Assembly: GCA_030264375.1 (NCBI GenBank)
Contig: JASCQW010000139.1
Coordinates: 17,589,996-17,650,228 of the forward strand
Origin: Carcharhinus longimanus
Taxonomy: Eukaryota
Direction: 5' to 3'
Length of the DNA stretch: 60,233 bases
In this document: positions 1-60,233 of the stretch, piece after piece
How positions within the stretch are numbered: the first letter of the stretch is position 1
Layout: every line of letters starts with the position of its first letter
Notes under the pieces: model-generated
The model's database searches: none
The model's input: the letters and a program-made list of their open reading frames with translations, nothing else
What the model was told of the DNA's origin: nothing
Translations under genes and position numbers: made by a program

Positions 1-120
1 AAGGAATTAAGGGTTATGGTGAGCGGGCAGATAAGTGTCCACAAAATGATCAGCCATGATCTTATTGAATGCCGGAGTAGGCTCAAGGGGCCAGATAGCC
101 TATCCCTGCTCCACTTTATG
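1..120 (+). mobile_element. CR1-type LINE 3' UTR fragment
   Basis: gatcagccatgatcttattgaatg...ggctcaaggggccagatagccta, the same 3' UTR motif seen on other CR1 copies in the window. Confidence 0.7.
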
Positions 121-1488
121 TACTGTCTCTTTATTGTCATGAATCACACCATACAACAGGATAAAAGATCCATATACATATTTTCTCCTTGTACATACAC
201 ACATTATATTTCATTGATGAGGATTAGAGATTATGAGAATGTAACTTCATCGTTGAAAAGTAAATAAAAACATTTTGTATATGCTCCCTCTACATCACAT
301 TAAATCTTCATTACTGCAGTCGTTACTAGTTATAGGAATAACCAGGGAATTATTTAAAGATTTGCAAAACCTTCTCCAGTAAAATGAAGATATTTTCCTG
401 TGCCTCAATTGATCAAGGTATTCTCATTATAGATATTTTAATGAGATTTGCAGGATTCAACAAGGTCTGCTCCCATGAGCTTGTGCAGAATGACAATGCA
501 ATTTTCTTACAATGCCCCAGGGTATGATAATACCCTGCAATACTTCAGATTACAATCATGATGCTATGAAAAGTCTTCACTCAAAAACCTGAATGTGAAA
601 GTGAAGTACTGTAAATATGATGAAGATGGATGCCAGAAGACCATCAATATTGATGAGTTGAGCGTTCTGCTGGTAACTGCACCGAAACACAAACAGTATG
701 GTGACATGCTTTTATTATTGGTACAGGAGTCCTTTCTTAAAAAGAAAATCAAAAGATTCTTTTTATCCCTTTTATTTATTGAACTCGTCGCTTCATTTCC
801 AGGGAGTACATTTCTATGGTGTTAGCAATGCCCCCGAACCTCACTTAAGGGGGCCATTGTTCATGCACAAGGCCAACAGGCAGGTTTTTAATCATAGGCA
901 AGAACCATACAGATGGGACACAGGACAGTAAGTAGAAGCCAACCCTTTATTAAAACACATCTCTGACTGAAGCTAATTGCAGCTGACTCAATTATTTACT
1001 GAACTGTGCAAGTTGCCAAAAATGCTACTCAAAACTAACTCCTTCTGATTGGTTTTGAGAAGCTGAACTGGTAAATGGACACTTAAACATTTGAGGCATC
1101 CATGATCAAAAGTAGTACAAAAAGTATTAGTACTCGACTAAAACGGCCTCTAAAGGAGTGAAGTTTACATGGGTGATATTTTAGAAAAAAAACAGTGAAC
1201 ATACTGCAATTGAACGGCAATCACTGGGTACTGAATAAAGTAAAGAGTGATTTGGTGTACAATTGGAGGGAACATTGCAGAAGACCGACCAGAATTTTAT
1301 ACTTTAAGCCTGCCAACAAAGGTTTGCAATGAAAAAAGGGGAATTGTTCAACCAAGAGATCAAGTTGTGTGACATCTTAACAATCTCTTAATTTTAATTT
1401 CCAAATTTAGTCTAAATTTTGAAAAATAGATCTAATTTCGTCACTATGGTATTGCAGCTGCAAGTAATACTTGTTCAAGACACCTCAC

Positions 1489-1594
1489 CTTACTCAGGTC
1501 TTTAGTGGTAACACCATCGTCATCACGACAAGGCAGTTTGTGGACAAATGCCAACATTTGATATTTGGCTCGTATGAATTCTGCCTTGGTGGGG
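1489..1594 (-). CDS. GIT1: GIT1 coding exon (probable coding exon 4), end of ArfGAP domain
   Basis: Minus strand ccacag|C CCC ACC AAG...AGT AAG|gtgagg; 106 bp; (H)PTKAEFIRAKYQMLAFVHKLPCRDDDGVTTKDLSK. Completes the CA|C His codon from the previous exon. Confidence 0.95.
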
Positions 1595-2046
1595 CTGTGG
1601 TTTAAAAGAAAGACATAAAAAGGCACATTTTAGCAATGATATAATTGCAATCTCAATAAGTTTGTTACAATTTCACAGTCAATCACAAGGTCAGACCCAT
1701 CACTACCATGACTGTACACACCGGAAATCACTATTTCAAGATCCACAGGAAAAGATCAGCAGCAATTTATCTATTAGTTACAATTCCCAAATAACAGGAT
1801 GAAATTCCTATGAATCAGATCCATATAATAATTAAATCTAAGGTAATCTATGTAAATTGTACACATCCTGAAATTTTCATTTAAAAATAATTTGTTGAAT
1901 GGACTAATCACATTTTGGAACAAAAATCAGCTACTACTTGTATAAAAAGGGTGGAGAGCAAACAGATTTCACGGAAAAGAGAATGGTCTGTATTTATGCA
2001 ATTTCAGTACAGCAGCCTTGTATTTTAAAAGGCCAGTGGAACTCAC

Positions 2047-2159
2047 TGTACTTTATCCTGAGGGTTTGGTTTGCGCCGTCCACTTTGCACTTGGGCTGGA
2101 TCAAGCAGCGAATGTTCCCAGATTGAGTTGGCTCCATTACTTGCTAAGGTCTGCACCAT
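2047..2159 (-). CDS. GIT1: GIT1 coding exon (probable coding exon 3), ArfGAP domain; not in the supplied ORF track
   Basis: Minus strand ttttag|ATG GTG CAG ACC...AAA GTA CA|gtgagt; 113 bp; MVQTLASNGANSIWEHSLLDPAQVQSGRRKPNPQDKV(H). Phase 0 start matches the previous exon end; DPAQVQSGRRK is GIT1-type. Confidence 0.95.
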
Positions 2160-2458
2160 CTAAAATAAGGTTAAATGAAGATAACCATTTAGAAATCGTT
2201 TCTAAAGACAAAAATTTTACTTTTGTGGTCAGATAGTTCATTCACTTGTTGAGCTGAAGTACTTTTGTCTGATGATGCGGTGTTAGACACTTTATCAGCG
2301 ACCAGGCATAAGGGTGCCACCAATGTGTCAACATTCTGGGACACGGAGTGAAGGAACAAGGATTTTCACCACAAACTTTGTCACTACACAGCAAATTTTT
2401 GAGATCCGTTTGCCCTGAGTTGTCAAGTCACCCAGCAGCTGCTCCCAGCAGGAAGTTA

Positions 2459-2740
2459 GAACATAGAACACTACAGCGCAAACAGGCCCTTCGGCCCACT
2501 AGTTGCGCCGATCACNNNNNNNNNNNNNNNNNNNNNNNNNNNNNNNNNNNNNNNNNNNNNNNNNNNNNNNNNNNNNNNNNNNNNNNNNNNNNNNNNNNNN
2601 NNNNNNNNNNNNNNNTAAGGCATGCCTCCCAATCCAGGCAACATCCTTGTAAATCTCTTCTGCACCCTTTCAATAGCTTCCACGTCCTTCCTATAGTGAG
2701 GCAACCAGAACTGCGCACAGTACTCGAAGTGGGGTCTGAC
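2459..2740 (-). mobile_element. Young 5'-truncated CR1-type LINE with 6-bp TSD
   Basis: Encodes PHYRKDVEAIERVQKRFTRMLPGL; short tctatgt-type tail at ~2459-2470; AAGTTA at 2453-2458 and 2741-2746; internal 100-N gap. Confidence 0.85.
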
Positions 2741-3133
2741 AAGTTATAGCGTGGCACTACTGCATAAAGGCTGAATATATCCAAGCAGGGAAATGATAAC
2801 AGGCACAGGCACAGGCACCACGTTGAGAGAGTGCACGCGCAAGACAGCCAGAGAGAACGAGCGCAAGCAACAGTAGAGCAGCCACAGAGAGTGGGGAGAG
2901 AGCACGGGAGACAGGGGGAGAGAGGGCATGCAAGAGAGCCAGACAGCTAGAGAAAGAGCCAGACATAACCAGGAAGAGTAAAACCAGAAAGAAAAAAAGA
3001 AAACTGATTTCAATCACAGATGCACAGAAATAGAGTCACATCATAAAGCACAACACCATGCTGATTTTAGTGTAGGCGAGAAAGAGACTCTTATACCACT
3101 ACTGATCTGATATGAATCAATATGAATCAACAT

Positions 3134-3424
3134 GCAGCACGATGGCACAGTCATTGGCACTGCCGCCTCAGCGCCAGGGACCCAGGTTCAATTCCAGCTT
3201 TGGATGACTGTATGGAGTTTGCACTTTCTTCCCGTGGCTGTGTGGGTTTCCTCTGGTTTCCAGTTTCCTCTCAGCCCAAAGATTCGCAGGTTAGGTTGAT
3301 TGGCCCCATGGTGCCATGGGGATTAGCAGGGTAAATAAGTGAGATTACAAGGAACCTGACTGTTGTTAGTGCAGGCTCGATGGGCTGATTGGCCTCTTTC
3401 TGCACTGCAGGGATTCTATGATTC
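3134..3424 (+). mobile_element. HE1/V-SINE-like tRNA-derived SINE with CR1-type tail
   Basis: tRNA-like head with B-box ggttcaattcc; core tggagtttgcac...gtgggtttcctc; tail ggcctctttctgcactgcagggattctatg. Confidence 0.8.
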
Positions 3425-4039
3425 AAAAATCTTTGCCAGTCTCTGCAAACAGTCTGTTCAAATCATTTATATAACAATCCTCCTCTCCCCCATGAAAAAG
3501 ATAAGGCTTTTTTCTGGGAAAAGAATCACTAGGGAAGAGAACAGGAAACCAAACAAGATAGCAGATTGATACAAGAAATTAGATTTACTAATCTGCTTAG
3601 TGAAAATCAGTCCCATTTGAAAACCAAAAAATAGAGTAAACCACTTCAGTCAAGCAATTATGAAGAAACAAAAATATCTTCAACGTATTAGTTAAAACCT
3701 AAAGTTTACATCATATTTAAAACAGAACTTCTTTCCAGCAAAGAAAAAACATGTAATCTGGGTAACCAAGGATAGATTGAAATTGACGGGGAAACAATAC
3801 ATTTGAATTATATCCACTTCATATTGCATACATGAGATTACATGCTTAGAATATACAGCACCGAAAATCTAGCCTTCCCGTCTTTTCACATCTAAATCTA
3901 CCATCATAATCATATCACCTAGTCTCCCCTCAAATGTTGAGCTGTTTCTACTTTAAGCAATAGTGTAATTTGCTGGCACTTCCCATGTTCTAAAATTCAT
4001 TCCATTTACATTCATTGTGGTGGATCTCAGAGTCCCGGT

Positions 4040-4640
4040 GGCACTTAGAAGAATCAGAAGTGATTTAATGGAAATGTACAATGTTCTAAAAGGGGTGCGA
4101 CAAGATAGGCAACAGAGGTTTGTTCCCATGGCCTATGAATTAGTTCTAGTTCGGGAGGGTTTTTGTTTATTTTGGCGCTCCGTAGCGGGAGATAGGCGCG
4201 GGGGCTGCTGGGNNNNNNNNNNNNNNNNNNNNNNNNNNNNNNNNNNNNNNNNNNNNNNNNNNNNNNNNNNNNNNNNNNNNNNNNNNNNNNNNNNNNNNNN
4301 NNNNNNNNNNNNNNNNNNNNNNNNNNNNNNNNNNNNNNNNNNNNNNNNNNNNNNNNNNNNNNNNNNNNNNNNNNNNNNNNNNNNNNNNNNNNNNNNNNNN
4401 NNNNNNNNNNNNNNNNNNNNNNNNNNNNNNNNNNNNNNNNNNNNNNNNNNNNNNNNNNNNNNNNNNNNNNNNNNNNNNNNNNNNNNNNNNNNNNNNNNNN
4501 NNNNNNNNNNNNNNNNNNNNNNNNNNNNNNCGTTAACAGCCCGCCCCACCTCCAGATCATTATTCGGGGGCCTATAGACGACACCCACCAGCGTCTTCCT
4601 CCCTTTGTTGTTCCTAATCTCTACCCAAATCCTTTCTAAC
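4040..4640. mobile_element. CR1-type LINE fragments around a gap (RT C-terminal piece on +, endonuclease piece on -)
   Basis: Plus strand LRRIRSDLMEMYNVLKG; minus strand IWVEIRNNKGRKTLVGVVYRPPN (APE endonuclease motif). Confidence 0.7.
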
Positions 4641-7382
4641 ATATGCTCAGAAAAATTGTGAATCTTCTCCACAAATGCAAATGAAATGTCTAATCAGGAG
4701 GACAACACACTAAAATGAACAAGACCATGAAATCTATTGTATAGGTTACAAAGAACAAGTGGGTGGATGATTTTTTTGCTACAATTTCCCTTCTTTTCAA
4801 TGCTTCTCAGATTTGACTTTGACAATATTTCAATAAGGCCCTCATAGTAATGAATTATTTGCTCCTCTTCCATTCTTACTTTTGCATTTAGATGATCAAA
4901 GCCCTTACGAGAGTTGTTAATGTCATCTTCCTCATTATAAACTTGTCCGGAACATTTAATTACAATAGAAGGCTGAACTTGACTAGATTTTCAGGCGTGC
5001 ACAAATGCCAACATTACTTCTCAAAACACCAACTGGTTTCAGGTGTACTATTTATCTGTCAATCTGGAAGCTTTGAAGCCATTCATGGCTCTATGGTCAA
5101 CCCCATCAACTACCAGTGTCATTTATTCCGAAGTGTACAAGCATTGTATTCTACTTAAGTATGAACCAAGATTTCAAACCCAACTTTGCCAAGACCACCT
5201 TCTTCGATCCCTTCCTCCTCCAATCTGGTGCAAAATATTCTCATCCACGTCTTTACCACAGATGAGATTTCTCAAAAGCTTTCCTCCACAAGTTCTCCAC
5301 ATCCGTCCGTCACAAACTTCTATTAATTCAAAACTTTACTGCCCCAGGACTCAGTGCATGAAATTCTACAAGGTGACCTTGCCATTGTCCATCTCTGCTG
5401 GACTCTTCTTCAGTGAATCAGTTTCAAAATCCTCATTTTATCTTTCAAATCCATCCATAACCCCTCTCCAACCCATTGGGAAAATTCTGCAGCTACATGT
5501 CCAAATCTATAATCTCTGTCCCTGGGATACTAGTTTACAAGTATTCTCAAGTACTCATCTCAAAAAGCCATGGAAAGTAAACTTTTGTACTTCTGTCTTC
5601 TGTATTTCTCTTCCAAAATCTTTCCACCTTGCTGCTTTGCCACCTTCTTTCAAGCCTCCTAAAAGCCTTCATCTGGTTCATCTTACATTTTGCCTTCTCT
5701 CCTGCTCAATCCTCACAGTTTAACCTTATCAATTGATTCAACTTTTAAAAAAGCTTGAATACTTAATAAATGAAGATGTACTTTTCCAATCTCATTTTGA
5801 TTTGCTTTTTAGAATGCACTGACAATTTTCTAAAGTCATTTTAACATGTAGATTGAAAGGATGGCTGACCCCTCTCTATTTTGGTGTAGGCAAGTCCACG
5901 CAGGATCCAGGGAGTTAACATTTGGCTACCATATACCAATAGCTTGCACAGCGATCCAAATTTTATCAGGCAGAAGTATGTTCACAAAGATGAGGGATAC
6001 ATTGCCAACGAATAGTAATTAGAAAGATCTTAAAATAATACTTGCAATAAGCTTTGCTTCATACAAGTAGTTTTGGAGGGAGAATACCAGACTGCACACA
6101 TCATCATAGCTAAACAATGCTAACAAAGATGTATCCAAAAGCCTGCCTTTTGTATTTCAAAATGCCCTTGTCTGGAAAGCAGATTTTCAATCCATTAGAA
6201 AGAATATGATCTGGGAAACTACTTGCTTTTCTTGACTGACCCTAATTATTTTGGTGAACCAATTCTAATTTAATGTCATTGATTTTTCTTTGCTGACCAC
6301 CTTAGCAGTTCATTACATTTTTGGTTCTACATAATCAAGTTATTTTTAAAACTGATGCAACTCCTATTCAGATGCAAACACAAATGCTTGCATGCAACTA
6401 CAGGACAATATCATTTTAAATCTATCTCAAAATTGCAAAGAGCTTACCTTCCAACATGTACCTCATTCCAACTACTCACTTGGTTATACTATAAAACTGA
6501 TGTCCACAATTTCTGCTATTTCAGAAAGGCATATTTCAAAGAGTGGATTCTGCCAACTCAATTTTCTTTCATGGGTAAATAAAACTGTCCATGGGCAAAA
6601 ATGGCATAAGCTACAAGCAACTGACCCAAAGTTTAACTGAAACAAAGTTTGTAGAAGTTGCGTATTCATACAATGCACTCAAATAGAGTTTTGCACTTCA
6701 CAATGGGGGCTTGGTTCTTCAAATAATTTTATATTGCAGCAAATAGCATCAAAGTTGCAATGTTACGCACAAGACCTATCATCTGAGTACGCTGTCCCGC
6801 TTTTCATTCACCATTGTATTATATACATCACCAGGCCTATAGAAGAACATTTTTATATTTTACACATCTGATCCACATGCTCAAAACACTGGACAAATTA
6901 AGTCCTAGATGCTGTGTGAGGAGCGGAGTTTTTTTGTTCTGAAAGCATTTCCATTTCTGCTGATGCAGTGTTCTTGTTACAATGAACAATCAATAAGGTA
7001 AAAACACCTTTAACGAACAATGAACCAGACAACAGAATAAATCTACACAATCAAGAAACATCTCACTTAATGATTTACTTGAGTTAATTTGTCTTCCTTA
7101 TATGGGACTCCAGAATAGAGGAGGATTATTTATTATTTTATTATACATCATTCAAAGCAGATCATTTAAATTTTACATGACTATTTCTACAACAAGTCAA
7201 TTTTGAATTCAAGAGCAGTGCTACCACCAGCCTTCTGGCATTTATTCTTTCTCTCTCTACAATTCTAGGAGGGACAGTGTGTTACAAAATATTTCTGCAA
7301 AGGGTCCTATGGAACCTTATTCTATAAACAGGCCAACTCCTTTAGGAGAAAAATACATTGAATAAAGTTATCCTAAAAGTTA

Positions 7383-7640
7383 AAGCTTATTTATTAGTCA
7401 CAAGTAAGGCTACATTAACACTGCAATAAAGTTACTGTGAAATTCCCCTAATCGCCACATTACTGCGACCTGTTCAGGTCAATGCACCTAACCAGCACAT
7501 CTTTCAGACTGTGGGAGGAAACTGGAACACGGAGGAAACCCATGCAGGCATGGGGAGAACGTATAAACTCCACAGACTGTGACCCAAGCTGGGAATTGAA
7601 CACGGGTCCCTGGAGCCGAGTGCGCTAACCACTGCTGCCC
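7383..7640 (-). mobile_element. V-SINE-like SINE with alternative 3' tail
   Basis: Head and core as at 3134, but the tail ends cttgtgactaataaataagc on the minus strand. Confidence 0.75.
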
Positions 7641-8319
7641 CTCTTCAACGGTGTACCTCACATACATTTGTCCATGACATTGTATTGTTATTCATTTTTT
7701 GTTTTTCTTAAAGAGACCAATCTTTCAGTCTGCAACTCTCGCCTGTTCTCTCCCGATCTGCTTTAATCTCCGTTTTAAACTTCCTATAATCCATCAATAA
7801 ATTTGACTCAAAAATTAAGGACAGCCTTTTTACATGTTGAATTTCTTATACAGTCAACACTTCAACTTGGAATAAACATGATCACTGTCAGAGGATGAAT
7901 AAAGGAAGAAGGCTATTCTCTTTGATAATTCAAGTTGCTACCCAGATACCATGAACAAAAACCAAAAAGCAACATCTCACCCCCAGGAAAATAACTTTCA
8001 AATCCTTATTTTAGGGCAGGAGAATGCAAAATTACTCAAAATGTCTGACAAATGGGTTTTTCATCAGCATTCAATTCACTTATCATTTTCCTCCCACTGA
8101 TGTTGCAGGATGCCAACTTCAAAGCAGGTTATTTTCCCAAAAACTAGTTACTGAACTACAGCTAATAAAACAAGCCTGAAAATATTTATATTTATTTGAG
8201 TGAATACTTGAGATTTGAGTGGAAGTTTATACATCTCCAGTTTACAATCCTATACGTTTCCTATAACATCCATTATTGCTTTTTAAAATAATGTGCATCG
8301 TAACACATCTGTCATTCAA

Positions 8320-8855
8320 TTGCCCAGCAATGATCATCACCACCAACACATCTTCCCTTGACATTCATAGCATTAGTAATACTGAATACCCCACCAACAG
8401 CATTGACTAGAAATTTAACTGAACCAGCAAAATAAATATTGCAACTATGAAAGCAGGTTAGGAGCTGGGAAGACAGTGCTGAGTATTTCACATCTGACTT
8501 CCCAAAGCGTGCGCATTCTGTACAAAGCACAAGTCAGGAGTGTGATGGAATACTTTCCACTTGACTGGGTAAGGGTTGTTCTAACACTCCAGAAGCTTAA
8601 TGGAATCCAGGACAAAATAGCCCTGATTAGCACCCTATCAACCACCTGCAAGTTTCTCTTAAGTCACATATCATTCTGATGTGGAAATATTCCACCGTTC
8701 CTTCATTGGGAGTCAAAAACCTAAAAACTCCCAGTGCATGTATTAATTTCACATGAATTAGAACAGTTCAGGATGGCAGCTCACCATAATCTTCTCCAGG
8801 GCAATTAGAAATGGACAACTAATGTTGGTTTTGCCAGTTACAATCATATCCCATG
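8320..8855 (+). mobile_element. Old non-LTR (CR1/L2 group) 3' fragment
   Basis: Decayed ILYKAQVRSVMEY...KLNGIQDK; same family as ~12080-12680, 18800-20535 and 36985-37440. Confidence 0.65.
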
Positions 8856-9669
8856 AACAAAAAAAAACTGAAAAGGCCAAGAAAGGAAATTACAATTAAA
8901 AGTAATATTGGCAACAACTGTTGATTTACCAACATGCTGCAACCCAGAGCAGCAACAGGGGAAATTGTACTTGCAAATTCATTTCTCTCCTCAATCACTG
9001 GACTGAAAAGGGAAGAAAAGGTGACACTTGGGTATTCAACATCTCACTTCATTGAAAACTATAAATCAAATTTATAACTGACCACTGGGCTCTCAACAAT
9101 AAATGTATGAATTAACCTAATAATTAAGTATAGAATACCATTCACAACAATATTGTGGTCATGCACCTGCAGGAATTGAAGCAACAAAATAAAATGATCT
9201 TTCTCCAAGATCCTGATTAAAGCACATATATGAAGAGGTTAAGTGCTGCAGAACTCAGGAGCCTAACCAGATTGATTAAAAATATAATTAGAATACTACA
9301 GGAACAAGCTCCTGGAGAATTAGCAATCATTTGTCAAAAGGTCAATGCATTAGACATCAATAAAAATACAGAAATCTATCACCAGCCTTTTACCTAATGA
9401 GTATTGGCATTTTGTTTTTGCTCTCCTGGAACAACTAGATACTTGGGGTCCAACCGCCATTACTTTTGGTTCATTATCAGCAACCGCTGAAGCAGCCAAC
9501 ATGCTGTTGTTAGTAGCACAATTCAAAATATCATAGTAAAAATCCAACTTCCCATAAACACAGCAGGTTGTATACATGTCATTTCCAAAATTATTGTGCC
9601 TTTAGCAAGACTTATTTTACTAGCAATAAAAGACAAAGTTGCCATAATCTCAGATGATCACAGGATGCG

Positions 9670-9835
9670 ATAGCAGGTGATTTCACCTGAGGTTAAACTC
9701 CATATCACGGGCAAAGGGCGAGGTTGAGAAGGCGGATCTTCGTGAATAACCTCAGCCAGTAAGGGAATTGAATCCATGCTATTGGTTTCGCTTTGCATCA
9801 CTACCCAGCTGTTCAGCCAACTGAGCTCAACTCCA
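9670..9835 (-). mobile_element. tRNA-derived SINE head (family different from HE1)
   Basis: Minus strand agctcagttgg (A-box) ... ggattcaattccc (B-box), followed by a non-tRNA body. Confidence 0.6.
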
Positions 9836-9984
9836 ATACCATGCATTTAATCAGCTTATTTCACTTCTCTGCACAATACATTCACAGACCATGTACCTAT
9901 TTCATACAGAAAAATACTGAGTTCTCCAAAAACATCTAGAACAAAAATAGTTTTTAAAATCTGCCAAAAATATCATGATGATTA

Positions 9985-10240
9985 TCTGAGATATCTGTGC
10001 CCCTCTAATTCTGGTCTCTTCAGCGTTCCCAATTGTAATTGCTCTGCTATTGGCGCCTTCAGCTGCCTAGGTCCTTAACTTTGGAACTCTTTCTCAGCCT
10101 CGTTACCTTGCTGTCCTTCAAGGAACTCCTCAAAACCTACCTCTTTGACCCAACTTTTGGTCATCTGTCCCAATAATACTCAGGCAGCTCAGTGGCTTAC
10201 TTTGTTTTGTAAAGCTTGGGACATTTCAGTACGTTAAAAA
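9985..10240 (+). mobile_element. L2-like LINE 3' end relic
   Basis: gccttcagctgcctagg...tggaactct...ctcctcaaaacctacctctttgacc; a related copy lies at ~38140-38310. Confidence 0.6.
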
Positions 10241-11657
10241 GGTGTGATATTGCTGTTAAAGTTCAATAAGTTCTTAGCTTATAACTGCTGTCCTGGAGAA
10301 CTGAATTGGAAAGTTTAGCAGAGTGGTAAATTTAATTATCAACTCCTTTCCTATATTATTTTTAAACTCTTCCTATTTGTAAAGGAAATGCGTGGGTGTG
10401 TCCCCAAAGCACTTTTGCAATGCAGCACAGATCTTTAGCATTATCCACACAATTAGTCTCATTTGATGGAGCATAATAAGGAAATATAATAATTTCCACA
10501 TTACAAGATCTGCTCCACTCCTAATGCACACTAAAGCCAGAACAAAGTAGTAATTAAAAAGCTTGCAGATTACATGAAAGGAAGGAGAAATACTGTAGCC
10601 GGAAAAATCACAGCAGCAGCCAGATTGCTCTGGCAAACCTCAAAGTTACCTAACGGGACATTCTTCATAAATGCATCTAGACAAAGGATGCCCATAGGCC
10701 ATTAAATACTGGTCAGCACGACAAGGAAATTTAGCCCAAATGAGATTCCATAGCAAGAAAAAATGAAACTGAATACTCCAGAATAGAGCATTTTTCAACT
10801 TTGACATTATGACACTGTCTACTGGACACGAGTCAGGGATGTGATAGAATGTAATTTGTTTTCTGGGCTAAAGAGAGTCTAATGTGGATACTTAGTACTT
10901 ACATGTTCATGCTTAAACAGAAAGTAGATATTTTCCTTCTTCACTTAGCATTTAGATTTCTGAACACTTCACAGAATAAAATTGCAATTTGAAATGCATT
11001 TTAAAAACCTGAACAGATAAAAGCTGCAACTATCTGCAGTTCTAACTGTTCTTTCTGTACTACAGAAAAGCCAAAAAATGTCTGCTCTTTAACAAGGGTA
11101 TGCGACCAGTAATTGAAGAAACAACAACAAATAAAATGCAAAGAGAGGTAAAAAGGCTTTTGAGCTCTTGTACAGTCAAAATGTTTGCCTGTTTCTGCTT
11201 AATAAGCTACTTCTATGCACCATATTTCACTGCCCATTCAAGTAAGTGGAACTTGGCCACCCACTTTACACTTGTCATTCTGTCCCTCTACTGGTGCTTA
11301 GCAAATTTACAAATTCCAATAGGGACACTACCTGACCATTGCTGCTCTAACTTCAACAAATCTTTGATCTCAGCAGTGAAGGAAAATTACCAACATTAAT
11401 TTGTGTCCTATCATTCATACCCAAGCATATCAATGTGATTGGAACCATAAGATTTTGTTCTCTTCATACATCTACAAATATCTAAAGGACACGTCTTAGT
11501 TTTCAATTGTACAATCCTAAATTCATGCGATCCTTTCATCCCAAGGGAAGTTAAAAGTAGGTTAGCTCAAGAAAATACACCCTCTGAAACTATCTTTACT
11601 CCACAAATGCACAGGTAAGAACAGCTGAGACAACTCCCGCATCCACACATTACTCAC

Positions 11658-11791
11658 ATGTAAGAGAGTTGGAGACCATGAACTGTGCCGAAGATGTTTC
11701 ACCATCGAAATGTGTCGACCAAGGCTGCGATGAACACTGCAGCATTCATCACAAACTAGCACTCCACGGTTAATTGACGCCCAACCAGGAT
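11658..11791 (-). CDS. GIT1: GIT1 coding exon (probable coding exon 2), ArfGAP zinc-finger second half and arginine finger
   Basis: Minus strand reads gcacag|AT CCT GGT TGG...CAT|gtgagt; 134 bp; encodes (D)PGWASINRGVLVCDECCSVHRSLGRHISMVKHLRHSSWSPTLLH. GVLVCDECC and VKHLRHS resemble GIT1 more than GIT2. Confidence 0.95.
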
Positions 11792-12226
11792 CTGTGCAAA
11801 TTACAATATGCAATTAGTGGATACATACTATTTCAATTAAGGAGTTGCCGTTTTTAAACAAGGTAAAAATAAAAACATAAATCCTCATTGAGCTACTGAA
11901 ATACGTTTACAGGAAGAGCAATTTACAGGATTTCATGCATGACAATCATTGGAAACAGTATGGTATAAGCAGAGCTAAGCAATCCTGCAAGAAATGGAGC
12001 AAATTGAAGCACTATACTCCTACCAGATCTGGTCAGGAATATTGGTGTATAACTGAACAATAATTGAGGAAGGTCAATGAGGAGTATCAATGAATCTCTC
12101 ACCACCACCACCCTGGGCATCTAGAAAATCAACTGGATGAGCCATATAAACATGACTACAGGAACATGCAAAAGCTGGGCATTCTGCAGCAAGTGACAAA
12201 ACTTTTCCATTGTCTACAAGGTACAG

Positions 12227-12339
12227 ATGATGTGGAGATGCCAGCATTGGACTGGAGTAAACACAGTAAGAAGTCTCACAACACCAGGTTAAAGTCCACA
12301 AGAAGCAACACTGAAAACTTTGGTGTTGAGACATCTTAC
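12227..12339 (-). mobile_element. Penelope-like terminal mini-insertion with fold-back and 8-bp TSD
   Basis: atgatgtggagatgccagcattggactgg...caacaccagg followed by inverted tggtgttgagac; AGGTACAG at 12219-12226 and 12340-12347; interrupts an older LINE. Confidence 0.7.
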
Positions 12340-12699
12340 AGGTACAGGTCAGCAGTGTGATTCTGAATGCAACCCTAACAACATTAAGAAGCTTGGTACC
12401 ATTCAAGATAAAGCTGTCAGCTTGATTGACATCCTATCCATCACTAACATTCTTTCCACCTGTGCTGCACCATGGCAGCAGTTTGTACCAATTACAAAAT
12501 ACACTGCAGCAACCTGCCAAGTTTTCTTGGCCAGTGCTTCACAAATCTGCAATCTCTGCTACTTGGGAAAACACAGGCAGCGGTTTCCCCTTGCAAGTTC
12601 CCTTCCAAGTAGCACACCTTTCTGAATTGCTGTGCCTTTATCAATGCTGGGTCAAAGTCCTGGAACTCCCTTCCAAACAGGACTACATAAGAACCAGAA

Positions 12700-14420
12700 G
12701 TAGACTATAAAGTCTCTCACGCTTGCTCTGCTTTCAGAATGGTCTTTTGATTTCAAGAAAAAAAATTATGCTCCATCTTAGTCATGGAGCATCCATAATC
12801 CTCCACTGTAGAGATTCCAAAGATTGACAACTGATTGAAGAACCTTCTCTCCAATTTGGTCCCAAATGATCATCCCTTTATTTTGAAACTATGCTCAGTA
12901 TTCTAGATTCCCCATCCAGTGGAAACAACCTTTCACTGCCTATCCTGTCAAGTCCTTTCAGAATCTTGTACATTATAGCACATCATAGAACAACCTTCTC
13001 ATCCCAGAATCTTGTGCCTCTAATGCCCCATGCCTCCCTGATCAATTTAAGGCATATCCTTCTTAAATATAGAAATTAAAATTGTGTACAGGAGCTCCAG
13101 ATGTGGTCTCCGACCTACACAATTGTAGCACATACTCCCTTTTACATGTACTCCAGTCCCCTTGGCAATAAAGGCAACATATCCTTCCCCATACTAATTT
13201 CTTGCTGTACCTGCATGCTAACTTTGTACTCCTAGCACAAACCCACCCATGGATATACAAGTTTCACACCTTTTTAAATAAATATTCTGTTTTCTTTTTA
13301 TTCTTACAACTGAAGTGAACAACTTTACACTTCTCCACATTATACTCCAGCTGCCAAATTGCTGCTTAATCACTTGACCTGGCAAGATCTCTTTACAATC
13401 TTTGTGCCCTCCTTATAGCTTACATTCTCACCAGTTTTATGTCATCAGCAAATTTGCTTACATTACACTGGGTTTCCTCACCCAAGTCAATAATATAGAT
13501 TGCAAATAGCTAAGGCCACAGCACTGATCCTTGCTGCATTCCCACTAATTACAGCCTGCCAATATAAAAATGCACCATTTAACCTCTACTGTGCTACCTC
13601 TATTGGTTTATTTACCAAATAAACCTGTTCGACTTTAACCTGGTGTTGCGAGGCTTCTTATTGTGCTTACCTCAGTCTAATGTTAGTATCTCCACATCAT
13701 GGCTACCTGTCTATTGACCAATCACCCAACCATGCTAATGTATTATCTCCAACTCCATGAGCCTTTATCTTGCCTATAAACCTTTCATTTGACACCTTTG
13801 TTAAATGATTTTTGGAATTCCAAGTAACATTTATTAGCTTCCCTTTATCCACCTGACTAATTATATTTGCAAAAAATCCCAATAAATTTGTCAATTATTT
13901 CCTTCTGCAAAAGCCATGTTGTGTCTGATCATACTTTAATTTCCTAAATGCATTGTTAAACAACAACGGATCCCAGCACTTTCCTGACAAGTGATGCCAG
14001 GCTAATTCACATGTAGATCCCCATTTTCTCTCTCCCACAGAAAATTTATGATTGAGGCGGTCATTCGGCTCACTATATTCATGCCAGTCCAGTTACCCAG
14101 CCTAATTTCACATTCCTGCACTGGATCTGGTGACCTGTGGCCCTCCATTCTTGAATAGCAGTATAGCAGTTTAATGTTCAGTATCTTTCAATCCTCAGAT
14201 TGCTCAGGAATCTGGGAAATTTAGGAAAATCATAACCAACATCTCTACACCTGCCTCTTTTAGTACCCTAGGGTTTAGGCTACTAGATCCTGGGAATTTG
14301 TTAGTTTTTAGTCCTTTAAATTGTTCTAATACTTTTTATCCTTGGATATGAATTACTTGAAGGGTCTTCACTCTTATTATCCTTGGTTACCCTCTATTCT
14401 TATATGGAATTCATATCTTT
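12700..14420 (-). mobile_element. Decayed CR1-type LINE ORF2 (RT region) and 3' UTR
   Basis: Minus strand TNLLGFF...VDKG...KIKAHGVGDNTLAWLGDW; many frameshifts. Confidence 0.75.
13606..13701 (+). mobile_element. Penelope-like terminal mini-insertion nested in CR1
   Basis: Starts with micro-hairpin ggtttattt-acc-aaataaacc, ends tctccacatcatg; flanks gctacctctattg (13593-13605) and gctacctgtctattg (13702-13716). Confidence 0.7.
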
Positions 14421-16819
14421 ACGACAAAACTTGTCCAACCATCTCTGTTGTAAGAGCAACTTCATGTGGATTGCAGCAGCTCATCACCTACAAGCAGTGA
14501 GGCAGACTCAATCATGGCTTTTGAAAGGGAATTGAACATTATCAGAAGAGATGATTTGCAAGATTACAGGGAAGTAGGACCAGCTGAGTAACCCTTAGAG
14601 AACTGGCATGGAGACAATAAACCAAGTGCCTCCTTCTGTGCTGTCTCCATTCTTTGATTCTCAATACTTATATTGAGTACTAACTTTGTCAGCAACTCTT
14701 CCAAGCCATGAATGCATAAAACAAAACACCGTAAGCAGTCAAAAACCTCCAGCCTTCCATACGCAGCTTAAACCGATTACCGAAATATGGTGTTAAAGGA
14801 TGAAGAGAAACAAAATGGCGAAACAAAGATACAGTTATATGAAAACAACACAATGGCAAAAACTATTTGCCTATGAGCAACACCATCTAAGGCTACCCAG
14901 TTTATTCTGTATTTCGTGGCATAGCTTAATTGAAACAGAATTGCCAACTGACCATTTGCAATGCCACTTTTAAAAAAATCCAACTTAAACAAAAAGTCCA
15001 TTCATTCAGCATTTATTTGCTATCCAAGAGACAAGGATTTTCAGATTAACTTCCCTGCAGTTGCAGTACATTGGGGCAATTAGTCATAAATACTGAAAAA
15101 CTGGTCACAAAGCTAGAAGTGGGGGAAGCCTCACATTTGTGGTTCTACACCAGCCTTTTATTTTATATCTGAAACATATGTAACAGGAGCAGCACTGGCC
15201 CATCAAATCATTAAAGATCATGACTGAACTTATGTAGCTCCAACAACATAATGAGTCTATACACATCCTTAGTCTTGGCAGCAGTAAAGGCCATCATGAT
15301 ATAAGTTAGTATTGTATTGTACCGTATCTATTCAGCTTCTGGAAAGACCACCACCTCATACAACAAAAAGAAAGAGTGATTCATTTGATGAATTCAAAAG
15401 GGAATTTGATCAATTTCAAATCTGGCAGATTTAACAAATGGTTTAAGGTTGGATAGTAGAATCTGGTGACAGGCCACGCTGCCCAAGTCACCACTGGTCT
15501 CTCATTGTGACAGCGGATCAATTTGCAGAATTAACTTTCCAGGAAATCCTGTATAATGAATATAAATGGTGACTTCCTACTCTTTGATAGAATTTCAACT
15601 ACAAAACAACTCAGTTCAATTCGATGGACAAACTGCTAATTATCAGTACAGGCACTGCAGCAGAGACCAGAAGGTACAATTACAAGTACAAACTGAATTC
15701 CTAAAATTTATCATAACTGCAAGAAATGGAGTATCTTTAGAACAGATGATGCTGGTAAAAATTGATAGAATTGCTTTAGGTCTCAAATGTACATCAGGAG
15801 AAAGAAAATTGCAAAGCAACTGCAGGACACAATTTTATAGCATGTCCTGAATTTCAGCAAGGTCTTTAAAGGGGTTCTCATTACTGCAATTTATTGTAGG
15901 AAAACAGCATAATGCATTGAAATTTTCAAATGAGCCACGTTGTCATATTGAGTGGTGGCGGAATGGAGAAGAGGAGAGAAAATAACTGGCTAAGGCACCT
16001 ACCTTCATTGTTGATTTTCCTCCTCATTGTTTAAATCTTATCTCAGTAAGTTTAGCCATTGGTATTCAATTTGAATGTAGAATAATCCTGAAAGTGCATA
16101 TCATGCTCATGGCTTTGGCTTTTCAGGGAGTTACAAACCTCAGATCTGTGACTGCATTCCTGAAGCCAACTGCAATTTCAATCACTTGCCACATGGGGGC
16201 TGCAAACATTTGCAGAAATCCAGTCCAGGTCAAAATGCTAAACATTTATCAAAAACTCCACTTGGCCTTGAACGACTAAGTAAACCTGTAATCTCCAAAC
16301 CAAACAATAGACCTATTTGTAGCAGTTTGTACTGAGAACATCAATATAAATTAGACGTAATTAATCCTTGAGCCTGGGACACATAGAACTAACCTGAAAT
16401 TTGACAGAAGTTGCTCTTAAGAGTCCAGCAACTTCAAAGATGGTGTTGTAGCAAGCTTGAGTAATTTATTAATTAATTAAAACACTGGGGTTCGCACCCA
16501 TTAAATGCAGAATTAAAGAGAAACTGGCTCATTGCCCCATAACAAAAAAAATTTTCAACAACTATTTTGTGTGGAAATGCAATTAAATTTCAGATCAGAT
16601 TTGACATGTCTCATTCACCTTTTAATCCAAAATCACGTTGACCTATTGCGATGAGGTGGAAGAAGACAACCTGCACTATTCAGGAACGCGCACAGGAATT
16701 CTCAGTGTCTCCTTCCTACCCAACTACCAGCCCACCGCCCCTTCAATACATACTGCCAAAGTACTGCTGAATGGCCACCTTCTGCACTGTAAAGATTCTG
16801 TGATAATGGCTTCTCTATG

Positions 16820-17442
16820 TATCTTTGATTCGATTTATCACATGTATTAGCATACAATGAGAAGTATTGTTTTTTGTGCACTGTACAGACAAAGTATACC
16901 ATTCATGGAAAAGGAGTGTGTGTAGAATGTAGTGTTACAGTCATAGCTAGGGTGTAGAGAAAGATCAATTTAATGCAAGGTCGGTCCATTCAAAAGTCTG
17001 ATGGCAGCAGGGAAGAGGCTGTTCTTGAATCGGCTGGTACATGACCTCAGACTTTTATATCTTTCCCCTGACAGAAGAAGGTGGAAGACAGTACGCCTGG
17101 GGTGTGTGGGGTCCTCAATTATGCTGGCTGCTTTTCCAAGGCAGTGGGAAGTGTAGACAAAATCAATGAGTGGGAGGCTGCTTTGCGTGATGGATTGGGC
17201 TATATTCATGACCTTTTGTAATTTCTTGCAATTTTGGGCAGAGCAGGAGCCATACCAAGCCAGAAAGAATGCTTTCTTTGGTGCATCTGTAAAAGTTAGA
17301 AAGAGTTGTAGTTGACATGTCAAATTTCCTTAGTGTTTTGAGAAAGTAACTACGTTGGCGGGTTTTCTTATCTATAGCATCTGCATGGGGGAACCAGGGC
17401 AGGTTGTTGGTGATCTGGACACCCAAAAACTTGAAACTCATG
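16820..17442 (-). mobile_element. Rex1/Babar-like LINE 3' fragment
   Basis: FKFLGVQITNNL..W...KKTRQRSYFLKTLRKF and WYGSCSAQNCKKLQKV...IIEDPTHP...RFKNSLFPAAIRLLN, frameshifted; typical Rex1-type C-terminus. Confidence 0.8.
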
Positions 17443-17907
17443 ACACTGCTTTAGTTTTCACTGTGCATCATAAGCTTCAAAGTGATTGAAAGATAAAAAG
17501 GTGCTACATAGATGCAACTATTAAAAAGAAAAACGCTTCTGCTTCTTTACTTCCTCCCCTTTAATAGGAGACCTGCAAACATAGCTCTTTCCCTTTTCCA
17601 AACTACAATCAAAAATCAACTTGATGGTTATATAAACGCTAACACCATACGTAGCTTAACATTACAGGCACCAAACCCACCACTTTGATAAATAGGCAAT
17701 ATACCAATATCATCTTGACACCAATGAGATCACCTTTTCACCACATATTCAAATGATTAAGCTGTGGCTTATGACAATATACCAGATAGCCACAAGCAAA
17801 TCACCTTCAAATGTTCATCTCTGATCCAGGGCCAGTAGTTTTCCATCTATACTGGCCCTGGATGAACAGAACAAACATTAATACCAGAGATATAATTTGG
17901 TATTGGT

Positions 17908-18020
17908 GAAAGCAAAGTACAGCAGATGCTGGAAATCTAAAAATAGCAAAGTGCTGGAAACATTCAGCAGATCTGGCAGTAACTGTGGAGAGGGAAGCAG
18001 AGGTAAGGTTTCAAGTCAAG
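17908..18020 (-). mobile_element. Penelope-like terminal fragment (second family)
   Basis: gcagatgctggaaatct...tgctggaaacattcagcagatctggcag...tgtggagag; reverse complement of the terminus at ~33900-34026. Confidence 0.6.
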
Positions 18021-18094
18021 CTCAAAATTGATAAAAGCTATTGTCCCAGAGCAGTTCTGATTTAGATTGCTTCCCTCAACTGTAAAAAAACTAA

Positions 18095-18315
18095 AAAATT
18101 TGCATTTATATAGCACTCTTCACAATCACAGGACATCCAATTGCATCTTACAGCCAAATAAGAACTTTTTGAAGGGTGGTCACAGTTGACATGTGGCAAG
18201 CAACAGCCCATTTGTGCGCAAGTTTCCACAAACAGCAACAAAATACATTAGCAGATAATCCAGCATTTTTTCCCCCAGTAATTTAGGTTGAGAAACAAGT
18301 ATTGGCTTAGACACA
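18095..18315 (-). mobile_element. Deu-domain-type SINE relic (SacSINE1/AmnSINE-like)
   Basis: ttgcatttatatagcac...cagccaa...ccacaaacagcaa; related relics at ~22530-23075, 33225-33380, 49470-49700, 50405-50620 and 56900-57060. Confidence 0.55.
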
Positions 18316-18799
18316 GTTAAACAAGCTAGAGAAACTCATTTACAAACAAAACGGACCTTAGAAACCAGGGCATGGGACAGGGAGATGCAAAAAGTGCGAG
18401 TTACTGGGGCCCATGATTTGGGGGAAGCAGGCTAAGACAGCATGATCCCTCTCTGAAGCGACCACCTCAATGCCCCAGAGACACACGACCATATCCACAA
18501 GTTGCACTAACTTTGAAACCTGGCCAAGTCAACAGGGTGGTTGTTCTAATTGCCCAACTCCAGAGAGATTAACTGACAGGCAGAGCAGTACCAGTGCACC
18601 TTCTCTCCCCAGGCCTCGGCCAGTCCTTGTGCTGTGATCAGAGCTCACATTTAGCAGCTCAGATGAACAAGATGCAGCACTGCCCTTGGGTCAGTGATGC
18701 AGAAGTGAGTAGGTAAAAGTTGCTTTGCCACCTCCAAATGGATTTACAGGAATAGCAACATGATAGAGATGTAGTTGACTTTAAAATGTCCTCTGAAAT

Positions 18800-20535
18800 A
18801 GATCAAGCCATTCAATTGCATCTAACCCCTGTAAACAAGGAGGAAGGAAACTGGATGGGTTACCTAGCATCAACCTAGAGACTAGTAACACAGCAAATCC
18901 AGCCTTATCGAAATTACTAACATCTGAGGGTTTGTGCCAAAACTGGTAAAGCTGTTCCAGACTAATCAAGCAACAGCCTGATAATCGTTCTCAGGATTAT
19001 AACTTAATAGACAATGTACCAGATACCATTACTACCCACTGACAGGTAAGACCTAGTATTGGTAGCAACAGTTATATACAGTTGGGATGGAATGGCCCTG
19101 GAGTTCTCAACATCGACTCAGGAGGACTCCATTGACATTTCATGGCATCAGGTCAAAGGGCATGGAAGCCTCCTACTTACTACCATCCCTCCCCCTCTAG
19201 CTAATGAACTAGGGAAGGGAGAATTACTTGTCATCACCAATCTACCTGTCGCAGGTACATCTGCTCATAACAATGTTGGTTGGAGTGGCCATCGCACTCT
19301 CCTTGTGAAGACAAAGTGCCATCTGCACATTGAGGATACTCATCATGTTGAATGGCACCACCATTATGCTAAATGGGATAGATTTCAAACAGATCTAGCA
19401 ACTCGAGATTAAGCATTCATGAGGTGTTGAGGACCATCGGCAGCAGCAGACTTATGCTCCAGAATTAGCTGCTCCTTTAGCCAAGTTCTTTCAGCACAGC
19501 TTCAACACTGGCATCTACCCAGCAATGTGGAAAGCTGCCCAAGTGTTTCCTGTCCACAAAAGCAAGCCAATTTCAACCCAGCCAATTAGCACCTCATCAG
19601 TCTACTTGCAATCATGCACAAAGTGAGGTTAGGAGTCCAACAATGCTATCAAGCTGCCTCAGTTTGGGTTCTACCACTGCAGCTTCTGACCACATTACTG
19701 CATTAGTCAAAATGGACAGAAAAGTTGAACTCGGCCACATTTGACTGAGTGTGGCATTAGGGAGCCCAAGCAATACTGAAGTCAATGGAAACCAAGGGGA
19801 ATGCCAAAGCTGGAGTCACACCTCACACAAAGGCTAATCACTGTGGTTGATGGAGGTCAATCATTTCAATGCCAGTACTTGACTATAGAAATCCCACAGG
19901 GTACTGTCCTAGGCCCAACCTTCTTACCTACATTATCAATGACATTCCCTCCAACATAAAGGTCAGATGTGCACATGTTCTCTGATAATCATACAATGTT
20001 TAACACCATTCATGACTCCTAAGGCAATCTGTGCCCATTTGAGACAAGGCCTGAACAAGACCTGCACTAAGTATTAACAATTGCGCATCTAAGTGCCAGT
20101 ATCTAACACGAGAGAACCCAACCATCAACCCCTGGCATATAATGGCATTACCATGACTGAAGCTCTCACTGTCAACATCCTAGGGGTTATTGTTGACTAG
20201 AAACTGAACTGGATAAGTCTTATAAATAGAGACTATGCAAACAGGTCAGAAGCTGGGAATTCTGTGACATATAGCTCATCTCTTGACTCCCCAAAGCGTA
20301 TCCACCATCTATAATGGAATACTTTCCAATTGCCTGGATGAGTACAGCTCCAAAACATTCAAGCTTGACACTATCCAGGAAAAAGTAACCTACTTGATTT
20401 GTACCCCATCCATCAACTTCAACATCCACCACCATCACCACAGTGGCAGCAGCATGCATCATCTACAAAATGCATTGCGACAACTCACCAAGGTTCCTTA
20501 GACAGCACCATCAAAACCTGCAACCTCTACCACTG
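18800..20535 (+). mobile_element. Old, internally deleted non-LTR retrotransposon (CR1/L2 group), endonuclease plus RT relic
   Basis: Decayed PELAAPLAK...NTGIYPAMWKAAQVFPVHK; RT motif EIPQGTVLGPT (~19888-19920); degenerate FADD-like MFSDN (~19975). Confidence 0.75.
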
Positions 20536-21008
20536 AGAAGGGCCTGCATGAAGGTCTTTTGCTACTTTAAAATTTGGAGCTGAAACGAGGAGACTTGCGC
20601 CAATCAAATACATCACTGAGTTTAAGACATTCTCACTTGTACATGGGATTATTGTCCATGTTGCTTGTGTCTGTTGGGTATTGTGGTCTAGACATAGCTT
20701 AGGGCCGGGTTCAAAGAAGCAAAATTGTTTGCATGATATAAATGACCAAGTTGTGTGCAATCGTCTGACAAAGCTGTGGTTGTAAAGTGTATCATAATGA
20801 AAACTGTGCTTTCATGGGCTTTATAAAAGAGCCTTAAGAGTACAAAAGCTATAAAGTTTTGCTGAACCTATATAAAATATGTTGACCCCCATTGTGACCC
20901 TGTTCCAGCGTCATTCCTTTAACAAACTAGTACCAGATTAATATATGGATATAGTTAGAAAAGACTTGTTTATATTTGACATTTGCATCTATTTTGGGCA
21001 CTGGAAAG

Positions 21009-21301
21009 TAGAATTTAAAAAAACCCTACTACAGGAGGATGCTATTCGGCCCATTGAGCCTGCACTAACAATATTCCACCCAGGCCCTAGCCCTTTTACC
21101 CATGCATTTACCCTGCCAGTCTCCCTGACACTAAGGGGCAATTTTAGCATGGCCCATCCACCTGACCTGCACGCATTTGGAGTGTGTGAAAAAACCCACA
21201 CAGACACAGGGAGAACGTGCAAACTCCACACAAATCACCCAAGGTGGGAATTGAATCTGGGTCCCTGGTGCTGTGAAGCAGCACTGCTAACCACTGTGCC
21301 A
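21009..21301 (-). mobile_element. HE1/V-SINE-like SINE with CR1-type tail
   Basis: Minus head ggcacagtggttagcagtgctgcttcacagcaccagggacccagattcaattccc; core ggagtttgcacgttctccctgtgtctgtgtggg. Confidence 0.85.
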
Positions 21302-21359
21302 CTGAGCTCTAATTTCTCATTCCGAAAGCCATTCTAGCAACCTCTTCTGAGCTTCAGGA

Positions 21360-21815
21360 GGGATTGCTAGAATGGCTTCAGGAATGAGAGGTTACAGAGA
21401 AGCTGTGGCTGGTCTCCTTTGAGCTGAGAAGCCCAAGGAGGTTTGACGGTGTGAATGAAATTTTGAAGGATTCAGATAGACTAACTAGAGACTTTTTCCA
21501 AAGGCTGAAGGATTGATAATCAGACAGCCATGATTTAACTTCATTCAATTTGATTGACAAAAGAATTAGAGCTGACACGAAGAAAATCTTTTATTCCAAG
21601 AGTGGTTAGGATTTGGAATGCACTTCCTCCCTGATATTGAGGAGGATACAGGTCCAAATTAGTGTTCAAAAAGAAATTACATAAATAAATGAAGAGGAAA
21701 TAGGGAAAGAACAGGTTGGGGCGAGGGGTGAGGTGCGGTAAGACTCACTGGATTTCTGTTCGAAAGAATAGTTGCAAATTTCAGTTGACTGAATGGCTTC
21801 TTTCTGAACTGCACT
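21360..21815 (+). mobile_element. Decayed CR1-type 3' fragment
   Basis: gagtggttaggatttggaatgcact and 3' UTR gaatggcttctttctgaactg. Confidence 0.6.
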
Positions 21816-24800
21816 ATTGCATTATATAGGATCCGAGGCACATCACAAAATTGCTCAATGGGGTTGAAAGGTGGAGGGGTGTGGTGGTGCAGAATCATCA
21901 GCCCAGAAACAAGAGAAGCAGAAGCCCATGATGTGTCTCCCTGGCCCTGCTAAGTGTCATCCAAACAAAAATTGTACTGATCAAATTCAAGAATGTGTCA
22001 TTTGAATACTCACATCACTGATGCAATTCTGCTTCCACAAGTCAGAGCCAGAAAGCAGAAACAAAAGAGAAGGGAGGGGACTTGCAAAATGGAAACTGCC
22101 TTACGGAGATTGACCTCTGCTGCAGAAACTTAAATTTTGTCTTTACGATCCATGTAAAGACAAGAAAATGGGCCTCAGCTCCACTGTCAAACGTTAAAAT
22201 GCAATCCAACAAAACCTAAAGGTGATTACAATTACTTGGTTATACTTAAAACCACTTTCAGAATGGAGTTTACTTGCTAGAGATGTAGAGGCAAAATACC
22301 CAACCCTTCAACTCAGGTAAGGCTTAGAGGAAAAAAGCAGTGGGGGCTGAGTTCAGCTTTTCCCTCTCTCAACAATGGAACACCATATTCTTGAAAGAAA
22401 ACGATCTTACTGTTACTTTCAGAACATAATAGATCATGGGACAAGTGAAAGTTAACAAATATCAGTTCAGGTTCAAAAATTGGCTAGGTTTTTCATACAG
22501 AAAGAGCAGAAAGAACTTGTATTTCTATGACGACTTTTAAATTGCGGCACTTCCAAAAGTACATTCCAATAGGTTACTTTTGAAATGAAGTTACTCATAA
22601 GCAAATGCTGCAGCCAATTTTCATAGAAAGATTCCACAAACAGCAAATGAACAGCTACATCTTGTTGCAATCTCTCCCAGCTACTGGATAGTATCCAACA
22701 CATTATCTGAACTTAAAGAGAAGGAAAAAGAGTCAAATGGACTCAAAACATTAACTGTTTTCTCTCCCACAGATGCTGCCAGACTTGGAGTTTTTTTTTG
22801 CTTCAGATTCCAGCATCAGCAGTATTTTGCTTATTTCACGGTTTTTTTGTGAAAAGAAGAATGCTCGTTTAGGCATACACTGTTCATATTTGAACAGTGT
22901 CATCAGATTGCTCAGATACATCTTTGATGTAGGTTTAGTGTCATCTCCAAAAAACAGCATCTCTTAAAATGCAGCACACCCTCACCGCTGTGCATATGTG
23001 ATCTTATCTGCCATAGGACTTGGAACAGTTTTCTGCATCAAAGAACATGAGTGCTACAGACTAAACAAAGCTGATGTTTGTGAAAAGTTTAATTTAATTA
23101 CACTACTTGCAACATGCATGTGGATGTCTGAGGAACAATTCTTCTGGTCACAAGTTAAGAATTTGTGCTTTTTGTCACCCATAATAAAGATTGCAAATTT
23201 CTGCTATGTGTGCATAATTAACCAACCAATTTCATAAAATTGCTGCTTAAAATAAAAGCATCCTTAGCATTCACTGAGGATCTTTTACGGGAAGGTACAG
23301 GATTCACTTAATTATTCTGGTTTGAACACATTTCCTTCCTTTTAGATTTCTTGCTTAACTTTGTGTTCCTCAAAAATCGAGAGAATGTCACAATTTCTAC
23401 TACCTTTTGCACTGAGGTCAGCTAAAACTTTGGGCTAAAGATGAGGCAATGTTATATCTATCTTACCCCAACAAGAATCTCCAATCTCAAACAAGTGTCT
23501 TCCTTTGTGCCATTAAGATATCTGTTTTCTCTCACTATCAGTGAAGGTTCCACAAAGGAAATTTCCCATGCAGATTCAAATGCAGAATGAAGCAAATTTC
23601 ACTCAGAACCTTTAACAGCTGCCAAAGAAACTTTCATCCCATCTGTCTAAATGAAATTTGAACCAAGGTCCCAGATGTGAAGAGAACTGCCACGTTACTG
23701 GCACTGCAATGGAGGGAATTAAATTTGATAGCTTTCATTTTGGTTTCATTCTCCTCTGATGTACTCATTATCCACAATAGCCTTTTAAGCATTTTAGAGA
23801 CAGGTTCAAAAAAATGATTCTTCCATTTTTATTGCAAAAATATTATTAGGAATGGTCTGTTGGTGCAGTTATTTGAGCAAGCTAAAAACAGTCAGCCATG
23901 CACAGTCATACTGTTTGCCGTGATCTACCGAACAGCAGTGCAGTTCCAGCCTTGAAAAATGGTGTTTTTTAATCCAAAATGGCTCACCAATGCCTGCTCC
24001 TGAGGGGGGCAATGAATACGGACCAAGTCAGCGACACTGATGAGAATTTACTTTTTTTTTGAAGTGCAGTTGCCTGGCTTTTTGAAGCTCCAGCCCTACT
24101 ATACGAGTGGCGAGGGGCTTTTCCATTTAAATGGATTTTCTCCATGAAAAGTTATGAGTTATTTCTTTATTATTTCATGTGGCTGAAATTCATCTCGTCT
24201 TAATGGTGTGCAGACAATGCCACGGGTGAAAAGATTTATAAAACTAAATAAAAATAATTAGGATACTTCATAGGAAATAATTTTATGTTGAGAATTTACA
24301 GTCGATTTCCTCAAGTCGAACAATTACAATCCACTGACCTTTAGCTTGCATTGCAAGCATATAGAAAATACAGCACAGCAACAGACCACGTGGTCAAATC
24401 AGTCCGTGTCAGCATTCATACTCAAATGCTCTTTTGGAGAGTTGCAGATTTGATGGGCCGAATGGCATTCTTTATACTGTAGGGATTCTATGATTCACTC
24501 CAACTATTGGTTAAAGTAGTTTCTTTTGAATTCCCTATTTGATTTCTTGCTGACTTTCTTGCATTGATGACACTTAGTTTTGCTCTTTCCCAAAAGTAGA
24601 CATACTGCCTACTCCATCAAATCCTTTTGCAATTATGAAGTCCTTCACTAAGTCCAAAAGATGTCCAAAGATGTGTAGGTTAGGTGGATTGGCCATGGTA
24701 ATGCGGAATCATGGGACAGGGTATGGGGGCTGCGTAAAATGCTCTTTTGGAGAATTGGCACAGACCTGATGGGCCAAATGGCTTTCTTCTGCACTAAGGA

Positions 24801-27145
24801 TTTATCGTTCAATAGGTCATCCTTCAAAGCCTTCCCTTTTCAACAGAATAGACACAGCCTGCTCTTCATTTCCCGATTTGACTTCATGTTGACTTTTCTC
24901 AAGGGTATTTTTAGAAATTAAACTGATACTCTAACTGGCTTCCATTCTAATAAATCGAAACAAACAATAAAAGTTTAAAACTAGAATCAGCAAGATAAAC
25001 ATACTGATGGCTTTCAGTCAGAAACAGATGGGAAATAGTTACAATTTAAAGTTTGCATAATTTCAAGTCAGTAACTAAGAAAGAGAAATTGATGATAAGG
25101 CCCATTCAGCCCCTCTACTACAGAAAGACTGGACTTTGTGATAGTCCAACCTCATTCTTACATCCAGCTTCTAGTGTGAAGTCACTCACTACACAAAGAT
25201 CCATAAGTTTTTGCAAAATGTTTGCCCCTACATATCCTTACGTTTCTGACTGATTCTAGTTTTAAACTTTTGTTGTTTGTCTCAATTTATTGGAATGGAA
25301 GTTAGACTATCAGTTTTATTTCTAAAAATACCCTTGAGAAAAATCAACGAGGCAAAATCAGGGAAGGATGAGCAGGTGGTGTCTTCTCTCTTGAAAAAGG
25401 CCGAAGGGTGACCCACAGACCCATAAAATCCCTACAGTGCGGAAGGCGGCCATTTAGCCCACCAGGGCCCATCAACTCTCTGAAAGACCATTTTACACTT
25501 AAGAATACAGCTAGTTGTATTGCATGCAAGATCTATTAGAAATGTATTTAACCAAAGAATAATTAGGATGTAGGAGGCAATAGCATAGATGCGCTTATGG
25601 GGAAACCAAATATGTATATGACTTATTAGAAAGATTTGATGATCAGGTTAGATCAAGAAGAATAAGAGGAGGCTCGCATGGAGCACATCCTGGTTGTGAG
25701 GACTATTACAATTCTGGAAGGTGATTTCAATACAAGTTCAAAATCCATTTTATTTGTGGGCCCCTGGGGATTTCTTTAATGTTAAAAAAGCTATATCAAT
25801 GCAAGTTGATTCAAACATCAAAATATGTTACAGCTTTTCTCAAAACAGACCATGATAATATGGCCACACTACGTATGAATTATCTCTCATTTGTAGCACT
25901 GAATGGAATTCACTAATGATAATGCTGTGTAAGGGTTACAGCTCAGCCTGCACTGCATACTTAAACTATGTCAGAAGTATTTGCGTAGATACCACTGCTC
26001 CTATTGTGGACAATCCAATTGCTTTAGTGGTTACAATTGCTTAACAATGAAATGATGCAATGGATTCATATTGCAGCAGACTCTGATCATCATAAACACA
26101 GGATTACTCCTGTACATTCAGTGATAACCTGGAGATTCCTAGTTCATTCTAGAGCATTTTGGAAAAAAATCTTTAGTTATGGAGTATTGAACTTGGTAAT
26201 TGATATAACATGTAACTGAACATGGTGTAAAATCTATCTATCTATATTCTTTGCTTATACAAAGTAATTGTTAACAGTGTTTATAATGTAAAATGGGCAC
26301 TTCCGTTCTGTAGCCTTTTAAATTCCAAGTAGAAAGGACAGAAATTTTAATTACACCAGTACCATCTTGAAAATGTCATGTTCTGTAGATTTAGTTTAAT
26401 AGGCTCTATTTGTTTGTTAATTGATTTTAAAATGCTGCATACAGATTTGCCACTGAATAGCAAGTGCTGAGGACACGCGAAAGAGAAGTTTAACCCCTGT
26501 CCCCCCCTCCAGTTTAAGTTATAAGTTAGATGATTTCACTGACTNNNNNNNNNNNNNNNNNNNNNNNNNNNNNNNNNNNNNNNNNNNNNNCTGATTTTCA
26601 TCATTGTCATTTTTTGGTTGCGTTGAAAATGTTGCCAAGTACTGACAGCATTATGCCACGTACGTGCTGTGCAAATGGCTCGAACTGTGGTCAACGCAAG
26701 AATTACCCCATTCCTACAATTAGGTGGGGGAAGCAAATAGCAATGATTTGAAATGCTATGGAACATGTTCCCACATGCCTGCTATCAAATTATGTTTAAA
26801 TAGCAAAACAGATTAGCACATTAAGAAAAGGAAAGCTAAATACAAAACTTAGAACTCATTTTACCCTTCGACACACAGAAGGAATTACTTCCAGTTGCAG
26901 ATTTAATACAATTTTTTCCCCACATATCCAATACTTAAACTCCACCAAAGCATTTTAAGCTATCCAGCAACATAAAACTGCACTTTCACATTCCAACTCA
27001 GTAAAGCATAAATGGTTGTGAAGGTGGAATTTGCACACCTTTTTGAAAATTAGCTTTCCACAACATAGCGTAATTGCCCAAGGTATTATCTTTGGCACAC
27101 AAAGCTACAGTAGATTGCAAATTTGGCACACTTATTCTAATATAC

Positions 27146-27440
27146 AAGTTTATTTATTAGTGTCACAAGCAGGCTTACATTAACAATGCAATGAAGTTAC
27201 AGTGAGAATCCCTTAGTCGTCACACTCCAGTGCTTGTTCGGGTACACCAAGGGGGAATTTAACATATCCAATGCACCTAACTAGCACATCTTTCGGATTA
27301 TGGGAGGAAACAGGAGCACCCGGAGGAAACCCATGAAGACACAGGCAAAACATGTAGACTCCACACAGACAGTGATCCAAGTGGGTAATTGAACCCAGGT
27401 CCCTGTGCTGTGAAGCAGCAGTGCTACCCACCGTGCCATC
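27146..27440 (-). mobile_element. V-SINE-like SINE with alternative 3' tail
   Basis: Head ggcacggtgggtagcactgctgcttcacag..ggttcaattacc; core gggtttcctccgggtgctcctgtttcctccca; tail cttgtgacactaataaataaactt. Confidence 0.85.
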
Positions 27441-30400
27441 CTTCTAGAACTTTAGCAGTTTATCTATTTTGTAATACTCCAAAGAAATCACAAGTAATCC
27501 TATGGGTGGGAGTTCTAATACATTGTTAGAATTCATTAGGAGTTGCTTATAAAATGAAGAGTCTCTAATTACAACTGAAAGCATGTTCTTCTCTAGAAAC
27601 GTCAATATTCAATGGCTTTGAGGTCATTCTTTCCCTTCCAATCAATTGTTCCCTTGTCTGAAGTCAGTAGTTAATGCTGCAATATTGTTCCAAAGCACCA
27701 GCATCCCCCAGGTATCTTGCCTAAGTATACTTCAAGGGCAAGTCTCGGCAGATTAGACATTGAGGCAACCATAGCCAATCACGATCCTGTCAATACACTT
27801 GCTACCAGAAAGTCACTGGATATCAATGTGGTACACAAAGTATACATTTTTTCTTCTTTCTGGCTCAGGAATATCAGAACCAATTTAATACCATCACCAA
27901 GTGCAGCATGATAACTGAATGCAACCCAGGGATCTAACTGGGCATTTAATTCATCTGTTTAGTTCAGTAGTATAAACTGCTGCGCTGCTCAGCCCCATTT
28001 ATGCTGCTTCAAAGATACCCAAGGGGATCAGTGTAAAGGGCAAGATTGACAAATGACACACTGTGCAGAAAGTGAAAACAATTGGTGCACTGAATACAGA
28101 CCTAGTCTCTCGGTCAAAAATTGTGCTTTAAAACCTACATGCCATATAATGTAAATACAAATAATTTTATAATTTGCATCTGATTGCTCATCATAACCTA
28201 GCAAGAATAGAACATATTCTGTAACCACAATCTACTGGGGGATAAGGTCAGTAATCTGGTACCCTGATCCATTTTAAATCATGAGGATTCCATGGCAGTA
28301 GCATATCTGTACTAAAAATCTTACTTTTTTGTTTAGAAAGTGAGCTCATTGTCATTATATGCCAAATCCAGGATATCACTGTGCCACCTCTTCATTACAA
28401 AATCATTTTTGTACCAAATTGACAACTGATGAATTAGTTCAGGTATTCCCAAATTGGGTTCCATGGAACTCTGGAAAGGGTGAAGAACTGAGGTAGCAAC
28501 CAATTTTTCTCTCCTAGCATTATTTATATTTGATAATAGTTTGCTATTCGTTTTGGAGGCTCAGCCAAAGCCATCTCTCCAAATGCACTGCCTCCTTTAT
28601 AGATTTACCACTGAGCTGTGGCTTTCACTGGCAGCAGCCGCATTGTAAATGTGACTCTTTGCAAAGTTGTTTGACTTATTGTATGTTAATATAATATTCT
28701 TTCTTTAACATTTGTCTTCATCTCCACTATTCCCACTCTGTGGACTGTCTCCTTAATTCAGCGGATGCCCAGTCAAAAATACGCAAGTGTGAAATTTCAG
28801 TTTGCTTGATTGACTAAAGCCTGAACACAAACTACCACTAACTCAGTTCATTTGTGGTTTAATTTTCTCAATTAATATCTGTTTTTAAAAAAAATCTATA
28901 ATAATTTTAGAGAATCAGCATTTTGTCAATTGACGTTATTCAATTTGTTTTAATGCTTCCCTGGAGATTTTAAACATATTTAAACACCAAGGGGATCCAA
29001 TACTGGCCAGGAAATTGCATTCTATCAAGGGTCTTCCAACAACCACAATCGCTAATAGCCACTTGTAGGAGACTATTTGTAAAATATTCCTGCATAACCC
29101 CAAGGACACAAATTGGAAGACCACAGTATAATTGGCACCAAACAGTATTAAAGAAACACTGGAACAACAGAGTACTCTTCATCCCTTTGAACCTATTCTG
29201 CCATTCAACAAGGTAATGGCTGATCTGTGACCAAATGCCATGAAACAAAACCCATCAGGGGCCGGATACAATTACTTCCCATTTTTAATGACTGCAATGA
29301 GTTAAAAGGGCAGTAGCTGCTTCAATCATTAAAAAATTCACTGGCAGCCTGATGTACGTGTATAAAGTTTTATGAAAATCTGTGCACAAAGCTCCATCCT
29401 GGCTCTCATTCGATAAGTATCTAACCAGGATATAGTAGTAACTGTTACCCAATTGCACCATTGTTAAAGATGCACCAGCACACTACAGCTGTCAGTAATA
29501 ATAAGTGGGATGTTGCATAGCTCCATATGGGCAATTCAGGCTGGGCATTTAATTTGACCTGGAAATACTGTCAAGTGACTTTTTATATTAAAAGATGAGG
29601 ATTATGGCTTAATAGTATGTGACAAGCAAAACAGAAACACTCTCCTAAAAAATCTCGAGTAAGAATAAATTGGGCTAATGTTGAATTCTGCATGCATTTG
29701 AGTTTTTGTTTACTGTTTTATTAAAATATTCACTTAAATAGTAGTGAAATTGTGAGCTAAACAATACATGTAAAGGGAGGTAACATTGATCTTGAAATGC
29801 ACCAATTCAGAGAAAATAAGTGTAATCTCATTTGGGACAGGTCAGTTTTACACCCAGTGATCCCAAAAGCTTTCCTGCTGTAAAATATGAGCAGAATGCT
29901 GGGATCTTAAATTGCACTGACTCCTATTTTATTATCCATGTTATGGTTCCAAACAGCTTTAATCATGTTATTCTTAATTTCATAAGGGAGGAACTACACC
30001 TTATCAACCTTTCCCAGCATATCATTTGGATAAAAATATCTATATTAATGAAACAGGTGTAGAAAGACTGCAACTGAACTTTGTTGACCAATTAAGATTA
30101 CTCACCATGAAAGGTTGCGTGCAAAATAAACGGAGGTGAAATTTATTGCACCAAAATGGTTTACGGCATCACAAACACGAGCTGGTTGTTAGTTCAAGTA
30201 ACTTGCATAAAATTTAAGCAGTTAACAGTTCAATCTCACACACCCATATGATTGCCGGCTCTTCGATTGGAGCTCCATTTGAGATTTCTTGCACGCTTTT
30301 ATATTCCCTCTCTTCAGCTATTTACCCAAATTTTTTTTTCAAAAAAAAAGGGGCGTTAGCACAAATATCTGTGATAAAGCAATTCATTCCTAATTACTGA

Positions 30401-31371
30401 ATTAAACAATTTTTAAACTGCTGCTTTCATCCTTTCAGCAACATCTGGGCTTTCATTACTGATTCACCCATCAGTAGAAACAATCTTATTTACTATCTTA
30501 AAAATGTCAGTTTTTGAAACAATTAGATTTCCCTGAATCTTTCCTTATTCCTGTGAAAAGAGCTCTTTTGTATGTACTTGTACACCAGATAAAAATTCAA
30601 TCATAATTAGTGTAGACTTCCACTCACTGCTTTTAAAAATGCATTCTATTGACAGCAAGCACTAAATACTAAAAACGTCATCAGTATAATTTTCAAAATG
30701 AATGGCTTCCATAGCATTGAAGCTTACTAAATTACATAAATTCATTTGCTAAAACACAAAGCTGTGTTTCATGAAAGAGTCCTTTGTTTATGATTAGAAA
30801 ATGAATATATTGCTAACTGTGGTTGGAAAAAGCTACTTGTGCTGCAAGTGCCACTGAAATACATTTAAACACTGATTTGTAGCGTTCCTATTGTGGCAAC
30901 GGCCTTTATGGTTACTAAATATCCACTGGTTTCACCCAAAGTTATGCTTTCTCAGGTCTAGAGAAATTTTTAAGTTGAGTCGAGTGAAATTGAGCAAGAG
31001 TTAAGCAGCTTTTATAGTTCAAGTTACAGCTCCTAGCCGCTCTTAACATGGCCTTCTCCACAAGTGTACACAGCCAAGCATACTAAGTAATAGAGATTGG
31101 AAGTACCCTAGCACAATTTTCAATCCAACTTGAATTAGATCATAGATGGAACAATGAGAATTTTTTTTTAAAAAGATCCAAGCCTTCCTGCTCTATTCCG
31201 AACATGTCTGCTGTGCAAGAAGCAACATCAGGTTTGGCTGTAACATTCAACTAGGCTAACGCAAAGAATGGGAAGATGCAAGAGATGCAGGTGGACTACT
31301 GGTATGTGGGAAATTTTCTGTACTTTCAGAAATTGGTAATCAATGCCACTTTGCTTTTAGAATTAAAGTGC

Positions 31372-31585
31372 GGTAAAAAGTCTGACAACACCAGGTTTTA
31401 GTCCAACCTATTTATNNNNNNNNNNNNNNNNNNNNNNNNNNNNNNNNNNNNNNNNNNNNNNNNNNNNNNNNNNNNNNNNNNNNNNNNNNNNNNNNNNNNN
31501 NNNNNNNNNNNNNNNTGGACTAAAACCTGGTGTTGTCAGACTTTTTACTGTGTTTACGCCAGTCCAACGCCGGCATACCCACATC
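31372..31585 (+). mobile_element. Young Penelope-like element with inverted ends and 13-bp TSD
   Basis: AGAATTAAAGTGC at 31359-31371 and 31586-31598; left gtaaaaagtctgacaacaccaggttttagtcca is the exact reverse complement of tggactaaaacctggtgttgtcagactttttac on the right; 100-N gap between. Confidence 0.85.
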
Positions 31586-31904
31586 AGAATTAAAGTGCTC
31601 AGCAAATTCACTGGTTTAAAAATATAAAAGTGTGTCAGATTATCAGTATCCCTATAAAGAAGCTGCTTTGTCTATTAATGCTGATCACACATTTAGGCAG
31701 CACAATGCAGCAGATGAGAAGGGCAAAGTGGTGAGCAGCCCACAAAATGAAGCATGAGCAAGGCTGCTGTTTTACAGTGACTGATTAAACCAAGTTAGCC
31801 TAATTCTACTTTATTATATAGTATTCCAGGACTATCACTGTTCTGGTGACTGCCAGTTTATATTTAAGGCTAATGATTTATATTGGCTGAATAAATCAAA
31901 GTAC

Positions 31905-32580
31905 CTATCAGGAATACAAGTTGACCATTTGGCCATCAAGCTTGCTCTGCTATTCAATTAGATGAAGGCTGATCATCTAAATGCTGCTTCCCCGCACTAT
32001 AACAATATCCCTTGGTGTCATTAATCACCAGAAATCCACTGATTTCTATCTTGGACCTGCTCAATGATCGACTTTCCACAGCCCTCTGGGATGCAGAATT
32101 CCAAAGATTTACCACCCTCTGAAGAAATTCATCAGCATCTCAATCTTAATTGGCCACCCCTTAATCTGAGATAATGTACCCTGATTTTAGACTCATTAGC
32201 CATGGAAAATATCTTATTTACATCCACCTTGTAACACTCAAGAATTTTGTAAGTTTCAACAAGGTCACCCCTTGTTCTTCAAAATCTTAAGGGTTACCGA
32301 TCCAGTCATGGTCTCTCCTCATACGACAATCTTGTAATCCTGGGGATGAATCTGGTGATCCTTTGTTACACTCTATGGGAAGGATATCCTTCCTTAGATA
32401 CAGAAACTAAAACTGTGCACACTACTCCAGGTGACCACCGAGGCTCCAGATAATTGCAGCAAGACGTCTTCATTCCTGTACTTAAATCCCCTCACAAATG
32501 AAGGCCACATACCATTTACCTTCCTAATTGCATGTTGTACTGTATACTAGCCTTTAGTGACATGAACCAGGGCACCCACA
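31905..32580 (-). mobile_element. Decayed CR1-type 3' end
   Basis: 3' UTR and RT C-terminal relic similar to 12700-13300 and 58100-58800. Confidence 0.65.
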
Positions 32581-33133
32581 NNNNNNNNNNNNNNNNNNNN
32601 NNNNNNNNNNNNNNNNNNNNNNNNNNNNNNNNNNNNNNNNNNNNNNNNNNNNNNNNNNNNNNNNNNNNNNNNNNNNNNNNNNNNNNNNNNNNNNNNNNNN
32701 NNNNNNNNNNNNNNNNNNNNNNNNNNNNNNNNNNNNNNNNNNNNNNNNNNNNNNNNNNNNNNNNNNNNNNNNNNNNNNNNNNNNNNNNNNNNNNNNNNNN
32801 NNNNNNNNNNNNNNNNNNNNNNNNNNNNNNNNNNNNNNNNNNNNNNNNNNNNNNNNNNNNNNNNNNNNNNNNNNNNNNNNNNNNNNNNNNNNNNNNNNNN
32901 NNNNNNNNNNNNNNNNNNNNNNNNNNNNNNNNNNNNNNNNNNNNNNNNNNNNNNNNNNNNNNNNNNNNNNNNNNNNNNNNNNNNNNNNNNNNNNNNNNNN
33001 NNNNNNNNNNNNNNNNNNNNNNNNNNNNNNNNNNNNNNNNNNNNNNNNNNNNNNNNNNNNNNNNNNNNNNNNNNNNNNNNNNNNNNNNNNNNNNNNNNNN
33101 NNNNNNNNNNNNNNNNNNNNNNNNNNNNNNNNN

Positions 33134-33211
33134 CCTGTTTGGACTTTAAACTGGTGTTGTGGGATTTCTTTCTGTTTTACCCCAGTCCAATGCCAGCATC
33201 TCCACATCATG
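33134..33211 (+). mobile_element. Penelope-like terminal fragment after gap
   Basis: cctgtttggactttaaactggtgttgtg...ccagtccaatgccagcatctccacatcatg. Confidence 0.7.
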
Positions 33212-33394
33212 ACTTCAATCCGATACAGAGGGAGTGCTGCACTGCTGGAAGCACCGTTTGCAAATGTGATGTTAATACTGAGGTCCCATCTATCCACTTA
33301 CATGAAAACATTTGAAAGAGTACATATTCTGATGACTTGGTCAATATTTATCCTTCAATCAACATCACTAAAAACACTAAATTTCTGCTTCAGT

Positions 33395-34026
33395 TACCAG
33401 AAGCTCAAGGTCGTGCTTACAGACTTACTGGAGGTGCTCTGCACCTTGCTCTCCGTTCCATTAAAGGAGATAGATTGAGGAACATCTCGATTCAGTCTGC
33501 AAGCTTGACTGAGTTTTTGATGCCCCATCATTTTATTTCTCTTCTTTACTCTATTCTGACCTCTTCAATCTTAGCTTTCTGTAGCTCCAATGAAGCTCAT
33601 TTGGAAGCCTGAAGGGACAGCATCTCATTTTCAATTAAGTGTTTTTCAGCTTTCCAAATTCGAGGTCAACAATTTCAAATTAGTCACCACATTTTTCAGG
33701 CCAGCTGCGATAGTCATGATATAGTTATCACCTATAGACCCATCTTTGTTTCACTTGGTCCACTCTTTTTGCCTTGCACCATGATCCCTTTAAATCACTC
33801 TTGCTTTCTAATCTATCACAGACCTTTCCTTTCTCTTTCTCCCCTCCCCTTTCTTTTGAACTTAAAATCTGATCCATCTCTTAAATTTTCTCATTGAGGA
33901 AAGATCAACCACCCAAAAAACCAACTTTTCTTTCCTCTTGCGAACAGACAGTACTTAACCTGGTGAACATTTACAGCATTTTCTGTTTATATTTCAGATT
34001 TCCAGCATCTGCAGTATTTTGTTTTC
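33395..34026 (+). mobile_element. Decayed Penelope-like element 3' end (GIY-YIG C-terminus plus terminus)
   Basis: Relic of CSNEA...QHLIF.L...F..EVNNF coding at ~33580-33680, then a pyrimidine-rich UTR and terminus atttcagatttccagcatctgcagtattttg. Confidence 0.6.
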
Positions 34027-34189
34027 AAATAGGTACAAACAGTACTGCTAATTAATTTTGCTGCGATATTCAGCAAGGCTGTTGCTAAATTTAATCCACA
34101 TAGGGAAAAACAATGCTCTCCTGTAATAAGATGTATTCTGTATAGATTTCTGAGCATGCTTCAAAAAGTAATATGACTTTGAGACAAGA

Positions 34190-34898
34190 TCAACAGGCAT
34201 TTAGAGATGCAAGGACTGATTAGGGACAGTCAGCATGGCTTTGTGCGTGGAAAATCATACCTCAGATTTGATTGAGGTTTTTGAAGGGGTAACCAAGGTG
34301 GTAGATGAGGGCAGTGCAGTTAATGTTGTCGACATGGACTTTAGCAAGGCACCGCATGGCAGGTTGTTGCATAAAGTTATAGAAAGGATATTATTAAACT
34401 AGAAAGAGTGCAATAAAGATTTACTAGATGCTACCTTGATGGATTGAGTTATAAGGAGAGGCTGAATAGACAGGGACTTTTTCCTCTGGAGTGTAGGAGG
34501 CTGAGGGGTGACCTTATAGAGGTCTATAAAATAATGAGGGGAACAGACAAGGTAGATAATCAATATCTTTCCCAAAGGGAGGTGAGTCTAAAACTAGAGG
34601 GCATAGGTTTAAGGTGAGAGGGGAGAGATACAGAAGTGTCCAGAGGGGCAATTTTTTCCACAGAGAGGGTGGTGAGTGTCTGGAACAAGCTGCCAGAAGT
34701 AGAAGAGGAGGCGGGTACAATTTTATCTTTTGAAAAGCATTTAGATAGTTACATGGGTATGATGGGTATAAAGGGATATGGGCCAAACGCAGGCAATTGG
34801 GATTAGCTTAGGGGTTTTAAGCACAAAAAAAGGGCAGCATGGAGAATGTGGGCTGAAGGGCCTGTTTCCATGCTGTAAACCTCTATGACTCTGACTAT
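34190..34898 (+). mobile_element. CR1-type LINE, internally deleted RT plus complete 3' UTR
   Basis: GLIRDSQHGFVRGKS...DFSKA jumps at ~34378 to RKDIIKLERVQ; tail ctctatgactctgactatga. Confidence 0.85.
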
Positions 34899-35199
34899 GA
34901 CACGGGCAGAGCTCAATGCCTGTGGAAATACAGCCAAATTACTAACTCTGAAAGTTAACCTAATCTATTCCACCAAAGTCGCTCAATTCAGAAAAAGAAG
35001 GTTTTAAAGGAAGATATTCCATGATTTCCTTCAATGTACAAAAATTTAAACAATGAGTTAACAATCCCTTTGCATGGTGATCCACATTCCTGTGGGAAGT
35101 CTGCAGTAACCTCAACTATACAACAATTTACAACTGTACACTGTCTTGAACATAGTAAACTGCCCCCAAAACACTTCACAGGCAAATGTGACCCCAAGT

Positions 35200-35700
35200 A
35201 TCTTCAGACAGCAGAAAATGTGGCCAAAGGCTTTGTCAAAGTGGTAGGTTTTAATGATCATCTTGGAAGGAAGAAAGGAGCTTAGAGAAGGAATTCAAAA
35301 ATGGGGACCCAAACAGTTAAAGGCACACATCAATGGGGACGGAAAGAAATTGGGAACGCACAATAGACAAGTGAAGAAACACGACTCAGAACTGGGGCAG
35401 GAAGAGATTATAGAAGTAGGGTGACGATGGGGAAAATTCAAGTATAAAGGAGAAGTTTAAATTTCAGATGTTGCTCGATTAGGTCAGTGGACACATGGGT
35501 GACAGATCAGATGGTGCAAGTGGGGACAGCGGCAAGACATGATGCAAGTGGGGATGGCGGCAGCAGATTTCTGGATGAGCGCAAGTGTACAGATAATGGA
35601 AGATGGGAAGCTGGTTGTGAGAGCATTGGAATAGTTGAATTTAGAAGTAACAACGTGATGGCTGAGGACTTCAGCAGCACACATATTGAAGTGGAGTGAA
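35200..35700 (-). mobile_element. L2-like LINE relic
   Basis: Minus strand HHVVTSKFNYSNAL...LALIQKSAAAI (SRLDYCN / LQ.IQN.AAR-like). Confidence 0.6.
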
Positions 35701-35711
35701 GACTCAAGACG

Positions 35712-36950
35712 ATAAGAAACAGGAGATTAAGTCACAGTCCCTTTTGGGGCAAGTGAATTAATTTCTTATCTCAGTTCTCAATGCCCGACTGCTTATTCTG
35801 CGACTTTATTGATTACTTCTATATTCCCCATTCCATTATCTGTAGGCTTGCGCTCATCCAGAACTCTGCTGCCGGCATTGCCACTTGCACCACGTCTTCT
35901 CCGCCAATCAAAAAGATCATTTTTCAATTCCACCTTCCAGAACAAACTCCCTATTGTTTTATTACCCTAGTAACCAAAAACCTCAGTTTTGAGTATATTC
36001 ATCCACACCTCTCTAGGGTGGAAAATTCCCAACATTCACAGAATGAATTCATTTCTTATCTCAGTTCAATGCCCAACTACTTATTCTGCGACTTTATTGA
36101 TTACTTCTATATTCTCCAGCCTGGGGTAACATGTGTAGCCATAATCTCCAGGGGTATCGGCAAAGTATTGCAAAATGGGATTAGTGTCGTCAGATCTTTA
36201 CTGACTGGCATGAGCACAATAGACCAAATTGCCTCCTTCTTGCTGTAAGCATCAGTGAATTTATGAAACGTGCTTCCAACATCTGATGTCAAGCCTCTTA
36301 AGAATTTGATTTTTCAAATTAGGTCACCTTTCACTCTTCTAAATGTTAAAAAGTAGTTTACTTGATCTCTCCTTTGAGGATAATCCCTCCATCCCTGGAA
36401 TCAAGTAAACCTGCTTTGCACTAAGGCAAGAGTAACCTTCCTTGGGCATACAGCACTCTAGGTCCCACCAGGGTCCTATATAATTGTAAGATTTCTTTAC
36501 TCTTTCACATTCAGTATCCTTTGTAACTAAAGATAATGTAGTATTTACTTTTTTAATTGCTTATATTGGCTGCATGTCAAATCTTCAGTGATTCTGTAAA
36601 GGACACACAGGTCCACCTGAATGCTGATGTTTTCTAGTGCCTCCATATTTAAAAATAATATTCTGCTTCCCATTTTTCCCTATCAAAGTAGATAATTTCA
36701 CTTTTTCACATTTTATTCCAGCTGTCACATTCTCTTGCCAAAACACACAACCTATTTAAATTCCTTTCCAACCTCTCTGCGCTCCCTCCACCAGACACTT
36801 TTTCATGCAACTTTGCAATAATTACATTCAGTCCCCTCAGGTAAGTTTTTTTAAAGAATGTGAACAGTTAAAACTCCAGCACTGATTTTTGTGGTACCAT
36901 ACTAGAGACAATCTGCCAACCAGAAAATGATCCATTGATTCCTACTGTTC
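35712..36950 (-). mobile_element. Decayed CR1-type 3' end containing a templated insertion
   Basis: Begins ataagaaacaggag...ctccgccaatcaaaaagatcat; RT relic continues to ~36950. Confidence 0.6.
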
Positions 36951-39800
36951 CCTGGGACTCATTTTCGGGATGGAAGTGCTATTGCAAGGTCAGCATTTAA
37001 TATCAATCCCTAATTCTGCTGGAAAAGGTGATGGTTCCAGAATTTTGTCCCAGCAAAGATGAAAGCATGGTGACACATTTCCAAGCGAGTGTGGGGTGTG
37101 ACATGGAAGAAAACTTGCAGATGGTGATGTTCCCTTGCATCTACTGTCCCTAATTTCTTTAGGTGGCAGAGGTTGCAAGTTTGGAAGGTTCTGTCAAAGG
37201 TGGTGTGACAAATTGCTGATGTATCACGTAGACAGCAGCACACTGATGATGAAGGGAGTGAATGCCTAATGTGATGAATAGGGTGCCAAGCAAGCCAGGC
37301 TGATTGGTCCTGGATGATGCCAATCTTCATGAGTTCCATCACACACCTGATTTGTGCCTTGTATATGGTGGAAAGGGAATTAGGAGACAAGTTACTCAAA
37401 TACCCATCCTCTGAGCTGCTCATGTAACCACAGAATTTATGTGCCTTGTCTAATGGCGATGAGTGATGTTACGGAAGTCTTGATGGGGCAGATATGGTTC
37501 AGCATCTAATAGGAGACCAAATTTGCTCAGCCTCAGACAGTAACCAAGAAAAGTGATATAACTGGTACTAAGGAAGAGAGATTTTGGCAGGCGCCAGAAA
37601 AAAAAAACAGCTTCAGTCTTCTCAAATATTAGACTGGAGGAAAGCATTTGCTTGATGGACAAAAAACTTGATAAATCACAGGCAGTGGAAGGGTAGAGGG
37701 GTGATGATGAAGTACAGCTGGGTATTATGTGTAAATGTGGAACCTGATGGGTTTTTGAGAGTCAGCACGTTAATGGGAAGTAGTGGACAGGACAAGGGAG
37801 CCCTTGAGGGGGACGGGATGAAACTATGGCACCTGTGGAGGAACAAGGAAAGGGAACAGGAGATTTTCTGGCAACGTGTGGATCAATAAGAATGGATCAA
37901 GATATGGGCAATCCTTTTCACTTAATTCTTGCAATGTATAACAATAAAATTGAAATCAAATTACACAATTTTTCATTAGTTTTAATAATTTTAGTTCCTT
38001 CATTCATTTTAATAATTTCCAACTACAATTTGTAACTTCTCTAAAAGATGATCAAATTAATGCCACAAATCCCTAACCCCCTTTCTCCCAAGTACTAAAA
38101 CACAATAATTAGGTCCGCTTTTATTAATAGCTTACTGATACCACTGATGGCCATGCCTCCAGTTGCCCAGACCCCAAGCTCTGGAATTCCTTCCCCACAC
38201 TTCACCTCGCTACGTCACTTTCCTCCTTTAAAGATGCTCCTTAAAACCTTCCTCTTTGACCAAGCTTTTTGATATCTGACTTAATGTCTTCTCATGTGGC
38301 TTGGTGCCATAAATGAGTTTTTAAATGTCCATTGAAGTACTTTGGGTCATTTCAAGGCACTTTACAAGTTATTACAGACACCACAGTCAGTCACAGGCAT
38401 TATTTGCAGCATTTCAGTTCAAAATGCCAAGCTCATTTCTTGAGATACAAATACAATGGCTATGCAGTCAAAACATATTCAAAATGAGCATCTATTTAGC
38501 GCAAAAATGCTAACATGATTTAACAGGATAAGTATTCAAATGCAGTAAATCTTAATCAGATCAATTTTAAAATTAGATTGCAGAAATCCATTAGGTTTAC
38601 ATTCCAATCTACATACTTGTGTGGAGTTACTTTTTAATTTCCTTTAAATGCGAGAAATACGCCTGCAATGTCATGATTTTTCACAAATTCAATAAGCAAG
38701 CCTCAACTGGAAAAAGGCATGAATAGAAATATCTTTCAACTACTTCCTTGACAAAGCTTCACTAAATAATTAGACATTTAATACTTTAAAAAATATATGA
38801 ACATACAATGGGAGTGACAGTATGTACGCCTGCATAAAATGAGAGTAGAATAAGGCCAAAAAGCTGTCTGAACAGGTGTTGCAGTCTATCATGCAAACCC
38901 AGATGACACATCTGAAAGGGTAACCTAAATGCAATAAAAAAAATACCCAAAGGATAACAGATGGCCAAGCAGCAAAAAACAACAGTAGCTGAATCAAGGG
39001 CCTGCAAAGAGATCAAAAACCATAATAATATCAGAGCTATTGCTGCCTTTGTATTCACAAGCTACTTTGAAATGCATGCACATACTGCTAGTATTTATCA
39101 CTGACATATTGGTACAGTCAAGCTGCTATAAGGATGGAACTTCTTACAAATGACAAGTGAAAGGGGCAATCACAAACTAGAGATGTTAAAGCAGAAAGCA
39201 CAAATGTGATTTGCATGGAGGAAATACAGGGTACTTTGCAGGATCCAGCACGCGGTATGTAACTATACTTTTGGTAGCAAACATAAATCAGTTGAGATTT
39301 CACACCTCAATGATTTCTAGAAATCATCAACCAGATATTTTTACAAAAATATGCAGGTATTCAATAATGATGTTTAAATAAACATTTATGCATTAAAAGG
39401 TAAAGAAATGTTTACTTTTAGAAGTGACAATTGGTAATGATTTCCAGTTCTTTTCAACTGCTATTTATGATAAAATGCTAAAAGAAACCCTGAGCTAAAT
39501 GAACATACTGAGAATACTATGCAAAATTTCAATATGATTGATCATGCTCAGAGCTATTCAAGTAGGTAACTTAATCAAGCAACAATACATTTTCAACAGT
39601 CAGTTGACTTGTCCAATACAATTCTAGTGGTAAGTCATCTGATTGAAGACAATTTGGCTATAGTTACACTTTCCTTAGTCGAGAGAATTTGCATCAATGT
39701 CTATCAAATTTCTACATGACCAATTCTCTGCTCCTTTCTCCATTAATACAGAACTATAAATTAACCAGTATGAAGTCATTTGGTTGTAAAAAAAACTATA

Positions 39801-40119
39801 GTATTGCTGAAAAAAGTGTACACACCTGTTTCAGCCAACCAAAATAAGGGACAGCCATTTGCTGGTTCATTCCACATGGAACTGCCTTGACCAGAATCGA
39901 GTTGCCTGGTTTCCATTTCAACAATGCTTGGCAGTTAATTGCCAGTCACCATCAATTGGTACATTCTCCTCGACAACAAATCTACCAGAGTCCACTTGCC
40001 AACCAATCAGCACCCTCTTACATAGTACAAGGTCATTGTTTCCCCACTGATATTTGTGCAATTGTCCCAATAAGTGCAAGATGAAACGCTTTGACAAAAT
40101 GTCTTTTTCAACAAAATAC
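39801..40119. mobile_element. Non-autonomous element with inverted ends and one decayed hammerhead-like end
   Basis: gtattgctgaaaaaag ... ctttttcaacaaaatac; right end ttgtc-ccaataa-gtgcaagat-gaaa-cgcttt-gacaa; related to 44876-45490. Confidence 0.55.
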
Positions 40120-40679
40120 AAAATGAATCTTGACCCAGAGACAATTTGTAATGTCCATTAATACAATGGCCCTAAAACTTGTTCATTTCTAGATTGCACT
40201 GGATACCAGAAGTGTCATTCACAACCCAGAACCTTACAGGAGACCCTTCAACCCATTCTACATGTAACAACTTTTTGAAAGAACCATCAAGTACCATCCC
40301 CTATTTCTCCAAAGCCTTGCAATTTTTTTCCTTTTCAAATATTTATACAACTTTCTTTTGAAAGTTACTCATACCCTTTCAGGCAACATATTACTGGACA
40401 CAACTCTATATGTGAAAAAAATCTAGTCTCATTTTTGTTCTTTTGTTGAGTATTTGAAAGATGCCCTCGTGTTACTAATCCCATCTGTTAGTGAAAAGTA
40501 TTTCTCTGCACTTAATTCATCATAATTAAGACAATCGATTAAATCTTTGCTTGAACAGCTCCACTCCAAAGAGAACAATTCCATCAATGGTCATCACCTA
40601 ATAGAACAGGGTACCAATTTGTGTCAGAGCATACAAACAGAAGAATGCACCAACAGATGAAGCTAGAGATTGCAAAAGG

Positions 40680-42905
40680 ACAGAATTAAAAGCTCGCTTT
40701 CTGAATATGCACAGCATTCATAACAAAACAGATGAATTGTTAGCGCAGACAGAAAGAAATATGATAACTGTTAGGGATATGGTTGCAATGAGACCAATAT
40801 TGAAGGGTATGAGACACTTTGAAGAAACAGGAAACTACAAAAGGGCAATGCCCTTAATCCAGATTGTCATTAGAACTGCAGAAAGTGGTGACCTTAGCTT
40901 GAAAAGAAAGACAGAGTCAGTTTGGGTAGAGCTAAGAAATAGGAAAAGCAGGAAGTCAATTGTGGGAATAGTTTATAGACCCAAACGTAAGACAAAGTAT
41001 TCAGAAATAAATAAATGGGACATATAGGAAAGGTACTACAATATTCATGGGTGACTTTAATCTACATGGAGATTGGGTAAAATCAGATTGGCAAATGTAT
41101 CCAAGACAATCTCTTAGAACAGTACATGGAAGAGCCAAGAGAACAGCTATTCTCGACCTAGTAATGTGCAATGAGACAGGATTAATCAATAGCCTCATGG
41201 TAAAGGAGCCTCTAGGCTATAGTGATCATAACATGCTTAATTTCTCATTCAATTTAAAGGGTAGAAGTGAGTGTACGAGGCACAGATGGTTAAAGCGAAC
41301 TGGAAAATTAGGTTAAAAACAGTAGAGACGCAGTGGCAGATTTATAAGCGAGAAAGAAAGATTCTTATCATCCACGACCTACGGATTGTACCAAATTAAA
41401 AGAAACATTGTACAAATCTGAAAATATTAGTGATAGATCAGCAGATTGGACAGATTTTAAGAACCAAAGACTAACAAAAAGCGGAGGAGGAAATAGTACA
41501 AAAAAAGCCAGTTAATAATATAAAAATAGACAGGAAGAGTTTCTACAAGCATTTAAATAGGAAAACTAAAGCTAGTCTTGATCCTCTAGAGAGAGACTTG
41601 GGGAATTGATAGAAAACAAGGGAACAGCAAAGGCGTTAACAGACATTTTATCTGTCTTCACTGTGGGAGACTGAGAAAAATTCCCAAAGATGCTCAGAAG
41701 TCAAATGATGGAGAGAGGAACCTATCACCATCACCAGGGAGAAGATGCTGGAAAAACTATTAGACCTAAATGTTGATAAGTACCCAGGACAGATGGCCTA
41801 CCTCATAGGGTCTTAAAGGAAATGGCTGTAGATATTGCTCAATATCTTCTAAAATTCCTTAGATTCTGGAAGGGTCCAAGTGGGTTGGAAAATAGTAAAT
41901 TAACACCCTTGTTCAAGAAAAGCAGAAGACAAAAACAGGAAATTATAGGCCAGCTAGCCTAACATCTGTCATAAGAAATTTCTAGAATGCATTATTCAGG
42001 AAGTTATAACAGGAACAGGCAGAATCACTGTTTAATGAAAGAGAAACTGCATTAACTAATTTATTAGAGTGATGAAGTAACAAGCAACCTGGATGAAGAG
42101 GAACATATAGATATGGTGTGGTACATTTGGTTTTCCAAAAGTCATTTGATAAGGTATCAAAAGATTACTTCATAAGATAGCACACGGTATAACCTATTAG
42201 CATGGATTAAAAATTAACTAACAGGAAGCTGATTGTAGGGATAAATGCATCATTTTTAGGTTGGCAAGTCGTAACTGGTGGAGTGCCACAAATGAGTACT
42301 TGGTCTTAATTACAATCCATACCATTGATTTGGATGAAGGGACTAAATGTATGATAGTTAAATATGGCAAGTTAGGTCAGAAAATAAGCTGTCAAACAGA
42401 GGGAGGGAGTCTTCAAACATACAGAATGTTGGCATTTATTGCAAGGGCAATGGAATATAAAAGTGGGGAAGTTTTATTGTAACTGTACAAGGCATTGTTG
42501 AAGCCAGATCTGTAGTACTGAGCACAGTTTTGGTTTCCTTATTTGAAAAAAGGGATATATTTGCTTTTTTAGTAGTACAGAGAAAGTTCACTTGACTCAT
42601 TCCTGAGACAAAAGGCTTATCTTAAGAAAGGTGGAACAGGTTAGGCCTATACCCACTGGAGAATAAGAAGTGGTTTCATTGAAATATAAAAGATCCTAAG
42701 GAGGCTCAATTAGGTGGTATGTTTCCTCAAGGAGGAGACTATATAATACCTTTGAATACGAGCTCTCCCTTTTAAAACGGAGATGAGAAGGCTTTTTTCT
42801 CAGGTCATTAAAATAGCGAATTCTCCCCCCCAGAAAGCTGCAGAGGCTGGGTCATTGAATTTATTCAAGGCTGAATTGGACAGAGTTTTGATAGATAAGG
42901 GAGTT
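40680..42905 (+). mobile_element. Decayed near-complete CR1-type ORF2 (APE endonuclease plus RT)
   Basis: SIHNKTDEL, SVWVELRN...VGIVYRP, MGDFN, AILDLVMCNE...LGYSDHNM, GNYRPASLTSV, MLAFIARAMEYKSGEVLL in colinear order with frameshifts. Confidence 0.9.
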
Positions 42906-44875
42906 GGCGGGGGGGGGTGCGGGTGTGGAGGAGAAGAGAAAGAGACATACAAGGAGAAGTCCTTCAGCCTTGGTAACATTCTAGTAATCTAATTCTCTGC
43001 ACACATTCAAGGCTCTCTTCATCTCTTGCAACAGCATCATATGAATGCTGCAGTAGAACATTGTCCATCGAACCTCAAGGATTACAACTGCCAATCAGAT
43101 TGATCATTTTAATGCGTCATTACATCACCTTCTTACTTGCCACCATTCTGTACTTGTGGTTACTCTACACTACCCTTCACACACAACTAATATTTATATT
43201 CTGGCAGATGGATAAAAAAATGGACATTTAAAATGTCTTTTAAAACAAAACCTGGTACAATGTACTCAAATGAAGGAGTGATCACTCCCTCTAAATGTAA
43301 ACAAGTTAACTGACACAGCAATTACATTTCATAAAGCAGGAGAATAATCCAAGCATTAGGTTTAACAAATTGCTTGGATTTATTATCAAATCTACTATAT
43401 TCCCAGCAGTACAAATTCAGGGTGAGTTATACTGCTAATTAATACACCTGTATCAACAAAGGCTTGCGGCCTATCTGGTATAGGTGTATTTAGTTCACAA
43501 GCATCTAACTTGACACCTACTCAATACCTTCCCAGAGATGGATCAATTTTATGCAGATGGCAGTTTGGGAAGTCAGTGTACATGAACCAAACAATGGTGA
43601 AATCTTGGTTGATTAGAGTCAAAACTGTCCTCAGTTCCTTCACTTTAAAGATAAGCATTTGGACAGATTCAGCTGAATCAAACAACCTGCTCTGAACGAC
43701 TATGTACAAACTACTACGGTTTTACTATAATATTTATTAAAAATCTAGGTCTCTCAGCATTCGTTTGTATTGATCAAAAGCCCTGTGAAGCCAAAATCAA
43801 AATAAAAGCAGAGCATGTAACCAATTTGATGACTTGAATTTTTTGCACAAGCAAAGCATTAAAACGTTTCCTGTAGCATAATTGGGGTAATTACTGGTGA
43901 CCACATTTCCACTGGGAAAATATACATTAGTTCATTCCATGATGAGCCACATCACTCATGTAATGATCTGATTCATGCCTAGCAAAGCAGCCAAATCTGA
44001 TTGAAAGATGTTTCGCAAGATTTCAGCGCAACTATCCCTCGCCCACATTCCCACCATTGCTTACTTGACGCATGATTTTTCATAGCAAGTGGTCAATTAA
44101 TAACAGCTATGATAGTCTCAATCCTCCATGCTCTAGAAACTGATCAATTTGCCACAAAACCCTACTATTTTGAGCATGCAAGAGTCACATTTCTGCTGAG
44201 TTGTTCTCAACATTCTCCAAGAGGTTAATGTTTAACTCCAGGAGATCTGAGGGCACCAATTACCAATGGTTCAGATAAAGGCGATTCTGATGGATCTATG
44301 TAACCAAAAATGACAATGGCATAGGTGAGAGTCTGTGGCTGAATCCTTGAGGAAAAGGAGCTTGAATTCTTCCTGAGCAAGATTAGAATCTTGAAGGACT
44401 TTGTGCCTGAAATTTAATGCCATATGCCAATTGGGCTGTTTGATAAATCCAAAAGATGCATCATGTTGTATATGCTTTTTAATGTGTGGTTTGCCCATTA
44501 TTCATGCTTAACAACTAAAAAAAAACAACAAATTCAAGTCATAAAAAATTAAATATTGTTCATGGGATTTGTTCATTAAATTTGGCTCTTTCGCTTCACT
44601 GATCTCCACAGGGATCATGACATGATAAGGTGCAGCAACCTGGCATGACATTTTTCTTCTCTAATCCAGTGCCGTAAATATTGATTACATCACCTCTTCA
44701 GCTTTGCCAGCTTATATCAGTTAACAGTACGAGCTGCAAGCTTAGGAACTTCTTGTTCTGTATGGCTTAAAATTAGTATTTCAGTAATAGGTAGGCAGAT
44801 AAACTGCCAGGTTGGGTAGGGGCAGTTGTGAGCTGCCATGGGAACCTAACTGAAGTCCTTTAAAGCATAAGCATT

Positions 44876-45490
44876 TTGAATATTGCTAAAGAGAGTGACA
44901 TGTTGTTGAAGTTTTTAGCCTTGCGCTCATCAGGACAAATGCAAGAATGTCAAATTTCAATTGATCACCATAACTTATACCACAGGAGAAAATGGTGTTG
45001 GACTCTGGTTGGCTGAGGTAGTTTCCAGTTGCTTTTTCCATGGAAATATGGGCTCTGCAAGTTTCCAGGTAATTCAAAAAGGTGCAAGGCTTGAACATAT
45101 TCCTTTTGTTTGCAGAGAATGCATATCTCTCTTCTAGCAAGCTTAAATAAGCCATGTTACAATCTCAGCTGATCTTTGCTTTGGGTCTAGCAAGCATGGG
45201 CTGGTTGAATATGGTGTGCACGCTACCTGTTATGAATAACCAAAAGGAACATGCTGTTGCATTCAATCAGCCAATCGCTGGAACAAATAAACACCTACTT
45301 GTTAGATTTGATTTAGCAATCAGGCTGCACTTGCCTGAACAATTCTGAGTGCACAAATAGCTATGCTAATTACACATTTAAAGTAATCAGCACACTTTGT
45401 TAACGACTGTTTCAAATTTGGCAGTGTTTGTCCTGATGGGTACGAGACAAAGCACTTCGGTAACATGTCTCTTTAATGAGCAATATTCAA
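44876..45490. mobile_element. 615-bp non-autonomous element with ~64-bp imperfect terminal inverted repeats
   Basis: ttgaatattgct (44876-44887) and agcaatattcaa (45479-45490) are a perfect inverted pair; similarity extends inward to catcaggacaaa / tttgtcctgatg. Confidence 0.75.
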
Positions 45491-45580
45491 GTCTGTACTA
45501 AGTGAGAACCAGTATCTATAAAATTAATAATTTGAGAAACGAAGAATGATGAATTTGCAGAACTGATTCCTTCTGCACTA

Positions 45581-46150
45581 TTAGAAACATAGAAAAACTA
45601 CAGCACAAACAGGCCCTTCGGCCCACAAGTTGCACCAAACATGTCCTTACCTCCTAGGCTTACCTATAACCCTCTAAGTTCCATATACTTATCCAAAAGT
45701 CGCTTAAAAAACCTTACTGAATCCACCTCCACCACCACTGCCGACAGCCAATTCCATGCACCCACCATCCTCAGAGAAAAACGTATCTCTGACACCTCCT
45801 CTGTACCTAATCCCCAACACCCTAAACCTGTGTCCTCTAGTGCCAACAATTTCAGCCCTGGGAAAATGCCTCTGAGAATCCACTCGATCAACACCTCTCA
45901 TCATCTTATACACCTCTATCAGGTCACCCCTNNNNNNNNNNNNNNNNNNNNNNNNNNNNNNNNNNNNNNNNNNNNNNNNNNNNNNNNNNNGCTCGAGGGG
46001 CTAGATGGCCTACTCCTGCTCCTATTTCTTATGTTCTTATGAGGTGACCAGAACTGAGCAGAGTACTCTAAGTGGGGTCTGACCAGGGTCTTATACAGTT
46101 GCACATTATCTCCTGACTCCTAGACTCAATTCCGCGATTGATGAATGCAA
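45581..46150 (-). mobile_element. Young CR1-type 3' end, with a second CR1 tail (+) at 45991-46041 next to a gap
   Basis: MQLYKTLVRPHLEYSAQFWSPH and YKMMRGVDRVDSQRHFP...TRGHRFRV; tail tagaaacatagaaa; same family as 2459-2740. Confidence 0.85.
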
Positions 46151-46611
46151 ATTGTCATCTTGTTTTGCATTTGACATTCCCAGGATGCACACAATGTCAG
46201 GAGTGTAAAATTCTCTGTTCTCATGGACAGAACAAATCCAATGTACTGCTCAGTTACTCAGTAACTTCCATTATTTTGATACTCGCATTTTTTGCCAAAA
46301 AAGACCACAGTACTGAAAGAATAGGCAGCTTTTTGTAATGATAATATGCCAAATTTTGCCAAGAATTTGCTAGTTTCGAATCTTCAAGTGTATGTCCACA
46401 ACTGTCAGTCAGCCATGTAGTATGCCAGTCTTCTATGCATTCCAGCCTCTTTTCAACAAATTTCTGTATCTCCTCCTAGATGGTGGAAGCTTCTAGGAGA
46501 TTATTTGTTTGTCTATGTTATTCCTTGCCTTGAACACTTGCTTGCATTCAGCTATCACTTTAGTGCTCTAGTTGCTGGGGCCTAGTCAATAGAGAATTTT
46601 GCTTCACATAT

Positions 46612-46830
46612 AGATGTTGGCATTAGACTGGGGTGGGCACAGTAATGGTCTCACAACATCAGATTTATTTGGTACCACAAGCTTTCAGACCACAGATCCT
46701 TCATCAGGTGAGTGGAGAGTTGGGTCCACAAACAGGGCATTTATAGACACAGACTTAAATGCAAGATAATGGTTGGAATGTGAGTCTTTACAGGTAATCA
46801 AGTCTTTACAGACCATGTGAGTGGAGAAAG
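46612..46830 (-). mobile_element. Penelope-like terminal repeat with hammerhead motif
   Basis: Same family as the 12227, 13606, 31372 and 54552 copies; includes the upstream part with the hammerhead. Confidence 0.7.
46675..46711 (-). ncRNA. Minimal type I hammerhead ribozyme motif (sense to GIT1)
   Basis: Minus strand UCAC CUGAUGA A GGA-ucugugg-UCU GAAA GC UU GUGG. Confidence 0.6.
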
Positions 46831-46844
46831 TGACAAGCAGAGAC

Positions 46845-47713
46845 CCAAGTGAGCAATAGTGATAGGCGACTTGCTAGCAAGAGGCACAGACAGGTGCTTC
46901 TACGGCCACGATCAAGACTCCAGGATGGTGTGTTGCCTCTCTGGTGCCAGGGTCAAGGATGTCTCTAAGCAGTTGCAGGACATTAAGCACGAGGGGTGAG
47001 CAGCCAGAGATCATTGTGTACATTGATACCTATGGGTAGGAAAAGGGATGAGGTCCTTATGCATGGAGAGAGAGTTAGGCAGAAGGCTAAAGTGCAGGAC
47101 CTCACGGGTAATAGTTTCTGGACTACTCCTGGTGCCATGTGCTAATAAGTAGGAATAGGAAGATTAGACATTGACAAGGCCACACTTGGGAGATACTGTG
47201 TACAGTTCCCTATTATAGAAAAGATACTAAACTAGAAAGAGTGCAGAAAAGATTTACTAGGATGGTACTGGGACTTGATGGTTTGAGTTAAAGGAGAGGC
47301 TGGATTGACTGGGACTTTTATCCCTGGAGCGTAGCAGGAGTGATCTTGTAGAGGTCTATAAAATGATGAGTGGCATAGATAAGGTAGATAGTCAACATCT
47401 TTTCCCAACGCCAGGTGAGTCTAAAACTAGAGGGCATAGGTTTATGGTGAGATGGGAGGTACAAAAGGGTCCAGATGGGGCAATTTTTCACTCAGAGGGT
47501 GGTGAGTTTCTGGAATGAGTTGCCAAAGGTAGTAGCAGAGGCAGGTACAATTTTGTCTTTTAAAAAGCATTTGGACAATTACATGAGTAAGATGGGTATA
47601 GAGGGATATGGGCCAAATGGAGGCAACTGGGACTAGCTTACTTTAAAAAAAAGAGCAGTATGGACAAGTTGGGCTGAAGGGCCTGTTTCTATGCTGTAAG
47701 TCTCTACGACTAT
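46845..47713 (+). mobile_element. CR1-type LINE: ORF1 esterase relic joined directly to ORF2 C-terminus and 3' UTR
   Basis: RAIVIGDLLARGTDRCFYGHDQDSRMVCCLSGARVKDVS (SGNH esterase of CR1 ORF1), then from ~47170 the same 3' end as 34380-34898. Confidence 0.85.
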
Positions 47714-47717
47714 GATC

Positions 47718-48115
47718 TTGCAGTCATGCCCATCTGTCCATCCTTGGCATGCTGCAGTGCTTCAGCGAAGCCTGGCACAAGCTGAGGTAGCAACATCTCA
47801 TCTTCTAGTTGAGACCATTGCAGCTCGAGACATGAGTTCGGCGACTTTAGATTTTGACCTTTCTCCTCCATATTAAACTAGCTTTTTAAAAAATATTCCA
47901 TACACGTACTGCCTCAATGCAAAACACCCTCTCCCTCTCTCAAATCTGGCCATGTGTCAATTGTTCTTAAAGTCACTACTTTATGTTGCAGTTTCTTTCG
48001 CCATAACCTTCTCCTTTAGCTCTGACAAAGGGTCTGTGATGCAAAATGTTAGCAGTTTCTCTCGGGAAAGATGCTGATAAACCTGCTGAGCTTTTTCAAC
48101 ATCCTCTGTTCTTGT
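47718..48115 (+). mobile_element. Decayed Penelope-like 3' end (GIY-YIG C-terminus plus terminus)
   Basis: SHAHLSILGMLQCFSEAWHKL..QHLIF relic, then agct-ctgacaa-agggtc...aaaa-tgtt-agc (decayed hammerhead) and agatgctg..acctgctgag. Confidence 0.65.
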
Positions 48116-50126
48116 ATTAGCTGCCACAAGATTGCGATGCTATGACTTTAGTAATATTTTTCAGTAGAGTAAATAGTCTGCCCTACATTATTGGGCAAGG
48201 TGTTATATCAACACGCTGACTCACTGGGCAACCTGGTGGCAGGTGTCAAAGTTACTGTACATACCTTGAAAAAGGGCATTAGAATCAGAAAACAAAATGT
48301 AGACAAACATTGCTTTCTTTAATCAGCTGCTGCACAAGTCACTATTACTAATATGATCACAAAGCCACTTTTGTAAATTGATTGACAGGTGCACAATCAG
48401 TTCAGGATTACTGTATGGTATGTCAGTGTTCTCTACTCTGCGCCATTTAATAAATGTGTGCCCACATAGCAGCTGCTTTAGTGAAGGCATGATATCAGTG
48501 CAGAATTCTGAAATACAGCACCTTTCACTGACTGATGTGATGATGGATTTCAATTAAATTTTTCATCCATTCAATATGCAAAACTGTCACCCGCCTTGGT
48601 CCCATTTAATTGTTTACTGTAATATTTGGAATGCAAGAGGCATGATCAACTGGAAAAAAATTCCCATCACTCACTAGTGCTGCAGCTGAGTGTCCACTGA
48701 CATTTAGCTGTGAAAGGATAATTTAGGTCAGAATTTCAACTTCTACTGATCTGCATTTATTTCTGACAGACCTAGCTAAGGTTGATAAATTGAGTTTCTA
48801 AAATAAAAAGAACGTTCATTTTTTTCCCTAAAATCTAGCCCGCTCACCAGTTTAGTAAATCCTTCTAGGCAGAAAAACGTATTACCCTTACTCACCTGAA
48901 ACCATCAAGTTAAAATAAACAGGAAAGAAAAGGATTTTCATGCCATTGCAAGTGTCAACTGCAAATTTATTAACCAATTACAATGCCAATCAAGCTAGGC
49001 TACCACAGTTCCGAAATATCAGCATGTAATTGAGCCACAAGGATGTAAAACATTCAGGTTTAATTTTTACTGTGTGCTGTGCTAGTTGAAACATGTATGT
49101 TTGGGGCACTACTGGTCTAACATGGTAAGAACAATTATAATCAACCATGTCCAGAGCTCCTGTCTCAATCTCGATCAAGCTGATGCCACTGGAAAACAAT
49201 GGTGGAAACCCTAACAACAGTTTCATTACCGAATCTAAACAGTGAATGAAAAGAAATAACTTATTCACTACCCAGCCACTGGTTTGCGGCCCTGATAAAT
49301 GGGGAGGGTTAGGGGAAGAAAGGGCATCCAGCTGTAAGATACATTGTCAAATCCAAAAGTTACGGCAGATATATGAATAGAACTAGGGAAGTTTGATCGA
49401 CCAGCATTGTGGTAATCCCATCTATCATGGGGGAAAGCCATGACCCAAAACATTTCACAGCTAAGTACTCTTGAAGTGAAATCACTTCTGTAGAAAGGCA
49501 GCAACTAATTTACACAATGATATTTTATAAATAGTAATAATGACCAGATAATCTAAATTTCAAGTGATGGTGATGGAAGGGTCAGTATTGCCCAAGACAA
49601 CAAGAGCTCCCTCATTTCTCTTCAAAATAGGGTAATGTGGTCTTTTACATCACAGAGCAGACGGAGATTCAGTTTAACATGTGATTCAAACATCTCAGGA
49701 CTGTATTGCATCATTGCAAGACAAATGAAAAAGTACCATGAAAATAAGTTATTTAGATACTGTAGCAAGTTGATGGGCTATTCCAAAAAAGTTTTGCCTA
49801 TGTCTTCCTAATATTTAACTCTTCCTCCTTCCTTCCCCTCATCCATTGATGATCTGATATTTCTTTGTGCAGCCAAAATTGTGTAGCCAACTCTAACATA
49901 AGGGGCTCTTCTGGATGGCACACTGACATTAATGACAGAACAATTATTAACAAAGTAAATGGCACTTCACAACACAAATGTCACATCGTTTTGTTTTGGA
50001 AAATTTAGGTCAAAGTAACACATCCACCATCACCATTGATATGATCAGTAAAATTCTAGAGAACTGCACTTTCAAGTAGCAACAAACATTGATGTAAAGC
50101 CCCCCCGGAACAAGGAAAATTAAATT

Positions 50127-50157
50127 GGTGGTGGTGGTGGTGATGGTGGGGGGTGGG
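50127..50157 (+). repeat. (TGG)n / G-rich microsatellite
   Basis: tggtggtggtggtggtgatggtggggggtggg. Confidence 0.8.
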
Positions 50158-51753
50158 AGCTATGGATTTGATATATTTATAAATCAAAAGGTATGGAGAC
50201 TCGACTGGAAAATTTGAAAATACTAATGATTCCATTCTGTTGTGTATATCCTTCCAAATGCAGCTACACCCTTATTAGCTTAATAGCTACACATTGTAGC
50301 AAAGTAATATCAAACAATTATAAAAGGAGACAATACAAAAATGTAAATTAAACCAATTAAGTGAATGTTGGATTGGACATGATATATCGCTTTTCAAACA
50401 GAGTTCGACTCAGCTCAGTTAGTAGAACAGTCCTCTAAGGCTCAAATTTCAAGTTTCGCACCTGAATTTCAGTGGATAATCTAGCCTGGCCTATGGCACA
50501 ATACTAAGGAACTGCCTAATCAAAGATGCTATCCTTCAGATGATAAAATGGGGAAAACACTATTAAAGACATTCAAAAAGCAGTTGCAATTCTCCTAATT
50601 CCTTGGTCACTACACTGCCCTCAGACAAAAAAAAAATTTGTACTCAAGAAATTGGCTAACGGGAAATGGGGAATTGATCAAAACACTTCCAACAAACTAG
50701 CCCTGCTTGTGTTTTTTTCAGTTGTGGAGTACTGTGCCTCATATGGTTACTCTTGAGCCATTAACACAAAATTAATACTGAACTCAATTAATTCTGGAGG
50801 ATCACCACAGGAATTTTGAAACAGACTTCCAACCTGCCTTACAGGGATTACAATTCAGGTAACAAATTACCAGTCAGCTGGAATAGAACTGACTTCATGC
50901 TGAACTATATCACCAGGCTTATTAACATGGACACCAACCGACAAACTTAAGTTTGACCAGCGAATAGGTGACAGTTGCTAGCAGACGTTAATTGTGAGCT
51001 GCATAACCGATCAGAAAACATAACAGTGCCAGCATCCTCCTGAAGCTAGAAAGAAAGATGCACACCATATTCTGCTAGATCGCAAATTTACCAGTTGGTT
51101 AGTTTTCACAATTTTTCTAATGCAGCTGACTTCTTTACAAATCCAACCTTAATAGGCATAAAGCCCAAAAAATCTACGGTGTGTACATACCTTCTTTATA
51201 ATGGGAAAACCAATACATGGAACCTTATGTCCTAGATTTCCAATACAAAGTGCTGGATCTCTTACCACATGCTGCTTAAAACAAGGCTTCATGTAAATTA
51301 CTGTGTATAGAGGCATGCAACCTTAAGGCTGATTTTCCAGCTAAGGGCACTTGGCACCACATCCCTTCTTTGCCATAACCACTTCCCTTAGTCATGAAAC
51401 ACCTACAACGTGGCCCTGGATTTCTCAAAGGCTTAAGAAGGTCTTCTGTAAAATTTCATAGCAAATCTGCAAACAAGAGAACATTTCATGCAAGAAATTT
51501 CTTATTAGCCCCATCATAGCATGTTACAGTGTTCATCCAAATTAGATTAACAGTGCAATATATATAATACAAGAAACTTGTCACCATTGTTTTTCCAGCT
51601 GACTGATCAACATCCAGAAAGCACATTGCTAGGGCTACCTAATGAAGTGTTCATGTATGTGAAGCACATTGGCTGTAAATGCAACGTTTCTTGCAATATG
51701 GGGTGTCCATTTTTTTTTATTATGGGCAACAATATTGTTAAAAGTTTTATATT

Positions 51754-53114
51754 TTTCCTCATTTCTATTCCACAAAATAAGAATTGTCAATGAAAGGTTG
51801 TTAGCAACTAGTAGAATGGCCTTGTTTTTTTTTGCTTGTCTTGCAATTTTTGATTATCTTGCTGGATTTCTGCACACTCCCTTTTGCAGTTCTGTTTTGA
51901 GTACATGTATCCTGCTATTTCCAACCAAATGGGAAGTCTGTCCTTTACCTTTTAGTGAATGCTTTAGTGGAATTTTTATTCATTTGCTGTGGAGTGGAAG
52001 GTGAGGGTCCGACTCTCAACAATTGTGTTTTAGATGGTGACTGTCTTAATTTTTTCATTCTGTTCAAAAATCATCATCTTTGTGACTAAACTGGCATGGT
52101 GGTATTCCAATGCCCTAATCCATAGTTATGGAAGAATGAGTCTGCTTTCACAGTTTACAAACAGCAAGTTTCAATATTTGTTGTGCCAGAGGGAGGAAGA
52201 AAACACTAACAGTTCCCCACTGAGAAGAGGGAGAAGTGAACTTAAATTAATTTATAAGTGAAATCATAATCTGGAAATTTTTGTGAAAACTAACCATGAA
52301 GGCAGGCATGCAAAGTCACTGAGGGGCAAATTTAAAAAAGTGACATCAATACTTTTTCAATTTTAGAAAACATGTGAAGTAGTGGAACAGATTCACAAAA
52401 TAGCAACAATTGCTCACAATCTTGGATTAACAAAAGAGCTCCAAGAATTTGATAATTTTTCCATAGGAAATGATTTCAATGTGCATTGAAACCAGAACAA
52501 AACAATCCATTTTGTTTGACAAGTTGTTTTCCATTTTCACAGGTCATCTTGCAATGCTCAAAGTGATGATNNNNNNNNNNNNNNNNNNNNNNNNNNNNNN
52601 NNNNNNNNNNNNNNNNNNNNNNNNNNNNNNNNNNNTCTCCCTCTTCTCAGTGGGGAACTATTAGTGTTTTCTTCCTCCCTCTGGCACAACAAATATTGAA
52701 ACTTGCTGTTTGTAAACTGTGAAAACAGACTCTTTCTTCCATAATTATGGATTAGGGCAATGGAATACCACCATGCCAGTTTAGTCACAAAGATGGTGAT
52801 TTTTAAACAGAATGAAAAAGTTAAGACATCACCATCTAAAACACAATTGTTGAGAGTCAGATCCCCACTCTCCACACCACAGCAATGAATCAAGATTCCA
52901 CTAAAGCATTTACTAAAAGGTAAAGGACAGACTTCCCTTTTGGTTGGAAATAGCAGGATACATTTATTCAAAACACAACTGCAAAAGGGAGTGTGCACAA
53001 GTCAGCAAGATAATCAAAAATTGCAAGACAAGCGGAAAAATATCAAGGCCATTCTACTTGTTGCTAACAACCTTTCATTGACAATTCCTGTTTTGTAGAA
53101 TAGAAATGAGGAAA
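51754..53114. repeat. Long inverted repeat: arms 51754-52234 and 52636-53114
   Basis: Arms align as reverse complements along their whole length with scattered substitutions and small indels; the right arm's inner end abuts an N gap (52571-52635). Confidence 0.95.
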
Positions 53115-54551
53115 TTTTTGGTAGACTGTGGAATTATGCCAGGCAAGCCTCACTGTGATCCAAACTTCTTGACCTCATGCTATCTGAAAGCTAGTTAGGA
53201 TATGAATTATATTGCTCAAAATTCAAATAGTTATGACAGAAATGATTTGAATGATGCTTTGATACAATTTTGAATTAATTTAAATGGAGTACAGCAAACG
53301 ATGCATTTGAAACTCACTGATTTAGTTAGAAACAAAGATGGTTCTGAAAATTGAAACACAATTAGCACATTAGTTAGTTACTTGAAACTGGGAAAAAATA
53401 AGCTTGGGCTCTTGGCTGGCTTCATCCACTTTTGAAGTATTTTCTGGAGATAGCATTAGCTGGTCTTAGCAGCCAATCCTATGGATACTGTTCTTAAATG
53501 AAGAGTTGACCTTTTAAATGGAGTAAGGTGAAATTAACAAGCTCTCCGGCAGTAGAACTACTCACTCACTGCCCCATATCTTCCTTGCTAATTAAGTGAT
53601 CTTAGCCAGGAAGGTAGCAGGGGGTGTTACATTACTGTATTGCTCTTGGGCTGAGGCGATAAAAGTCAGGATTCTCACACCATCCTTATTCACTCATGCA
53701 GAAAAGTGCATGTGTTTGGAAACTGAGATGTCTAATCTGGTTCAACTGTGCACCCTTCCTGGGAAAGCTAGTTGGCCAGGTTCAAATCTGAAAACTGGTC
53801 ACTTGGAAGAACAAGAGACAGGGGTCAATACCTTCAATTCAAGAGATTACTGAAGAGGATAAAACTAAAGGAGCCTCAAAATACTACCCAAGACAAAAAA
53901 AGTGATCAGGGCGTTGGGACTGCAGATAAGATTGCACATAAATCATTTTTTTTCCAGAACAGCCAGCCCAGGAGCTCAAGAATGCTAAACCAGAAAAGAA
54001 AATCAGATAGTCCAATGGGAACTAATTCTGCAGCTCATTTCCATGGAGACTGTCTTTCCTCAGGAGCCTGTTCGTATGCGAATCAAGCTTGGCATTGGGC
54101 CAAGAGCCAGACCCAGGACAATAGCTAACCAGGGGCAACTCAACAACATTTCTGGGCTAGAAATGTAGTCTGGGATTTGGGCAGGTGAGGGAGTTCAGTG
54201 TGTCAAGCCAGCCAGGAAAGGACAAGCTTAGGCACCTGCCAGAGTTTTGCTGTGGCACGGAGCACAAGAAATTTAAGAAGACCACCACACAGCTGGTCAA
54301 GCCAGCTCCACCTTTCAAAACAATCATGGATGATCTTGGACTTAAATTTCACGTTTCTACCAGCTCCCCATGTTCCTTGATTCTCTGAAAGATCAAATTT
54401 TTGTCTCAGCTTTAAAAGTATTCAAGAATGAATGTGGCAAATGCAACCCACTGAGATAGAGAATTCCAAAGATCCACAATCTTTTAAGTCAAGTAATTTC
54501 TCCTAATCTCAGCTGTAAATGACTGGCCCTTTATCCTGAGAATGTGTCTGA

Positions 54552-54795
54552 GGCCAGAACTCTCCATTCACCTGACGAAGGGTCTAACCCGAAAGCTAGT
54601 GAGTATATTATCAAATAAATANNNNNNNNNNNNNNNNNNNNNNNNNNNNNNNNNNNNNNNNNNNNNNNNNNNNNNNNNNNNNNNNNNNNNNNNNNNNNNN
54701 NNNNNNNNNNNNNNNNNNNNNTAGGTTGGACTAAAACCTGGTGTTGTCAGACTTTTTACTTTGTTTACGCCAGTCCAACGCCGGCATACCCACAT
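54552..54795 (+). mobile_element. Young Penelope-like terminal repeat with hammerhead, nested in CR1
   Basis: The last ~70 nt differ from 31516-31585 by one base; flanked on both sides by colinear minus-strand CR1 sequence. Confidence 0.8.
54568..54602 (+). ncRNA. Minimal type I hammerhead ribozyme motif (antisense to GIT1)
   Basis: UCAC CUGACGA A GGG-ucuaa-CCC GAAA GC UA GUGA: full catalytic core, 4-bp stem I, 3-bp stem II, palindromic AGCU stem III. Confidence 0.75.
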
Positions 54796-54894
54796 CTTAA
54801 ATTTCCTGACCAGTGGAAACAATTTCTCAGCATCGAGTCCCTTCAGCATCTGGTTTGTTTCAATGAGATTGCCTCTTATTTATTTTGCAAATGC

Positions 54895-55985
54895 AAAGTC
54901 CCTAAGCCAAGCAGCGTTTTCCAGTTCGGCTGTGTTGATTACAGATAGGCCTTTGTTGAACCTGTGGATTGGACACTCTTCTTTGTGGTGCATAACTTGC
55001 TTTCTCTCCAGGCACATAAGGGGCTGGCAGTAATGCCCAATCTATGGAAGTTGGCCAAACAAGGACGGTGGTCAATCTTGAACATGTTTAGGGTGGATCA
55101 CTCTTTCCTTGGAAGGTTGAGCAAGGTAGCTGTTGGATTGAGTTTGAAACCAGGTTCTTGCTCGTCAGTTCCAATGATTCCCATTCATTTGTCCAGGTGG
55201 AATTTGCGTTGAAGTCCTGCACAGGAGGAATTTCCAAATCAGTCTTCTTGATAGCAGTCATTGCCTTAGGTGAGCTGAATAGATCAGCATGAAGTGATAA
55301 GTAGGGGTAAACTTTTTCTCTAATTTTGTTACAAGTCGACTGACAGAGGGAATGATGTTTGCCAGGAAAAGCAGCTAATGGTGTGGCGCTGAGCGTAGCA
55401 TTCCAGAAATGATACATATGGTAGCATTCAGCAGGATGTCAATTTCATGTGTGCATAATGATTTTGACCAAACAGGGGTGCAGTAATCAGCTACTGAGTA
55501 TGAGTCCACCAGTGCTGAAGTTTGGACAGTGGTGGTAGCAGCACCCCACTTCGAGCTGGCTAGTTTGGCAATCAAGTTGTTTCGGACTTTACCTTGTCTG
55601 CAGTTGTTTTTAGGTACTCCAAGAAGGTCGGTGTCCTATCTAGGGTCACTCAGAGGTATGCTTGCATTGTGGTGGTGCTTTAATTTGCAGCCATTCATTT
55701 GATGTTGAGCTCTTTATTGACTGTGGCATTGTGAAGATGGAAAATGCTGGATACTGTATTTACAGGGCTTGGTTTGCGTCACCATGTAGTGCAGTATCGA
55801 TCAGGTTTTAACAAGTCCTTTTTCAGGATGTGGTCCAAGGTGTTGAAATTGAGGGCTTGAGTTGCAAGCAGACATCATCAGCAGTTGTGAATTTTTGGGT
55901 AGTTATTTTTGGAAAATAATTTTTGTACAAGTTGAACAGGGTTGGAGCCAATACTGAGCATTGGGGCAGTCCACTTGTTTGGAGA
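54895..55985 (-). mobile_element. Vingi/Ingi-like (I group) LINE 3' half, decayed
   Basis: SGLPQCSVLAPTLFNLY...ADDVCL; IAKLASSKWGAATTTVQTSAL..YSVADYCTPVW; C-terminal LNLPRKE..TLN and SPLCA...MHH...ECP zinc-knuckle relic. Confidence 0.7.
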
Positions 55986-57574
55986 TCACAACAGCACAAA
56001 TTATTCTAGATTCGGTCATACCAAAGTTGTGCACTTTGGGAGCAAGATTTCTTTATTCTTGTATTTGCAATAAAGGCCAATATGCCATTTGCCTTCCTAA
56101 TTGCCTGCTGTACCCACATGCTAACTTCCTGCAATTCTTGTACAAGTATACCCAAGTCTTTCTGAACATCAACGGTTATAAGTTACACTCCTTTTTAAAA
56201 CTACTTTGCTTTTCCATTCTTACAAAAAAACGTGAGCAGCACAGGAATGGTGCTGTTCAGGGCAGGGACTGTTTGCATTGTTCTTGACCCCAAAATAAAA
56301 AATGCATCAAGGCCCCAGAGAAGGGAGAGATCAGCTGAAACCCGATTGTTTGATTTAAAACCAGACTAATGACCTCCTCAAGTTGGCCTCGTGCTGCCTG
56401 TGTTCAGCCAACTCAATTTTGGAATGAGTAGGCTTCAGTTAGATGTTAGGACCCATTTATGCATATGAAAATATCTTAACCGACTTCAGGCAGAAACACT
56501 TTATCTGCCTATATCAATGTTTTGGATAGCACACTTCCAGCATTTAATAAGCATGCTCATCCTGCCCACAGAGTACTTTGGTGCCCATTTTGAGTCTGAA
56601 AAATGGCCTGGAATCATCAAATTTCTAAGTCATAATTACAAATATTGCATTTGTAATTTGCAAAATGTACCGAGCTCAACAAATGATTTGATAAAGAGGT
56701 CAAACAGTAACTTTTCAGTTTTGTATTAATCTTCATTTTCTTAAACTGGACTTTAAAGTGTTTCAGTGTAATTGTTATCAGGGCTGCCTCAACATTCTAG
56801 CTTTAATAAAGTTATTTCTCAATTAGGTGAGCACAATCAAAACATGATTAAAATGCAAATATAACCTGACACCTTTCTTCCTGCAATAACCTGAAATGCA
56901 TCTTGCATCTAACACAAGGGCCTTTCACATCGTCAGAAAATCCTTAAGTTAATAGATGGAACTTTTTTGAAGTATAGCTCGTTTTGTAGGAAAAGGTGGC
57001 AGTTGATTTGTGCAGCGCAAGATGCCAATAAACAGCAAGTAAATGACTAGTAATCAGATTTTATAGTTGTTTAAGTGGCTAACTAAGGGTACGTACCGCT
57101 ACCAAAATAAAGTCTGGACCAGACGTGTATTTGATCAAAACTGGGAGCCTCAAAACTAGAGTTTAGCAGATAGTTGCTATTACATTGTGTCACTAATTAA
57201 AATATCCTGGACAAACAGATAATAGGAACCTGCCAGAGTTTAAAGCACTGTATGGCAAACTAGATACTGACGGTGGTTAAAGTCATGATATTGAACCTTT
57301 AACGATAAAATCATGGATAATGCTCATACGAGTTGAAGGTGTTAGTTGCCTCTTCACAAATATGGGTGTAGCCTACTCAGGGAAAATAATGCAATTCAAA
57401 ATATATCTTAATTTAAGAAAATAAGTTGATTTCTAGCTTACAGAAGACGACAAATTGTCAGAAGGTTTGTCAGAATTTTAATTTCCCTTACAATCAATGC
57501 TATGCATGTTTTTAAGGTTTGGGTACACCATTACATTGTTTGTCAGAAGAGTAAGAGCACAATCCTGTAACGTG

Positions 57575-57740
57575 GATGCTGAAATTGGAAAGAAAGTTGC
57601 AAAATCTCAGCAGGTCTGGCAGTATCTGTGGAGAGAGGAAGAGAATGAATGTTTCAAGTCAAATATGACTCAATTCAATTTCTCCCTCTGCAGGCACTGC
57701 CAGACGTGCTGAGATTTTCCAGCACTTTCAGTTTTTATTT
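57575..57740. mobile_element. Fold-back mini-element made from the second Penelope-like terminus
   Basis: 57601-57623 and 57696-57718 are reverse complements at 22/23 positions. Confidence 0.65.
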
Positions 57741-58097
57741 TTGTCAAAAGAGAAAGGTTATTGCAGAAATAACACATAGTAGAGAAAGCTACAAAAACTA
57801 ATCAAAATATATTTTTAAATGTCAAACTTCTTGACTGTTGAGATTAGAAGTGAAAAACAAACTGGTACATAAAGTTAACCTATTTCAATCATTTACATTT
57901 CAACATCACATTACAACCATTAACCTTAGAACAACCACTAGCCCAAATCATTGGGTGTCGCAGACTAAACACAATTTTGATTGTGATAAAGAGTAGGCTA
58001 GTCAGTGCAAATTTAATTTTCAGCATGCCCAAAAACTGAATTTACCACCTCTAGTCCAGCTGCAACATTCCAATAGTGACTGAGCAATCCAGTAACA

Positions 58098-58810
58098 TGA
58101 GAAACAACAGGATTAGGCTTTTTAGCTCTTCAAGTTTATTCCACCATTCAATGAGATCATGGTTGATCTGCAATCTAATGCCACATACTCACCTTTGCCC
58201 AATATATCTTAACACCATTGGTTATTTCAGATTTAAAATTAATTGACCTAGCATCAATCGTCATTTGTAAAAAATTTCAAACTTCAAAACTTGTGTTGGG
58301 ACTTTTCTACTTTCACTCACAAAAAGTCTGGCTCTAATGTTTGGTATGCTTCCAATGTCCTAGACTCCCTGACCACTGAAATAGTTTCTTTCAATCTACT
58401 TCATCTATTGCCCTTAACATCTTAAAAACTTTGGATCAACATGCTAACCTTCTGAATTATAGAAAATATAACCCCAATTTGTGCAATGTCTCCTTGCAAT
58501 TTAACCCTTGGAGTCTTGTTATAATTACGTTAAATCAATTTTGCGCTCCTTGCAAAACCAAAATAACCTAAGACCTGGTGCCCAGACTGCTCAGAGTAAC
58601 TGCGGGAGTAGTCCAACCAAGACTTTGCACAAAGCAGCACAACTTCTACTCCCTTGTATTCTAACCCTCTAACTTTAGAGGTCAGCATCACATTAAACTT
58701 TGATTTTTTTAAATATCTGTTCATGCTATTTTAATTATCTATGTACCTAGATTCCAGAGTCTGTTTTGAACCACCAGTATTCCTAAGTTTTTCCCCTATT
58801 TACAAAATAT
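58098..58810 (-). mobile_element. Decayed CR1-type 3' end
   Basis: RGLEYKGVEVVL relic plus 3' UTR ccaccattcaatgagatcatggttgatctg. Confidence 0.7.
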
Positions 58811-59794
58811 GCACTCTTAAGAAATTATTCTTAGGCCTCTACCATGGATTTTCCATACACTGATGCTGGAACCTGCATACATTGATACACTCCCTTATGC
58901 CCAACTATTATTGAACTTTAGGAAGTACAATATACCTCAGTACTCAGGCAAGTGGTATTAGGATATGGAAGACCAGAAACACAGGAAGCATTAGACAAAG
59001 ATATTAACACATTGATGTTACTTTGGCAACTTGCTTTATTTTTAGTGATTAAGCAAACCTGGAAAGTAATACACACCAAGTTAATGGCTTCCAGCTATTG
59101 CACCTCCCAGCAGGCTGAACAATTAACACAGGACTCTTGGAAAATAGCTATTACTGAACTCAAGAATGTATCAATAAATCTGTTGTTTGTTAGGGTATCA
59201 TTTCCCATTTGACACAGTCTGCAATGGAGGGTATTGACCTAAAGGCAAGAGCATTGGGAACTAACAACAAATAAAATTCTATAGAAAATGGTACTAATTG
59301 ATGCCCATGGTAAAATCCTGAGTACGCAGAGGAAAACTCACGCAAACTGTTCAAAGTCAGTCACTATATCAGATTAGGAGAATATAGCTGAATTTCAGGT
59401 GGTAGCTGAGAAACTACAAATAAGTTGGGGGGGGGATATTACCCAAGTGACCGGAAGAAGTTACATGGACAAAATGAAATACAACACCTTAGAAGAACAA
59501 TCAGGAAGCCACATGAGTGATCACGGAATGATATTGAAACAGCAAAATTGTGAAGTTGAACAGTGCCAAGAGCGTAAGTAAATTAATTGTTCAATATGTC
59601 TAATCACTGCAGAGCAGCGATTAAAGAAATCAGAAAGCCATTCACCCAATGGTGAAGAATCCAAGATGTACAAAGGTATGTTTAGGCCTCGGCCCAAGTG
59701 TCTGATTAGTATCTGCAATCCTGCTTAGCAAAACAACAAACACATTCAAATTTCAAAAACGTTGTATAGAGGATAAATAATCTCTTGTATCAGT

Positions 59795-60233
59795 GCCCCC
59801 CCCGCCCTCCTCTAATCCTGCTATTCTTTCTAAGCAGGAAGAATCTCTCTACCTCCACCCTATCTATCCCCTTCATTGTCTTATATGTCTCTATAAGATG
59901 CCCCCTCAGCCTTCTAAACTCCAACGAGTACAGACCCAGTCTATTTGATTTCTCTTCATAGGCTAAGCCCCTCATCTCCGGTATCAGCTTAGTGAACCTT
60001 CTCTGCACTCCCTCCACGGCCAATATATCCTTCCGCAAGTGCGGCAACCAAAACGGCACACAGTACTCCAGTTGCAGCCTCACCAGTACCCTATACAGTT
60101 GCAGCAAGACCTCCCTGCTTTTATATTCTATCCCCCTCGCTATAAAGGCCAGCATACCATTTGCCTTCTTGATCACCTGCTGCACCTGCAGACTGGGTTT
60201 TTGCGACTCATGCACAAGGACCCCCAGGTCCCT
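59795..60233 (-). mobile_element. Young CR1-type ORF2 C-terminal region, running off the window
   Basis: Open frame QVQQVIKKANGMLAFIARGIEYKSREVLLQLYRVLVR..LEYCV.FW.PHLRKDILAVEGVQRRFTKLIP. Confidence 0.9.

Follow-up and report, generated by a model that had tools for sequence, protein, structure and literature searches.

A juxtaposed splice acceptor and donor in the 72-kb first intron of Carcharhinus longimanus GIT1: a possible recursive splice site, probably a latent look-alike

Introduction

Is the long first intron of GIT1 in the shark Carcharhinus longimanus removed in one step, or stepwise through an AG|GT junction that lies close to its middle? The question was raised by an earlier note on a window of 60,233 nucleotides (the whole stretch of DNA analysed here; GenBank assembly GCA_030264375.1, contig JASCQW010000139.1, positions 17,589,996 to 17,650,228 of the forward strand), which proposed a recursive splice site followed by a 48-nt poison exon (RS exon) on the minus strand. 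Coordinates below are those of the window.

Vertebrate recursive sites with cryptic RS exons have been described in PDE4D, CADM2, ANK3, HS6ST3 and Lsamp (PMC6110456 and PMC8797253) and by Sibley et al. 2015, as presented in PMC5126111 and PMC6224609. In human, 36,870 conserved strong AG|GT sites were counted in 21,202 introns, 342 of them having junction reads and 16 a saw-tooth pattern (PMC6110456). In mouse brain, recursive splicing was found in fewer than 0.06% of 28,382 transcribed long introns; the introns of the saw-tooth class exceed 51 kb and are first or second in their gene, and genes with recursive sites exceed 294 kb, this last figure being descriptive rather than strict (PMC8797253).

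GIT1 and its first intron

The assignment of the host gene to GIT1 holds: the peptide of the exon at 11791-11658 is 100% identical to chondrichthyan GIT1 records, and 21 exons with GT-AG ends, mapped in the window and 400 kb of flanking genome, assemble into an intact frame of 761 amino acids. The gene spans ~177 kb from ATG to stop. Its first intron had been taken to be 48 kb long; it measures 72,494 nt and extends past the window, coding exon 1 being 24 kb from the window's edge. It is the longest intron of the gene, the next one reaching 17.9 kb. Since the coding first exon is upstream of the AG|GT site, a start of GIT1 below position 48842 is excluded. Coding exon 1 sits in a GC-rich region (57% GC, CpG o/e 0.65). 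The parts of the gene that matter here are:

G000:C139:17674332-17674281 (outside the window): GIT1 coding exon 1, 52 nt from the ATG, ending CAG|gtacgt
11792..60233, minus strand: 3' two-thirds of GIT1 intron 1 (whole intron 72,494 nt)
11658..11791, minus strand: GIT1 exon 2, 134 nt, ArfGap domain, with the acceptor of intron 1
2047..2159, minus strand: GIT1 exon 3
1489..1594, minus strand: GIT1 exon 4

Other features of the locus deserve mention. Exon 9 is only 27 nt long (L039:5248-5274) and exon 10 has a tandem CAGTAG acceptor (L039:228, minus strand), which could be the source of one-residue isoform length variants in relatives. Catshark GIT1 records (among P0007, P0149-P0152 and P0164) carry a divergent 31-residue amino terminus; a convincing match to it was not found in this GIT1 locus. 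A 480-nt stretch of the window (51754-52234) has one further copy across an N gap (52636-53114), perhaps an assembly duplicate.

Anatomy of the AG|GT site

The candidate module is composed of the following elements:

48890..48898, minus strand: juxtaposed acceptor/donor CAG|GTGAGT, junction 48896/48895
48898..48958, minus strand: AG-free zone of 61 nt, with a pure pyrimidine run at 48934-48921
48955 (-60), 48916 (-21) or 48910 (-15), minus strand: candidate branch-point-like A
48848..48895, minus strand: putative RS exon, 48 nt, 38% GC, three in-frame stops in phase 1
48842..48850, minus strand: downstream donor CTG|GTGAGC (+48), matrix score 5.6
48669..48677, minus strand: alternative downstream donor CTA|GTGAGT (+221), matrix score 7.5

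The acceptor abuts the donor directly, as had been noted, and the junction divides intron 1, at 49% of its length, into a 5' part of 35,390 nt and a 3' part of 37,104 nt. The second donor (48848/48847) closes the 48-nt exon at 48895-48848 and the phase-1 reading G|GT GAG TAA ends immediately, as the earlier note describes. Weaker donors are found at +4, +10, +124 and +194. The GC content of the putative RS exon is close to that of the downstream intron (38% vs 37%) and below that of the exon 1 coding sequence (65%).

The description of a polypyrimidine tract stands in part. The AG-free zone is real (48958-48898) and its 61 nt are equalled by 3 of the 20 real GIT1 acceptors, but the tract is interrupted, its pure pyrimidine run stopping 22 nt short of the CAG. 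Pyrimidines make up 65% of the last 20 nt before the junction, within the 55-90% of real GIT1 acceptors.

A second AG|GT occurs 630 nt downstream (48225-48305, minus strand), with AAG|GTATGT, a CTAAT branch-like motif, an acceptor score of 4.6 and a donor CCA|GTGAGT 40 nt further on.

Strength of the splice signals

Splice signals were scored with matrices trained on the 20 acceptors and 20 donors of GIT1 only, whose scale differs from that of MaxEntScan. The candidate acceptor scores 7.4, while the real GIT1 acceptors range from 1.5 to 12.1 in leave-one-out scoring, nine of them lower than the candidate; the acceptor is thus only middling. It lacks the recursive-site motif Y5+N0-4YAGGT given in PMC10156609, as do 13 of the 20 real GIT1 acceptors. 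The strong 3' splice site of a vertebrate recursive site is defined by a MaxEnt score of at least 5, and the human sites of PDE4D, CADM2 and ANK3 score 12.5-14.1 on that other scale (table S3 of PMC6110456).

The donor side is stronger. The reconstituted donor CAG|GTGAGT scores 13.5 and agrees with the consensus in 8 of 9 letters, against 5.6 and 7.5 for the donors at +48 and +221 (6 of 9 letters each). Exon 1 closes with CAG; joined to the candidate site in a first step, it would restore this top-scoring donor, which would beat the one at +48. Taken as a whole, the site ranks first among the 271 sense AG|GT sites of GIT1 intron 1 and first among 1,518 minus-strand AG|GT sites in 407 kb; on the plus strand of the same 407 kb, four of 1,573 sites score as high, two of them being duplicates.

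Expectation by chance

The earlier note had warned that such motifs can arise by chance, and the calibration gives substance to that caveat. Simulated sequence of 68 kb (Markov chains of order 2, 4 and 5, with 400 runs for each order) contains at least one site as good with a probability of 0.08-0.11 when the scores are summed and of 0.035-0.05 when both must be matched. The empirical sample, 2.23 Mb of strand sequence, combined the regions of GIT1 and GIT2 with 60 pieces of 10 kb taken at even spacing. It holds six sites as good in the forward direction, the candidate included, vs five when read backwards; the five others, in 2.16 Mb, correspond to a chance of 0.15 per 68 kb (95% CI 0.05-0.31). 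The AG|GT alone is not clearly above chance, an equal site being expected in about 5-30% of such introns.

Genome-wide, the textbook pattern Y12-N-CAG|GTRAGT is matched 48 times and its backwards version 42 times; the module TTYCAG|GTRAGT-N25-55-G|GTRAG, candidate included, has 40 matches and its backwards control 53. These counts may be lower bounds, and a backwards control is imperfect. When 30 of the 40 module loci were compared with 30 taken from the 53 controls, acceptor scores did not differ (medians 1.7 and 1.5; p=0.47 with the candidate left out), each set having two loci that score at least 7.3. Among these 30 module loci the candidate comes second on acceptor score and first on AG-free length.

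The complete layout is rarer. In the 2.23 Mb the candidate is the only site that combines an acceptor of at least 7.4, GTRAGT and a G|GTRAG donor within 250 nt, and the reversed control has none. Of the positions in the intron, 42% have a donor scoring at least 5.6 no further than 250 nt away, and 9% have a G|GTRAG at that range. Multiplying the chance of the AG|GT by that of such a G|GTRAG gives a joint chance of ~0.4-1.3% per such intron, a post hoc figure. This rarity (~1% per intron) keeps recursive use possible, while the finding that the motif is no commoner genome-wide than its backwards controls makes a chance look-alike likelier than a used site.

Some other loci of this survey are of interest. 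When 30 of the 48 genome-wide textbook matches were scored, two AG|GTAAGT sites, at loci L066 and L086, came out strongest, with acceptor scores of 15.9 and 15.7, AG-free zones of 46 and 39 nt and downstream donors at +103 and +82; judged by these features they are better candidates for recursive sites than the one in GIT1. At L022:2634 (plus strand, G000:C139:17392629) an AG|GTGAGA with an acceptor score of 9.9 has consensus-like donors at +17 and +28, and is possibly a microexon or an RS exon of a neighbouring gene.

Repeat context

Like the earlier note, the searches recognised no repeat at the site. The 400 nt around it match a single place in the genome, this one. A profile made of 13 copies of a repeat that bears CAG|GTGAGT detects nothing in 48601-49200 (E up to 100), and self-comparison against 460 kb does not find any repeat in 48040-51753. 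Short repeat pieces near 48710-48750 and 49290-49490 were seen in contigs of relatives. Rfam gave two sub-threshold matches over the whole window, none at the AG|GT site, and a look-alike window was not found in another genome.

The CAG|GTGAGT-bearing repeat is common (window 46634-46769; L068, L074, L078, L081 and others), with 53 profile hits in 660 kb. One of its strands reads CTGATGA, a hairpin and GAAA followed by AATAAA, the other carries CAG|GTGAGT. Ten of the 30 textbook loci scored from across the genome were flagged as copies of it, and its copies in GIT1 have no strand bias (7 of 15 hits, many partial). We take its layout to resemble the hammerhead core of Penelope-like elements, a call that Rfam did not make. 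Elsewhere in the window (57603-57717), a near-perfect hairpin of 115 nt (-63 kcal/mol), with an Rfam mir-3127 match under the gathering score, is probably a small inverted-repeat element.

Conservation

Contigs of two relatives, ~97% identical, cover 48300-49500 in one piece and differ by 27 and 31 substitutions. Among the substitutions listed, none alters either 9-mer, and the chance of an intact 9-mer is 0.70-0.74 each; at such identity the relatives are too close for a kept motif to show selection. The module (48960-48842, 119 nt) has at least 3 substitutions vs 4.0-4.6 expected (P=0.33-0.44), a divergence no lower than that of its flanks, and each of the two relatives lacks one base in the pyrimidine tract. 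An apparent stretch of low divergence at 48663-49011 failed the scan test (P=0.175). Of the six sequencing runs (four studies) listed for 48000-49800, none is of RNA, which weighs neither for nor against use of the site; run X1, which agrees with the window wherever it covers it, lacks a piece over 48885-49004, X4 lacks one over the site, and the listing contains no joints.

The paralog GIT2, with a first intron of ~12 kb, has no counterpart: when the 717 AG|GT sites on the plus strand of its 200-kb region are ranked, the top five all lie outside that intron.

Comparison with known recursive sites

The GIT1 site shares with vertebrate recursive sites its location in the first and longest intron, a reconstituted near-consensus donor stronger than the downstream donor, and a low-GC RS exon with a stop. 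At 72.5 kb and in first position, the intron falls within the mouse saw-tooth range, while the gene, at 177 kb, stays below the length of mouse genes with recursive sites (PMC8797253). The human saw-tooth sites lie in introns of 329 kb median length (PMC6110456), against 72 kb in GIT1. Compared with the classic sites, the GIT1 acceptor is probably weaker.

Two broader classes are also close. The 'putative RS sites' of PMC6110456 have, like the GIT1 site, an AG|GT with an adequate acceptor in a long intron far from annotated exons; that class requires in addition a PhastCons of at least 0.5, and the GIT1 donor is better than the class demands. The RS-like cryptic exons of PMC8797253 are likewise unannotated exons starting with GT in long introns, but for the most part their downstream donor is stronger than the reconstituted one, the reverse of GIT1.

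None of the papers searched links GIT1 to recursive splicing or to a poison exon; the supplements of Sibley et al. 2015 could list the site. GIT1 and GIT2 are absent from the 12 of 15 supplements of PMC6110456 that were searched (for S1, among its first 42,898 rows), and from all four supplements of PMC10156609, whose site table may or may not name genes.

A latent look-alike or a used site?

The explanation that we favour, with some reserve, is that the site is a look-alike, an acceptor/donor pair that is latent and not under selection, such as long AT-rich introns produce by chance. Intron 1 of GIT1 would then be removed mainly in one step. If the spliceosome occasionally picked the candidate AG, the CAG of exon 1 joined to GTGAGT would form a donor stronger than the one at +48, and this rebuilt donor would be spliced on to exon 2 with no trace left in the mRNA. 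A competition between reconstituted and downstream donors is described in PMC6224609 and PMC6110456. Because the rebuilt donor would win over the one at +48, any occasional use would be traceless; a motif spliced without trace would be harmless and hence need not be purged. Against this explanation stand the rank of the site as best of the 271 sense AG|GT, its presence in the first and longest intron, and its position at 49% of the length.

A genuine recursive site with detectable use is the main alternative, and a fairly unlikely one. It would act in two steps: in the first (35.4 kb) the 48-nt exon is defined and joined to exon 1, and in the second (37.1 kb) the rebuilt CAG|GTGAGT outcompetes CTG|GTGAGC and joins exon 2. 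Every sequence-level feature of the sites in PMC6110456 and PMC8797253 is present: a first and longest intron of more than 51 kb, a donor of 13.5 vs 5.6, a low-GC RS exon and an in-frame stop, a combination with the low joint chance given above, and the motif is unchanged among the differences listed for the two relatives. On the other side, the motif classes are unenriched genome-wide, the acceptor is middling, the relatives are too close for the intact 9-mers to weigh much, and rows for GIT1 or GIT2 are absent from the human lists S2 and S3 of PMC6110456. The odds given to recursive use derive from the joint chance and the human base rate in PMC6110456; the midpoint position was left out of them because human saw-tooth sites lie at varied positions in the part of its table S3 that was examined.

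Recursive use of the GIT1 site is thus possible but unsupported. The layout fits the stepwise removal suggested by the earlier note, but the lack of genome-wide enrichment, the middling acceptor and a local divergence that is not lowered speak against it. A site whose saw-tooth use is dominant is improbable.

Two further readings give the junction an ordinary role. In one, CAG|GTGAGT is the donor of an upstream exon, either a cassette or an internal first exon with an in-frame ATG:

48896..48958, minus strand: rival exon of 63 nt, open in phase 1 in this genome

Such an exon would have two in-frame ATGs, and the different amino terminus of catshark GIT1 indicates that other first exons are annotated in relatives. 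Its own acceptor scores only 4.1, however, and in both relatives it is one base shorter, so that 62 nt would shift the frame. We looked at 92 GIT1 proteins of elasmobranch type, 46 of them among the best 120 of 1,471 hits and the other 46 from partial cluster lists, and no insertion was found at this place; 85 have the usual start, six the catshark start and one a start at Met47. For an internal first exon, the upstream composition is not promoter-like (38% GC and CpG o/e 0.19, where exon 1 has 57% and 0.65). This reading is very improbable. Least probable of all, the AG could be the acceptor of a cryptic last exon that ends at an intronic poly(A) signal and is normally suppressed by the adjacent U1 site: sense-strand AATAAA/ATTAAA hexamers do follow at 48761, 48610, 48451 and 48323, but AATAAA occurs 0.85 times per kb in the intron (58 in 68 kb), a density at which downstream hexamers are expected.

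Would inclusion poison the transcript?

The designation of the 48-nt segment as a poison exon is right in that an in-frame stop would precede later junctions, but the stop is close to the start, in a zone of NMD escape as defined in human. Counted along the mRNA, it would fall at codon 20, 57 nt downstream of the ATG, and exon 2 is followed by 19 junctions. Stops less than 150 nt from the start belong to the NMD-escape zone in human data (PMC13043745). By this human rule NMD would be weak at 57 nt from the ATG, which makes "poison exon" doubtful.

The next in-frame ATG after the stop is Met47, preceded by two out-of-frame ATGs. In a product started there, the four zinc-finger cysteines would all be missing, as would Arg39, a residue that we take to have a catalytic role. 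The skate GIT1 record P0164 (XP_032902197.1) starts at Met47.

A more far-reaching scenario, which we consider a long shot, would have a working recursive site born in sharks as intron 1 grew to 72 kb. Occasional inclusion of its exon would bring the stop at 57 nt and escape from NMD, and re-initiation at Met47 could then produce a GIT1 scaffold that lacks the ArfGAP zinc finger. Recursive splicing would in that case extend to the gene of a signalling scaffold, beyond the giant neuronal genes.

Significance

If the GIT1 site were used, it would add one more site to a known mechanism, in a cartilaginous fish and with no known mammalian counterpart, and would bear on the birth of recursive sites during intron growth, a matter of modest interest. 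The calibration is the more reusable result: in this genome a textbook AG|GT, with or without a second donor nearby, is no commoner than its backwards controls. Since AG|GT is not enriched and a common repeat supplies many such junctions, recursive sites called in shark introns from the motif need RNA or deep conservation behind them.
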